A DNA stretch of 61,934 nucleotides, filler included, from Dimargaris cristalligena (lineage: Eukaryota), in the NCBI GenBank assembly GCA_003614675.1. It is 10 parts of 10 records of this genome, joined end to end, with 100 filler letters (N's around TTAATTAATTAA, not from the genome) between each part and the next. Parts side by side here need not be neighbours in the genome. Positions count along the whole stretch, not along the records: positions 37,417 to 43,484 come from ML003556.1; 9 more parts are not named here. The stretch is one strand, 5' to 3'. Positions 1 through 61,934 of this stretch are shown in pieces (the stretch's first letter is position 1; each line of letters begins with the position of its first letter). The translations under genes were made by a program, and so were the position numbers. The notes beneath the pieces were generated by a model. That model made no database searches. It was not told the origin of the DNA and saw nothing but the letters and a program-made list of their open reading frames with translations.

Positions 1-421
1 TATATCCCCGGCTTATAACACAGTGCCTTTGGGAACCCGAGAATTTGCGATAGAATATATACCCTCGATGAATAGTAGAATGCTCTAATCGATTGGCCGC
101 AGCCTAGCCAACTTCTAATTGATAATATAGCCTTGTTTTGGACCGATTTTTGTCTAATGCTGCCCTGTAATCTATAAATCGAATTAAGTATGTCAATTTA
201 ACATAACTATTTTTAAATATACCAGAATTATATATTATTTTGAATAGATGGGAGTCAACGTAGATATCCAGACTATTCACAAATGCAGCTAAAGAGTGAA
301 GGTCGCAACTTGACTTGCCGAATATGGAATATATGATAATACACGGCTAATCGAGCCGCGCATTTTAAAAGTAAAAGGCCAAATGGCTGAGTAGGAAAGC
401 AGAACTCACTGTGAAGACAAT

Positions 422-1536
422 TTACTCCAGCTTCCAGTTGTGGTTATGCAAGAAATCCTCGAAGGAATTAAATGAGCCAAAGGTATCAAAGGTCTTCTGC
501 AGATCCCGCCCACCGAAATAGCCAAACTCGACGATGTACTCATAACATTGATAAACTGTCTTGATGCCGTACAGGATGGGATCTATGGCGGCTTCTTCAG
601 GGGTCAGCACGTTAATGTGAATCTTCTTGCCGCCCACCTTGGCCAGGATGTCGATCATTTCACCCAAGGTGATGTAGCCGCAAGCTAAATCGTACGGCTG
701 GCCCAGGGTCTCCTGGGGCTTGCGGAAACAGTGCACTACGCAGTGGCCGCCGTCCCCAACAGTATCGATGGGGGGAACCACAGTTGTGGGGGGCACTGAC
801 AAATCCACCTCGTAATCACTATCGCTCCGCTTACGGAATTGGCCCGGATTGCCGGTCCAGTTGGTCATGTAATAACCAAAATTGACGACTGTGGTAGGAA
901 TCTCCAGCGATTTAATGTAAGTCTCGATTTCGGCTTTGGTGTTGAAATGAGCTACTTCGGTGTATTTACCACCCGAGATTTTTTTGGCATCGGGTAGGGA
1001 TGAAAACACCAAGTGCTGGATACCCACCTGCTTGGCTACGTCAGCAATATTCTGGCCCTGCCGGACTTCAACGGCCGGATTCTCTCTAACTTCAGGTTGC
1101 CAGAAATTGGTGGCGGCGAACAGGCCGTAGGCACCCTGGAAAGCTTTGACCAGTTGCTCCAGGTTGCTGAGGTTGCACTCGACCATTTCGACTCCTCATT
1201 GAGCGAGTTTTTGGGACTTCTCGGACTGGGAATTACGAGTAAGGCCGCGAATGTTAAACTGCTTGGAGCTAATGAGGGTTTCTACCACCGACCCACCTAG
1301 GTTGGGAAATTCATGAACATGGTACTGGTCAGTATTGGGATTGTGCGTTAAATACGATAAATAGTGTTATCCCTAAGAGATGGCTGGGACATTGTTAACG
1401 CCAACAAGATACAGGTAGAAACTTCATTTTGATACCGGATTGTGGTTTGGTATTGCTATATAATTGACAATTGCTACCTACCCTGGGCGCCTGTGGCCCC
1501 GATGACGGCGATTAGTGGCTTGTCGTGGTTGCTCAT
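422..1536 (-). pseudogene. NmrA-like NAD(P)-binding Rossmann protein, 2 exons (1536-1482, 1296-422), with an in-frame TGA at 1198-1196
   Basis: Exon 1 reads MSNHDKPLIAVIGATGAQG. After a GTAGGT..CTAG intron, exon 2 continues GSVVETL..IRGLTRN..KLAQ*GVEMVECNL..AFQGAYGLF..HFNTKAEIE, which are typical NmrA motifs. The stop is at codon 52. Confidence 0.8.
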
Positions 1537-4004
1537 GGTGATACTAGGTAGGGGGTGTACTATTAAGAGACGTGTCGGCGTAGTCGAGGTGGAACAAGGG
1601 AATATCAACTGTGTTGAAATATGACAATGGTGATGTTAAATAATACTCAGTATTGTACTAACTGGCTTAGTTGTGATGTGTTGACAAGGGGCGGCGACCC
1701 CATCTCTTTTAATTGTTTCAGGGTGGTGTGTGAGGGGAGGGGAGTCCCAGGCAACTTTCCCAGCGTCAAATATTGTATCTGGTTAAGGAAGGGCCACGGG
1801 GGCGGGACTAGTTTCAGTGTAAAATTTGCTTTGCAAAATCAGATACTGGAATGGGAGAGGTACAATCCGGGCCGCAAACCGAAAGATCCATTGCACACAG
1901 CGAACTGTATTAGTTAGAGATATTTTGTCGCCCAGCCACCCCATCTATTTGTCATCCATTTGGGTTCTTCATCCAAATGGCTTCCAATTAGAGTGAAACG
2001 GTGGCATGGCGGCGTTTCAGCTTTATCGGAAGACCCCCGAGAGAAACTTATTAGCGCAATACTCCGCATTACGGGTATAAAACATCTAGCTGTCTGACTT
2101 GCCAGTTAGTTACCAATCTATATTTCAGTTACTTGCGCAGGTGTGCCACATTTGCATTAATAAGCGACTAAACCATTCCTCCGGCTTAAATGAATCAGGG
2201 GGGGGGGCTATAACCGCCAGGAAAGGCGAGTAAACTTGTGCACAATTAAATGCCCATTGGCCTTTATTTTTAGGCGAAAATGGATGAAGAGCAATAAATC
2301 CACAGCAAACAGACTTGTATATCCGTCCAGTGAAGATAATACGCCAGCTGTGTAGGTATAGAAGTACAATACGTTTAAAGGATTATCCACTCCCTCGACG
2401 CTAGTGAAATGCACTAATAAGCCGTTACTCACCTGCCAGGCTAAGTGCAAAAAGCTGCCAAGGGTTTTGGGGCATCTGATTCTCCACCGAACTTGGGACT
2501 AGCCCTATGAATACACGTGGAATGAGTGGAACGGACATTGTAGCAAATGAGTGAGACTAATACTACATTGGTTTGGGCACTAGGCATCGCACCGGCTGCC
2601 GCCGTAGTGATGGAAGTAGCTTACCAGTAAGTATCTCCAAACATAGGGGAAGTGAAGGACTCGTGTGGTAGTGCAGTCGAAATAACTGGACATTGCTATG
2701 GTGTATATGGATTGGTGCCATTTTGGAGTCGTTGATTACCAATCTAGATTAGTCAGCACAGCCTTTGCTGACCAAGCTATGTTTTAACGGAAATTGGCGC
2801 CAACCATAAGGTCAACGACGTACACCGTCACTAACCTCAGTGGGGTGGCATTAGTGTAAAGTAGTCTGTGGTGACAAATCACCATCCGGATTGGCGAGAC
2901 TTGTAGATTTAGCCTCACTAGTGCCCAGCTCGGAATAAGTTGGTAGTGGGTTTATGGACGGCGTATCAGCCTGAATTGACATACTACTACTATGCTCGCT
3001 ATTCGTGTTGATAGGAAATATGGATTAATTAACAGCTGACCAAGTGGACGGGGGAGCCTTAAAGTTATTAGGGATGGCACATCCAACACCAGTGCAGTTA
3101 GGACTGGCTGGTTGGTATTATGGTAAGGGACCTATCTCTGTTATTCGAGCTATTGATGACCAAAAGCTGAAGCCAAATTGGTTATTTATTGTGGAGTAAA
3201 CCGGAGCACCTTTTATTTTTCTTAGACTTGTCATCATTCACCAGGTGGTTAGCTTATTTGAAGCATAGGTATAGTTGGCCTTAGAGGGAATACTATAGCA
3301 ACTATGAGATAGGTAAATAGATTAGTCAGGGACTAGTTTTATCTGGATGACTTAATTGGGAATTGGAAGAGGCTTTGGATTAATACTAAATTGTGTGGTT
3401 ATAAATGGCTCTAGCACCTAGAAAGGAATAATAAAGGATGATGCCATGGTATCAGGTATTACTATTGGAAAGGTAATATAATGTGATAAAGCCTGATATG
3501 AGTAGCCACTGTAACTAGGCTAGATTAAAGCTGGTCAGTGGGTGTGATAATAGGAGAGTATAAATAGAGTTCTGCATAAAATGAGAATTACATACTAATT
3601 TATTAATAAATATATATTTCAGTAATTTATCAACTAGGTTAAAAAATTCAATAACTGAATAGCAAACTATTATGATATCGTAAGAAAATAAAGGGTAAGA
3701 TATGAGTTTATTTAACTAAATATATATTAATAGAAAATAAAGGAAGGTTATGGATCTTTAGGGTTGCAATGAGGAGGAAATGTGATGTTATTTATAGAAA
3801 TTACTAGATAGAATTCAATAATAATAAACCAAGGACAACATTAAAGAATTTAAGTTAATTAAGCCTTTGTAAAGAAAAGAAATCACATAAATTGAGTAGT
3901 AAGTAAAAAGAGATGTGATCAAAAAGAAGCCAAGTAGCTAAAAATAAAGCAATAAACTAGGTAGAATAAAAGTGAAATATAGCTGTTAGAGATAAAAATG
4001 CTTT

Positions 4005-5195
4005 TCACAAACTGTGGATCTGCTGGACCATGGATTGGTGGGTCTCACAAGGTAAATTAAGCTGGTTGGCTAACTGGACTATATACCCATTGATGTAATT
4101 AATTTCAGTTGGACGGTGAGCTATGACATCTTGCCGCATTGATGAAATGTTGGAGGCAGTAATCTGGCATACATGAGTCACTTGGGCCTCTAATGCATTA
4201 GGAGAGAACTCAGCTAGTTGATTAGTACTGAAGTGATCATTGCTCTTGTCCAATTGCAAAGGTGATGATGGCCTAGATAGGGTAGGAATTCCCCTCAGGT
4301 GTTCAGTCAGAATTAGACTAGTTTCCTTGCAAAGTTGTTTGATCAGTAATCTAAGTGAAGGCTGGTTATCACAAAGAAGCTCCCCATTAGTGCAACTATG
4401 GAGGGCAGTGAGGGGGTTAATGCAGGCATTCACAGCCACTTTAAGTAAAAGGCGGTGCTGGATCTGGGGCCAAGTCTCAATCTGGCATTGTAGTGGTAGT
4501 ACAGATTCAAACATTTGGAATACAGATTGGACAGATGGATGGGTAGCCTGATTAGAACCCAGCCATATAATTCCTTTACCAGCATGTTTCACTTGAAAAG
4601 GGGCAGTCCGGTAGCATCCATGAGTAACTGTACCTACTACAAAGGAAGGATAACAGTGTAGAGAGGGATATCCATTGATATAAGGCAGGGTTTGCTTCAA
4701 AAATGACTCCAACTCCTGCTGTACACCCATTCCATTCTGCAATAAAACAATAACACTACTAGGCTGTAAACGGTGGGCCACACATTGGAAAGCATCCAGA
4801 GTCTGGTGTGCCTTAGTGGTAATAATCAAGGTTTTGATGGGAGATACAGGATTACCTGGGGCCTGTGGGGTAATCCCTGGCAAGCTGGCTTGGTGAACAC
4901 TGGTGGTGGTATGAAGGAGGTTGCCTTGTTGGTAAGGAGGCTGGCTGGTAGTTGGGGATAGGACTTCATATTGAAATCCTGATATAGCATTACCAAGGGA
5001 GGTCTCTGCACTGGCTAATGTTGAAGGGAAGGACCATGAGGGCTGGACAACAATGGACTGCCGGGCCTCTTGTAACCACTGGTTCTGGGCAGCTGCATTA
5101 CGAAGTAGAAGGGTTACAGGACATTGGGGGATGCTGTGTTTTAAGTGGTAGGCTAAGAAAGTCCCAATGGAACCCACTCCAAGAATATGAACCAT
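4005..5195 (-). CDS. PAN5: 2-dehydropantoate 2-reductase (ketopantoate reductase, PanE/ApbA family)
   Basis: Motifs ILGVGSIG, IITTKAHQ, LLQNGMG, KVAVNACINPLTA, SSMRQD and RPTEINYING; intronless 396-aa ORF. Confidence 0.9.
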   Translation of the reverse strand: MVHILGVGSIGTFLAYHLKHSIPQCPVTLLLRNAAAQNQWLQEARQSIVVQPSWSFPSTLASAETSLGNAISGFQYEVLSPTTSQPPYQQGNLLHTTTSVHQASLPGITPQAPGNPVSPIKTLIITTKAHQTLDAFQCVAHRLQPSSVIVLLQNGMGVQQELESFLKQTLPYINGYPSLHCYPSFVVGTVTHGCYRTAPFQVKHAGKGIIWLGSNQATHPSVQSVFQMFESVLPLQCQIETWPQIQHRLLLKVAVNACINPLTALHSCTNGELLCDNQPSLRLLIKQLCKETSLILTEHLRGIPTLSRPSSPLQLDKSNDHFSTNQLAEFSPNALEAQVTHVCQITASNISSMRQDVIAHRPTEINYINGYIVQLANQLNLPCETHQSMVQQIHSL

Positions 5196-6169
5196 ACCTA
5201 AGAATTAGATAAAATTCCAAAGCCAAGCAAAGATACAAAATAAAAGTAATATGGGGAATAAGTAAAGGAAGATAAATATTCAAACCATTTACTAAAAAGT
5301 TTATAAGAGGGAAGAATAAGTAAAGGGAAACTATAAAAAGAAATAATATGGATAATTAGGTAAAAAAGATAAACAGAAAGGGAAATGGGCTACTATAAAT
5401 ACTTAAAGACGGAGACAAGGGAAACAGGGAAAGTATGGTGAGAAATGAGGAGGGAGGTCGGTTTACCCCATTTTCCAGGAGGGAAAAAGGGAAAGGTGGA
5501 CAATAGAAAACAATGGATAATTACAGAAGTTGATCACTGAATCCGCAGTCGGCCAATCACACAAAGGCCCAACTATTCACCTCGGCCTTTTGGTGAGGAA
5601 AGGGGAGATGCCAAGGTTTATGAGTTGTATGACAAGACGGGATTTCCCAAATCCTGTGCAACTCTGACTATCATCAATCAATAGAAAGGGGGTAAGGGGA
5701 AGGGGGGAGTGATAAATACAAGAGGGAAAAGGGAACAGGAAAGAAAGATTGAGATACTAATAATAGAACTAAGTAAAAGGAAGGTTCACTTCGAAATGGG
5801 ATAGTGTAGTGATTACACTACATATTAAGAGTCATTAGCCAGCTGTTAATATTGGTACACGTTACCTTATCGTGTTTTGTCTCCTCAAACACCACCCATA
5901 TTATACTATTGGGCTGATCCTTTACTTAATTGCACACGTTTACTTTATCACACAAATCCAATTCAGTTGAGCTTGACTACGCCCATATGATCCGCGTAAA
6001 ATAACAGTTGGTAGTCTGGGTAACTCCGGCTTTTACCGCAAATCCAGCCCCAGACGCTAACCTCCATAAAGACCGTTGCTTCTTAGTGGATGTTAATGTC
6101 ACTCCTAATATGGAGGACAGTACCAGCTACAATCGTTTTTGGAAACCATGTATTCCTTTCCGCTATCCC

Positions 6170-6269
6170 NNNNNNNNNNNNNNNNNNNNNNNNNNNNNNN
6201 NNNNNNNNNNNNNTTAATTAATTAANNNNNNNNNNNNNNNNNNNNNNNNNNNNNNNNNNNNNNNNNNNN
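6170..6269. other. Artificial contig spacer N44-TTAATTAATTAA-N44; the same spacer occurs at 12430-12529, 18669-18768, 24901-25000, 31111-31210, 37317-37416, 43485-43584, 49641-49740 and 55794-55893
   Basis: An identical 100-nt spacer with stop codons in all six frames occurs nine times, and the intervening contig lengths decrease monotonically. Confidence 0.98.
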
Positions 6270-6286
6270 TGGTGTGTGTGTGGGGT

Positions 6287-6317
<31 letters not shown>
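6270..6317 (+). repeat. (TG)n plus poly-G tract at contig start
   Basis: tggtgtgtgtgtggggtgggg followed by about 30 G. Confidence 0.85.
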
Positions 6318-6495
6318 CTATGCTACAGCCAGCCAGTCGCCTCTCTCTAAGATTTAGCAATGGCCCTGAGATTAGAGTATACATTGTCAACGAGACCAAT
6401 GTTGATGAATTACTTTAAACGCTCACGCTTGTCCGCTCATCGATTCCTTCTCTCCTCCTTTGTGCAAGTTATTCTTGTTTTCGGATTCTGACAAT

Positions 6496-7473
6496 ATGGT
6501 AAGTGCTGCCCCCTCATCGTTCGAACCCCATAACAACCCTCATATTACACTCTACCCCGCCGTATTCGATTCGAACGTGGACGGCAGTTTGCTCACCCCC
6601 ATCGGCTACTTCCATCTTCCCTACCACTCTTCCCGTCGAACAACCGACTCATCTATGCATCCATCCTATCCATCCATCCATCCGTCCCAATCGCGCTATT
6701 TCGAACCACCCGTCCGTACTACTTTCACTCAATCGATGATACGATTTCGTAATATGACTTTAATCTATCCATCGGCGAACCATTCCCGGTCAATAGACTA
6801 CCAAGCGCAGAAATCACGGTCGTAACAAGAAGGGCCGCGGCCGCACTTCCTACATCCGCTGCACCAACTGTGCCCGTTGTGTGCCCAAGGTACGCCATGC
6901 TCCCTTCAATTATAATTCTGTTCGGTGAGATGCTACTCCATCGAAAATCCGTCAGACGATTCCGAGATCAGGACAGGTTCATATGACTAAATAGTATAGT
7001 GTATAGCCGAATCTGCCCGAAATCGGTTGTCTAGATGCGATTTGAATGGGCGACTCCTCATTGGATTCCTTCATCGCTGACTTCAGCCTCATCTCAACCT
7101 GATGGCCTAATAGAATCCCTCGCAGCTTTCCCCCCAGCCATTGTTACTTATTCATTTTTATCCCCATGTATATCCATCGGCAATGCCCTCCCTGTATAAC
7201 TTCACCCCGATTTAGGACAAGGCCATCAAGCGTTTCACCATCCGCAACATGGTCGAGAGTGCCGCTATCCGGGATATGACCGAAGCCTCCGTCTTCGAGG
7301 AATACGCCATCCCCAAGCTGTACATCAAGCTCCAATACTGCGTGTCTTGCGCCATCCACTCCCGTGTGGTCCGTGTGCGTTCCACCGCCGACTCCCGCAA
7401 GCGGGACCCTCCCCCGCGTTTCCGCTTCAAGGACGGCAAGAAGGTGCTCCCCACCACCCAGAAGGCTAACTAA
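6496..7473 (+). CDS. RPS26: 40S ribosomal protein S26 (eS26), 3 exons: 6496-6498, 6797-6889, 7216-7473
   Basis: ATG|GTAAGT; exon 2 [27 protein letters not shown]; exon 3 [26 protein letters not shown]. Phases are consistent, 117 aa. Confidence 0.97.
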
Positions 7474-8505
7474 ATGGTTATGATCGGCTCTACCCCTGCC
7501 TCTTCCATATAATCATTTCTTTAAACTATCCCTTCTCTCTCTTTCCTCCTTAAATATCGTGCAAATCATATAAATCACGTATCCTCCCCACAACTCCCCC
7601 CCTCTCTCGAACCTCCAAATTCCTGCCTGGCCTTATACATCACTAAGCGTGTAATGCGCTCTGTTCGACTGAATACATAATAAAAGTCGAGTCATTGTTT
7701 GTATTATACCCTTGTTACACAATGTATTCGAAGACCCATGGCAAGCCTAAAGGTTGGCTTCACGATTTCTAGCGTCTAGTACTTATGGCGGAATTTATAA
7801 CTGTGAAGGGTTGAATCACGGCCATATAATAGAAGCGTTTGTCACAGTGCGGCTTTATGTCTAAAACGCACCATCTACTAAATCCCGGGCATATACATAT
7901 ATATCATTTATAATCTTACACAGCCGTGTCGAATCTCGCTCAAATGGTTGCCGAGTGACCTCGGCGGAGATACCGATTTGTGGACTATCTGAATACTATC
8001 TGGCGATGGCATTTGGATCAGATCAACAGTACGCGTGGTTCTTCTATTTCAAGACGGGTCTCGCCGAAACCCTTAAATAATTACATTGGATCTCACCTTC
8101 CAACGATTATAATTGATCTTCAATCGATTGCACCTTAATTAATTAATATAGACCTTTTCCACCCCATTATCAACCCAGTAGTTTCATCGCCAGTTACTTT
8201 GTTTATGTGACTACTACTCCAGTATAGTTGCCATAAGAAGGTATTGGCGTGGGTTAAATGTCACCGAGTAAATAACTACTTCATCACCGGCTTATACTGT
8301 AGCTAGTGTTACCTACCCATTAATTGTACTTGTATTGTAGAGTCACTATTTGAAAGGAAAAAAATCCATGCCCTGCCCAAAATATAGTTAGGCATAGAAT
8401 TGCAAGAACAGCCCAGTGCCACATATGTGTATACCCGTTCCTTTTATTAGGCTAATGTCACCTTTCTATTTTCCCATTTGCTTGTGATCAGACTCGAGGA
8501 TTGAG

Positions 8506-11500
8506 ATGATCTCACAGCGAACCTGCCTCATTCGGGCCGATGTATGTGGATGCGTAAGCCGGACCAGTGTACCTCACCAGCGTCTCACACCCACCCCGTT
8601 CCGTTCAAACCGTCTCCGTACTACACCTCATGCCAGCGCATTACGGCTTTATTCTCCTTCCACCGGGAAATCCGATTCCCGCCCGAAACCATGGGGGCAA
8701 TCTGGACTGCCCATTCACCGAGTGCTGCACAGCCAGCGGCCCCGCTTCAATGGGCTGCCTTTCCAGCGAACCGTTAGCACCCAGCCCACTTCCGCCGCGC
8801 CTTCTACCCTGACCGCAACCGAAAACGAGCCTGACCACATTTCAACCCTGACCGCGGAGGACACTGAGCCCAACCTACTGCTTTCCGCACCGACCACTCG
8901 GCTCCTCAAACTAGTCCGCAGTCTCATGGACGGCTACCCGCATTGTGTATTACTTACCCGGGTCGGCGACTTCTACGAATCTTATTACGAGCACGCCGAT
9001 GACGTAGGCGCCATGCTGGATATCCAAGTGGTCACGCGGAAGATCCGTAGCCATCACTTCCGGTTTACGGGGTTTCCCGCCCGTTCCATCGACCGGCATT
9101 TGGAGTCGTTGGTGATGGGCCATCGTCGACATGTGGCTATTTGTGAGCAGTTTCAGGATCCAATTACCCGAATTTTCTCTCGTCGGCTAGTACGGATCGT
9201 GACCCCGGGTACTTTGATCGACGAACAGTTTCTTAATGCGGATCAGAATAATTACCTACTGGCTATTTATCCCATGGAGCCTGCTGCCCCCTCCTCCGAT
9301 ATCACCACCCCCGGCCATGGGAGTCCTCAAGGCGGGGAAGTTCCATCGGATCCGCCCTCCCTCGGATTGGCCTGGCTGGATCTGGCCACCGGTGATTTCC
9401 TATCATCCACCACCACCATCTCTGACCTCGAATCGGATTTAACCCGCATCAAACCCCGGGAAATTGTTATCCCGGAACCCTTCCAGGCTATATTGGCCAA
9501 GTGCCTAGAAAATATGGGCCGGTCTTTAGATGCCTTTGTGGTGAGTACCCGGCCTTTAGCTAGATTCCAGGTTCCCTTATCCGAGGAGGACAGTGACCCT
9601 TTTTTTAGTTCACCAGTCCCTAGTAACCTTGGTGCGGATGCTTCAATAGCCGATCCCTTAGGTCGACCCCCGGGCCAATTCCTCGATTTCATACGGGCCC
9701 AGAACCTATCGGACACTGAATTGAGGGCCAGTCGAGGGTTAATGCGGTACGTCATTGAGACCCAGGCTGGTAAAGTACCCCATCTCCAAACGGCGACCCA
9801 TCTGAATGCCGCGCAGACTATGAAGATTGACAGTTTCACTTTTCGGTCCCTCGAAATTCTGGAATCTATGACGGCCTCATCGACCACTTCCCGAGCGACC
9901 GGGGGCAGTCTCATTCATATTATCGATCACACCCAAACGAAAGCGGGGTCCCGGATGCTGTCGGAATACCTCAGAGCCCCACTCACTTCCATACCGGAAT
10001 TGAACGAACGCCTGGATTTGGTCCAATTATTCTTTGATTCGCCCGATTTACTCCATCGGACCCGAACTATTCTCAGAGACGCCCGTGACGCCCAGCGGGC
10101 CGTACAGAAACTCTCCTTGGGTTACGGCGGGCCGGCCGATTTACTTGATATCGCTAGCGCATTGGAGGCGGTCACCCAGATTCGCGAGTTAGGGCTCGGT
10201 CATCTAAATAGACTTACCCAAACCTCTGGGTATAGTCCCGACAAGACGATTATAGGTGGCGATACAGCGGGTTCTAACCGTGAAAATATAAGGCCCAGTA
10301 CCGAGGCCCCCCATCGGCTGTTCAAGGGCATTGTTTCTTTAGATGGGCTGGTCCAGGTGATTCGGAACCATATCCACCCCGATGCACCCCGGCGTGTCAA
10401 CGGTCGCGGGTTTATCCAGGGCTCGTCCTCATCAGCCCTTAACCGTCTCCACAACGATTTAGCCAAGCTCGAGAGCGACCTGGGGAAACTCGAACTTCTC
10501 CTCCGGACCCGCTTTTCGTCCAACTCACTTAAACTCATCATGCAAACCGGATCCCGCAGCTACATTGAAGTCTCCCCCCGTGACGCCAAATCAATTGTTA
10601 CTGACCCCGAGTTTGAAGTGTTCCAAACGCTACGTGGTAAACACCGGTTCCTGTACAAACCCTGGATGCTACTGGCGGAGTATATTCAGGCTACGAACGA
10701 AGCCATCTTCCAGGAGGAAATGGCCCTGTACCAGTCGGTGCTGGGCCAGGTTTTGCACCAAAGCCAAAGAATCGTGGGCAATTGTCGTAGTTTGGCCCAA
10801 ATTGACGTGGCTGCGTCGTGCGCCCACCTAGCCCGCGATTTCGGCTACACTCGACCGGTATTCCGAACTGACCAACCGGGTCTCTTCCGTATCCAAGACG
10901 GCCGGCATCCGGTGGTGGAAAACAATCTGCGGCGCAAGAGTCGGCATTTTATCAGTAATGACTGCCATCTTGACTCCGAACGCCCTACGGCCCTCCTGAC
11001 GGGCCCTAATATGGGGGGCAAGAGTACCTTTTTGCGCCAAAATGCCATTATCGCGATTTTAGCCCAAATCGGCTCCTTTGTCCCCGCCCGATTGGCCGAG
11101 CTCAGTATTATCGACCGGGTGTTTAGCCGCGTGGGTGCGTCGGATAATCTGGCCGAAAATCAGTCGACGTTTATGGTGGAAATGGCCGAGACGGCCCATA
11201 TTTTGACCCACGCGACGTCGCAGTCTTTAGTCATTGTGGATGAGGTGGGACGAGGCACATCGACCGTGGATGGACTGGCTATCGCATACGCTACTCTAGT
11301 GCGGCTAGCCCGTGACATTGGATGCCGGAGTTTGGTGGCCACTCACTACCATGAACTTACGGACCTGGCGGGCATTTCACCTATGTTAGCCACTGCCGAG
11401 CCTTTATTACCACCACCATCAGTAACATCCCGTGCCGCACAATCGACACCCTCCGCTCCCACTCCCTCCGGTGAACACCACCATCCTGAGCTGCCTGAAC

Positions 11501-12045
11501 TGCCCACTCTACCTAATATTCAGTTTTTAAATACGTCCATTTATACCGATCCGCAGGGGCATTTTTCGTTTGTCCACAAAGTGCTGCCTGGTGTAAGTAG
11601 GGAGTCCCACGGAATACAAGTGGCCCAACTGGCTGGGTTTCCGGAGGAGGCCCTTCAAATTGCCCGTGCGTTGGTTAAACTTCAACTACAACAGCAACAG
11701 CTACAACCACCTATTGGATCTGCGTCGTCACAGCCAGACATCCCCAGATTCAATCCACTGTCATTACAACAACCCTCCATATCGGCATTACCGTCATATC
11801 CACGACCCCCATTGTCACCATCTATTCCATTACCGATCTTATCATCGCCTATGATCTCGACCACTCCGGTCTTTGGATCGGTTTGTTTAGATCCCCAACC
11901 TCCCAAAAGCGCGGAAGAAATCAAGAAGTTGGCTCAGTATTGTGCCTTGACGAAACTAATCCAGTCCATCGACCCGAACCAACTAACGGCTCGCCAGGCC
12001 ATGAATGTCATATTTGATGCCAAGGATCTACTCCAATCTTCGTAG
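8506..12045 (+). CDS. MSH1: Mitochondrial MutS homolog 1
   Basis: R/S-rich presequence-like N-terminus, RVGDFYE mismatch-binding motif, GRHPVVE, Walker A TGPNMGGKSTFLRQ, STFMVEM, DEVGRGTS and SHGIQVAQLAG. Confidence 0.92.
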   Translation: MISQRTCLIRADVCGCVSRTSVPHQRLTPTPFRSNRLRTTPHASALRLYSPSTGKSDSRPKPWGQSGLPIHRVLHSQRPRFNGLPFQRTVSTQPTSAAPSTLTATENEPDHISTLTAEDTEPNLLLSAPTTRLLKLVRSLMDGYPHCVLLTRVGDFYESYYEHADDVGAMLDIQVVTRKIRSHHFRFTGFPARSIDRHLESLVMGHRRHVAICEQFQDPITRIFSRRLVRIVTPGTLIDEQFLNADQNNYLLAIYPMEPAAPSSDITTPGHGSPQGGEVPSDPPSLGLAWLDLATGDFLSSTTTISDLESDLTRIKPREIVIPEPFQAILAKCLENMGRSLDAFVVSTRPLARFQVPLSEEDSDPFFSSPVPSNLGADASIADPLGRPPGQFLDFIRAQNLSDTELRASRGLMRYVIETQAGKVPHLQTATHLNAAQTMKIDSFTFRSLEILESMTASSTTSRATGGSLIHIIDHTQTKAGSRMLSEYLRAPLTSIPELNERLDLVQLFFDSPDLLHRTRTILRDARDAQRAVQKLSLGYGGPADLLDIASALEAVTQIRELGLGHLNRLTQTSGYSPDKTIIGGDTAGSNRENIRPSTEAPHRLFKGIVSLDGLVQVIRNHIHPDAPRRVNGRGFIQGSSSSALNRLHNDLAKLESDLGKLELLLRTRFSSNSLKLIMQTGSRSYIEVSPRDAKSIVTDPEFEVFQTLRGKHRFLYKPWMLLAEYIQATNEAIFQEEMALYQSVLGQVLHQSQRIVGNCRSLAQIDVAASCAHLARDFGYTRPVFRTDQPGLFRIQDGRHPVVENNLRRKSRHFISNDCHLDSERPTALLTGPNMGGKSTFLRQNAIIAILAQIGSFVPARLAELSIIDRVFSRVGASDNLAENQSTFMVEMAETAHILTHATSQSLVIVDEVGRGTSTVDGLAIAYATLVRLARDIGCRSLVATHYHELTDLAGISPMLATAEPLLPPPSVTSRAAQSTPSAPTPSGEHHHPELPELPTLPNIQFLNTSIYTDPQGHFSFVHKVLPGVSRESHGIQVAQLAGFPEEALQIARALVKLQLQQQQLQPPIGSASSQPDIPRFNPLSLQQPSISALPSYPRPPLSPSIPLPILSSPMISTTPVFGSVCLDPQPPKSAEEIKKLAQYCALTKLIQSIDPNQLTARQAMNVIFDAKDLLQSS

Positions 12046-12529
12046 TGCCGCAAATACCCGCCTACATTTTATTAAAATATGCATTTACCTTATTCTTGTA
12101 TGTGCAATCCTGAGTTGAGGAAGAGGGTTACCCTAATCGTATGAAGGTTGGAATGAACTGTAAATGGGTAAATTTATAAATGTGCAAAAGCCCTGGCTTG
12201 TATATGCTTTAGATAAGCGACTTTCATCACAACTGTACAAGTGGTTAAATGATGTGTCCATAGGAATGTGCACTGGAGGTTTATTATACATTTTAAAGCG
12301 AGCCTCTCCCCACAGCAGATATTAGTCCACACTGTTCCCTAATAGGATTCCCACTTACATTATTGTTTCAACACAGTAAAGGCAAAGCATCCCAGTTAAA
12401 GATGTGTGCTAATTGTACACAACATCAGGNNNNNNNNNNNNNNNNNNNNNNNNNNNNNNNNNNNNNNNNNNNNTTAATTAATTAANNNNNNNNNNNNNNN
12501 NNNNNNNNNNNNNNNNNNNNNNNNNNNNN

Positions 12530-12813
12530 GCAGGGGCTCATTCACTCATCAGGGGCGTACTTCCGATAAGTGCGAAAAATAGATCAAAAATAAAAGTAGG
12601 TAAAAAATGTGGTAAGTTCACCACACAGGGGTACAGCCTAGTTAGGGGTATATAATATACTAATGGAAAAAATACTATACTAATGAAAATGTAGGAAAAA
12701 TGACTATACTTATCAGGGGCAGGGGCTCATTTACTTATCAGGGGCATACTTCTGGTAAGTACAAAAAGTAGATAAATAATAAAAGTAGGTAAAAATGTGG
12801 TAAGTTTACCACA
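12530..12813 (+). repeat. Two diverged direct copies of a ~95-bp unit (12530-12625 and 12719-12813), each ending in a TGTGGTAA..ACCACA hairpin
   Basis: gcaggggctcatt(c/t)act(c/t)atcaggggc..aaaagtaggtaaaaatgtggtaagtt(c/t)accaca occurs twice. Confidence 0.8.
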
Positions 12814-12818
12814 ACAGT

Positions 12819-14590
12819 AATGCTGATGGATTATCCCAGCTAGCTACCCTTCAAGTGGTAGACCTCCAGGATGAACTCCTGGTTAGCCACATCTACCCCA
12901 GAACCAGCACCCCCACATTTGCTATTCAATGTTGCCACCTAAAGGCCACCCTACCCACTCAGACTACCCCCACTTCTGCAGGTTATGACCTCATGTGTGT
13001 CACTGAGTTTGACCTTGTACCACACCAATGCACTAAAGTAGGCACAGGCTGGGCCCTCCAAATGGAGCCACTGATGGTGGCCCTTGTCTGAGAATGCAGT
13101 TCCCTGGGCCTACACTGCATCACCATCTGAGGTGGGGTCATCAACACTAACTTCCAAGGTGAGATCCAAGTCCTGATGCACAACCTCACAACTGAAACAC
13201 TCCACTTCCAGCCTGGGGATTGCATCACCCAGCTCATCTTCCAATAATATGAAGCTTCACTCCTGCTAGAAACTGCCACTTTGAGCAAAATGGAACATGG
13301 CTCCTCCAGATTTGGGTCCACCAATATGCAGACTACTGTCCTAGCTGCCACCTTTCCCCCAGCCCAGATACTCCAGGACCAACTGGCAGACCCTGAGATA
13401 AAGAACCCGTGTGATTGAATGGAAGATCAGGCATTTCACAAATTCTGTGGAAAAAACCAGATATTTGTGATTGAAGAGCAACTCCTGTACCAACAGGGCC
13501 CTGGTAGGCAGAACCACCTAGTGTTGCCCAAGTCTCACCAGGCTGCCACCATCAATGCCACCCACAGTGGGCCTGGAGCTGGGCACCTAGGAGCCAAAAC
13601 AGTCCTACACCACCTCCACCAAACTGTCTACCAGCCATCCATGGGCAAAGATATTAAGGAGCCCTTCTGCAGCTGCAAAACCTGCCAACACTACCAACAG
13701 GCCCCTCAGCCCCCAGCCCAGCTTGTCACCCCCCTCACCAGCCCCTTGGACTACCTCAGGATCAAGATCATTGGTCCCTTCAACATAACCAAGAATGGCA
13801 ATAAGTTTGTCATTGTAGCCATTGACTACTTCACTCATTGGCCCTTCATGTATATAGTGCCCCACATCACCATCCAAGCCATCATCCAGTTTCTCATTGA
13901 AGATATCATCAGTATGCATGGTTACCCCTGGATCCTCATCTCCAACTATGGCAAACAATTCACTGCTAGTATCCTCTGGCAAACTCTGCAACTCCTCAGG
14001 GTAGACTACTGAATGGCTGTCCACTACCACCCCCAGAGTAATGGAGCCATGGAATGTCTCAATGGTACCCTCAAACACATGATAGCCAAGCATTCCTCAG
14101 GTAACAACTCCCAATGGGATCAACACCTCACCCTCCACCTGTTTACCTACCACATGGCCCATGTCCACATAACAGCCAACAAACCCTTCTTCTTGATGTA
14201 TGGCCATGATCCATACATGCCTGTCACTGTTGCTTTGAACCCCAAACCTGATGCTCTGTGAGCCTCCACTGGCTCCACCTATATTGATGAGTTGTGCTAT
14301 AGGCTCAGTGAGGCCTACCAATGTGTCCACCACAAACTGGGTCCCAAGTCTACTGACCCTACACAATATTGTGTTGGTAATTGCATCTTAGTCTGAGTCC
14401 TACATGGCCCCCTGTCCTTACAGGCCCCATTTAAAGGCCCTGTATCCATAGAAGGTGTCCACAGTGGGAACACCTACACCATCACTCTGGTGGTACATGA
14501 TAAGTACTACTAACAAGAATGAGTCTCTAGCAACCAGATTATTCTGTTAGTTGAAGGCCTTAAGGATGAGGCTCCAGTAGGAGTGGGTAA
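12819..14590 (+). mobile_element. Degenerate Ty3/Gypsy LTR-retrotransposon pol 3' half: RNase H end, dUTPase, integrase (HHCC, core, GPY/F-like)
   Basis: One reading frame with scattered stops: NADGLSQL (RNase H end), dUTPase motifs, GHLGAKT..CKTCQ, IVAIDYFTHWP, LISNYGKQF, YHPQSNGAMECLN and APFKGP. Confidence 0.9.
12918..13325 (+). pseudogene. Retrotransposon-encoded trimeric dUTPase domain (inactivated)
   Basis: All five motifs are recognisable: SAGYDL, (R>C)SS, GVI(D>N)T(D>N)FQGEI, GD(R>C)I(A>T)QL and E(R>H)GSS(G>R)FGST. It has three in-frame stops. Confidence 0.85.
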
Positions 14591-15024
14591 TATCAGCCCT
14601 CCTAATCCAACTTAATCCAAACCTAATGATTACCCATCCTTATTAGGCCTTATAGTACTATATTAACCCCCCCATAGTTACCCCCAGTACTATGGGGTCA
14701 CTATTTATTATATAACCCTACTCATTCTGACCCCAATGCTTTGCACTCCAAATACTCAACTTACTAATCTAAGACTTCCAGTTCCCATGAGAGTCTTCCC
14801 AATGCAAGTTCATCCAGTTGGCTTCTTTACTTCCATACCTTTGTCTTAGTAGTATTTCCCTTGGGACCTCCCTCTGGAGCCATCCCCACATATAAATAAC
14901 TGGGCCCCTCAAGGACCAGTTCTGTTCCTTAGCTTATTCATATCCCCCAGTTTACCTCAATAAACTCTATACACTCATCCCCCTTGTGCTAACTCATAAG
15001 TGTGCCCACTGCACTTCCCTGACA
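14591..15024 (+). repeat. Probable 3' LTR of the Gypsy element
   Basis: Follows a purine-rich tract (aggagtgggtaa), starts TATCAG (decayed TGTCAG) and ends CTGACA. Contains TATAAATA (~14891) and AATAAA (~14959). The partner LTR is not in the contig. Confidence 0.55.
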
Positions 15025-16552
15025 TTAACCTGCATTTGTCCTTTATTGGTTAGCACTATGCCCCATCCTAACACTAGTAGCCTGCTTGGCCGAGCCTAAG
15101 CCCTGCCTACCATTAGAAGCCTATCCTTGGGACTCTTGATGGACTAAGAGTGGTTAACCCAGGCAACAGTAGGATAATTAAGTTTGATTGGTACATATTT
15201 CTAGTGATGTTATAGTAATTGTGTGAGGAACTTGGGGTCCATGGACAAAGACCCACACTTAGATTACTGTTATTGAATTAGGTGGCCAGGACCATCCCCC
15301 TAATGTCTGTAATACTAGGTTAGATAGTATACTCCATTAAGGGGGATATGTTCAGTCTTTTATAGGCTGGATGCACATTGTATTCATCTTATGAAAATGA
15401 GTTCCAGTAACTGAACATACTCCAAATATACTTGCTGAGGTATTATTAAGCAGATTACTTTAGGAATAGAAATTACAATAACCAGCCTCCCCTAGTGATA
15501 TTTACTCTGTCCACTGTATTTTTAGTATGCTACATTATCAACCAGGGTCATTGGGCCATGTATACCAGAAATCACATATGGGTACTATTTAACAAATTTA
15601 GGATTTTCGATGGAATGCATATGGAAAAATGGGTAAGCCAATTTGTACCAGTAAACCGGGTCCATCAACTGAACACTATATTATACAGCTAGGTTGGAGT
15701 TCTACTATTCGTTTAATTCACTATAGTGTACTTCAGTCCCTACTCAGGTAATAACTATAATGTAGCCCATTTTTATTTGGCCGAATTCGGATTCATTACA
15801 GCAAAGTTAAAATATCTATATGAAAAGAAAATTAGTAGTAGTACGCAACCTAGTTTATCTTCCATCCATTATCATCATGATCTGAGGATATATACAACCG
15901 CATTCTTAATATTAATTATTTTTCAGTTAACTAAACAAATCCTTATGGCCAAATATGGTCCACTTAGTGGATCATTTTCCTAATAAGGATTCCTAAAATT
16001 TATTTTTATCCCACTAAGACTTGTAGCCCTTTCGGATCACCGTTCTCTAGCATCTGCCATGTAGGGAAGCAGAAGGAACTTAGAAGCTATTGATTGGATT
16101 GGATTTCTTGTTTCTATAATGGCACAGTGTTAAAGTTGAGAAAATATGTGCTCATAGTCCTGCAGAGTTTAATTCTTTGGTCGCTCAGATACCAGGCCAG
16201 ACAGAAACCATTCAGGGAGTCCAGAATAGAGATGATAGGCGGCAATTGTAGGGCCCATTGTGGAAACTCCGCATCTTTATGTCACATTCAAAGGGACCTC
16301 ATTTGAGCATCCATTATCAACACCACATAATATTCGCATTGAATTGAAAGAGTATGTATAATATTTAATTTGGTATTCCGATAAAGGGAGATCCCAATCG
16401 GGATATTCAGCTAGTGCTTCGTACAGTCCCGTTTTAGCCGCCACAGATGTTGAGCAGTTGTCTAATCAAGATGATACTGGTGAAGTGAGCATCTTTTGAG
16501 CTATTGTATTCCGTAAAATACGGCCCACTTGTAAAATACACACCGGCAAGAG

Positions 16553-16559
16553 TATAAAA
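16553..16559 (+). promoter_or_regulatory. Putative TATA box of the small secreted protein gene
   Basis: TATAAAA about 170 nt upstream of ATG 16725, followed by a pyrimidine-rich leader. Confidence 0.4.
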
Positions 16560-16724
16560 GCGTACCACTAGTCTGTCGCTCTGATACCAGCATCTCATCT
16601 ATTCATCTATTCAACCAGCATACTTTGTCTCCATCTCCACTTAGTCGCCGCACTCTTCCCCGGCAATTCCATCCTTCTATTTCCACCTGCTTTCTACAAC
16701 CCCAACTCACCCACCTCCTTCGCC

Positions 16725-17042
16725 ATGCAGCTCCCCTCGCTCTTCAAGACCCTTGTTGTTGCGGCCGTCGTTATAGGCGCCGCTGTCCTGGCCAGAGCTG
16801 CCTATTTACCACAGCCTGAATCCCACCTTCATCGCCGGGCGGCTGGCCTTGAGCAGTCTCTAGCTCGCCGCCATCCTGTACCTTCTAATCCCACCCCTCC
16901 GCCCAGCCCCAATCCGAATCCCCCTCCCGCTCCTCCACCGAGCCCCGTACCCACTCCCAATCCGTATCCTTCTCCCCCGCCGTCCCCTCAGGCCAAATCC
17001 AAATCCAAACAAGCCGGTGGTGGTAAGGGTTCCAAGAGGTAA
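16725..17042 (+). CDS. Small secreted proline-rich protein (105 aa)
   Basis: Hydrophobic signal peptide (MQLPSLFKTLVVAAVVIGAAVLARA), two RR dibasic sites, PSPNP/PPPSP repeats and a Lys-rich tail. Confidence 0.7.
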   Translation: MQLPSLFKTLVVAAVVIGAAVLARAAYLPQPESHLHRRAAGLEQSLARRHPVPSNPTPPPSPNPNPPPAPPPSPVPTPNPYPSPPPSPQAKSKSKQAGGGKGSKR

Positions 17043-19619
17043 CATGGTCGCCAGGATGTCTTGGTCATCTTGAGGCAGTGTTTGCCTTCAGATATGAACC
17101 CGGCTCCATAAGCTGCCCACTATGTATTGGTTCAAATTTATCAGTTTTATATTTTCGTACCCGGCCAATCCAAGTCGACCCAGTGGTGGTAGACTAACTT
17201 TGTTGTAGTACACCAGTACTATGCAACATTATAACCCGCCTACAGCTCAATATAAGGCCTAAAAGGATTGGTATATGAGGTCTGAGAAGGAAATATGTTG
17301 GACGTAATTAAAGAAATGGATAGGCGATTGGGCAGACTATCGACTGAACATGGCTTTAGGGATGTTGCAAAATAGACACTTAATGTCGATGAAACCTGGG
17401 TCAGTGTGGGAGAAAGTATAATAGGATGCAAGCCAGATATTAATTATAGAGGTAATGTGGGACAGGTTGGAGTTGATGTGCTCGCCCATGCCCGAAGCGT
17501 GGGCGGAGTGGGAAAGGGAGGGCAGGTTATTCAATCTATTGGGTATTCACTGCCAATAAGTGACATGATTATTCTATAGCCGGTGGCCCATAATAGGTAC
17601 AGACGGATTGAACAATTTTGACTGTTGGGCCTACACCCCAAATATCGCGTAGTGTTGTAAGCGAGTGGAAATGATCGTTGTTTTATTAATTGAGCTGATA
17701 TGATAGCGGTATTTAATAATAAGGAAGGTAGCAGCGATGGAGTTGCTAGTAAACTAACGAAATAATGGCGCGCTAGCAGAACACCCTTTTTATAATCGGA
17801 TTATCAGCTGCCGCGGGTCTGTTGATAAATGCATGACATATATGAGGTAGTCCCCTCTGGGTATGGATCATTAGGGTATCCCATAGAGTAGTATTTGCCG
17901 GCGCGCGGGTCTACTATAGTTCGTGGACTGGGTCGCCCTTATCAATGACCGGGGTGTCTCATTGGCGAAGTCCCCGGTTATCTAGACCTCTGCACACACT
18001 GCCATCTAGTTGAGGTATTGCTGCAGCACTATTATCATTATTGGTCTCGTCCACCGGGGTAGACGTAACAGTAGCACTGAATATCCCCCATATAAAAAAA
18101 TGAATAACTGGTGCAAGTATTTTTTAAAGAATGCTTAGGGCGAATTGAAATTGGCCAATTTACGTTTTTATAGGCGATTGTCCTGACCTAATAATGTTAG
18201 ACGGAGATGATGGCCGTTAAATAATTCTTAAAAAGTGCAAAAGAACCAAACATTTATCCAAATATTCGACTACCAACCCATGGGTAGATCTTTACATCCT
18301 GGGCCCATAACTGGGTGCCCTACTAATTGTCAAAACGGGGTATAGTATGAAGATACGCCGAGATTAGAGGCTGGTTATAACTATAAAAGAACAACCTTGT
18401 AGTCGATAACTGCATTAGTGCTGTACTGGACACTACTCAATATAGCTAACTCGTCACTCGAATTATACATTAACCATCCCCTAGTAGCTCTAACCATCAG
18501 TAGGACGTGCAGCGTCGGATGGTTTAATCCAACGCTTACCATACTACTTTTGCAATAGGCTGCTACGTACCACGATTACTTTTTCGCTGTACTTCAGACC
18601 CAAGGCCGTTGTAATCCACGTATAAAAGCTCTCTGTGTGTATTGCTAACAACTTAGCCTGGATGTTATNNNNNNNNNNNNNNNNNNNNNNNNNNNNNNNN
18701 NNNNNNNNNNNNTTAATTAATTAANNNNNNNNNNNNNNNNNNNNNNNNNNNNNNNNNNNNNNNNNNNNTATCCCATACACATATTGTGTAAAATCTTATA
18801 CAGTTGGGTTGAAGTTCACCCATTTGATGAAGCCAGATGGATGATGTTGTCTGCATCATTAGAGCGATGGACGGGAAGGTTTGATGGCCACTGGACCAAA
18901 ACAATGCAACTAATACTACTTGCTCGGGAAATCATCTATAGTTTGGGGTATACTATTAGTAACTTCTTAAAAAATGCTTCTATAGGCTAAATTGATACAA
19001 CTGTTTTCGAAGTAGATCAATTAGGCCATTTTTGCTTTACTCTAAACCATTGGAATACGGTATGTTATTTTTTGTATGTAAAACGCCAAGCGATACTTAG
19101 ATAGGTTAAGCGTGGATTCACTGCGACTAATTGACCATCCCTGTACTTCTTAAGATACACACGCCAACCCCAGACCATTGAACAATACGGTGGTAGACCT
19201 AAGTATATAGTAATTGAATAGTGAAGGGGCCCGAAGGTAATCTCATTGATGGTAGTGGTCCCGAAATAGTATTGGCACATTCCGACTGTCTAGACGTCCC
19301 TACCTACTTCTTGGCTTGTGAAGAAGAGAGGGAGTCTGACCAACCGAAACCCCCCACGTTCCGCATAGGGGGGGGGGGGGTTCTACCTACCTGTCAACTC
19401 TCCTCCATTCCGACTCCTGAACTTTTCCGTTTACCATTCGTTTTCCTAGTTGTTGGCTCAGTCTTACTAGGAGGTAGAGAAGAGAACCCTTTCCATACTT
19501 CTTTTACTATAGACCCTTCGGGATTGTGTCTCTCCCACTACACCCTCTATATACTCAATTTTTAAATATTCTCACCCCAAACACATTACTTCTCCGCCCG
19601 GCGACCGCCTTACCTCATA

Positions 19620-21193
19620 ATGCACGGTTGCCGTACGGCCGGGTTTAATGGCTACAGCGTGCAATTCAGCCCCTTTTATGAGCACGTCATTGCTTGCGCG
19701 GGGGCGGCCAATTTTGGGTTGGTGGGAAACGGTAGACTGACGGTGGCCACCGACTTGCCCAACAACGACCTTCGAATTGACCACCAGTAAGTATTGCCTA
19801 GAAGGGGAAGGTGGGCAAGAGCAGGGAGAATGAGAGAGCGAATGTATGTATATGCGTGTGTGTGTGAGGAGGGATAGTACTGTGGTAGTACTCCAGTTTC
19901 CTACCCACTCGAATATTAGGCTAGATTATTACACTTGTTCATTGTCAAACAACGTCTTCAGCCCAGGCTGATAGTGGAATAAGAGCACTGGACTGGGACG
20001 GGCCGTATTCCTGGTGTAACGGTGCCGATACGACCGGACCGTCCCTTACACAACCAGTCTAGGACTCTCTCTCTCTCTCTCTAAATACCCATGTTTTAAT
20101 ACAATTACAATACACACCATGCCCCTTGTTGATACACATCCACTGTCCACTCCCCTCTCCAACGGGACTCTAGATACGACACCCAGGACGGCACTTTTGA
20201 CTGCAGCTGGAACGAACTCAACGAAAACCAAATCGCCAGTTGTGGGGGCGATGGTTCGATCAAGCTCTGGGACCTGACCATCCCCAACCAGCCCATCCGT
20301 AACTGGCGGGAACACCAACGGGAGATTTTTTCGGTGGAGTGGAATTATACCAAAAAAGACACCTTTCTCACCGGGTCTTGGGATACCTCCATTAAACTCG
20401 TAAGTCCTGTCTCCGAGAGGTATTTCCCCAATCTATACGGCCCATGTCCGTGTCGTAAATGGACAGTGCCGGAAAATCCTTTAGCCTGAGCTGGAGCTGA
20501 GATGGGTGATGATACCCTCCCCTAATTTGGATCTGGGGTTACCCGATATATGTTATGTGCGAAGATAAATTCTAACTAATACCTGCCCTGTCCTGCTCTA
20601 TTCTTTCAACCCCTTCCTGCCCACACCATGGCCTGATTCAGTGGCGGCCCGACCAGCTAGTATCACAGAGTACATGGTCCGAGCATACCCAGTGTGTTTA
20701 TTCTGTGAGTTGGTGTCCTCATCAACTGGACACCTTCGCTTCAGCTTCGGGTGACCTGACGGTGAAACTATGGGATGTCAAGAGTCCCCGGTCCACCGCC
20801 ACTATTCCCGCCCACTCCCACGAAGTATTAAGTGTGGATTGGAATAAATACCGCCCCCATATCTTGGCCTCTAGTTCGGCCGACAAGAGCATTCGCATCT
20901 GGGACGCCCGTAATACCCGTCGGGCCATGGACACTTTCCTGGGGCATGACTATGCCGTGCGGCGCGTTAAATTCTCCCCCCACCAGGACAATCTGCTGGC
21001 TTCGGCGTCGTACGATATGACCACCCGAATCTGGGATCTTAACAACCCCTTGGGTCAGCCCCAGAGACTGGTGCTAGACTACCATACCGAATTCGTCTTT
21101 GGGGTCGATTTCAACTTGTATGTGCCTGGTCAAATGGCCACTTGTGCGTGGGACGAGCAAGTAGTAATTTCCCAGCTGCCTTCGCTCTCCTAA
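19620..21193 (+). CDS. PEX7: Peroxisomal PTS2 receptor, WD40, 3 exons: 19620-19786, 20174-20399, 20642-21193
   Basis: Pex7 signature RTAGFNGYSVQFSPF..ANFGLVGNGRL, then YDTQDGTFDCSWNE, GHDYAVRRVKFSPH and HTEFVFGVDFN. Splice phases are consistent, about 314 aa. Confidence 0.93.
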
Positions 21194-22649
21194 TCACTGC
21201 TTCTCTTCTCTTCCACCCCCCCCCCCCTCCCTCGTCTTCTGTCACTCACCATGGGGGACGACCACAAGGCATTCTCCCAAAATTGGCTAATGCTTTTGTA
21301 CCCCCCTTTCCCTTCCCCCCTCACCAGTACTACCCAGGTGATGGATGGTGGGTCTTTAGTCGCGAAAGAGCACTTGAGGCCCCCTTACTCGGATCAGCCC
21401 TTATTCCAAATTACTGTAATTTCTATACCAATGCGTTTGTGGCTGTTTCAAAGATTGGGCTTTGGTAGTCAGATGGTAAAATTGATGCCGTGTCAAGAGT
21501 CAACTACCCAGCCGCATGAAACAGAAGTAGGCACCCCGCCAAGCCGATTTGGCATGCTCCCGCGAAGCTCCACCCATTTCCCCTAACCTGCGTTGGGGAG
21601 AGTCGCACAGTTGATCTTAATTCAACTTTGGCATTTTATGGTTATATTGGACGAAGGAAATGGCAATATTGGAAATTGCCTATAAGCCGTCGTAGCAAGC
21701 CCTAATAAAAATTAAAATACCCCGACATTAACAGCATTTCTACTCATGTCCGTATGGATTTACCCTAGTCACCGCCCTGTCTTCCAAACGACTCCTATGG
21801 GTAGTTGGAAATACCAAAGTAGGCCTAATGTTACGCGGGATTTTAAAGAAAAGGCCATTTTCGAAGCGAGCTATATGACACTGTTGCTGTGACAGGATTT
21901 CACTTGCCTATGGAATGGTGTCGGCTGCTTGCCTGGGGGACCAAAGTCGGGGGGGGGGCTCAATATCCTGCGACTAGTTTGAATGAATATAGCTGCAATA
22001 TTGGCGCAATCTAGGGCGAGTTTAATCTACAATCAACGACCAACACTAATATATACCCATCTATTTAATCTTTAGAGCAGTCCACAACTAAATTCGGTTA
22101 ATCTCCGCTCCCCCTGCTGGTAATTTACCCCCAGAGCCGTCGCTTAGGGCGAGGTCTATCGTCCAATTCGATTGACTAAAATAGGAGCCTAGTGGGATCT
22201 ATAGGGCCCATTAGAGATCTGCTTGGGCTACCTTGCTTGTCCTACACAGCGACAGCCGTTGGCCCTACCTATCTGCATGGTATGACAAGGGCCTGTCGCG
22301 TACTGGAGCGAATGGAAATGGGTAAAAGCCCATATTCGTGAACCATCCGCGAACGGCACATGGCTAATGATAGGAGTAACTGTATTCATTGTATTCGTTG
22401 TCCACAGCGGCCGTGTCTTTTGGGGATTCATTGGCCAGCGTGGGGTATCTTTTTTATTCTCAAAGTATTTCCTATTTGCTCTGCCAGCGATTATAAATAG
22501 GGAACATCCCCGCTGCATCGGCTCCTCTATCTGCGAGTTTCCCTAATCCTTGTTCCCGCCCGCAACCCTTGGCTTCACTTCATTTACCTTATTTGCTTTT
22601 GTTCTTCCCTGCCTACGCATGCAAGGCGTCGGCTTTTTGCCCGTTCACA

Positions 22650-23765
22650 ATGCGTTTTAATCCGTTCCTTATACTATCCTTGGGGTTAGTCTTTTCACTG
22701 CCCCATGAAGTGTACGGCAACATATTTACACGTATTTGGAACCCCTCGCCCAATGGATTTCGCCAATCTTTCCGTAGAACCAGAGTGCCCCAAATTACAC
22801 CAGAAGCCCGTAATGAGGTAAAAAAACTATCGCCTATTCGCTAGAAATGCCACATTCCAGCGGGGGTCCCTGACGTATTTTTCACCTCTTCGCACCACTT
22901 CTCCAGTGCCGAACTCATGTTTAATACCACATTACCCACACCGAACCTATTTATACAGCGAGTTTCGATTTTTCTAAACGCTTCCATCTCCCATATGTAT
23001 CATTACTCTATACCATTCATACTATAGGGTCGAGATCTCGTTAAACGACTATTTTCCCCCAATGATGAGGTCCAGTTTAATTCCGACGACGCCAATGCGC
23101 TAAAGGGCATTTTGCCAAATTTAAATAACGCCGACTGGTACTCAATATACCTCGAGCGTTTTGAAAGCCAGCACCGCTGTATGAACAAGCCCATTATTCT
23201 TGTTGAAATCCCCCCCACAGATCCTCGATTTCGTCCCCAGAGTCCCCTGGCCCACCTAATAAAACTCTACCAAACCCAGCTGGCTCTCGACATTCACCAC
23301 CACTTACTCGACTGGGAATCCTCTACGCGGCAGCCCTCCAGACCCGGTGCGACGACCTTCAACCAGCGTTCACGCTTCACGCTCTCCCAGTTGGATTTTG
23401 AGAATATGTTGACCACGGCCGTGTACCTAGAGAACCTCGATGCCACCCAACTGCTCTTGGCTACCGACCGCCGGCCACTGTGGGTCTCGGAAGAATTTGT
23501 TCTCGGGCGGTATTTAATGGCGGTCCGGGTGGCCCATTACCCGACCGCCCAGTCTCTTTTGGACTATCTGGTGGCATCGGCCGTCCCATTGGTAAAGCGC
23601 CTGGTCAACTTAAATCGTCCTGAACCGGTCGCAGCTTTTTCTATGCGTTTGTTGGTGGGCCCCACCAGTGAGGATTTGACTAAACTAGGGTTACCATTAA
23701 ACTACCGGTATGCCGCTTTGGATAATGACAATGGTCCACCCATCCGAGTGAAAGAGGGGTGCTAG
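22650..23765 (+). CDS. Orphan secreted protein, 2 exons (22650-22817, 23028-23765), about 301 aa
   Basis: Signal-peptide-like MRFNPFLILSLGLVFSLPHEVYG; a phase-0 GT..TAG intron joins it to the 23112-23765 ORF frame. No recognised domain. Confidence 0.55.
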
Positions 23766-26700
23766 TCACCCTACAATATACATATCTATATATATAATTT
23801 GAGAGACTCGTATAACGATTTGACCTAACTGCAAAGGGAGTATCTGTATTTGATTATTAGTATCGGTTTCATCAAACGGCTTCTTTGATAAGCAGCCGGA
23901 TTAAACAGTCGCAGAGACCTTATGAATTTAGGAAGAGTCGCTGTGTATAATTCAATCATTAGAGAAAGGGTATACCATTAATTATTCCCCGGTGGTCTCC
24001 CATCTATATATTGATATAATTGCCAGCCGCATTACTAAGTGAAGTCAATGAGATGTTCTTTAGAAAGTCACATATGACCATGGTTATAAATTTAATAAAA
24101 GTATTGTCCAACCCCAGCACCGTTTTCTTCATTACACTCGCAATTCTTGTCTATATTATATGGTTCTATGGTCCAGCTGGCTAACTTTGGTTAGTCGTCA
24201 ATGCCATTTGGTTATAGTTCACACCACCTATTTCTATTTTATCTGTGGTAAGATTGTAATGGCACTGGTAATCATTTGAATTCAACACCCCGTTTATTCA
24301 GCTTAATTCTGTAAATAAATACCCAAAATTCAGTTGCGGTCACCTGGCTCCTTGTAAAATTATGAATATATATTAATTAATCACGTAAAACTGGTGTGGT
24401 GTAGCAGCGGATATAATAACAGTAGCAATAATAGGCGTGAATGCCTTACAATCGAATTTAAAGATGCAGTAAAATCGAACCTTAAGAATAACTAATACAA
24501 CTGTAGGCAAAACTGCCAGTGCATTTCAGAAGAATGAAAAAAGAGATGTTTTATTAAGAGCTGCAATTCTTGAAGGTATTTATACTTATGAGGTGGTTCA
24601 AGTCCACCCTGTATAGTCTTACTACTCGAATTGATTAATAATAATGAGTTTACGAATATATCTAGTTAATGATAATATCAAATACAAATGCAAGTAGTAT
24701 TTGATGTATCTCTCACTTGCTATGATATTGCAAGGCTATAAAATGATAAATCAGGACTTCACTGATAAAAGGATATAAATAGAAATTGATTAATAAGGGA
24801 ATACTACGGTCGACTAAGTGATCTCAGGTCCTACCACAATAAAACTGTTGTGCAGCGATGGGAAAAACTTAATAAAGCGGAATGAATAATAAGTCCCGAC
24901 NNNNNNNNNNNNNNNNNNNNNNNNNNNNNNNNNNNNNNNNNNNNTTAATTAATTAANNNNNNNNNNNNNNNNNNNNNNNNNNNNNNNNNNNNNNNNNNNN
25001 AAAAATAGTTTGGCCGGGATATGCTATTAGGGATTAAGCAGGCCCGGCCACAACAAGGGCTAGCTACTACATGCTTTAGTCAATCAATCATGAGGGCAAA
25101 TTGCGGAGCAGATTTATAGGCTTGAGTAAGCTTCTACTATTTGGAGCCTATTACTGATGGCCATTATCGCATGAACTACCTGTTACCAGACTCAGTGCTG
25201 AGTCTATAGATTAGATATCACAAAGGCAGATCAACTGTAATAGAGGGGAAAACAGGCGGACGTAAGTACAGACTGAAAAAGGAAGCAGCTGCAGAAGGAT
25301 AAAGCACTCTCGTAAAATACGTTTCGGGCCACTTTTTCTGGGGTTCGGCACAAATTTCAAGCTCTGGTTTTCTTACAGTGTATATCAAGAATAGAACCAA
25401 GAGAGAAGGCCGGGGTGAGGGTAATAGTCAGCTTTGGTTTCGGTGACAACTAGTCAGCTGGCCCGCTAAGGCAATAGAAAGGCAACACGTATATTGGCCT
25501 AAAATCAATTCTGCGTCAGAAATATCGGATGCACAGCGACCACCGTATGGGTAGACTGTGCGTACATGAATACAAGTAGCGGGGACCTTGGACCAAGGTG
25601 ATTATAGGGTCTAGGGGATTGTACTAATATTAAGTATACAGATTTAAGTAAGGGTCCCACTTGAATTCACCACTTTACGGAGTCTGGGCATTATTCGTGG
25701 TTTGGGCGTTTAATTTACCACTGGCACTAAGCACTCAACCCTTCGATACCCACATGTGAAGAAGAGGCTAAGCTTTAATGGAATTCATGAAGTCGTGCTT
25801 CAGTTAGGCACCTGCTTATAAATCCAAGCCCATAAAAATGGTAATTCGGTTCCTGTAGCTACCCCTAGGCCAATTCTGGCTCAAATACCTATCTCATAGG
25901 TAGAGACAGGCGTCTCCACAGAAACCCGCTATGCCCCCAGAGCTCTTCTTTGAATTCTTATTATTCAACCAGCCATATATCTAGCGCAACCCCCCCCCCC
26001 AAATAAAAAAGCTCGCATAGCCCCAACCAGCGGCATTTTCCAATGTACGCGAGGATAAGGGTAGCCTACCCAAACCCCAATAGCATGGACGGGGTGACCA
26101 CTGCATTTCCTCTCTCATATTCGGATTACGACAGTCTCGGCTGACAGATTTCTACCTTTTCCGGTTGGTTAACGGAAAACCCCCGTCTCGTACAGTTGGC
26201 TGAGCTTGGGCGAATCTCCTGGCGAGACCCCGTTGGATTGGTCGAAATTGTTCGACAATGTAGGGAGAAAAGGGGATAGTTATGTATAAAGATGGCTGAC
26301 CAAGTGCCAAAAGCCCGCTTCGTCCCAAATTACCCGCCCCCCTCACTGTTTCGTCGGCTAGGGCGCATGAACACCCCCCGAAATGTATGTACGAGGGGAA
26401 AGCACACGGCCGTTTGGTCTGACTAGCCCTCTATATGGCACACACCCCACTTTCTTCCCCTACTCATTCGCCGGATCCAACTAAAAGGCAAAACGAAGCG
26501 GGCCTATCACTGCTGGTCTGGAGTTATTCTGAGATGGTACCTGTTCCTTCGGGACGGGAACGAGTGGGCTTGGCGCATCTCAGTTACTGCGATGTAAATC
26601 TCCGGCAGATAAAGGCTATAGCAGCGGAGCGGTGTGCGTCGCAGGTAATACAGAAGAAAGGCCGTTCAACCCTTACCCCCAATGTCCCCAATACCTGACA

Positions 26701-26983
26701 CTGACGATAATTATAAAGCTATGCTACAGTGGATGCCTTTCGTGCAAAGCTCGCTACCTCGACATGGTACCACCTCCCTCCTAAACTATTTACCGAAATG
26801 CATTGGCAATATAAAAGCTGTCGCCTGCGGACTATCCCAAATATAACGAACTGGTCGCTGCCTATTCTGGTCACTTTGATTTACTTCCCCGGCCTCACAT
26901 TTTATAACCCTTCGTGCACCTGCCCATATTGTCTAGTTAAATCCCTCTCTCGCTTCGGACCTATACTATTCTAGATTTAAATT

Positions 26984-29900
26984 ATGCGTATTCCTTTATC
27001 CCGCTCGTTAACTCTGGCGGGCCTCCTGCCCTTAGCCATGGGCTGTGGAATGGTTACCCACAACGAAATTACATATCGCGCCATGGACTGGTTCTTTGAC
27101 TCGAAGGGATTTCCCCTATCCTACAACTCGACCGACTACAAGTCCATTCTGGTTGAATACTACCCCTATGTCCAAGCTGGCTCGTTCTTCCCCGACTGGT
27201 AAGAGGCAACCCGGATTACCATTACTGGACCCAAATGGCTTACTGTTGTTCGTCTCTATTGGAATTTATAGTCCCAAGGGGTAAATTCCGAAGCACCTCT
27301 CAACCCCAAAGGTCCAACTCTGCTCATTATTTCTAACCCACGGTATTATGGAATATCCCACTTTGAATACACCTACTTCCGGAAATCTAGGGGCTACCAT
27401 TGCGGCAATCAAAAATACAACTGCGAAATTGGTAAGGCCTCCATGATATATTTACATGAACGCGGTTCCAAGATTTTTACTGCTGTGCAGCCATTGTGAG
27501 CCCACCAAAGCCGCGCCACTAACCTCTGCAGTCCCTCTATAATAATTTACCCGCTATCTGCTTTTACCCGTCCCACCCCAGCCCACTGGGCTAAGTTTAT
27601 TAGAGCAGCGGTTAGTTATATCCGCCGGAACACGCATTTCGACGACAAGCGCAGAAAGGTACGAAAGCGTCTAGTCCCCACAATAAACGTACCCATGTCC
27701 CCAAGAAGGACTATAACTATATTGACTTATATAAACATCTCTTCCGGTGGAATATGAATACCGACAATGAGAGTTGCTCACAATCCGTCCCCTTGTACGG
27801 CTGGCTGTATAGCGGCAGTATATACCAATTTAGCCTACTCCCGGGTTCCCAACCAATATATTAATCCCCGATTTTCTTTGACACCCCTAATGCACTACCC
27901 AAATACGCAATGCAGAAACTTATCGCATTTCTATTCGGTGTTGCCTCCCACGACGTGGCAGATATTCTGTGGCACGGGCTCAACAACCAGCGGGAGGGTT
28001 TTATCCGTGCCATTTCTTTCGGAAACATGGATGGGCAGTATGACTTGGCCCATACCCTTACCGACACTGGCGCTGAATTTATTCTTCGCCACTCCTTAGA
28101 CATGAGCCATATCAGGGTAAGTTCCTCCCCCCCATACTATGTCACCAATTGAACACGGTTCTGGTCAGGATGGCCACACGTAAATGGTACACTCGAAACG
28201 AATATTCTAAACTCAAGACTTGCATGCGTCTATGTATTTTGGTCCGTTTGCTTCATTTAATCCGCGTCGTACTGATAGAAATTGTGGAAATTGCCTGTTA
28301 CGGACATCCTGGCGATATACAACGACTTGGGGGTTCAACTTAATAAAGCGGCCTTCCAGGCCTGCTTTTCGCGCGGCTACTTGGCGGCCATAGGCACTAA
28401 GGTAACTTATCCCATCTGTCCCCTTCCATATAGTCACCATTGATACCCTTTGCGCTTCTTAATGTCTCATCGATATACCCAAGGCATTAACAATTGATAT
28501 ACCCGCTTTCATTAACCTGATGATACTCCACCATCGTACACTGTACTCACTATTATCGATTTTATTAGACATTTGGCGATCGAGTATTTCCCAAATACGC
28601 GCACAAGGTAAGCATCGTTTCTGCCGTTCTTAGTATGGCAATTGGCTCCCACACTTCCCTCCTCTTGCCAGACACCGCCATTACCTTCACCCAAACTACA
28701 GTTCCACCCATGGCGTCTGACTTTAGCGCCCCCCTAGCAATGGGATAGGTATTGTTGAATTTATAAATTAACCTCGGATATTACCCTTGAATTACCCCAA
28801 TTATGGTCCCCACAGAGCCCCGTCATGGTCCAGCAAATCGAGAACTATTACCGTGGAGGTAAGTGCTTTACGCCGTTCAACCACTGGTGAATAGTAGTCA
28901 CCCGTGAAGGAACTGCCTATTGTTCTCACTTAATAACACGGCCACAATAATAGCCTAAATGGGCTTTATCGCATCGCGTCCTACTGCCGCTATATTACAG
29001 TAGTGCCCTATATTCTAAACCATACTAACCACCATGCCTGCAAAATTTACCCCCTTCACCCCTTCATCGGATGCCCATAGGAATGATGGACATGATGGCT
29101 TGGGTGCCCCACTGCTGGAAGGAACTAGGTAAGTGCGATCACACATCTTAACCACTGATACCTTCCCCCTCCCGAAACTAGATATTTTACCGCCTCTTCA
29201 TTAATGTAGTATGGTGAACTGGATTGGAAATCAGTGCGCCAGACAACCACGGGAAACCAATACGGGCCTACCCACCTCTCACCGTCATATTTCTTGGACT
29301 GTATCATATACTGCTCACCCCCATCACAGTTAGGTGGATTGATGGCCAAGTCGAGCCGCAAGAAGGCCAGCGGTTCTGTGAGCTCCTGGTAGACTATGGC
29401 GGCGAATTCAAAGATAACATGGCGCTCAACTATAACAAAAAGGGCATCCACCCCAAGGTCCAGCGCGAATCTGAACACGGTGTGGTGGCCCTTGACATGG
29501 CCAACCCCGACGAATTAGCCGAACTGGAATCGGGGATTACGGTTGCCAACGTGGACGGCGACTTGGTACTAAGTAGTACTGATTCGAATGTCCGCGACGA
29601 GAATCCGGGTGTGGGTATTAGTCGCCGCGGACTCATGGATTATATTACATACGGCATGTCGTGCAAAGTTCTTACCAAGAGTTTTACCAAAGTGGTCACG
29701 CTAACAACCCCCGTGTCCTATTCAGGGCTGGGTTCGGCTTTGGCGATGGGCGATTTTAATGGCAGTGGCAGAGAGTCCGTAGGTAAATAGCCTTCTATAT
29801 ATATATACCGTGTTTTTGGGAGCCATTTGTGATTTCACCATATCTTCCCTTGGTCCATTCCGATAGCAACCGGCCAGTGCATCGGTCCACCCAGAACTAG

Positions 29901-30942
29901 GCCAATTCACATGCCAAGTAAGTAAAAGGATACTGGAATATCTACACCCCAGCCCAACTCACTGAAGCCCTTATGAATCATTCTGATACATCCTAATTCC
30001 AGTTATTGGCGCCCCATACTACCGCACTGATTCTGTGCGGGGGGCGGTATTTGTCTTGGACAACATGAGCCAACTGAGCGGCTTAAGCATTCAGAACATC
30101 GAGGATGTTGCCAGCCTTACACTACTGGGTGAGGACCAAGTTATCCCGATCCGCTTTGGCTACAGCCTAGCGGTCCTGGATTTTGACCAAGACGGTATTG
30201 ACGATTTGGTGGTGGGCATCCCAGGCGACGGGGCACGGGAACTTACCTACACGGGAAAAATACATATCCATCGGGGAATTAGGGGCAAGGGTTTGTCCCC
30301 CTCCGCTAGCTTTGTTATCAAGTTCGATTCGCCAGTGTCTCGACCCAACACCCAGCTAGGGGAGGTTATCCAAGTGGCCGATGTAAATGGTGATACTTAC
30401 AAGGACTTGATCATTGGCGCACCCTTCCACGAAGTCCAGGGGTCGGGGTCGCCTAAAACAGACGACCTTGCTCAGGTAAGTAGCTTCCATTGCGGAACAA
30501 TTGCGGCTCGCGCCGTAGCCCATGACATAAGTAAACATCCGTCATAATACCGGAACTCGATAACTATATGAAGTTGGGCGCTAAATCGAACCTCTATTGA
30601 ATTGTTCTATTCGGGCTTGGTGCTGGACCTCCACTTGTATGGGGTCCCTTAGGCCGGTGTTGTGTTTACGGTGTTCAGTCAACGCGGAGCACGGAATCCG
30701 AACATTACCAGGCCAGACCTCACGATACACAGCAGCCAGCCAGCTGCCTACGAGAACTTTGGCAGGTCCATAGCCGTGGAGATAGTGAACAATGAGCGCA
30801 TCATGGTCGTGGGCGCCCCCGGTCACCGAGATGGAGATAACTCCATGGCAGGCAAGCTCTATGGATTTTCACTTGCGAATCTAGCCCAGCCTCAGCTCAA
30901 GTTTTCCGTCACCGGAAACTCCCACTTCCAGCAACTTGGACA
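26984..30942 (+). CDS. GPLD1: Secreted GPI-specific phospholipase D-like protein (Zn-dependent phospholipase domain plus FG-GAP repeats), at least 11 exons, 3'-truncated by the contig end
   Basis: Signal peptide then CGMVTHNEI..QAGSFFPDWGY, AHWAKF, FLFGVASHDVADILWH and WKLPVTD. FG-GAP repeats: GSALAMGDFNG, FGYSLAVLDFDQDGIDDLVVG and ADVNGDTYKDLIIGAP. The first exons (26984-27198, 27391-27431, 27582-27658, 27916-28116) splice in phase. Confidence 0.85.
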
Positions 30943-31210
30943 GTAAGTCAATCCCATAAAGCTATATGTAACGATTATTATAGTAGCCAATTCGTGAGGG
31001 TTAGGAGTCAAAGATGACCCAAGTCGATGGTTTAGTTAAAATTACCACTAACCACATATTGAACTGTAACTACGTTGCCGGAAGTGGGAGTTTCCGGTGA
31101 CGGAAAACTGNNNNNNNNNNNNNNNNNNNNNNNNNNNNNNNNNNNNNNNNNNNNTTAATTAATTAANNNNNNNNNNNNNNNNNNNNNNNNNNNNNNNNNN
31201 NNNNNNNNNN

Positions 31211-33106
31211 GTAAGCCCGCTGTTTCAACGACTCGGGCGACTCGAATGTAGTGGCGTTAGCCGATGCCCAGTCGCTGACTAGCATGGCAATTCTCTCGGA
31301 AAGTACCAGCGAGTCCTCTTCGTAGGGGTCCCACCACTCGCCCTCCAGGTAGCGGTTTTCGATGTCCTGGTATCGCTCCAGTTGCTGGCGGAGTTGCAGG
31401 TTCTCGAGGGCAAACCGCGTTACCTGGGGGTTGTTTTGCATGCATTTCTCGAGCTCCATGACTTCCAATTTGAGCATGGCCCGCTCCCCGTCCACCAAGA
31501 CGTCCAGGCCCTTGTCGGACCGGAGCTGGTCAATATGGGCCTTTTGGAATTTATTGATCATTTGGAGGGCCTGGATTTTGTACTCCTTCCGCCGGTTGGA
31601 CTCGCCCAGTTGCACGATTTCTTCCGAATAGATAGTTTTTTCCCGTTCAACTTGGCGTAGTTTGCGGGACGATAGGTTAAGGAGATTCATGAACTGCAGC
31701 ATATCCCCGTGGTTGACGCTAAGCGGGCTAGCGATAGCCATGGGCATGGGCATGGTGGGGGTATTATAACCAGGGTCCTGGGCCAGATGGGCGGTATCCC
31801 GGCCGGGGGTTTTAGGGTAAGCGGACAGGTTGGATATCGGGGCGGCCGCAGTGGGGGGTTGGGGGCCCTCGGCCTTCAGGAGGGCAATTTCCATACGTAG
31901 TTTCTTGAGCTCGGCCTGTAATTGGGCTACGCTACCCTGGGTATCCTGATTAACAATGGCCTTGTTTTTGATCATCTTGGCCCGCTGGGCGAATTTAAGG
32001 GTGCCCAGGGACTCGGCAGCGTTGATGGTGGCAGGACTGGTGTTGGCGATAATCCAGGTAATAGAGTTGCCCCCCAGGGAATCCCTCAGCAGAAAAGTGA
32101 GTTTACTGTCACGGTAGTGAACGTGGCGTAGCTTGCCATTGGCGGCCTCGACCAGGGCGTTGATGACGGAGCCCAGGGCGGACAAGCTCTTGTTGATATT
32201 AGCGGCCTCTTTAAGCCGTTGGCCGCTGGTCCCGGCGGTCTTTTGTCGTTCGGAACCGGCCAAGTCCACGAGATTGAAGCGGGACTCGCGTACGTCGACC
32301 AAGTCGCCGGTGGTGGACTTGGACTGGATAATCAGGGTAAGCACGGAATGTGACCGACTGCTCTCACGGTTCATGGCGGTGGAGCTCACGTGCCGATTGG
32401 TAGCGCCGCGCTCAAACAAGCGGTAGGCATCGGTAGGGTTGGTGATAGTTTCTTCGGTGATGCCATCGACGAAAATACCCCGGTTGATGTCCTCACGGAT
32501 GCTACGCATGGAACACGCGGGGTCGAGGAGGTCGTGGATATTCTCGTTGTAGATTTCTAAATAGGAGGCCTTGCACAAGTACTCCACGGGTTGCTCATCG
32601 GCGGCGGCCTTCTCCGCAATTCGCTGGAAGAGGTATTCCATGCAGCGGGGGATAAGGCCCCGCGCATCATTGGTCATGTCGGTAAGGGACCCGGCGCCTT
32701 GCATGGTGTAGGTTTTACCACTCCCGGTTTGGCCGTAGGCGAAAATGGTACCGTTGTAGCCCTCCAGGCACCGGTCCACGATACGGCGGCCGACGGACTC
32801 AAACATATTGCGCTGCTCGGTTTCGGGACCGGTAACGAAATCGAAAGTAAAAGTTTCACTCTTGGCGGCCATCATGCCCAGGGTGCCAGGTACACCGTTC
32901 ATGGTGACGGCATTGGGAGGAATGATTTGGAAGAGCGGGCCACTGGGTACGGGGACGGCGGGATTAAGGCCGAAACTCGAACGACTCACACCGGCGGGGC
33001 CCAGGCCCGAGGGACTAAGGACGGCATTGGCGGCCTGGGCCTGTTCGACCAGCTTCTCCGTAGAGGAAAAGGGCCGGATGCGCAAATACACCTTGATGCT
33101 CTCCAT
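31211..33106 (-). CDS. KIF15: Kinesin-12 (KIF15/Xklp2-like) motor, 3'-truncated by the contig end
   Basis: Motor motifs AYGQTGSGKT, NRESSRSH and LVDLAGSER; HVHYRDSKLTFLLRDSLGGN and the stalk motif NPQVTRFALEN are typical of kinesin-12. Confidence 0.8.
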
Positions 33107-34422
33107 GTCGGTGGGGATCTAATAGCATATAACCGGGACCAGTGGTCGAATGGGGAGAGGTCCAACGATAACCCAGACAAATAAACCGGGAAGGGCCAAT
33201 GTACTCGAAAAAAAACAATAGGGTGGAATAACAAAGATAATTATGATATTGGTATTATATTATTAATGGCAGTGAGAACGAAAGCTGGGGTACCTCAGGT
33301 TGGACTAGATTAGGTTGGAGTTGGGTTGAATGCACAGGAGGTCGAGAGATGGCTCAGACAGTGGAACGAGGCCCAGGGAGGAGGCCTATGCAGCTAAGGA
33401 CCACTGTGCTGAGCATAGGCATGTGTGTGGGTTAGTGACCAAACGGGCCCGCGGTAGGAAACAGCGGAACAAAAACAAAGATGGGGCTGCGGGCGCTGGG
33501 GAGGAGGGGGGACTGGTCACTGTGGATGCTCTACAAACAACCAAAATAGCCAAATTCAAAGAACCAAAATTAGGTTCCGTGCGCCTCCGACGATGCAGCC
33601 GATTATTTATAGTCCGCGGCCGCTGGTGCGAAGCGACGGCAGCCGTGCCCACAGTAAGGAAGTGAAGACAAAATCGGCCCCTCAGGGGCTCGTTCAAGAA
33701 ACTAATTTCATCGATTCAGGGCCATTCCGGTAATTAGGGCTTGGCCTGCTCCAAGGGCGGTCGACGGGGACTCGTCACCTAAGCTGTTGCGGCTATGAAG
33801 TCCGCTGGCTTCTCCCAAGCGTCTGTGTTTAGAAAATGCAACCACCGTGAATCTTTACTAGGGTTAGTGCACTTGGCCATTCAGCTTCTGCCTAAACCGC
33901 CCCAGTACATGGCACCATACACACCTATTATCGAACAGCCCAAATACCCCGATCCAGTATCGACATGGGGTGTAGGTGTAGATGTCGATAAAGGTGAAGG
34001 GAAAGCGCCCAGTGGGATATAGGCCCACCAACTCCGCTCCCGCCGACCACAGGGAGAGAGGCAGATAAGTCACGTGAATTCAACCATAACAATGCCTTTG
34101 CCTCGATTGTTCACCCAGCAACAATCACTGAGGATGGACAACAATTAGAAGGGGAACTAAGCTTCCTCTCTCCCGCTTATCAATATAACCCTGGCTCGTC
34201 AGATACAAGCAGTGTCGGTGGTAATAAATGCTGGGCCTATAGAGTGTATGCGTCATCCCCGCCTACTTATTTATATACGCCAGCGGGCCTTCCTCATTGC
34301 CACTAGTCCCCCCTATCCCCCATACCTGTACATCCCCCCTCCTACCCGTCCAGTCCCCCTATTCTCCGGTATTGCTAGTCTTTAGCCAAGTTTCCCCATT
34401 CTACTTATAATCCCCAGTGGCC

Positions 34423-36333
34423 ATGTCTGACCCCGAAGTCCCTACCGAAACTCCGCTCTCGGCCTCCGTCACCGAAAAAGCCCCTCTGGCGACCGAACAG
34501 GAGGAGATCGCCGAGACCAAGCCCGAGACGGCTCCCGAACCTAGTATCCCCAAAACAAAGCCAGTCACTAAGCCCGAAGCCGTGGCCATCCCTGAGCCTA
34601 GCCCAGAACCCCAGTCCGCTGCCCCTCTGGACCTCCCGGTTGCATCTGTGCCCCATCACCTCATGCCCGCCGCCATGCCCCTGAAGCCCATTTCCCACGT
34701 TGGTGGCTTCTGCAATGCCCAAGACCAACGCCGGCCCGTCGAAGCCCCTATTGTGAGTGGGAGCTACCCCGTCGGCCTGGCCGGTTCATTATACACCGTG
34801 GGCCCTGGTACCTACGACGTTAAATTCTCCCGCCAGGGCGAGTCCGGCGCCGAAACCCGCGTCTTCTCTTTCGGCCATTGGTTCGATCACCTACCCCTGG
34901 TTAATCGAATTGAATTCAACCCTCAGACCCGCTCGGTACAGTACCGCAGTCGCTTGACCGCCCGCAAAGTCCAGGATAAGATCCAGGCGGAGCACGGCTA
35001 TCTGCCCAAGCTGCCCGGCGGTCTCTACCACACCGACACGAACCAGAGTTTCTTCGCCAAGTTCATGGGTGCGAGCAAGCGCAAGTCCAAGCGCCCCGAC
35101 AAGGAAATCTGCAACGGCAATATTCTGACCGACTTCACCTGGCCCGCCCGCGAGACCTCCGGCCTCGTTTGTCTCAATCACGTCGGCATGGTCCAGGAAC
35201 TCGACCCCGTGACTCTGGACCCCCTCCACATCACCCTCTGGGACGAGGTCGACGCCGCTTTCCAGGGCACCTTCACCTCCCCGCACCCCCACTTCGACCG
35301 TACCACCAACGAAACGGTGTCCTTCACCATTGACGTGGGTTACCGCACCACGGAGTATAACGTGTTCAGCACCCGCCACAACGTGGCCGAGGGGCCCACC
35401 TCCGCCCTGCTGGCCAATTTCGTCGGCCGCCCCTCTATGGTCCACAGCTTTGCCGTGACCCCTAACTATGTCATTATTGCCGCCTACCCCATGGGGGCGG
35501 CCCTGTCCGGCTTCCGCTTCGTTTGGAAGAACAGTCTGCTCAACACCTTCGGCTTCTCTTCCACCGAGCCTACGTTGATTTACGTCGTATCCCGCACCGA
35601 GAACCGCCTCTGCACCGTTTACCAGGCCGACCCCTTCTTCAGCTTACACCACGTCAATGCCTTCGAGGACGACTCCGACAACATCTACATGGACTTGGTT
35701 GCCTACCCCAACGACACCATTCTGCATAAGCTGGATCTGCCCAACCTCCGCAACCCCCAGACCCGGCTGCAGCTCCCCGCCCCCGAAATCCGCCGCTATC
35801 TACTGGCCAGCGTGCGGGCCGAATCCCGCCGGATGAACGTCGCCACCGCCAAGCTGGCCGACTTCCCTATTGCCCACTTTTCGTGCCCGGCCAAGACCGG
35901 CGTGGAGCTACCCCGGATTAACCCGGCCTACCACCGCTGCTCCTACCGCTATGTTTACGGTATCGCTCACCAAGATGCCCAAAGTGTCAACCCCGGTTTC
36001 TGGGATGCGCTGAAGAAGGTGGACATGCTCCGGGAGGAAGACACGCTCGTCTGGTACGAGCCCGGCTGCTACCCCGGTGAACCCGTGTTTGTCGCCCGGT
36101 CCGCCGCCTCACTCGTGTCCGGCGATGACTCGTCCTCCGCCGATATCCCCATGGTGTCAGTCGGGGCTGAAGACGAAGGCTATATTATATCGGTGGTTTT
36201 CGACTCCCAACGCGAGCAGAGTTTTGTGCTGGTGCTCGATGCGGCCAACTTTATGGAAGTATGCCGGGTGGCCCTGCCCCACGTGATACCGCTATCCTTC
36301 GGCCATGGGTCATTCCGTTCCTCCATTGCTTAA
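34423..36333 (+). CDS. Carotenoid cleavage oxygenase (RPE65/CCD family) with a P/E/T-rich N-terminal extension
   Basis: Motifs HWFD, SPHPHFD, MVHSFAVT, HHVNAFED, ELPRINP, PGEPVFV and LSFGHGSF; all four Fe-binding His are present. Confidence 0.9.
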   Translation: MSDPEVPTETPLSASVTEKAPLATEQEEIAETKPETAPEPSIPKTKPVTKPEAVAIPEPSPEPQSAAPLDLPVASVPHHLMPAAMPLKPISHVGGFCNAQDQRRPVEAPIVSGSYPVGLAGSLYTVGPGTYDVKFSRQGESGAETRVFSFGHWFDHLPLVNRIEFNPQTRSVQYRSRLTARKVQDKIQAEHGYLPKLPGGLYHTDTNQSFFAKFMGASKRKSKRPDKEICNGNILTDFTWPARETSGLVCLNHVGMVQELDPVTLDPLHITLWDEVDAAFQGTFTSPHPHFDRTTNETVSFTIDVGYRTTEYNVFSTRHNVAEGPTSALLANFVGRPSMVHSFAVTPNYVIIAAYPMGAALSGFRFVWKNSLLNTFGFSSTEPTLIYVVSRTENRLCTVYQADPFFSLHHVNAFEDDSDNIYMDLVAYPNDTILHKLDLPNLRNPQTRLQLPAPEIRRYLLASVRAESRRMNVATAKLADFPIAHFSCPAKTGVELPRINPAYHRCSYRYVYGIAHQDAQSVNPGFWDALKKVDMLREEDTLVWYEPGCYPGEPVFVARSAASLVSGDDSSSADIPMVSVGAEDEGYIISVVFDSQREQSFVLVLDAANFMEVCRVALPHVIPLSFGHGSFRSSIA

Positions 36334-36986
36334 AACACCTTTGCTCTACCCGTTTCCTTTTCCGATTTGATCTCTTCCCCCTTCGCGTCCTCCTGTCCCC
36401 AGCATTTTCCACTATACCTTACCCATTCTGTGAACCCCCGCACTCCATCTTTCCTTGCGATTATTTATTACATTTACTTATATTTTTAAAATAGTGCACG
36501 TCATCCGACTTGTGAAGAGTAGCGAGGCCGCCTTATCTATCCACAGTGATACATCTATTTTAGGGCTGGCTATACCCGCTGTAATCGCAGTGTGGTGAAA
36601 TATTTGGTTTATTGGCATCAGCAACCCACACCCATTGCTCGTACATTTCTCCCATGTCTATATTGCGATATCGGTTATTATGGCCTTTAAAAATACATAT
36701 TCGCATGTACGAAATACTATGGAATGTCACTAGTTGGTTGGCCGTCGTTGTTTGATATCTATATGCCCCCTCATCATAGATATGATATTCGACAGTATAT
36801 ACGCCCAAAGCCAACGGGAGACCAACTGGTTCCTAATCATTGGCAAGGTAGAGCCTGTCTTGATAGAGATTAGAGGTGTACCTCGGCCTAAGGTTAAAAA
36901 ATAGCCAGAACAGATTGAAGTACTGTTCATCGGGATGGGTCTCCGGCAATTGGCAGCACACAAATAAAAATACATGATGGGATTTC

Positions 36987-37316
36987 TCAGGCGGCCCGGG
37001 CGCGAAGCAGCCTACGGAACAGGCGGTAGCCAAAATAGGCACACTGAAGTACGACGAGGGAAACTATCGCTTCGGACAGCAGCCCCCGCCAAAATCCGGC
37101 GTAGAAGTTGGCCAGCCCACCTCCATTGAGCCGATAAATAATGCGTGCTACCGAGAACGCGCCGCGAATCCCGCCAGGTAAGTCGACCATGAAGGGGGAG
37201 GTGGCTAGGAAGTGGGGGAAACTCGAACGAGCCTTTAACCCAGCCATACTAGTCAAGTCCCCTTCGGCATCGCAGTGAACGGTCACGAACAGGGTATCTT
37301 TGATGAGATCGAAAAT
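36987..37316 (-). CDS. C-terminal fragment of a mitochondrial-carrier-like membrane protein (5'-truncated by the contig end)
   Basis: The frame is open to the contig edge. GIRGAFSVARIIYRLNGGGLANFYAGFWRGL followed by a hydrophobic helix resembles the end of a carrier repeat. Confidence 0.4.
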   Translation of the reverse strand: MFDLIKDTLFVTVHCDAEGDLTSMAGLKARSSFPHFLATSPFMVDLPGGIRGAFSVARIIYRLNGGGLANFYAGFWRGLLSEAIVSLVVLQCAYFGYRLFRRLLRARAA

Positions 37317-37687
37317 NNNNNNNNNNNNNNNNNNNNNNNNNNNNNNNNNNNNNNNNNNNNTTAATTAATTAANNNNNNNNNNNNNNNNNNNNNNNNNNNN
37401 NNNNNNNNNNNNNNNNCGTCGCAACTGACACACGGTCAACGTAGGGAGGGGTCCACCAAGGTGTTTCCAAGATGTCGTAGTTCACGATGAGAAGCATTCC
37501 TTTGTCGGACATTCTACTTGAAGACGACAAAAAAAACGAATTAAGGCACATACGCTACTTTTTTCGGAACATTTGTTGCAATCGACTTCATGTTGCAAAA
37601 CGCGCTTCTCGAGAGCGAACCTCCACTGGTTGAAAAACACATGATCGTTTTTTCCCAAAGTTCCGAAGTGTTGCGAAAAAAGTAGCT

Positions 37688-38944
37688 GTGATATGGATCA
37701 TACTAAAAATGTTTAAGCAGTTGACAATAATTGAGACAAACATGCACCATATCGCAATAGAAACGCTATTGAGCCATCCTAAACTAAATCAAAAAGATAA
37801 AGAAAATCATTTTCCGCCCGATTACACTTGGTGGTATAATGGTCTTTATCCTATGACTTTGCATGTCACGAAAGAAAATATCTCAATTCTTCACAGCAAA
37901 CTTTTCGAGGCAACTAGACATGATCCTTTCAACAGCATCCTGAAATGGAACGATCTCAGTGAAAAGGTCATCAAAGATTCCGTGATCAAATTTTTTATCG
38001 ATGTCGATTTTGAAGCGCAAATATTCGAACATGAGAAAGATGTTCAAAGCTTGATCAAGAACATTGTTAGTCGCATCACTGAACCCATTTTGTAATATTC
38101 TACAAAAAAGGTTTAACATCTTGCGATCAGAAATGTTTACAATCTTCACATTTATTTTCCAGACATCATCGTCGGCAACAAACAAGCAATGTATCTTAGA
38201 AATATTGCCAATCAAATGTTGGCTCGAGAGTTCCCATCGATTCACAGTGACAGCGTTATCAATAAATTGGTTTATGCGACTGGCCTCAGGATGCTATGGT
38301 GGCACAAAGGCATGATGGGAAGTAAAACATCCAAGCAGACAAAATCGATTCATGATGATCATGAAAGAATATTTCCGGGTGACAACTATAATGAGACTTA
38401 TGCATTGGTTGTTCCTGAATCTTTTCAACCGTTGGTTCCCATGCTAGAACACCTTCAATGGACCCCACTCGCAACTGACGAGGAGGAAAATGTATCCTTT
38501 GTTGATCATGCAACAAAAATTGCGGTAACAAAAATAGCAAATTGTCTCAAAATGAGAAAAAAGAGTATCCAAGATAATTTCAAAGACAAAGAACAAACAG
38601 ATTTCAAGAAAGCGGAATATTCCATAATCAAAAAAATTATTGAAGCTGAATATTCAAGAGACCGTATTATCGAGATAGTTAAAATTAAAAAATCAACCTT
38701 TGTCGCGATTGATTGGGATTACTGTCATTTCAAAATGGCAAAACATGGCGGCAACAAACGCAATAATGACCCTCTGGTCTAATTTCTTGAAGAAAATGAC
38801 GAGCTTACAAACAATGAAGCTGATTATGTGTTGTTTGCTGACAGGTACGATTTGTACCGTAAAAAGGTCAAAAATCCTGTTTTGAGACCCAAACTGAGTG
38901 ACGCTGCAAAGCTGTTTGGAGTCAAAAGGACATGCAAAAATTAG
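37688..38944 (+). pseudogene. Degenerate large-DNA-virus-type AEP primase (D5-like primase-helicase remnant)
   Basis: One frame through three TAA stops (38093, 38114, 38780): KFFIDVD (motif I), NLHIYFPDIIV (motif II), VINKLVYATGLRMLWWHK (motif III), YCHFKMAKH Zn-finger start, then DPLV*FLEEN.ELT..DYV..DLY (D5 C-terminal wHTH-like). AT-rich and intronless. Confidence 0.65.
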
Positions 38945-39589
38945 TAAGAACTGCCTCATTCCGAGGTGGAAAAGGATTTGGTGGCATTCTATTGAAACTA
39001 GAATTCACTCAATGTTTTTGAATCTGTTGTGACCTTGCAATATAGTTTTGACATCCTAACCTCGTTTCTGTCATCGCAAACAATGTCCTGACATTCTGAT
39101 TTTTTGCGTGAATTGTCACTTCATTTAACGATAATTTAACACTTTTATGTTAAAGGCTCTCCAACCAACTGAAAGTAAATAATGTAAAATTTATAAAAAA
39201 AATCAATATTAAAAAATGACATTGAAGACAATGTAAACCCCGACTTGGATTTCTAGAAAAATAAATATTTTGCATTTTTGAAGACCCTGAGTTCGTAGTT
39301 TGAAGTCTAGCTTGTCTTGATTGTCATGATTAAATCATTACTTTTTGATAAAAATGAGATAGTGAGAAACCATCTTTTTGAGAATATTTTATTATCCCGA
39401 ATATACTATAATGTCATGTAGTGACACTTATTTCTGTTTTTTTCATTGTCGCTGACAATGAATAATCCATAATCAACAAAGTTCAAGAACAAACATATTG
39501 TATGAATGAGAGATTACACACATTCATTTTGGAATTTGGAATCTTTCTGAATATAAAAGGCAAACAGTTCAATTTGAAATTTGAATAAA

Positions 39590-40523
39590 ATGCCTATTTT
39601 CCAACAAATTGTTCCAACTTTCACAAACTTTGTAACACCTAATCTTGAAGAGAATAACAAAAAAATATGTGTCCAGTTTGTTTTTAACATGTTTGAAAAT
39701 CGAGTTCATGGTGAATTCAAAGATGTTTGTGTTGTCTTGAACGCTAATCCTTCATAAATGATGCACGAACTCAAAAATTATGAACTCGGGTTTGACTGGT
39801 TTGAGTTGTATACTTCTATCGGTACAAAGCATTATATTATGTCTGTACCGGCAGCAAGGTTGATTGCGTTGCGTCACAGCAACAAAAATGTTTCCTACTT
39901 TTTACTCGAAATTCAAAAGCTTGCTCATAAATACGATAGATTGCTGAACAACTTCAAGATGAATAAAACCTTTGCCAAAAAAAAGAGAGGAGGTTTTACT
40001 CGACGCTTACAAAGAAATACCAGGAATATATCTGATCCGTATAGGATACGTCAACGGTCACCAACTACAAGGTTGAACGAACTCACAATCTGACACAGTG
40101 ATTCCAAACTCACAGAAGGGGCCTAGGGGAGCAGGTCTTCCTTGAACATTTTATGGAATGCGAGAAGAATCAAAAGATAGAAACTCTACTCAAAAGTCAC
40201 AACATTTTGACCAATAATTTACGAAAGGTCAAAATATGCGGAACAACTCACACGGAACTGATCTATACTCATAAACATATACTCGAAAACAACAACACAC
40301 CACATACAAGAGTTTACAAATTTGTTAACGAAAACTACTAGCTGACTTCGTGTGAGAGCGATTCATATCAGATCAATCCATGCTGGCTCTGTTCAAGGAG
40401 AAAGTCCCAAGTTTCAAGGGGAAACCTAACTTTTCTGCTGTGGTTACTAAGTTAGGCGCCACAGTCAGCAAACATTGTGGGCAATCTAGAATTGAAGTAA
40501 AAGGTGCGAAAAAAATGTCCTGA
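39590..40523 (+). pseudogene. Decayed virus-like DNA-binding gene(s): AntA/MSV199-like domain (39590-40093) and a D5-C-terminal-like winged helix (~40310-40523)
   Basis: In-frame TAA at 39755; the pattern F.DV...L..YELG.D..YIMSVPAARLIAL..YFLLEIQKL; downstream KFVNENY*LTSCESD plus frameshifted LALFKEK..NFSAVVTKLG..VKG. Confidence 0.4.
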
Positions 40524-41314
40524 GGGGAAACCAGATAAAGGCTCTTGATTCGAACATAATTTCTCTGTTTATTTATTGGTAAAAGTGCGCATCAAAATTG
40601 ACGAATCAAGAGTCAGAGCGAAACAGTTGATTTCGAGATGAATGAAAAAAGATCATTCTCTCTTTGTTATTTCCTTCCAATTTTTTCTGATCGATTGACA
40701 AATGATTTGTTTTTTAATAAATGAAATCATCGCCAAGAAAAGAGAAGAAGTTTTGCTCGACGCTGACAAGATATATGAAAGTATAACGAGTATGGGTATT
40801 TTCGGATCAATGTGCATGTGTTGTAGCTTTTAGGAATCCTGATTCACAACCATTCGACTTGTTGGTCACAGGCGATGCGCTTCTGACATTGTTATCTTGG
40901 TTCAGATTCACATATCCAGAACCGGGTCCCCTTGTCTGAGGGTGAGATTTTTTATTCGTTTTGGATATTGCAGTCATTGCACGGTTTAGCTCCCATTTCT
41001 TCCCGTCGCGGAGATCGTATCTGTGGTACTGAACCTTTCACCTTTCATTGGTCTCTGTAATGCTTCTGTTTTGGTATCTCTGTGAACCCTGGACGTAGAA
41101 TCTTCCACATTTGCAGGGGTTGTTCCTGGGAGTCGGGCATGACTAGTGGTGTCCTTGTTGGTACTCTTTTATACTTCATGCATTTTTAGATATAAATTTC
41201 TTTTTTTTTCAACCTAGGTCATCGATTTGGGTGTTTGTGATGATATCAATCTACAGGACGTTGCTCCTGGATGATTCCAGTTTGAATGAAAATAACAAAT
41301 GCTGTTGACAAGGT

Positions 41315-41580
41315 TGCAAACAAAAAGATCTAAAGAACATTCTCTTGAAATGCAAACAAAAAGTTCAAACGTGGATGCAAACAAAAAGATCTCAAGAACA
41401 TTCTCTTGATATGGAAACAAAAAGATCAAACATGGATGCAAACAAAATCTTATCGATAAACGTATTTGATTTTTGCAAGGGGTGATGGGAATCAAAAAGA
41501 AAATTCAAGCCTGGATGCCAACAAAAAGCTCTCAAAGATGCAAACCAAAACATCTCAAAGATGCAAATAAAAAGATCAAA
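41315..41580 (+). repeat. Array of about 8 TGCAAACAAAAAGATC-like motifs with a 61-bp higher-order unit
   Basis: Motif starts at ~41315, 41351, 41376, 41412, 41437, 41516, 41539 and 41562 (spacings 36/25/36/25/79/23/23). Confidence 0.85.
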
Positions 41581-42231
41581 CAGAAAGTTGATAACTCGCG
41601 AGTCTTATTTTCTTGTAAAATTTCAATTAGTGTTATCTCTTACTGTATGGATTGCGTCTGAAAATTTCGGTAGTCAACCGCGAGATAAACAGGGACAACT
41701 AGTCATTTTAGTATTCAACTGCAATCTTTCGATAAGATGTAATTGTAAGTCGTTTTGAACATTTTTCACTAATTCTGGTTATCGAAGGGCAACGTCCCCA
41801 GTAGAACTCGATCTCAATTTTCAAATGCAAAAATATGTCTTGCCAAGTGTAAGACTTGCTCTAGATTGTGGAACATAGCCAGTCGATGGTGGTATCGACC
41901 CTACAGATGCCGTCTACGAGGGGGAGCCAGGGAGAGTCGAGGCTGGATGAGAATAATCCGGTTATTGCGCTGCTGGCCTTCCTAGAGGCCGCCGATATCG
42001 AGGCTTTGGTGTACATTGCTCCCGTGACTCGGTCTCATGACAACTGACAACATGACTCAGACCGAGATTGGAGAATTTGTAAGCAAAAGTCGAAGCTTGG
42101 GGGAAGAGAGACTGTCAAATCTGAAACGACGCGTCAACAAAAGAACCAAGCCCAAATCCGAGCCTCCGGCTTCACGCCGCAATCTGTTCCTTCTTCGACC
42201 ACCGTTCCAACACTCACTCCGAGAAACAATC

Positions 42232-43484
42232 ATGTCCACCAACAGCCTTGACCTTCCCTCTTCTTCCACCTCGTACTGCAACCCTTGCTACGATTCCTCA
42301 TTCAAACGCCTTTTCACAAACAAACAATGCCTTATCACCCTGCTCAACTCGCTTCTACCAATCAACGTGGTCACGATTTACAGTGTGGGCCGTACCGTGA
42401 CCCGCTCCACGCCATCGACTCCTGCAACTTCAGCCCCAGCGTCACCCACCACGCGCCCTCGTCCCCACTCCTTCTCCGGTGCATCCACCTCCCCTTTTGA
42501 CGACCTGACCATCGCCGATACCGAGGAAGTTGGCGAATTTCCCGGGGCCCGCGTGGTTCGGTACGACATCAAGGCCGTTACCATGGAGGGGACCACTGTC
42601 GACGTCGAGATGCAGAGAGCGCCCCAGCAATTCTTCTTGCATCGTATGGAGTATTACGCGTCTCGCCTTCTTGTGACGAGCCAAGGGTACTCCGGGAAGA
42701 AGGTCCCTCGAGACATCGTCGCAGAGGCGAGGATGCAAGACCCCGACACGCTGGCCGGTTTCAAGGTAGATTGTATGCGGGTTCTTTGAAAAACAAGCGG
42801 TTATTGGAATCTTCACGACTGCTGCGAGTGCGAATTTCCCCACCTCCACTTTCAGTACTAACGGTAGCCACGTTAAAACCCTCTAGGAGAAGCGCCCAAA
42901 TGTCGAGCAAAAGAAAGTACCATGGACATACGAACTTCAACCTGTCTACATTATCGCAATCTGCGAGTTTCCGGTATGTTACTTGTGTGGAGATTCAAAT
43001 CCCGTTTTTCCCTACCCCCGTCTAACGCATTTTAACTCGATTCATCTTCGGTCAGCTCTCCTCCATCAAAGGAACGCCCCCGCATCTACATGACCGATAC
43101 GTTTCGTGGGCCCAGCCTGCGTTCGATCCCGAAAAATGCATCCCTCCGCTCGACCGAAACACCATCTTCCTGCCTTTCCATGATGTCCTCCACTACTGCC
43201 TGGTCTCACTCCCCGCGTTTCGCGGTCAATTTAATGCGAACAATACATCGTTCGCCAGACCGATTCCCTCAATAATGGACATGATCCTGTGGATTCTTGC
43301 CTACGCAGGTGATGACAGACCGCGGGCAATAATCCCTAATGACATCTTGGGCAGCAGCGTGCTGAAACCGTGAGTTCCTTAACTTGTTCGCCGGGTGAAT
43401 TGGGGGGGTTATCGAGGTCTCTGTTTTATTGCTGACTGGTGTATCTCTGATTGCCTTTATTGCTCTATGCAGGCTGCTCGAACG
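42232..43484 (+). CDS. Intron-containing Rpn family / PD-(D/E)XK (PDDEXK_2-type) nuclease; exons 42232-42765, 42887-42973, 43056-43369, 43473-end (3'-truncated)
   Basis: NPCYDSSFKRLF..LITLLNSLL, RYDI, VDVEMQ, RMEYYASRL, YELQPVYIIAICEF and LHYCLVSLPAF..ILWIL. Three GT-AG introns with TACTAAC/TCTAAC/GCTGAC branch sites keep the frame. An alternative start lies at 42037. Confidence 0.8.
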
Positions 43485-43717
43485 NNNNNNNNNNNNNNNN
43501 NNNNNNNNNNNNNNNNNNNNNNNNNNNNTTAATTAATTAANNNNNNNNNNNNNNNNNNNNNNNNNNNNNNNNNNNNNNNNNNNNTCGCCCATATGGTGGC
43601 CACAAGCCGGGTCAAATTGAAAAACCCATTGCCAATGCGGCACAGCGGACAACAAACCAGCGAGTATGAAACACCCTTCGTAGAGACATCGAACAAACTG
43701 GCCTGGCACTTGGCCGA

Positions 43718-43737
43718 GTGTGTGTGTGTGTGTGTGT
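43718..43737 (+). repeat. (GT)n microsatellite
   Basis: About 10 GT units. Confidence 0.85.
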
Positions 43738-44511
43738 ATGTGTTATACGGCCAGATACTATTGCAAGTCGGCCGCTAAAAACACCGCCACCACCGAGCCC
43801 CCTGATTTTGGAGCAATGCAACTCTAAAGCACAAATCCCTTTGCATCGCCCCAGTTGGACAACGAATGGAGCAATGCAGTATGTCTTCAGCAAAACCCAA
43901 ACAAAGCAAACCTGCGCTTAGCCAAGTGGATCCGGCAACCGTGGCTGCAGCATCATGGCAGCCACATGCAAAGTGGTTCAGGAGCAGACTTGTTTTGGCC
44001 TAGGCATGGGTAGCAAAATGAAGCAATACAGGCAACATTGCTCCAGTTTTCAAAAACGCGGAACACAAGTAATGGATTGGGGGCAGATTATAGGGGCAGT
44101 GTCCACGGCCCCAGGGCAGCACTCAAGGTACGACAAAGTATTTAAAGACCGAGTCCGGGCTATCGCTAGGCCCAACCTCCTTGCCTTTCCACACCATTCT
44201 TCTAAATGCTATTTGCCTTACCCGTTGCCTTGCCCACCCACTTCGATTCACTACATATCACTCCTATTTACACCCGCTCCGAGACATTTCTATACCCATA
44301 CAACCATTGTACCCTGACTATTATCCAGCTTATTGTTCCTCTACTTATCCTATTCTCACCCCCCGCCCGCCTATGCATTCTGGTGCCATCTATCCTTATT
44401 ATTTTCTATAGCCAACAGTCATAGCTCTTATACCGCGGCCTCCCAGCCTTCTATCTCCCATTTACAGTCATACAAGCACCCCCTCCCCTCCTACCCCACT
44501 GAACAACCAAA

Positions 44512-46133
44512 ATGTCCCTGATTAGCTTCTTCCGCTCCCATTCTGTACCCGTCTGTCTTCACGCTGGGGTTACCCACGACAACGTAAGTGTTCTCCAACC
44601 TAATAAACGTGCCACAGTTAGTGGCATTTGTATTCCCGCCATGTCACCAAGCTTTGACCAATGTACTTATGAATGCGCACAGCTCCCTCTTAATAAGGGT
44701 CATTGAGTAAACTCACATTAACAAATCCGAATATTATTATTTTGTACCTTTCGGTTGCATTGCATATTTAGACTGCCTGTCCCGATCAGACCCTGTCTGT
44801 CCTGCTCCACCCCCGGAAACATTTCAATAGCATCCCTTATACGCCCCAAGCCACTGCGGTCGCTGCCACTGCACCCAAACCCAGCCGCACCCAGGAAATT
44901 AAGCCGAGTTTCGGGACAGCTACCACCCAGGCCTACCCCGTTGCCCAGTCTCAGGTGGTTGAACCCACGTTGCCTGAATATCCCATGGCAATCCAGCCCC
45001 GCACCCAGAAGCATTTCATCGGTGCCACCAAGGAATCCCGTACCACTGAGGTCACGGCGACTACCACCAAACCCATCAGCAATGTGGGTGTCAAACCCTG
45101 TTCCCGGCAACCCACCTCCAAGACCCATCCTCCCACTCATCCCCAGGCAACCAGCCCCATTTATCCCAAAAGCCCCATGACCATACAGCTACGCAGGCCG
45201 AAACACCCAATTTGCATTCCTAATATTCCTCAAACTAGCGCGGCCTCTTTATCTACATTCGACCTCACCGATGCTAGGATTGTAATGTCCAGTTCTACCA
45301 ACTTTATCGTTACGGCGTATCCTACCACCCAGTCCCCAGAAAACGTTCCAACCCATCCCGATGGAACCATGTCTATTCAACTGCATACCCCGAACTATCA
45401 CCGTGGCACTGATGTCTTCCCAACCGCCGTGGCCTTTGTAAATACACCAACACTTGTTGGTACCGTGACTATTAAGCCCAGTTTGGTGGCTTCTACCATA
45501 CCAATCCATCCCACTGCCCAGTCTCCGGCAATGGACTCCATTGGTCCCAACCACCTAATGGCCATACAGCTCCGCAGAACACAACATTATCTTTGCATTG
45601 TTAATATTTCCCAGACCCCCGGCGTCTCGGCAGCCGAACGCCAGCCCACCGCCACCGTGTTTACGAAGCCCGGTTTCGCAAAGTTGGTCACCAATGGGAA
45701 TCCCATCACCCCGTCTCGCGGAGACACTCCGGTCTATCCCAATGACCACATGGCCATAGAACTTCGCACACCCAAACCAAACATTCGCGCCAGTGCCGTA
45801 CCCCGGACCACCACTGCCTTAGTAGCCCCATCTAGACCCATCGACCCTTTCACAATTAAGCTTCGGGCCATGAAAGCTCGAGATAGCGGGGTCGAAGCCG
45901 AACCGCACGAACAGGTGGACCGTCTTACCCATCCAGCTAAGTGCTCAGCACTGGACCTGACCGCGGCTAATTGCCTGGTGCCATTTGGTCATGCTGTCGA
46001 AACCCACGAGTGGCTGCCTAAAGCTTTGAAGAAGCAATGCTCGTATCGTCGGGCTCTCCTGAGAATCATTGAGCAAGTGTTGCCCGTATTTACCGCCATT
46101 GCATCTGCGGTATTCGTATACTATCCTGCGTAG
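44512..46133 (+). CDS. Orphan P/T-rich repeat protein with a C-terminal hydrophobic tail, 2 exons (44512-44583, 44772-46133)
   Basis: A phase-0 GTAAGT..TTTAG intron joins it to the 44955 ORF frame. Six P..xM(A/S/T)IQLR-type repeats; ends VLPVFTAIASAVFVYYPA. Confidence 0.65.
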
Positions 46134-47950
46134 TTTGGTAATCCGCAGTCTGGGTGACTCGCCTTTCTCACACCACCTTTGGTCGTGAATATGCATGGGT
46201 AGTTAACCATTGCATGTACACATTCATAAAAACGCGCTTCGGACCAATGTAGTATTTACTTTACTTTACTTGACTTAACAGTACTGGTATGCCAGTTCCG
46301 ACCTACTAGTTGAATGCCATTTTTCACTCGCTCTTGAAACCTATTATCTAGCCTTCTCGCTTTAGATTTTAGTACACTAAAAGCCAGTTGCAATGTATCT
46401 TAGCGGCATATTGGACAGCCCACTATTTTATTTCTTTACTAGACCATGTCCCCGATTGACGTATGCCGATACTGGTGCCTAAAGCTCTTATCCACTTTAA
46501 ACTGGCCCATTCTTATATATAGGTCAGAGTAACGGTTATGAGGAACAGACCCCACCGGTTGTACTTGAGTACTTTTTTAACTGTCGACTGGTGCTCTCCA
46601 GTTGTATATTTACAAGTATATCCTGTTGTTTTATATTAGTAATATTATCGATGTTTTGTGTCGCGGCATTAGTTGGAGTTTATTTCTTTAGTATTATTAA
46701 CTCTTATTCATGGTAGTGTATTTCGTATTCATTCGAAGGCCTAGAGGCAATCATTATTATTGCCATTATTAATCCCAGGAAATATATTTTTAATAAATGG
46801 CTGTAAGCATTGAGATATTCCAATGAATATTGGCTTCCACCCCCTCCTTGTCAGTGGGGTGTAAAGGTGACATTCGCCACTACCAATGGTTAAAACCCGA
46901 CCCAATTTTTACCATGTTGCGGTTGAATACATTCCAAGCGGCCTCGGAGATACTACAGCTTTCACGCGGTTGTTTTTGTTCGGCTAGCCTATTGGCAAGT
47001 ATTACAATAATGGGAAAGTAGGATACCTCTTTGTACCATTGCAAATCTTGGCCCTTCGCGACGGTGTCTATTGGATTTATGATTTGTTTCCGGTGTTTAA
47101 AAAGTCATTTGTGGTCAATTTTTAATCAACACCGCGGCAGGGTCGTGAATGCCTCGAGGGGAAAAGTCAGTTTGGGAGGAGTTCAAATTGAACGCGGGGG
47201 GGGGGAGAGGGGTTGAAAAGATCTTTTGTGGAGTTGTTGGTGTGGTATCCCTTTTTCCTCATGGCCCAGCCCAGCCACCGATTTCCCCCGTATGGCTGAG
47301 CTAGCCAATTCCTCCGAAGAGAAGAGTGGGTCGTCCATTAGGTACCAATAGTGATCAAGGACCGGAATTCGCATTCCGCTTTAGGCAGCCGTACACACAG
47401 GCCTACTGCACCTCCGCCGCCCCACTTTAATTCTAGGAATACTTGGTGGAAACATTTATAGCACACAGCTACAGGGCCTTCGATAATTTCCCAAAACAAA
47501 ATAAAATGCACCACATTGACGGTGTTGGCCAGTGCAGCCATTGTTCACACCCAAGCCTTCGATTATTATTCGATTCAATCGCAGTGACCGCTCCTTTACC
47601 CCCTTAAAAATAGTTTTTTAGCCTAATTGGGATAACAAATGAGACTATTCAGCCACTCGAGTGCCTCGTTTATCGAATGCTAACCGTGAAGCCATAGGAT
47701 TTTATTCCGACGTCGCGGCATATTTAACTCGCCTCGTTCGCCCACTGTTTGGCAACCCCTAACTTTACCCGCGACCCCACTTCTCCGAAGACACCATTAT
47801 ATCCTGTGTTGAACATACCTATTCTTTGTTACTCACCTGTTTGCAGTCACTATCCAATTCCCAATTACAGTCAGTGCCTCCTTTCTTGTCGCCCTGAGCG
47901 ACCTCCTAATCCCCTTAATCCCCACTTACTCGTTCCAATAACCCTCACCT

Positions 47951-49459
47951 ATGCCCGCTCTGCCCACTCGCCTGGCCACTCTCGCCCTTGTCTGGCTTTT
48001 GGCCACCGGCCCAAGCTTCTCCCAGCCCATGCTTAAATCAGGATCCGATACCAATAGCCATGGCCCTTAATATTCCTCTTTAGGTGAACTGTTGCTGCCC
48101 AGCATCAACCCCAGTAGTAGTGGGTTGCAGCAATCGGCGGGCACTGATAATTTTCACACTTCCTCCAGACTGCCCAGCATCAACTACAGAGGCGAGTTGC
48201 AGCAACCGGCGGGTACTGGTACCTATTATACTTCCTATGGGTTTGAGAATACTGGTCTCCTGCCACCAATGAGCGAATCCCTGAACCGGACTGGTTAAGG
48301 GGACGTGGACGCATAGCCTACTGACACACACAGGGGTTGGTCAAACCAGTCTCTATACCCCCAACCTTCTGCTCCGGATCCAATGGCCGAGTCCTATGAC
48401 CATTATGAACAGGGTGTGCCTGCTCACCCAACGACTCTGGACATTACTCCCAACGACACGGTATCTCTAAACAAGCCGCGTGCTCAGGGGCCATCCAGCA
48501 AATTTCTGAATTGGTAGAACCCTTCCCCAGCTAGTCCAAAGGCTAATCCCGGGCAGCAAACCTACCTCTCGTCGGGACAGCAACGTAGCCAAACCACCAG
48601 GGACAGAGGCTCCTCGCCCCATTACCAAAGCGATATTTTACGTGATGGAAATTTCCGAGCCCCACGCGCATCTAAGCGCTCCACACCTGCCAAATACACG
48701 AGCCACTTCTTTATTTCTGAATCTCTCGATAAATTTTTGAAATTGGTCGAAGATGGCAAAATTAAATTTGGTCGTGACTGGAGCAGTAAAAGTGAGTTGG
48801 AGCAATTCAGCAATGATTCTAAAGCTAAGCCGACCATAAATTCCATCCAAAATGCCACATTCATGGTCCCTAACTCCAAGAAATTCTGCGGTGTTCTTTC
48901 GGAGCTGACCTTCTCAGCTCCCCCGGGAGTACAGTCCGGCCCAGGAGAATCTGCAGCCCACGAAGCGTCATCACACCAACCTAGCACGGATACCCATTCA
49001 CCTAGAAATTCAGACATACGCCTTGAAGACTACAAAAAGGCATTTCGTAACAATCTTTATTCAAAGAAAAGGGCGGTCCTCAACCTGAAAGGTGACCCCT
49101 TCTCATTCGAATACCTACTGAGTAACTTTCTTAAAAGACAATCCAAGGTCGAGCGCAACCCATCGCTTATCTTTTCCCTAACCTGGGATTATACCCTGGG
49201 TCAATTTATAATCGATATCTTTACAGATGTGGACGGCTACCAATGTGATAGAATGGTAAATGTTGATAACTTTCCTAGTAGTAGAGTGGTATTCGCTTCG
49301 GTGAAATTTCTAGGAGATAAATCGGATCTCACGGATCCGCTGGAATTTAAACTAGCTATAGAAGAGGCGGAGCGGGATATATCAAGCTTCCTGGCAAAAC
49401 TGATTTTTCCCAGGAAAACCAAAATAACTAAAAAGACGACAAATGCTCGATATGCCTAA
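47951..49459 (+). pseudogene. Secreted orphan protein pseudogene (503 codons, four in-frame TAA/TAG, no frameshift)
   Basis: Signal peptide MPALPTRLATLALVWLLATGPSFS is in the same frame as ORFs 48092 and 48737. Stops at 48068, 48296, 48314 and 48515; internal LPSIN..LQQ.AGT duplication. Confidence 0.65.
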
Positions 49460-50120
49460 GACTTGGGGGCCTCGTACTTTTGGATACCACACTATACGCC
49501 TACTCTATAACCAGTTTATGAAGCAATTTGCCCAGCATTGCGAAATCCTCTACATGTGTTACCTTCTGCTCTAAACTATAGTTGGTATACGTTATATTAA
49601 TAAAAGCATGCGGTGAGGATCACTTCTCTACTATTTTAATNNNNNNNNNNNNNNNNNNNNNNNNNNNNNNNNNNNNNNNNNNNNTTAATTAATTAANNNN
49701 NNNNNNNNNNNNNNNNNNNNNNNNNNNNNNNNNNNNNNNNTGTTGTTCGAGAGTCTCCATTTCTTCGGTTTACCAATTTAATTATCTATACTATTTCCTC
49801 CAGAGTCCAACGCTCTACTCCCCGCATTCGCCAAAAAGGTACTTAATAGCCAATCTAACGACTACCGATATACCTGTGGAATATATAGCCTGGAACTTGC
49901 CTACTTTGATATTCACAATCGCTTTGGCGTGCTTAAATAATATCTGTTTTATCATTGAGAGGAACCTGGTTTCCCTGTCCACCGGTATAAGGTCATGTGA
50001 CTAACTGCTATGCTGGTCGTATACACTTTCACCTCATTCTACCGCTTCTCCTGTTCAGTACGGCTAGATTTACCACCACCTGCGGCCCTCATCAACTTCC
50101 CGTTTATACACACACATACT

Positions 50121-51236
50121 ATGCCTAAGCCCGCCTTGGTGTTGCGGAAGGCAATTCCCATGGCCATAGTTGTGGTGAGCCTGGCCTCTCTGGTCTTTTG
50201 CCCATTCCCTGTTTCTAGCATGACCACTCCCACCACCCAGCCGACTCGCTCTATCCTGACTGCCGATGAGCTCGTCAATTTGCCTCTGCAAATCGCCGGT
50301 CACCCGGGAATTGTAGTCACTCGAGACGGCCAATGGATTGTCAAGGCGACTAACCAGGTCGAGCGGGCTTTTTATGAGGCGGCCTACCAAAACCCCCACC
50401 ACGCCGACTCCGCTTTGGTTCGGAACTACTTGGCCAAGTTTTCCGGAACGGTGCTGTTTCACTCGCCCCAAACCACCGCGACGCAACCCGAAGCTGCCGT
50501 GCAAGTCTCAGGCCAGGGCCAGGCTAAACCCGTGGAGGGCATCCAACTCGCCAATCAGTACTATACCCTGGTGGAACCGATTATCCTGGATGTTAAAATC
50601 GGCACTCACTTATACGAAGCCAGTGCCCCGCACGAAAAGAAAATCCGGACCCGGTCCACGTACGGCCATACCCCATCGTTCCGCTACGGCGTACGTATCG
50701 TTGGATTCCATATCCCTGACGCTAGTAACCCCTTGGGGGCGGCGCTCACCGTAGATCGGGTGAGGCTGCGCGCTATTACTACTGAGGATATGCCTACTTG
50801 GATCGCCAAGTTCGTATCCGCCACTCGCTTAGGGGAGGACTACGCCTCCGCTCTCCTGGAGTGGCTGCAAGAGGACTTTGCGGGTTTGGACCAAGCCTTG
50901 GGCGAGGTTGACGGGGCCAATTTGTATGCTATCGGGGCATCCACCCTGGTGGTGTACGAAGGGAATGTCGAGCGGGCCGTGCCCCTCTTTAAACAATGGC
51001 AGATCGCCTTCACGGCGGGCCGGGTGGAAGACGCCCGGCGCATCCGGGACCAGCTATTCCGGTTTACCTTGATCGATTTTGGCCATTCCTACTGGAAGGC
51101 CAACCCCACCGTGCTGAATGGCATGCGACTTGGCCTATCCAACCTTGTCCAAATTGTCAAAAGTATTCGAACCGGCCAGCCCATGGAGTGGCAAGAAGGT
51201 GCCGAAGATGACGTGGATAAGACGGCCCTTGTGTAG
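50121..51236 (+). CDS. Inositol polyphosphate kinase (IPK/IPMK family) with a putative N-terminal signal peptide
   Basis: QIAGH, ERAFYE, PIILDVKIG (PxxxDxKxG), ASTLVVY (SSLL-like) and LIDFGH; hydrophobic leader AIPMAIVVVSLASLVFCPFPVSS. Confidence 0.85.
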   Translation: MPKPALVLRKAIPMAIVVVSLASLVFCPFPVSSMTTPTTQPTRSILTADELVNLPLQIAGHPGIVVTRDGQWIVKATNQVERAFYEAAYQNPHHADSALVRNYLAKFSGTVLFHSPQTTATQPEAAVQVSGQGQAKPVEGIQLANQYYTLVEPIILDVKIGTHLYEASAPHEKKIRTRSTYGHTPSFRYGVRIVGFHIPDASNPLGAALTVDRVRLRAITTEDMPTWIAKFVSATRLGEDYASALLEWLQEDFAGLDQALGEVDGANLYAIGASTLVVYEGNVERAVPLFKQWQIAFTAGRVEDARRIRDQLFRFTLIDFGHSYWKANPTVLNGMRLGLSNLVQIVKSIRTGQPMEWQEGAEDDVDKTALV

Positions 51237-51620
51237 GAACAATTCGCTTAAGGTTCCACCGTTCATGCCTAGGCCAACTGGGCGAAACGCCTAAAAAATG
51301 GCACGGCTCTGATTAACCAAAATAGGACCCGCTATGCCTAATTAGCCAACGATTAACCAGCCATTTATTGAATTTCTCCTCGATTTGAGCACATCTCGGG
51401 GACATTTCGTTTTAATTTTTCAAAAAAATGAAGAAATATATTAACAGGGGCATACTTAGCTAGGGCTACACTTAAAAATGGGAAGCACACTAAAGTATAA
51501 TCTGCAGCAATTATTTAAAATAGTGGGAACATCGATGCCTGCGAAATTTCGAAATACTAAGATAGGAGGAGTGGAAAGAAGGGGGTGATGGCAAATATTA
51601 AAAATGGACTTTAAGGAATC

Positions 51621-54463
51621 TTAGCTCAAATAACGTGCCGCTTCACTGACGAACCGCATACAGTCAAGCGGGTCAAGGGCTTCCGTAGCGTCCCGTCGCA
51701 CAAACTGCCATTCCATATTCTCCGTGGTCGCATCGGTGAGAAGATCCCGCTCAGTACGGAAGTGAACGGCCCCATGGCTATCCTGGTCGGCCGATCGGAT
51801 GCCCTGGGCATGTAACGAAGTCAATATAAAGCGCCCGGAGTTATCATCCCGCAAAGTCTCATCCATGGGGTTATCGGATACCTCCCCTGAGGGTGTGGAC
51901 GGTTGGGAAGCATCTTCGGCAGCCTCAGCGGATGTCTCCCCAATCTGGTTAGTCAGTAAGCGCTCGACCGAAGCAAAGCTCAGATCAAAGTCTTCGGGTT
52001 CTAGGAACCTATTGACGTTGTAAATTGAGCGGTCAGCCAGGCGTTGAATATTGGCCCACAGTGGGTCATTATGGGCAGCCGTTGTAGTGGGCGTTACTGC
52101 GACACTGAATCGAGCGCGGAGGGTCAAATCAAAGGCCAGGTTGGGAAATAGGATATGTGCGGTGGCTGTATCGTAAATGCGGTGTACGGATTCGACTGTC
52201 AGAGGGCGCTGTATACCCGAACTGGTCTTAAAAGTGGCCTCAATTAGAGCCAATTTGTTTGCGCTCTCGGTACCAGGGGCGCCAGCATCGGAGGAATAGG
52301 GTGGTAGAGGGCGCCACTGGGCCACTACTTGCGACACTTGGTTAGATAAATGGGAGTACCGCAACCGCAGGCGGGCAGGGTAGTTGCGAACATTGGAAAA
52401 GTAAATCCCTCGGTGGGTCCACTGGACTGCCTGGTCTAGAGTCTGGACAAGAGACCAGGTTTCTTGGTGAGAGAGAGCGGCCAAGTTCGAGAAGGTTGGC
52501 AAGGAAGGTGACAGGTTCAGCGCCTGTAGTTGCTGTAGTGGTAAGGGAGATTCCTTAGATGTTGTCACTTGCTCGGAGGGCAGTTCAGGGCTGGTACTTG
52601 CCGGGGGGATATCTATACATACTTGGCCAATATCTGCTGAGATATCGAGTCGAACCTCGGGATGGATCCGTTGTTGCAAATCGGCGAGCTGGGTCGACCA
52701 TTTTTTGAAAAGGTGGTGAAGGGTGCGGGAATCGGGCTCCAGTTCGCTGTCGGTGGAGATCGGGGATGATGTTTCGAGAGACCGGATGAGTTGGTCCTCC
52801 AGCGAAAACGCCGATGGCGACTGGTTCTTGGAGGTAGGGCCCTGTAATTCGCGTACGGTTTGAAGGCGAGTAAGGGCAAGCTGGCGGGAAACACTCGGAT
52901 CGCTAAAGGGATTGGCCACGGGTATGAGTGTGTATTCAGCGGGAGAGGAAGGAGTGTCTACGGTGGTGGGATCGGTTTCACTCAAATAAAGGCCGCATCC
53001 CGCGCTCTATAAAATGTCAGCAGTAAAGAAATCGGGGAAGTCGAACGTCGGTTAATAAATGGCTTGGCATATTATCGGAAGGCTCAAAGGCGGTGTTGGA
53101 AGGGGTCCGCGTCACAGCCCACTCCGACCCAAATATCCAGAATATCACACATTGTCCACCCGCCGGTAATAAGCATAAGACTATGGGGACATGCGGTCAG
53201 AAGTATAGTCACAATATAAGAAACGTAGGATATTACCTTTGCTAGATAGTCGATGAACAGACGTTGGGCCGCAATAGCATCCCGTGTACCCAATGCCGAA
53301 ATTCGCATCGATTCCTCTTGGCGCTCAATGGTCGTCTGTGTAATCTGGGCCACCCAATCGATTAGCCGATCCAGATGCCGCCCATCGTGCCGCAGTGGGT
53401 GGGACTCGATAAGCGACAGTGATAAATTCGTGGTGTGAAGATGGCGGCCCAGCAAGGTAATTGCATCGCAAGCCGTTTCCACCTGGGCTTTGCCGCCTTC
53501 GATTTGGATTCGCCCCTCCGCAATATCCACGACCTTGAGCTGGGTCAGGGTTCGCAGAGCTATTTGGGGCGCAATTTCCTTGCGAACCAGAATATCGGCC
53601 AAAGCGGGGGCCACCTGGAGATCCCGACTGTGACTAGTCTGGCGTTCCTTAAGGACCCGGTCGATTTCGTCGCGGGATCTACGGAGCTGCCATATATGGT
53701 CCACAATCAAATCAACCAAGTCGGTCTTACGGGCTTTAGAAACTCGGCCGAGCGCCTTCAGGACAGTGACGGGGGGTGTCGGTAAGCCCCCCTCATTGGG
53801 AATACGGTCTTTTTTAGATTCAATATAGTCCCGGAGTTGAGTCACTTTAAAGCTAGCGGTCAGGTAATTGGTGATTCGCTGCATCTCACTGTCGGTAAAT
53901 GGACCATCGTGGGTAGGCTTGCCCTGTTCGATATCGGTTTCGCTGGTAGGGGCGGGTGGCTCAAATTCGAGACTGAGTAGCTCGGCCATGCGGTTATAAC
54001 GGGAGATGTCGGCCTGGAATTGGACAGCTTTCAGCGCTTTGGGCGATTTCGTGGTCTTCTTTCGGGTGGTGGCGGTGGCAGTCGCGGCCGGTAATGGGAG
54101 TTTTTCTCCTCCATTCGGGTCGACTTCGGTGGTAGTACCACCCCTAGTCTTTTTGGCCCTGATCTTACGGCCAGCACCCGGAGGAGAGGCTACAGTCTTG
54201 GTGGACAAGAGGTCTACTTGGGGGCGCGGAGTGATTTCGTCTAAACGAGCAGTATCAAAGGCGACGGAAGCGTCAGTGGAATGGTCAGGGGTTGTCGATT
54301 CAGGGCCGGGATCAGAGTGGGTGGCAGCTCCAGCTGCGCTAGTGCTTTTCTTGGGACTGAGCCGGGCATAGGAGCGGGTTGGGGTGGCCGATATTAAGGG
54401 ATACGCCCGAGTGTAGCGCATGAGCCAGCCACCTTGCAATGGGGCGCAAAATCGACGGACCAT
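51621..54463 (-). CDS. SLS1: Mitochondrial SLS1-like protein, 2 exons (54463-53237, 53006-51621), about 870 aa
   Basis: Mitochondrial presequence; LTASFKVTQLRDYI..KTDLVDLIVDHIWQL resembles the Sls1 N-domain; KH-like segments. A phase-0 GTAATA..TTATAG intron joins the two long ORFs. Confidence 0.55.
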
Positions 54464-56079
54464 GCGGTCAAGTTAAGAGAAATGAGTGGGATGGGTTGCC
54501 TTGAAAAATTCACCCGATCCCAGAAGAAGTCTAAGAAACTAATAGATATACATAAATACTCAATTAGAAAAGAAAGGGAAAGGTTTAACTGGGCGGTATA
54601 ACAAAGAATCCGTTAAATGAGGTAAAAATTACTGGTTAAAAAAATATTCACCCGGATATTTTCCCACATATTTTAAAACGTCATCCAGCCAGGCCGAATT
54701 TCATACATACTCTATAATATTGTCAGTATGACATCCAGGTTGATAAGTTTGCTCCTCAATTAGCTAGATGCTTGCAGTTTGGTGGGGCCTGCCAATAATA
54801 GCTAGACTCTAATTTACGCCTGGGTAAAACAAACCACCAGCGCGGACTCAGGTGGCTGTAGACACCACTGCACTACTTCGCTATTATAAAAGTCGCCACC
54901 ACCATAAAAACGCCAGCGTTGACGACCTACCTAAATAAACGGACTTAGTCAGTCTCTGAGCAATTCCCCGCCTCCTTCCAATCCAGTTTATCAGACAATA
55001 GTCAGCGAGGGTGCGGTATTCAAGTGTTAGAAAACAGTACATATATCCTAAAGCAGAAGTCGGCTGGAAATTCCCTTGGCATAAAGATCAAGCACTAATC
55101 CTAAAGTAGAAGGATCTTTACACTGCTACATTTCTTAATATTGCTTCCCCAGTAACCAAACTACTTGGGGCCAAGTGCCATTAGTCAGAGTACAAAAATC
55201 CTGGGGCCATCTAAAATAATGACAGGGACCTAACCCCATTTCAGGAAATTGGTACATTCTATGTATCATCATCAAGATATCATTATCAAAGACGTGCTTT
55301 TCTTCATCATTAGCCTGCTTTCACTGTTATGGGCTTAGGTTGGAAACTCCCTCTTTTATGAACTAGTTAATACAGTGGAATGTCAGTCCATTGGTGGAGT
55401 TTCTCAGATACCAGCACTGTAGCAATACCATATGCTGGGCTGTTTATGGATTTCAAGTAACCCCCAGACTGACTGTCATGGCTGGTTAATTTGAGCTACA
55501 AGAATAACCAGCCATATAAGTAAAAAAACCCATACTAACAAATGGGTGAAATTAATATTTAATATTATCAGAATATATACCCATTATCCTACTATGTTTT
55601 ATTCCCATTATTTTATTCCCTGTATTACTTAGTTATTGATTTGTATTTATTAGTTGTCATCATTCTTCTCCTACCCCTTGAGTTGGGATATAACCCCAAC
55701 CATTCCCCCACAGCTTGCTCTTTAGCTTGCAACTCCTTTTTTGTTTTCCCTTTTCGATATCTAGTCTAATAAACCTATTTTCCATCCTTCAAANNNNNNN
55801 NNNNNNNNNNNNNNNNNNNNNNNNNNNNNNNNNNNNNTTAATTAATTAANNNNNNNNNNNNNNNNNNNNNNNNNNNNNNNNNNNNNNNNNNNNATTTTTA
55901 TCTATAGAACCATTTATTAGCAAAAGACCCCGCGTATTGGACGCAGGGGTCCGACTCCGTTGGAGGGGAGGTTGACCTCAGCCACCGGCAACCTAAATGA
56001 ACGACCCGCCGCTAGGCAAACTATATATGGTACATCGCCTCTAAAAGACACGCCGGCTAGCGCTAGCCGCTGGCCCTTG

Positions 56080-56900
56080 TCAAAGGTTGGGACGTCGGCG
56101 CCAAATCTAGCAGGGGGAGGCAAGGTCCCATCATAAAACAAAGACGGAGAGAAGGAGGGAGGGGGAGGATACAGCCATTAGAATTGGTTCAAGGGTGATG
56201 AAACACGTCCGGCGTCTATTCCTAGAACGGGCCTTGGCACACATGCTGTGCCGCCTGTGAAGTAACCGCAAAGCAACGGACACCACCACAGAGCAATCCA
56301 CGGGCAGGGCATAGAAGGGCGATAAATTAGTCAACTTACCTGAATGTAAGCGCCGGATAAAAACAGGCGCTGGGGGTCAATGGGGTTGACGAATAGGTCC
56401 TGGATCCGGTACCATTCATCGGAGGCCAGGTGCTTCAGATCCACTTGATAACTACCCGACGACGGCGCCTCACGGTCACTGCCGTCTTTGCCGCGGCGCG
56501 GACCGGAGCCGGTGTGGCTTATATTGGACAGTAAATCGTAATGGTCGCCCAGCCGCGGGGACTCGGCGACACCGTCGGCTTGGGGGGGGCGACACCAGCC
56601 GACCGAGGTCCAGATTGACCAGGGGAAAGGTCACCAGCGTAGGGTTCTTGTCCACCGAAAAGTTGCTGCGGCTAAACCGCTGGATGGTAATTATCAGGTA
56701 GGGCGGGAGCCGCTGCAAACGGTGGTACTTTGCTTGGGTTGCGGTGAGTTGGGCGGTTGAGCCGTTGTACTTGTCCAGGAGCTCCGCCAGCGGGATTTGC
56801 GGAATGATATTTTCCCGTACCTCGTCTTGGAAGAGCGGGGCCGGGGGAAGATCCAGACTTAGCATGAGGAAAGGCGACTGCGTAAAGGTCGGAGGGGGGA
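56080..56900 (-). pseudogene. SAD1: C-terminal fragment of tri-snRNP protein Sad1/USP39; frameshift near the G run at 56582-56589; terminal intron 56339-56107
   Basis: PFLMLSLDLPPAPLFQD..IIPQIPL..LPPYL..KNPTLVTFP, then in a shifted frame YDLLSNISH..WYRIQDL..LFLSGAYIQ|IWRRRPNL*. The N-terminal ZnF-UBP half is absent. Confidence 0.75.
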
Positions 56901-57464
56901 CGGGTGCGGAAGTTACTGCGAAAATGGTCCAATGGGCGGCTGCTGCCCGACCTTCTCCGAACCATGGATTGTTTTACTTAGACACATTGGTGTAACTATG
57001 TGACGATGAGTTGAACCCTCCTTTCTCCCTTCCTTGTTTTATTGAGGGCCAGAATTATAAGGGATGCGGCCGAAAAAGGACCCGGTGCCCGTATGCTTAT
57101 ATATATATATATGCAAGTCTTCCTCCTGCCATCATTTTGCCTTCAAATGCAAGGCAATGCTTCTTTTTCACTTTTACTCTACGGACCACGCTTTCCATAT
57201 TTTAACACCAGGCCCTCTTATCAGTCAGGGCCAACTCCGTTTTTTACCCCATTTTATTTCCTCACTTACCGTTTAGTATTTTAGCTAAACGATACCACTA
57301 GGGAATTACCTGTGGCTACTTATTCATTTTTCTTACTCGCTAACTCGCCGACTCTGGCTCTAGCTAACCATCGCTGGTGGGCATTTAATCCGTCCTGTTG
57401 ACCACCATATACTGTCCGTTTGAACGGAGTTGTCTTTGGAGGGGGCGGTGATACCATATATTCA

Positions 57465-59873
57465 ATGGCCAATTTTCGTCAAGTCACCCGGCCAGGTGCG
57501 ACAGCTATTGCATGGGCCACTACTACATTACTGACCATCATTCTATCCAATAGAGTGGGCACCTACGGTGGTATAATCCCGGCCTCTATGAGCGAGTATC
57601 AGCTGCACCAGCCGTCACTTGTTCGCCGGGAACCCCTGTTCGAATGGCTGCCCTTTGGCTGGGGTTCGAAAAAGGCTAAACCAGTGGAGGAGACCGCGAC
57701 GGTCCCGCCCACTGCACTTACCCCGGCGGGACCAACCCACGAGGCGGCAGAGCTCAAACAACCCGAGACCTCTGGAAACCCCATCCCACCGACCATAGTG
57801 ACTGCCCAGGCATCCATGTCACCTTTGGAGCCGGCGGTCCTTGCTCCCAATTCCCCCGATGGTATACCACCCACCCCGTCGCCCGGGCGAGTCCCATTGT
57901 ACGAAAGCAGCCGAGGGAGTGACGCTGACGATGAGGAGGGTGGCCCATTACTCGACAACCTAAAGGACCCGAGTAGCGACGAGCCAGAGACCCCCTCCCA
58001 AGGGAAGTCCTGGGGGACTCCGAGCAAGGCCGGAGCCAGCGACCAACTCAAAGGTATGGAATTTTCCCCTTTGCCCCCAGTTGAAAAGCCCGCCACCCTC
58101 AGCACCACCAATGGCCCGGATAAGCCCGAAACGGAGGCGAACCTTGGGTCATTGGTTTCGCTTGGTGGCGGTGGAGACCAGAAGTCGGAGCACACCAAAC
58201 CTATTGTGGACCAGGCGGTCGACTCGCTGGCATTAACGGATAGTGGCTATGAGTCCCTGGGGGACAGCCCCCCGACCTCCCCTCTCTTGGACAAGGTGGC
58301 TACGCTGCCGTCCGAGTCATCGCCTCTACAAGATAACCTCCGACAGACGCAAGTGCCCCCGGGCTGGGACAACCGTGGGTACGCCGATGATCCCGACCTA
58401 AGCAGCGACGACGAGTCAGTCGGTACAACCGTAGCGAGCGTACCTCGGCGATTGAAACGCGTGGCTTGGCGGGACCCGCCTCGAAAGACGGTCCGGCTGA
58501 CCGCCTCGTCGGACAGGGGGGGTTATTCGGGAGACGAGGAGGATAATGGAGACGACCCGGATAATTCCGTCCTCCACCTCTACCATGGGCCCGAGGCCCC
58601 GAGTAGCTCTAACCCATCTGTTGCCCCAAGTAGCCCCAGCTCGTCTGACAAACCCAGCGATTCAATCCTCAACCAAACCATTAAGCAGCAGATGATGGCC
58701 TATATCCTCAAGGTCCCCATGCCCGATTTTATGAGGAAAAAGGTGGTGCAGTATTTTGAAGCGAAACCGGAAAGTGCCCCCGTGGCGCAATCACCGGCGC
58801 AGTCGTTGGGCTTTTTTCAGCGGGCCCAGTATAGGGTGCTCCAGTGGGTCATGAAGGTCTACAATCCCAGCCTTCAGCAGCTGGAGAGGCTGCCGAGCTG
58901 GATGCAAGGGGCCGCCTTGAAAAAGATTATGCGCGAGAAGCGGTCCGCACAACTGAAGGCGGAGGTCAAGGCCGAGGAGGAGGCCGGGGAGTACAACAGC
59001 TTCACATTGGTGCCCCATGTCCTTGTAGACCCCAGCCCCGACTCGGAGGTGGATACTCGAACAGCGGCGGAGAAGGCCGCCTCGAACAAGCTTCTGCGCG
59101 AGAATATGGCCGCGCAACTGAAGGCGGAGCTCAAGGCCGAGGACGAGGCCGGGGAGTACAAGGGCTTCATGCATTTTCCCCATGCCAATTCCGACTCCAT
59201 ATCTGACCCAGGGGCGAACGCCCCGATAGAGGTGGCCTCCGTGAATTCGGATACCCTTCGGCCAACTCAACAGAACAGTTTTGGCATTCCCGTGTCAGCC
59301 AACGGCTACGCCAGCTCCACGGACGCCGATGTTCCGAAATGGCCGGGTCTATCGGAGGATGGGCAGGAAACGAAACGGCCGGTTGCTTCGACCCCTGGGA
59401 CAATTCAACTGAACAGTTTTGGCATTCCCGTGTCAGCCAACGGCTACGCCAGCTCCACGGACGCCGATACTCCGGAATGGCCGGGTCTATCAGGTGCACC
59501 CAAGGTCTTGGCCCCGAAGAAACCACCGGTCAGTTCGCCGCCTTCCCGGTCGTTTCAGCTCAATAGTCTAGGTTTACCCATGCGCCCCAGCGATTCCACC
59601 CGCCCCCCAATGGACGACGATTATTACGACAGCCCAGGCACCCCCGACTTGACCAGCGACGACGACAGCGCGTATGCCTCGGAGCAGTCGCTAATGAGCG
59701 ATACCGAGGCTGAGGTTAACCACGTTGGGATCCAGCCCGAGCCACCAACTACCAAGGATTCCGCCCCCAACTTCCACCCCTGGGTTGATAAGAAGCGCCC
59801 TTCGCAGCCTTTAAATATCCAAGTGCCAAACTACAGCGATTTCCCCCCCGTTCATACCACCGCAGCCCATTAG
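57465..59873 (+). CDS. Large orphan, probably secreted, low-complexity S/P/D-rich protein with internal duplications
   Basis: Hydrophobic leader then an LVRR dibasic site. Near-exact repeats at 58947-58996/59112-59161 and 59273-59353/59411-59491. Confidence 0.7.
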   Translation: MANFRQVTRPGATAIAWATTTLLTIILSNRVGTYGGIIPASMSEYQLHQPSLVRREPLFEWLPFGWGSKKAKPVEETATVPPTALTPAGPTHEAAELKQPETSGNPIPPTIVTAQASMSPLEPAVLAPNSPDGIPPTPSPGRVPLYESSRGSDADDEEGGPLLDNLKDPSSDEPETPSQGKSWGTPSKAGASDQLKGMEFSPLPPVEKPATLSTTNGPDKPETEANLGSLVSLGGGGDQKSEHTKPIVDQAVDSLALTDSGYESLGDSPPTSPLLDKVATLPSESSPLQDNLRQTQVPPGWDNRGYADDPDLSSDDESVGTTVASVPRRLKRVAWRDPPRKTVRLTASSDRGGYSGDEEDNGDDPDNSVLHLYHGPEAPSSSNPSVAPSSPSSSDKPSDSILNQTIKQQMMAYILKVPMPDFMRKKVVQYFEAKPESAPVAQSPAQSLGFFQRAQYRVLQWVMKVYNPSLQQLERLPSWMQGAALKKIMREKRSAQLKAEVKAEEEAGEYNSFTLVPHVLVDPSPDSEVDTRTAAEKAASNKLLRENMAAQLKAELKAEDEAGEYKGFMHFPHANSDSISDPGANAPIEVASVNSDTLRPTQQNSFGIPVSANGYASSTDADVPKWPGLSEDGQETKRPVASTPGTIQLNSFGIPVSANGYASSTDADTPEWPGLSGAPKVLAPKKPPVSSPPSRSFQLNSLGLPMRPSDSTRPPMDDDYYDSPGTPDLTSDDDSAYASEQSLMSDTEAEVNHVGIQPEPPTTKDSAPNFHPWVDKKRPSQPLNIQVPNYSDFPPVHTTAAH

Positions 59874-60700
59874 CAGGGTGGTGCTTTGATGTGTATTACT
59901 ATTACTATTACTATTGCTATTATTATGATTATGAACATGATGTTATGATTGGGTTGAGTTACAGCCATCTATACCCCTCTTAGGCCTTTGTATATTTGGT
60001 ATGCCTGAATAAAACCGAGTTGTTCCCCCATTTTTGACCAGAATATAGAATATATAGGATAAGGGATAGGGATCCTCATAGGCGGAGAGTAGTCTCCATC
60101 AAACAGCGGCGGTTGTTTACCTTTTTATTCTATAATATAACCCTCCCGGCTGTTACTTGGGGATGGGTGGGCGCATACTCTGTGGCCCTGGAAGAAACTT
60201 GACTGGCCTCAAACCCTGTGGTGCATTCTTTCCAGCTCCAGGGTAAGAAAACCTTGCCTCTTCACCCTACTGTTGCAGTGATTCCAATTCCAATTCCTAT
60301 TCCGATTGGCATCATTCCTTTTGTAATTAGTTTATTGGTCGCTCCGTTCTCTCGTGCAATAGAACTTTACAAGGCTCAGTTAACTGCTTTGGCAACCCTA
60401 ACTAACCCTCTAAGTCCGCATCCGAGTCCTTCCACTCCCACTCTCCGCGGGCTCGTCTAACATTTTCCTCACCTGCCCCCCCATTGCCCTCTGGGTCTGA
60501 GCTTCACTCTAGTCCCCTCTATCTCTTTCTTCACACGACTTGGGTGCCTTGCCCTGCGACCCTTTTCCCGCTGCGCCTGGTATCCCCCCCTCCTTGGAAG
60601 CCAGTGCTATTATTTATTATTTTTTTCGGGCTCAATTTCCCCCTCTCTATCCTACTCATCACATTAGTCTCGTTTCCGCCGTGGCATCCCTTCCGCTCCC

Positions 60701-61934
60701 ATGAGGCCCCTCGATTCCCCCGACCTAACCCCCTCGTTGGGCGGTACCGACACGACGTCGGTCACTGGTGAGGCTCCGCTCCCGGCCGCTGAACTTCAGG
60801 CCCTCCTATCGAGCTCCGCGACTGAGATCCAAGCTGGGCATACGGCCGATGCCAAGTACCCTACGCTGGACCAGTTGGTTCAAACTACCACTTCGGGCGA
60901 GTACAATCAAGCCCTGTTCCCCGATTGGGTACTGTTCGTCAAGACCCAGTCGGTCCCCTTGCCCGATTCCCTGTTTGACCAGTACGACCTCCTACACTGC
61001 CGGTGCTTCATGGGGCTGTTCCCCGAGATCCAGCGGGCGTGGCTGACCATTGACCACCGGCTCTTTCTCTGGAACTACGAGGACGGGTCCGAGTTTCACG
61101 CCTACGAGGAGCAGGACCAAATCATCATTAGTGTGGCCTTGGTTAAACCCCGGACTGATGTCCTGGATAGCCAGATTAACCACCTGCTGGTGCTCGCCAC
61201 CCCCTTGGAGGCGATTCTGCTGGGCGTTGCTTCCCGCCCCAGCAAAAAGAAGGCGGGCGGCGAAGTCACCTTCTACAGCACCCAGCTCAACGTGCCCACC
61301 GATAATGTCAGCATTCACCACATGGTGGGCAGTGCCGCCGGGCGCATCTTTATGGCCGGCAGCGACTCCAACCTGTACGAAATTGTCTACGCCGCCGAGG
61401 AGGGCTGGTTCAGCCGGCGGTGCCGCAAGGTCAACCTCACCGCCTCCATCTACTCGTATTTGATGCCCAGTTTCCTAACGGGTTCGGAGTCCGACCCCGT
61501 TATCCACATGGTGGTGGACGACTCCCGCCAGCTGCTCTACACCCTGTCATCCCAGTCGCACATTGAAGTGTATTACCTGGGGCCCGGGGGCGACGAATTC
61601 CACCACGTATGCCGCAATGACAGCATCTGCCGCAGTACCCTGGCCCTGTGCCCCTCGTCCGCCGTCATTCAGCGCAATAACTTTGTGATTGTGTCGCTGC
61701 ATGTCGTGCCGGCCTCCGAGTCGCGCCGGTTCCACCTGGTCGCCTCCACCTCGACCGGGTGCCGCCTCTACTTTACGACGGTGGCCCGCGACCAGCGCTT
61801 CTACGACCCCAGCTTTGATCCCTCCACCCTCCCCCCCACCTGCCTGGACCTGTTGCACGTTCGTTTACCGCCCCTCAACGGCCCGAGTTGGTCCGAACCA
61901 AAAACTGCCGGGGAGGGGTCAACGCCTGGGTGAG
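60701..61934 (+). CDS. NUP170: Nucleoporin Nup170/Nup157/Nup155, N-terminal part (truncated by the window end)
   Basis: MGLFPEIQRAWLTIDHRLFLWNY, VALVKP, GRIFMAG..LYEIVY.AEEGWF..C.KVNLT, VDDSR.LLYTLS and HVRLPP. Confidence 0.93.

Follow-up and report, generated by a model that had tools for sequence, protein, structure and literature searches.

In Polinton-like viruses and virophages the primase is fused with an SF3 helicase of the D5 type, and these elements are found integrated in multiple copies in eukaryotic genomes. Giant viruses have also left sequences in fungi. The Mycodnaviridae are giant-virus sequences in zoosporic fungi (PLoS Biol 2026, PMC13533422); Gong et al. 2020 (PMC7017919) reported NCLDV-like endogenous elements of fungi. 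In the accessible text of these two papers, assemblies of chytrids and other early-diverging fungi display viral hallmark genes, including that of the D5 helicase-primase, with multiple independent endogenisations. The original prediction for the locus described here, that few such viruses are described from fungi, has been overtaken, as the same text shows. The name Blyttiomyces, which is that of the gene models closest to this locus, was not found in the main texts of PMC13533422 and PMC7017919. A search of the literature on Blyttiomyces and giant or endogenous viruses showed nothing relevant besides the GVHoP preprint, in which Blyttiomyces is among the genera listed for two fungal giant-virus signal features.

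The window, i.e. the whole stretch of 61,934 nucleotides that was analysed, consists of ten separate contigs of ~6 kb with N44-TTAATTAATTAA-N44 spacers between them, and it should not be taken as one locus. The gene remnant is found on a contig of 6,068 bp; the other nine contigs carry housekeeping genes. The upstream GC-rich gene (34411–36333) is situated on another contig and is therefore no neighbour of the remnant.

A single plus-strand frame, positions 37634–38944, carries AEP primase motifs, half of a zinc finger and a helicase tail, and ends with a TAG at 38942–38944. The remnant probably starts with the Met at 37742, the alternative being 37709. With P0005 (aa 65–359) and P0006 (aa 36–360) as queries, tblastn covers 37856–38761. 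The features of the remnant are as follows.

37742..38761, + strand: 5′ part of the pseudogene, AEP domain and first zinc-finger half (tblastn, HMMER, hhalign, AlphaFold2)
38000..38008, + strand: AEP motif I, Asp-Val-Asp (D-V-D), the two Asp columns being Asp in 71/71 and 69/71 relatives
38093..38095, + strand: in-frame TAA, stop 1
38114..38116, + strand: in-frame TAA, stop 2, polymorphic
38147..38149, + strand: AEP motif II His, present in 73/73 relatives and also in the window
38261..38263, + strand: catalytic position of motif III, Asn for Asp (alignment A4)
38723..38746, + strand: first half of a PrimPol/UL52-type zinc finger, Cys at 38723–38725 and His at 38744–38746, then Gly-Asn
38756..38761, no strand: junction of the internal gap, 6 nt fitting both sides (tblastn end and start coordinates)
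38762..38941, + strand: C-terminal tail of a D5-type helicase protein, in the frame of the AEP part (tblastn)
38780..38782, + strand: in-frame TAA, stop 3, with Glu at the same column in P0026 and P0031
38947..39021, + strand: end of the gene after the frameshift, matching the last ~20 residues of P0031/P0026

AEP motifs I to III had been predicted. Motifs I (DxD) and II (His) are borne out, and the surroundings of motif III are kept (..VY.TGLRMLW.HKG..), but the catalytic Asp of motif III is an Asn. The Asp is found in 73/73 non-Blyttiomyces relatives in alignment A4 and in the paralogs P0002 and P0004; the Asn is shared by the window copy and P0003. The first half of a PrimPol-type zinc finger is present as predicted, its Cys and His falling on columns of the relatives' C..H..N that are Cys in 65/66 and His in 67/70. 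The next two zinc-finger Cys of the relatives are absent from the window copy and fall in the gap. An AlphaFold2 model of the remnant gives a pLDDT of 75.4 overall and mostly >90 for residues 111–290. The read-through translation of the remnant does not match the AEP family of Pfam (PF23162 AEP_C962R) even at E<=10, and searches of PHROGs and of PDB (phmmer) with it yielded nothing meaningful.

The similarity is not due to chance: a HMMER search of 1.84 billion representatives shows 78 matches at E<=1e-3, 34 of them at E<=1e-10, and the best full-length relative is P0005 (E=1.3e-30). Long relatives (800–1100 aa) match remnant aa ~50–377 by their N-termini, and the full-length relatives are ~1000-aa proteins of the composition AEP_C962R, D5_N and DUF5906. 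In the 10 best long relatives, Pfam finds AEP_C962R in 6/10 (one below the cut-off), D5_N in 7/10 and DUF5906 in 4/10 (one below the cut-off); in a second set of 10 relatives AEP_C962R is found in 4/10.

The family profile, when searched against PDB, matches three sequences of ASFV C962R (3e-22 to 2e-20) and four of poxvirus D5/E5 (~1e-18 to 4e-19), and nothing else. An hhalign comparison of A4 with a PF23162 AEP_C962R protein on an NCLDV contig gives a probability of 99.6% (E=6.9e-25). A fold search of BFVD, whose content is skewed towards giant viruses, shows 51 matches at E<=1e-3, and the 34 named proteins among the 50 listed consist of 33 from Nucleocytoviricota and one from a herpesvirus. 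Fold matches in PDB include MPXV E5, ASFV PrimPol, HSV UL52 and VACV D5, with marginal E-values (one match at <=1e-3) and TM scores by query of 0.21–0.34. IMG/VR gave no match with the remnant protein alone; smaller alignments gave 32 loci (1 + 31), all distant at 22–34% identity, and a scan of JGI metagenomes gave 2 distant loci. Both of the two IMG/VR loci inspected, out of the 32 found, carry NCLDV hallmarks: the first has Rpb2, MutS with HNH and topoisomerase IA, and the second has three NCLDV capsid genes and a capping methyltransferase.

Among 20 relatives looked up in their clusters, the only ones with a name are five fragmentary gene models of Blyttiomyces helicus, 53–98% identical to the remnant and situated on five different contigs (P0002, P0003, P0004, P0026 and P0031). 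A quick tree was built from 70 of A4's 80 rows, those spanning >=80% of query aa 186–282. In it the four AEP-bearing rows group in one clade with an SH-aLRT of 99, and this clade is ~33% identical to its closest outside relatives. The copies, the window copy included, number at least four and have diverged; the gene models concerned all go by the name B. helicus.

The tail is 53% identical to P0031 aa 196–257 and 64% identical to P0026 aa 84–141 (tblastn, E=6e-18 and 1e-19), in keeping with the predicted direct run of the primase part into a D5-like C-terminus. In the tail, which had been labelled wHTH, residues 402–436 of the AlphaFold2 model have a pLDDT <50. About 60 residues of the tail lie upstream of a frameshift, and altogether the remnant retains ~85 C-terminal residues. 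All three TAA codons of the original prediction were located, but the sequence is not in one frame to the end: homology continues beyond 38944 in another frame, and there is therefore a frameshift near 38942 as well, which had been missed.

Homology on the left (P0005 aa 65–359) stops at 38761 and homology on the right (P0031 aa 196–257) begins at 38756. Alignment A1 shows that P0005 residues 358–947 are skipped by the remnant, and the gap amounts to 580–610 residues relative to five full-length relatives (~1.8 kb). What is missing is the latter half of the zinc finger, D5_N and the ATPase core of the SF3 helicase. The remnant has neither a Walker A nor an SF3 segment, Pfam finds no D5_N or helicase in it, and the predicted absence of the helicase core thus stands. 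P0031 has a Walker A segment upstream of the homologous tail.

Other changes affect 6 of 25 conserved AEP/zinc-finger columns in the window copy, the Asp to Asn of motif III among them. Stop 2 is a sense codon in contigs from sequencing runs X1 and X6, which have T at position 38116. Together, the disabling lesions are three stops, a frameshift, a gap of ~590 residues and lost conserved residues, and they are incompatible with a replicating virus. As read from its sequence, the locus is a copy of a D5/C962R-type primase-helicase gene that is truncated internally and non-functional.

Two other ideas were rejected. Reassignment of TAA was set aside with the finding that 5 of 12 large open reading frames of the assembly end in TAA; that of RPE65 does so with its domain reaching to 4 residues before the stop. 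RIP-like decay was also rejected: TpA in the pseudogene is depleted (o/e 0.49) and not enriched, and CpG o/e is 0.88.

The remnant is probably that of an NCLDV-type D5/C962R primase-helicase gene, from a virus or virus-like DNA in a chytrid lineage, in the course of decay. The assignment to NCLDV is based on the architecture, the profile and fold matches and the two inspected contigs. A large DNA virus or virus-like element would have contributed DNA to the genome of a chytrid lineage, and the viral DNA would then have been copied, or the entry repeated. The copies would decay neutrally, and the gap could have come from a deletion, or from end-joining of fragments, at the 6 nt that belong equally well to either side. 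At present the remnant would have no function.

Public sequencing runs bear on how the two parts came together. The remnant contig is present in six runs of three studies, with 76–87% of sampled words found. In runs X1, X2 and X6, which are from three studies, the broken locus is ~99–100% identical and carries different SNPs, the genotypes being ~0.3–1% apart. Runs X7 and X8 show small shares (0.10 and 0.06), X7 as a few 151-nt pieces at a depth of ~2. None of the runs listed for the contig is an RNA run. The gene had been predicted to be internally deleted. The missing 580–610 residues agree with this, but since the junction coincides with a fork in three runs, the gap may also be read otherwise than as one clean internal deletion. 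Contigs of X1, X2 and X6 have loose ends exactly at 38761 that lead to another, GC-richer left flank, which was not found in the window. The form with this alternative flank has a depth of 7.07 in X2 and 8.05 in X6, in comparison with 3–4 for the AEP part, and in all three runs the right-hand part is 2–3 times as deep as the AEP part (ratio of AEP to right-hand depth ~0.3–0.5). These data would suit a possible but less likely history in which the AEP part and the tail are separate pieces brought together at integration, or in which a repeated segment of 4.7 kb has an AEP fragment next to its left edge in only one of its copies; in the extreme, the join would be an assembler path at the fork. 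Yet the two parts are collinear and share orientation and frame, and both fit the 6 nt. One X1 contig (record 1, 37469–38802) crosses the junction by 42 nt and is the only listed contig to do so. Random amplification chimeras, moreover, would not recur across three genotypes.

The features on the 3′ side of the remnant are these.

39022..41800, no strand: AT-rich spacer, GC 0.36, no gene recognised (six-frame read-through Pfam scan)
39758–40093: orphan 111-aa open reading frame inside the AT-rich spacer (Atlas: weak lead, 0.82)
41308–41587: minisatellite inside the AT-rich spacer (TRF)
42232..43373, + strand: PDDEXK_2 nuclease ("transposase") gene (Pfam PF12784, 4e-14)

The six-frame read-through scan of 38946–41900 showed no Pfam families, and the transition from AT-rich to GC-rich sequence near 41800 is spanned by contigs from X1, X2 and X6. 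The PDDEXK_2 gene is the sole gene linked to the remnant. Its homology falls into two blocks ~290 nt apart, and it has a possible spliceosomal intron. Capsid, PolB and packaging ATPase genes were not found on the 6-kb contig in Pfam and read-through scans; neither were a tRNA, an Rfam family or terminal inverted repeats of note.

A smaller primase-helicase-bearing element (Polinton-like virus, virophage or other mobile element), multiplied in the genome, is an unlikely donor, although several observations would suit it. The remnant gene is multi-copy, with copies 53–66% identical, and so is the linked PDDEXK_2 "transposase-family" nuclease gene, to which the B. helicus paralog P0090 is 67% identical. 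The 6-kb contig is without an NCLDV hallmark gene, and the closest full-length relatives are metagenome proteins, several of them on contigs of 4–6 kb. Other relatives, however, are on contigs of 107–170 kb, both inspected IMG/VR contigs are NCLDV, and the named profile and fold matches are nearly all from Nucleocytoviricota. The named fold matches are not decisive on this point because of the bias of BFVD towards giant viruses. An NCLDV-type donor continues to be the preferred reading.

Integration of the remnant contig into a fungal chromosome is plausible but stays at this level because the dinucleotide signature of the contig is unlike that of the nine housekeeping contigs and its sole linked gene is multi-copy. 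TpA o/e is 0.47–0.61 in all three parts of the remnant contig versus 0.92–1.08 in the nine others, CC/GG is 0.88–1.02 versus 1.20–1.39, and delta* (x1000) is 137–233 between this contig and the nine others versus 24–160 among the latter. Such a signature, in a highly fragmented assembly and on a contig of only 6 kb, could point to DNA outside the fungal chromosome, either of a co-sampled organism or of a defective episomal or viral genome. We consider this quite improbable, as the essential primase-helicase is too broken for a replicating virus, the broken form is repeated in three genotypes, paralogs are found on fungal-annotated contigs of up to 31 kb and the linked gene may have a spliceosomal intron.

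A cellular PrimPol pseudogene, or a live gene with TAA read through, has next to no probability: human PrimPol is among the fold matches (rank 21, E=3.5e-3) and the zinc-finger spacing is PrimPol-like, but the strong relatives are all ~1000-aa helicase fusions, the remnant itself has a helicase tail, TAA terminates host open reading frames, and the frameshift and 590-residue gap persist whatever the genetic code. The HMMER relatives and the profile and fold matches thus uphold the prediction of a giant-virus-type AEP/D5 gene and not a cellular PrimPol.

The Blyttiomyces fragments, of which at least four bear the AEP part and two the helicase part, might with the co-amplified PDDEXK_2 genes represent a lineage of large DNA viruses or primase-helicase mobile elements that is so far undescribed, is specific to chytrids and entered or multiplied repeatedly; we put this forward as a speculation that is rather unlikely to hold. 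Such a lineage may still have a live member, which is conceivable because P0031 retains an intact Walker A and the downstream helicase motifs. The remnant also shows that public gene models of the fungus, such as P0003 (161 aa, "hypothetical protein"), consist of fragments of viral pseudogenes.

The remnant adds a case to those of giant-virus DNA already on record from zoosporic fungi, and no new question is opened by it since such elements have already been published. It is a well-documented fossil of a giant-virus-type replication gene from a chytrid lineage whose viral content is undiscussed in the main texts searched, and it adds to the evidence that zoosporic fungi are long-standing hosts of large DNA viruses. 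The likeness to the Mycodnaviridae and the fungal NCLDV-like elements, which in the accessible text include a D5 helicase-primase in chytrid assemblies, is one of gene content.

Among the Polinton-like viruses and virophages, no primase-helicase appears in the named BFVD matches listed. Cellular PrimPol (human, PDB 5L2X) has the AEP clade and zinc-finger type in common with the remnant but is without a helicase, whereas the remnant keeps a helicase tail and its relatives are helicase fusions. The NCLDV D5-like primase-helicases (ASFV C962R/AsfvPrimPol, vaccinia D5, monkeypox E5) display, like the remnant, the DxD, the His and (D)..VY.TGLRM followed by a Cys/His zinc finger. Identity to the named viral proteins is only 9–18% in the fold matches, in comparison with ~33% for close relatives. 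The NCLDV proteins have D5_N and an SF3 helicase, as do the full-length relatives of the remnant. The window copy differs from them in having neither of these, in lacking the second zinc-finger half, and in carrying stops, a frameshift and the Asn of motif III.

The pseudogene occupies a single plus-strand frame at 37634–38944, interrupted by TAA at 38093, 38114 and 38780, as in the original prediction, and closed by TAG at 38942. The remnant gene probably starts at Met 37742. Its read-through translation, P0001, written with X for each stop, contains these elements of the primase domain (AEP) and zinc finger:

38000–38008, plus strand, AEP motif I, D-V-D
38147–38149, plus strand, AEP motif II His
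Cys 38723, His 38744, then Gly-Asn, plus strand, first half of the zinc finger

All three AEP motifs that had been proposed are located in P0001. The motif III block is clear (..VY.TGLRMLW.HKG..), with its Asp, present in 73 of 73 non-Blyttiomyces relatives, replaced by Asn. The half zinc finger is found as described: the first Cys, His and Asn align with relatives in alignment A1 and by tblastn, and the second Cys pair is absent. Six of the 25 strongly conserved AEP/zinc-finger columns are altered in the window. The last approximately 24 codons lie in a shifted frame, at 38947–39021, where they match the ends of P0031 and P0026, two Blyttiomyces helicus gene models; thus the gene carries a frameshift as well. 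RIP-type mutation and an altered genetic code were both rejected as the source of the stops.

The match of P0001 to its relatives takes in the AEP domain and, of the zinc finger, the first Cys, His and Asn; it ends at 38761 (A1, tblastn). Homology restarts at 38756 with the reading frame unchanged, now to the final ~60 residues of the protein. The skipped portion corresponds to residues 358–947 of P0005, a full-length relative of ~1000 aa, and across five full-length relatives it is 580–610 residues long. It takes in D5_N and the second Cys pair as well as the Walker A/B helicase core, which is therefore missing, as had been claimed. The D5-like C-terminal tail holds as homology to the tail of the helicase protein; its winged-helix fold is putative, the model being unreliable there (pLDDT <50 at residues 402–436).

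Direct sequence searches with P0001 (Pfam, PHROGs, PDB) gave nothing meaningful. A HMMER search of 1.84 billion representatives yielded 78 proteins at E ≤ 1e-3, 34 of them at E ≤ 1e-10, and the long matches (about 800–1100 aa) align by their N-termini to query residues ~50–377. Of the ten best long matches, six have a Pfam AEP_C962R match (one of them below cut-off), seven have D5_N, and four have DUF5906, which is the D5-type SF3 helicase region (again one below cut-off). When the 80-row family alignment is compared profile to profile with an AEP_C962R protein (itself Pfam AEP_C962R at 5e-21), the probability is 99.6% and E = 6.9e-25, the match covering the AEP motifs and zinc finger. Against PDB the family profile finds only seven distinct sequences, three of ASFV C962R and four of poxvirus D5/E5.

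The AlphaFold2 model of the window translation has a mean pLDDT of 75.4, with residues 111–290 mostly >90. It matches 51 BFVD structures at E ≤ 1e-3; 34 of the 50 listed carry names, 33 being Nucleocytoviricota primases or primase-helicases and one a herpesvirus helicase. PDB fold matches are marginal (one at E ≤ 1e-3, TM-scores low) and include MPXV E5 (primase and zinc-binding domain), ASFV PrimPol, HSV UL52 and VACV D5, with human PrimPol at rank 21. Profile, fold and alignment thus bear out the nature and truncation of the gene, an internally truncated viral-type AEP/D5 primase-helicase.

A giant virus is the likelier donor, but it may have been something smaller, a Polinton-like element or virophage. 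Distant relatives (22–34% identity) are encoded at 32 IMG/VR loci, and the two inspected are both plainly NCLDV contigs, one with Rpb2, topoisomerase IA, MutS with HNH and a full D5, the other with three NCLDV capsid genes, a P2 minor capsid protein, a capping methyltransferase and EsV-1-7 repeats. The closest full-length relatives are metagenome or read-assembly proteins of ~26–35% identity, some on contigs of 107–170 kb. A cellular PrimPol as source is ruled out: in the relatives the primase is fused to a helicase, and the remnant retains a helicase tail.

The only close relatives of the primase-helicase remnant are five Blyttiomyces helicus gene models on five different contigs:

P0003, 161 aa of the AEP part, 98% identity to the window, contig of 6.9 kb
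P0002, 144 aa of the AEP part, 63% identity, contig of 18.7 kb
P0004, 94 aa of the AEP part, 66% identity, contig of 31 kb
P0026, helicase tail, 64% identity, contig of 24 kb
P0031, Walker A to C-terminus, 53% identity, contig of 3.7 kb

The P0003 variants, 38268 T>C and 38617 A>G, are exactly those of contigs from the public sequencing runs X1 and X6; thus P0003 is the pseudogene locus in another genotype. It is annotated as 'hypothetical protein', and P0002 seems likewise to be a pseudogene inside a gene model. In a quick tree of 70 of the 80 rows of the family alignment, the four AEP-bearing rows form one clade (SH-aLRT 99) on a long stem. The window is therefore probably from B. helicus or a near relative, where the family is present at three or more diverged loci, most of them visibly fragmentary. 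Residues ~230–283 of P0002 (435 aa) resemble a decayed AEP motif I/II region with the DxD gone.

Nine N44-TTAATTAATTAA-N44 spacers split the window into ten separate contigs, longest first, from 6,169 to 6,041 bases; features flanking a spacer are therefore not neighbours.

Spacers 1–5: 6170–6269, 12430–12529, 18669–18768, 24901–25000, 31111–31210
Spacers 6–9: 37317–37416, 43485–43584, 49641–49740, 55794–55893

No linkage holds to the GC-rich RPE65-family gene at 34411–36333, nominally 'upstream', which is on a different contig. The pseudogene contig has four parts, a minus-strand ORF start, the pseudogene, an AT-rich spacer and a GC-richer PDDEXK_2 part:

37417–43484, pseudogene contig (piece seven), 6,068 bp, GC 0.41
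37417–37514, minus strand, divergent ORF start, Met 37514, 32 codons, running off the left contig end
2.8 kb, AT-rich stretch between the pseudogene and the GC-richer part
39758–40093, plus strand, orphan ORF in the AT-rich spacer, intact, 111 aa, Met start
41308–41587, minisatellite in the AT-rich spacer, nested 23-, 36- and 61-nt units, 2.3–3.5 copies, 67–89% matches
42232–43373, plus strand, PDDEXK_2 nuclease ('transposase family') gene, PF12784, 4e-14

A fork in run X1 falls at 37451, inside the minus-strand ORF. The AT-rich spacer holds no recognisable gene, and a six-frame Pfam scan of it is empty; its 111-aa ORF has no Pfam match, and the protein atlas links it only weakly with MULE transposase clusters (score 0.82). 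At the minisatellite the public-run contigs break up and depth is raised.

In X1, X6 and a third public run, X2, a second contig form attaches 38761 onwards to another, GC-richer left flank, which is absent from the window.

X1 depth: AEP part 498; right-hand part 1005–1360; alternative form not listed
X2 depth: AEP part 3.6–4.2; alternative form 7.07; right-hand part 10.7–12
X6 depth: AEP part 2.7–3.7; alternative form 8.05; right-hand part 10.4–12.2

In X2 and X6 roughly two-thirds of the depth belongs to the alternative form. From this form and the depths, the right-hand 4.7 kb occurs in at least two contexts, the AEP-linked one being the minority. The gap junction coincides with the edge of this duplicated segment, and among the pieces listed the AEP-to-tail junction is spanned only by X1 record 1 (37469–38802). 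In favour of a genuine deletion within a single gene, the two parts are collinear, on the same strand and in frame, 6 nt fit both sides, and three genotypes share the arrangement. X2 also has a low-depth joint that goes back from 39694 to 38787.

The linkage of AT-rich and GC-richer parts is real, since contigs of three runs bridge the transition near 41800 (X2 39656–42463, X6 41010–43408, X1 41352–43408). P0090, a B. helicus paralog of the PDDEXK_2 gene, is 67% identical to it, with homology in two blocks (42247–42780 and 43053–43370) ~290 nt apart; the interval includes a candidate GT...TACTAAC...AG intron near 42766–42884. A 1-nt insertion polymorphism is found at 42788/42789 in X1 and X6 contigs. 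The nine other contigs carry MutS, kinesin, RPE65, IPK, SLS1, Nup133 and PanE genes. TpA o/e is 0.47–0.61 across three parts of the pseudogene contig (whole 0.55) versus 0.92–1.08 in the other nine, CC/GG 0.88–1.02 (whole 0.99) versus 1.20–1.39, and delta* (x1000) 137–233 versus 24–160 among the nine. The oddity extends to the GC-rich end, and given these values the entire 6 kb, nuclease gene included, may be foreign DNA. The 6,068-bp contig shows no undoubted junction with host sequence, and integration into the host genome is plausible. Among the other contigs, CpG is markedly depleted in 1–6169 (o/e 0.56) and 12530–18668 (0.37), the remainder giving 0.73–0.94.

A genomic fossil is favoured over a live virus or contaminant, because the damage to the gene is too great for a replicating virus, one stop varies among genotypes (X1 and X6 have 38116 A>T), and the same broken locus recurs in runs of three studies, with contigs differing by ~0.3–1%.

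Rhizophagus irregularis reportedly carries a 1.5-Mb viral region. Giant-virus genes and genomes described as Mycodnaviridae are reported from zoosporic fungi (PMC13533422), and NCLDV-like endogenous elements with D5 helicase-primase from several fungal phyla (PMC7017919); the supposed rarity of fungal large DNA viruses is, on these sources, out of date. The name Blyttiomyces is absent from the main texts of both papers and of the preprint of the former; supplementary tables may list it. In the available text of the GVHoP preprint (10.64898/2026.09.08.750034), Blyttiomyces is bracketed after two fungal giant-virus signal features, together with Allomyces, Chytriomyces and Synchytrium; going by that text, Blyttiomyces-associated viral sequence may already be deposited. 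The literature search found no paper pairing Blyttiomyces with 'giant virus' or 'endogenous viral'.

As far as these sources go, the remnant adds to the already known giant-virus-type sequences of zoosporic fungi. Intact relatives use the AEP domain to make primers, the zinc finger to hold the template DNA and the hexameric D5_N/SF3 helicase to unwind the fork, as established for ASFV C962R and poxvirus D5/E5. The window copy cannot prime, hold template or unwind, and would be neutral, decaying DNA, the leftover of a virus or virus-like element. ASFV C962R and poxvirus D5/E5 are the systems to which its family is matched by both profile and fold.

Follow-up and report, generated by a model that had tools for sequence, protein, structure and literature searches.

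Finding a nuclease gene of bacterial type, split by introns, in the genome assembly of Dimargaris cristalligena raises the question of whether the gene belongs to this fungus or reached the assembly from elsewhere, and what such a nuclease might do in a eukaryote. Dimargaris cristalligena is a mycoparasitic fungus of the Zoopagomycota. The window, i.e., the whole stretch of DNA analysed, comprises 61,934 nucleotides, and a preliminary description had read the locus as an Rpn/PD-(D/E)XK nuclease that was acquired horizontally and then domesticated. In 2023, Rpn proteins were characterized as toxic nucleases that act in defence and are kept under control by a protein encoded inside their own gene, in a paper whose accessible text contains 0 occurrences of 'eukaryot' (Zhong et al. 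2023, PMC10400941). No description of a fungal or eukaryote-specific PDDEXK_2 clade was found in the literature. The accessible part of a recent preprint places PF12784 genes among Wolbachia-to-termite transfers, as transposon-related recent inserts (bioRxiv 10.1101/2025.03.16.643567). As appears to be the case here, a bacterial PDDEXK_2 gene has there entered a eukaryotic genome by horizontal transfer; in contrast to the present case, that text does not describe an intron-bearing, diversified, eukaryote-specific clade.

Gene structure and splicing

The gene and its landmarks are arranged on the plus strand as follows.

42037..42231, plus strand: 5′ leader, open in the frame of the gene from 42028, with in-frame ATGs at 42037 and 42052
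42232..42765, plus strand: exon 1, 178 codons, opened by the ATG at 42232; carries the PF12784 match; RNA contigs cover 42217-42501
42391..42510, plus strand: Ser/Thr/Pro-rich insert specific to the clade, spanning about residues 54-93 (TVTRSTPSTPATSAPASPTTRPRPHSFSGASTSP); contains S/T-P sites and an RxRxxS motif
42565..42615, plus strand: catalytic residues D112 (42565-42567), E126 (42607-42609) and Q128 (42613-42615), from an alignment of 106 sequences
42703..42704, plus strand: alternative GT donor, by which GYSGKK would be joined to exon 2 and 21 codons skipped in frame (P0019)
42766..42886, plus strand: intron 1, 121 nt, phase 0, GTAGAT..TAG, TACTAAC branch site, from sequence signals
42887..42973, plus strand: exon 2, 29 codons, with the conserved strand W.YELQPVYIIAICEF; an RNA contig covers 42891-42972
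42974..43055, plus strand: intron 2, 82 nt, phase 0, GTATGT..CAG, TCTAAC branch site, splicing seen in RNA
43056..43369, plus strand: exon 3, 314 nt (104 codons and 2 bases), 61% identical to P0001; RNA covers 43055-43306
43370..43472, plus strand: intron 3, 103 nt, phase 2, GTGAGT..CAG, GCTGAC branch site, at the boundary between nuclease body and C-terminal tail
43473..43484, plus strand: first 12 nt of exon 4, where the contig ends; about 70 codons present in relatives are missing

The three GT..AG introns with their branch sites are present as first described and restore a homologous reading frame, in which the spliced protein aligns to its relatives P0001, P0002, P0004 and L001 across all three junctions. 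They had also been called in-phase, which holds for introns 1 and 2; intron 3 is of phase 2 because exon 3 measures 314 nt, and a set of three in-phase introns is ruled out.

The gene is transcribed, and intron 2 is removed in RNA. A 230-nt RNA contig joins 42972/3 to 43055/6 and skips exactly the 82 nt with GT..AG ends, a joint absent from DNA run X1, in which intron 2 is retained. The RNA comes from environmental metatranscriptomes at 98-99.5% identity rather than from a culture of D. cristalligena, and runs X8 and X9 are counted as one data set because their statistics are identical. Of the junctions that were to be sought in RNA, that of intron 2 was thus found in one data set, while no RNA contig crosses the annotated junctions of introns 1 and 3; RNA cover is absent over these two introns and over 42500-42890. 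The acceptor of intron 1 is supported by P0019, a 64 aa database protein that matches the window at 100% identity to the left and right of the junction 42702|42887 and points to a different donor. The support for the annotated donor comes from the retained segment PRD..ARMQDPDT, which is homologous in P0001 and P0002. For intron 3, the joined sequence K-P|L-L-E-R has counterparts in P0001 (QPLLEKL) and P0009 (VKPLLKNL).

These results bear on the idea that the apparent intron-bearing gene is a misreading of bacterial DNA contaminating the fungal assembly. The great majority of the family is bacterial, and a 2012 superfamily survey lists PF12784 as 'Bacteria' (PMC3424549). Against this stand a frame broken by three GT..AG segments with branch sites, one of them precisely removed in RNA, and an insert in the protein that is absent from all 66 bacterial-type rows of the tree discussed below. 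Contamination by bacteria is therefore extremely improbable, the removal of intron 2 in RNA ruling it out unless the RNA contigs are chimeric.

Both ends of the gene call for comment. The start codon (42037, 42052 or 42232) is not settled by RNA because the RNA contig begins at 42217; a start at 42037 or 42052 would add the basic stretch KRRVNKRTKPK. The gene is truncated: it runs off the contig after 12 nt of exon 4, and the C-terminal ~70 residues known from relatives lie beyond the contig end at 43484. A tblastn search of the window with the tail of P0001 (residues 284-356) gave no match, and a contig of DNA run X1 extends 255 nt past 43484.

A PDDEXK_2 nuclease and its insert-bearing relatives

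The gene product is a PDDEXK_2 (Rpn-like) PD-(D/E)XK nuclease. Exon 1 alone matches Pfam PF12784 PDDEXK_2 with 54.9 bits (E 1.3e-14; gathering score 27.4), and 29 of the 30 nearest ESM Atlas clusters are PDDEXK_2. The motifs named in the preliminary description were found, with DSSFKRLF at residues 21-28, RYDI at 110-113, VEMQ at 125-128, and RMEYYASRL; the last core strand, PVY.I.I..F, is matched by LQPVYIIAICEF, encoded by exon 2, which is present in the RNA contig. Among these, LP.F..W is matched approximately (SLPAFRGQF). All conserved positions are occupied in the window protein (D21, F24, K25, D112, E126, Q128, R138, Y141, Y142); in alignment A6, with 106 sequences, conservation of D/F/E/Q/R/Y is 90% or more, and D does not vary. 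VEMQ had been regarded as a variant typical of the family, and ExQ is indeed the family norm, since [IVLF]x[IVLF]E[IVLMF][QK] occurs in most of the 185 relatives scanned. We infer that the product acts as a Mg2+-dependent DNA endonuclease.

The likeness to the toxin/antitoxin Rpn proteins of E. coli, which had been invoked for this gene, extends to its Rpn-like PDDEXK_2 character and not to the profiles of the E. coli proteins themselves. The profile check proposed for PF12784 and PF04754 was positive for the former; for PF04754, the YhgA-like family to which we take the E. coli Rpn proteins to belong, none of the three exons gave a Pfam match at E<=1. With NCBIfam TIGR01784, exon 1 scores 30.9 bits and full-length clade members 23.6-48.2 bits (8/8), values that are significant by E-value and below the cut-off of 52.1. 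PADLOC returned no match, and a sequence search of the PDB found no relative.

Bacterial PDDEXK_2 proteins, annotated as Rpn family recombination-promoting nuclease/putative transposase, occur, e.g., in Microcystaceae cyanobacteria, Fibrobacter, and Bacteroidales. The D..FK helix, D/ExQ, the R..YY helix, and the PVY.I.I..F strand are common to them and to the protein described here, as is membership of the family above its gathering score. Identity to the bacterial proteins is ~23-31%, and several differences exist: the clade to which the window protein belongs carries a disordered Ser/Thr/Pro-rich insert of 30-40 residues before the core, its linker before the last strand is longer and variable, and the window gene has three spliceosomal introns.

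An exhaustive HMM search yielded 241 matches at E<=1e-3, of which 34 reach E<=1e-10. In the tree, the insert-bearing rows fell on one side of a branch without exception (29/29, SH-aLRT 99); the 66 bacterial-type rows used in tree building lack the clade insert. D..FK and ExQ are spaced 76-105 residues apart in clade members and 59-72 (mostly 59-68) in bacterial-type relatives. Within the insert, 25 of 29 sequences have at least one S/T-P site, 17 of 29 have [RK]x[RK]xx[ST], and SAPx[ST] is found in 14 of 29. Identity of clade members to the window protein ranges from 24 to 60%. A one-off acquisition by this fungus does not agree with the placement of the gene in a diverse clade with its own insert. 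One member, P0002, has a gene model fused to a Ku70/80 C-terminal arm, a eukaryotic domain.

The phylogeny recovered a clade, and no close bacterial donor was found: the best bacterial matches are ~23-31% identical, and the sister group of the clade is an open fork in the tree. A profile search of genome contigs gave 15 prokaryotic relatives at 23-31% identity, except for one 50-residue match at 39%. In metagenomes, a profile search with alignment A5 detected 43 loci, of which L001 is of the insert type and L002, also examined, is bacterial-type, the others showing 20-54% identity; the close alignment A4 found no relative there. A broad distribution of orthologs across fungi, which would have spoken for vertical inheritance, was not seen among annotated fungi, where the distribution among named genomes is extremely patchy. 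The gene represents a real, expressed and small eukaryotic branch of an otherwise bacterial nuclease family, the label 'eukaryotic' being based on P0002, L001, and two Blyttiomyces-labelled proteins and unproven for all rows.

That the gene has lost its function and is now decaying after an old transfer is very unlikely. Its end is unseen, truncation, frameshift or fusion to unrelated sequence seems to have affected P0003, P0013, P0014, and P0025, and two published gene models (P0001 and P0003) skip the equivalent of exon 2. On the other hand, 316 codons are open across the four exons, the conserved catalytic and structural residues are all intact, the transcript has intron 2 correctly spliced and exon 2 included, and an identity of 60-70% to P0001 with few gaps argues for constraint.

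The contig, its host, and the origin of the gene

Two further features concern the surroundings of the gene.

37417..43484, no strand: the gene's own contig, 6068 nt, with an artificial N44-TTAATTAATTAA-N44 linker on each side
37634..38782, plus strand: AT-rich pair of upstream ORFs (153 and 221 aa) that share a frame, with two in-frame TAA codons between them

The window is made up of ten unrelated ~6-kb contigs in descending order of length (6169 to 6041 nt), with linkers at regular steps of ~6.2 kb. The contigs carry mostly intact housekeeping genes, namely those for NmrA, PanE, MutS, WD40, FG-GAP, kinesin, RPE65, IPK, SLS1, and Nup133 proteins. The nuclease had been described as the sole gene without interruption on a contig whose other genes were decayed and virus-like; this was a misreading of concatenated contigs with mostly ordinary genes, and a virus-like contig was rejected as the setting of the window as a whole. 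A virus-like context may apply to the AT-rich upstream part of the nuclease contig (37417-43484). There, ~4.6 kb upstream of the nuclease gene are AT-rich, and the ORF pair, with a GC3 of 0.38-0.40, has an ESM Atlas lead to AEP_C962R (score 0.92; recognition falls short of the usual mark). Pfam searches of the upstream AT-rich ORFs, including a read-through with X at the two stops, gave no significant match, and the pair is possibly a decayed virus-like AEP (C962R-type) primase, a reading that goes back to this one Atlas lead.

Could the contig derive from another eukaryote in the sequenced material, be it the host fungus or an environmental contaminant, so that the gene is real and belongs elsewhere? 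No sequence shared between the nuclease contig and the other nine was found in a repeat and similarity comparison within the window, so that nothing links them. The sequence is present in DNA runs of three organism codes, in only one of three runs for two of these, and near-identical RNA occurs in plant and moss metatranscriptomes. Moreover, no D. cristalligena protein was returned for the nuclease gene, though two annotated ones cover MSH1, whose ORF in the window is 100% identical to a named D. cristalligena protein; the missing gene model can be explained by the position of the gene at a contig end. On the opposite side, the GC content of the gene and its GC3 (0.65, versus 0.43-0.79 in 12 host ORFs of the window) match the other contigs, as does the pattern of GC-rich genes among AT-rich spacers. 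All four listed runs of organism code A contain 93-97% of the sampled words, at a k-mer depth of ~180. A foreign eukaryotic source is therefore considered unlikely, and the proposal of a bacterial-type nuclease in a eukaryote with spliceosomal introns is borne out by the PF12784 match, the excision of intron 2 in RNA, and the host-like GC3.

Named relatives are limited to two Blyttiomyces helicus proteins, BDK51DRAFT_32187 (P0001) and BDK51DRAFT_34012 (P0013), which belong by label to another phylum, the Chytridiomycota, and are functionally unannotated. Identity of P0001 to the window protein is 69-70% within exon 1 and 60% when the entire spliced protein is compared; P0013 is ~32-40% identical. 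Both share the clade insert and the sequence of the intron 3 junction with the window gene. P0001 supplies the tail that the window gene lacks, and its model is without the exon 2 equivalent; P0013 reads through the position of intron 2. The three proteins were grouped at SH-aLRT 99 in an earlier tree, and the trio is not among the starred sets of the second. An identity of 60-70% is too close for P0001 to reflect vertical descent between phyla. Similarity of this degree between genes labelled as two phyla implies that the gene was transferred from fungus to fungus or that contigs of a reference genome carry wrong labels. The Blyttiomyces-labelled contigs are short (2193 and 4455 nt), and the sample is described, in the accessible part of the source, as containing DNA of many non-target species (PMC6784888). 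The two contigs may therefore not be chytrid at all.

This similarity also lends weight to the suggestion that the gene is present or recent cargo of a mobile or virus-derived element moving between distant fungi, rather than a domesticated host gene passed on by vertical inheritance. For comparison, MSH1 of D. cristalligena is only 56-58% identical to that of other Dimargaritales and 41% to that of Coemansia, and no chytrid appears among the best 120 MSH1 matches. The extreme patchiness of the gene and the AT-rich upstream region with its possible broken primase would fit such cargo, as would signs of further copies: in DNA run X1, approximately doubled depth and a branching contig at 42083-42245 suggest a second copy sharing the 5′ leader, and P0003 looks like a second copy without the nuclease core. 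However, in GC3 (0.65) the gene resembles host genes rather than its AT-rich neighbour, and it is expressed and carries three introns. Three pattern-limited scans of viral contigs revealed no relative, the nuclease contig has neither terminal repeats nor a transposase, and the doubtful origin of the Blyttiomyces-labelled contigs weakens the argument from distant hosts. A gene that is or recently was mobile cargo is thus unlikely. The locus is probably a transcribed nuclear gene of D. cristalligena encoding an Rpn-like PD-(D/E)XK DNA nuclease, a member of a eukaryote-adapted branch of the bacterial family.

A predicted dimerising tail and a proposed role

Structure and dimerisation were modelled on P0004, a relative 33% identical to the window protein. 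The AlphaFold2 model (pLDDT 86.4, pTM 0.81) has a disordered loop in the place of the insert (pLDDT below 50). Its core aligns to PD-(D/E)XK nucleases (NucS, Z 6.2; McrC, Z 5.8; Can2; R.BspD6I) and its tail finds its best match among 48,161 chains in the crystal structure of E. coli RpnA-S (Z 6.8, rmsd 1.6 Å, 46/46 residues), all these matches having Z below 8, a range that can reflect a common arrangement. A Foldseek search against the PDB gave no match at E<=1e-3. According to the accessible text on E. coli RpnA-E and RpnP2, a nuclease body is followed by a small helical dimerising tail, and RpnS has variable four-residue repeats (PMC10400941). Clade relatives likewise keep, as bacterial PDDEXK_2 proteins do, a C-terminal helix in which a four-residue unit containing G is repeated. 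When 15 clade members were scanned, 13 proved to have 2-6 xGxx repeats in the tail, and the sequence of one of these, P0002, breaks off within the repeat.

The P0004 tail is modelled as a homodimer. The model scored 0.36 versus 0.00 for the best of three controls, at a mark that 21 of 30 homodimers of solved structure reach, compared with 0 of 23 such monomers, a pass that possibly reflects memory of the solved RpnA-S dimer. Runs of the model agree in at least 81% of contacts (pLDDT at least 74), with an interface at residues 298-328 that includes the repeat helix. Judged from P0004, full-length relatives are predicted to carry an RpnS-like dimerising tail.

On this basis, the following course can be envisaged. 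The branch would have arisen from one old bacterial-type ancestor and would have gained a disordered Ser/Thr/Pro-rich loop between the N-terminal helix and the catalytic core; spliceosomal introns would have been gained in the lineage of the window gene. The nuclease would act, as bacterial Rpn proteins do, as a dimer held by the C-terminal helix with its xGxx repeats, followed by a small three-helix RpnS-like domain, and its potentially toxic activity might be restrained by the tail together with phosphorylation of the inserted loop at S/T-P and RxRxxS sites. It would most likely serve to defend the cell against foreign DNA or to persist selfishly, and not as a housekeeping gene.

A bolder version holds that early-diverging fungi carry a eukaryotic Rpn toxin/intragenic-antitoxin nuclease, mobile between Zoopagomycota and Chytridiomycota, which would retain the dimerising tail with its variable repeats, have the phospho-regulated loop as a safety catch and possibly travel with virus-like DNA. 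As a whole this seems improbable. A bacterial internal start site does not simply transfer to eukaryotic mRNA. If true, eukaryotes would possess a mobile gene of innate immunity or of the selfish 'poison-antidote' kind. Eukaryotic descendants are known for several bacterial anti-phage modules, and the present gene would add to these an Rpn-like nuclease with a eukaryote-specific regulatory loop. The locus would be a tractable place to test how a bacterial DNase is tamed in a eukaryote, and it makes the gain of introns after transfer datable, because L001 is uninterrupted at the intron positions of the window gene. At L001, 625 nt of AT-rich upstream sequence lie outside the reading frame.

Structure and transcription of the nuclease gene

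The gene read from the ATG at 42232 is genuine and expressed. It is a eukaryotic, intron-bearing member of a bacterial nuclease family and belongs to an insert-bearing clade without previous description. The preliminary description, which had proposed an Rpn nuclease split by three in-phase introns on a contig of decayed virus-like genes, is partly confirmed as an observation and partly supported as an interpretation: the intron-bearing eukaryotic nuclease stands, but the common phase of the introns and a virus-like setting for the whole window do not. The three GT–AG introns with branch sites are present; introns 1 and 2 lie in phase 0 and intron 3 lies in phase 2, because exon 3 comprises 104 codons plus two bases.

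Features of the nuclease gene
42232–42765, plus strand: exon 1, 178 codons, beginning with ATG at 42232
42766–42886, plus strand: intron 1, 121 nt, GTAGAT..TAG, TACTAAC 23 nt before AG, phase 0
42887–42973, plus strand: exon 2, 29 codons
42974–43055, plus strand: intron 2, 82 nt, GTATGT..CAG, TCTAAC, phase 0
43056–43369, plus strand: exon 3, 314 nt
43370–43472, plus strand: intron 3, 103 nt, GTGAGT..CAG, GCTGAC, phase 2
43473–43484, plus strand: start of exon 4, 12 nt

Computational joining of the exons yields 316 open codons. Position 43484 is followed directly by 44 N, TTAATTAATTAA, and 44 N; the gene is truncated by the contig end in the present assembly. The tail of its relatives (residues 284–356 of the Blyttiomyces helicus-labelled protein P0001) has no match anywhere else in the window, and a contig of the DNA run X1 reaches 255 nt past 43484. 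At the other end, the frame stays open as far as 42028 and holds further ATGs at 42037 and 42052, so that translation may begin upstream of 42232. The extension from these ATGs (42037–42231, plus strand) would give the protein a basic KRRVNKRTKPK stretch, which looks like a nuclear localisation signal.

Four runs, including X1, were aligned to the nuclease-gene stretch. In one metatranscriptome contig of 230 nt, 42972/3 is followed directly by 43055/6; the 82 nt left out have GT..AG ends and are exactly intron 2, which the DNA run X1 retains. This contig occurs with identical statistics in the RNA runs X8 and X9, which are probably one data set. RNA contigs also cover 42217–42501 and 43137–43306 at 98–99.5% identity; none crosses intron 1 or intron 3 in the runs compared. 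The intron 1 acceptor is confirmed by the 64-aa database protein P0019, identical to the window protein on either side of a 42702|42887 junction and using an alternative GT donor at 42703. The annotated intron 1 donor keeps a PRD..ARMQDPDT segment that is present in P0001 and P0002 too, and the intron 3 junction, KP|LLER, matches QPLLEKL in P0001 and VKPLLKNL in P0009. The gene models of P0001 and P0003 join the end of exon 1 straight to exon 3, without the conserved PVY.I.I..F strand. This exon 2 skipping is probably a prediction error, since exon 2 is present in the RNA contig that covers the gene in the window.

Family membership and the insert-bearing clade

Exon 1 alone matches Pfam PDDEXK_2 with 54.9 bits against a cut-off of 27.4, and the NCBIfam model TIGR01784, 'Rpn family', with 30.9 bits, below its cut-off of 52.1. 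Of the two families named for a profile search, PF12784 and PF04754, PDDEXK_2 was thus matched, and the Pfam search of the exons gave no match to PF04754. Among the 30 ESM Atlas clusters nearest to it, 29 are bacterial PDDEXK_2. An alignment of 106 relatives shows an invariant catalytic D and conservation of at least 90% at each of the following: D and F near the N-terminus, both E and Q in ExQ, and R and Y in the next helix. All of these residues are found in the window protein (D21, F24, D112, E126, Q128, R138, Y142), and the motifs had been read correctly; the family match is far beyond chance.

A word-indexed search with exon 1 returned a single match, P0001 (BDK51DRAFT_32187 of B. helicus, 356 aa, 70% identity), encoded on a 2193-nt contig. 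An exhaustive HMM search covering 1.84 billion representatives found 241 relatives at E≤1e-3, of which 34 reach E≤1e-10 and 2 reach E≤1e-30. The best ~35 share a Ser/Thr/Pro-rich segment, placed after the D..FK helix and before the core, that the bacterial-type relatives compared lack; D..FK-to-ExQ spacing is 76–105 residues in insert-bearing relatives versus 59–72 (mostly 59–68) in bacterial-type ones. A maximum-likelihood tree was built from 29 insert-bearing and 66 bacterial-type rows (95 in all), with insert columns removed by a 50% fill rule. A branch with SH-aLRT 99 separates all 29 insert rows from the others; the phylogeny against homologs thus sets the clade apart but does not resolve its sister group. 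Among 185,579 prokaryote genomes, a pattern-limited scan yielded 15 relatives at 23–31% identity, with one exception of 39% over 50 residues.

Four signs point to a eukaryotic clade: the introns of the window gene, the two Blyttiomyces-labelled member proteins, the Ku70/80 arm in the gene model of P0002, and the metagenome contig L001, in which 625 nt of AT-rich sequence outside the reading frame lie upstream of a 325-codon ORF (626–1600, plus strand). The introns of the window gene are not common to the whole clade—unless L001 is a cDNA—because this ORF runs uninterrupted where introns 1 and 2 would lie. The P0002 gene model (596 aa) fuses a Ku70/80 C-terminal arm (residues 40–119) to a PDDEXK_2 nuclease (326–386); this may be a genuine fusion to a protein that binds DNA ends, or the predictor may have joined two neighbouring genes.

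Window protein and P0001 are 60% identical overall and 69–70% in exon 1, whereas clade members in general show 24–38% identity to the window protein. As a yardstick, MSH1 of this assembly shares 56–58% identity with its counterparts in other Dimargaritales; for Coemansia and Syncephalis the value is 41%. On these identities, vertical descent between phyla cannot explain the similarity. The gene may have moved between eukaryotes; alternatively, the two short Blyttiomyces-labelled contigs may derive from a non-target fungus, as the authors state that the Blyttiomyces samples contained DNA from many other species (PMC6784888).

One study describes Rpn proteins as toxins with an intragenic antitoxin acting against phage and does not mention eukaryotes (PMC10400941). 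A 2012 PD-(D/E)XK survey treats PF12784 as bacterial putative transposases (PMC3424549), and in termites PF12784 has been listed as one of the transfers derived from Wolbachia (bioRxiv 10.1101/2025.03.16.643567). No description of a fungal or eukaryote-specific PDDEXK_2/PF12784 clade was found in the literature searched.

The contig and its surroundings

The window consists of size-sorted draft contigs, artificially joined: ten pieces descend in length from 6169 to 6041 nt, and an identical N44-TTAATTAATTAA-N44 block occurs nine times in steps of ~6.2 kb. Gene order or 'interrupted genes' read across these linkers are therefore artefacts.

Linkers N44-TTAATTAATTAA-N44
6170–6269
12430–12529
18669–18768
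24901–25000
31111–31210
37317–37416
43485–43584
49641–49740
55794–55893

The true contig of the nuclease gene is 37417–43484, and genes past its linkers are not genomic neighbours. The other pieces carry genes of ordinary types: NmrA-like, ketopantoate reductase, MutS (the MSH1 ORF of piece 2, 1185 codons, 100% identical to a partial MutS protein 1 of Dimargaris cristalligena), WD40, FG-GAP, kinesin, RPE65, inositol polyphosphate kinase, SLS1, and Nup133. A retroelement integrase fragment, the sole one, lies on another contig (13419–14012, plus strand; Integrase_H2C2 44 bits, weak rve).

The nuclease-gene contig likely belongs to D. cristalligena, a zoopagomycete mycoparasite (PMC6784888). GC3 of the gene is 0.65, and 12 other window ORFs span 0.43–0.79. 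No sequence common to this contig and the other window contigs was found, and the nuclease-gene stretch is present in DNA runs filed under three organism codes.

The 4.6 kb upstream of the gene are AT-rich (GC 0.28–0.44 in 400-nt windows), unlike the nuclease gene in composition, and contain two ORFs in one frame with two TAA codons between them.

Upstream AT-rich ORFs
37634–38095, plus strand: first ORF
38117–38782, plus strand: second ORF

Neither has a Pfam match. The nearest ESM Atlas clusters of the second are AEP_C962R (virus-type) primases, with a score of 0.92 and recognition below the usual mark; GC3 of the ORFs is 0.38–0.40, under all host ORFs measured. A decayed virus-like gene (37634–38782) may thus adjoin the nuclease gene, and the earlier 'decayed virus-like genes' may be right for contig 37417–43484, although not for the window with its ordinary genes.

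In X1, k-mer depth roughly doubles over the 5′ leader (42083–42245) and the contig branches; a C/A variant lies at 42215 (depth 124/266). P0003 has the leader and exon 3 in common with the window gene but no nuclease core. The depth and branching, together with P0003, suggest that this genome or a close one contains a second copy, which is truncated.

Predicted structure and possible function

The structure was modelled on P0004, a full-length member of the clade with 33% identity to the window protein, using a 106-sequence alignment, giving pLDDT 86.4 and pTM 0.81, with pLDDT <50 in the insert (residues 55–75) and a second low-confidence linker before the last strand. Foldseek found nothing at E≤1e-3. 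With an exhaustive aligner, the core (14–245) matched the PD-(D/E)XK nucleases NucS (2vld, Z 6.2), McrC (6hz4, Z 5.8), Can2, and R.BspD6I. For the tail, the top match out of 48,161 chains was E. coli RpnA-S (7th0; Z 6.8, rmsd 1.6 Å, 46/46 residues). All these matches have Z <8, a level at which the resemblance may be only that of a common arrangement. The tail helix bears two to six xGxx repeats in 13 of 15 clade members scanned, among them P0002, which ends within a repeat; Zhong et al. report that the helix by which RpnS dimerises contains a variable repeat of four residues (PMC10400941). A homodimer model of P0004 residues 270–354 scored 0.36 versus 0.00 for the best of three controls, a mark attained by 21/30 solved homodimers and 0/23 monomers, with contact agreement of at least 81%, pLDDT of at least 74, and an interface (298–328) taking in the repeats. 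This modelled score may be recall of a known dimer, because the RpnA-S dimer is already solved.

As to function, we infer that the window protein would be a dimeric metal-dependent DNA endonuclease, whose activity could be gated by the tail and by phosphorylation of the insert loop, and which might have a role in defending against foreign DNA or in selfish maintenance. At least one S/T-P motif occurs in 25 of the 29 insert sequences, SAPx[ST] in 14, and [RK]x[RK]xx[ST] in 17, the window having RPRPHS.
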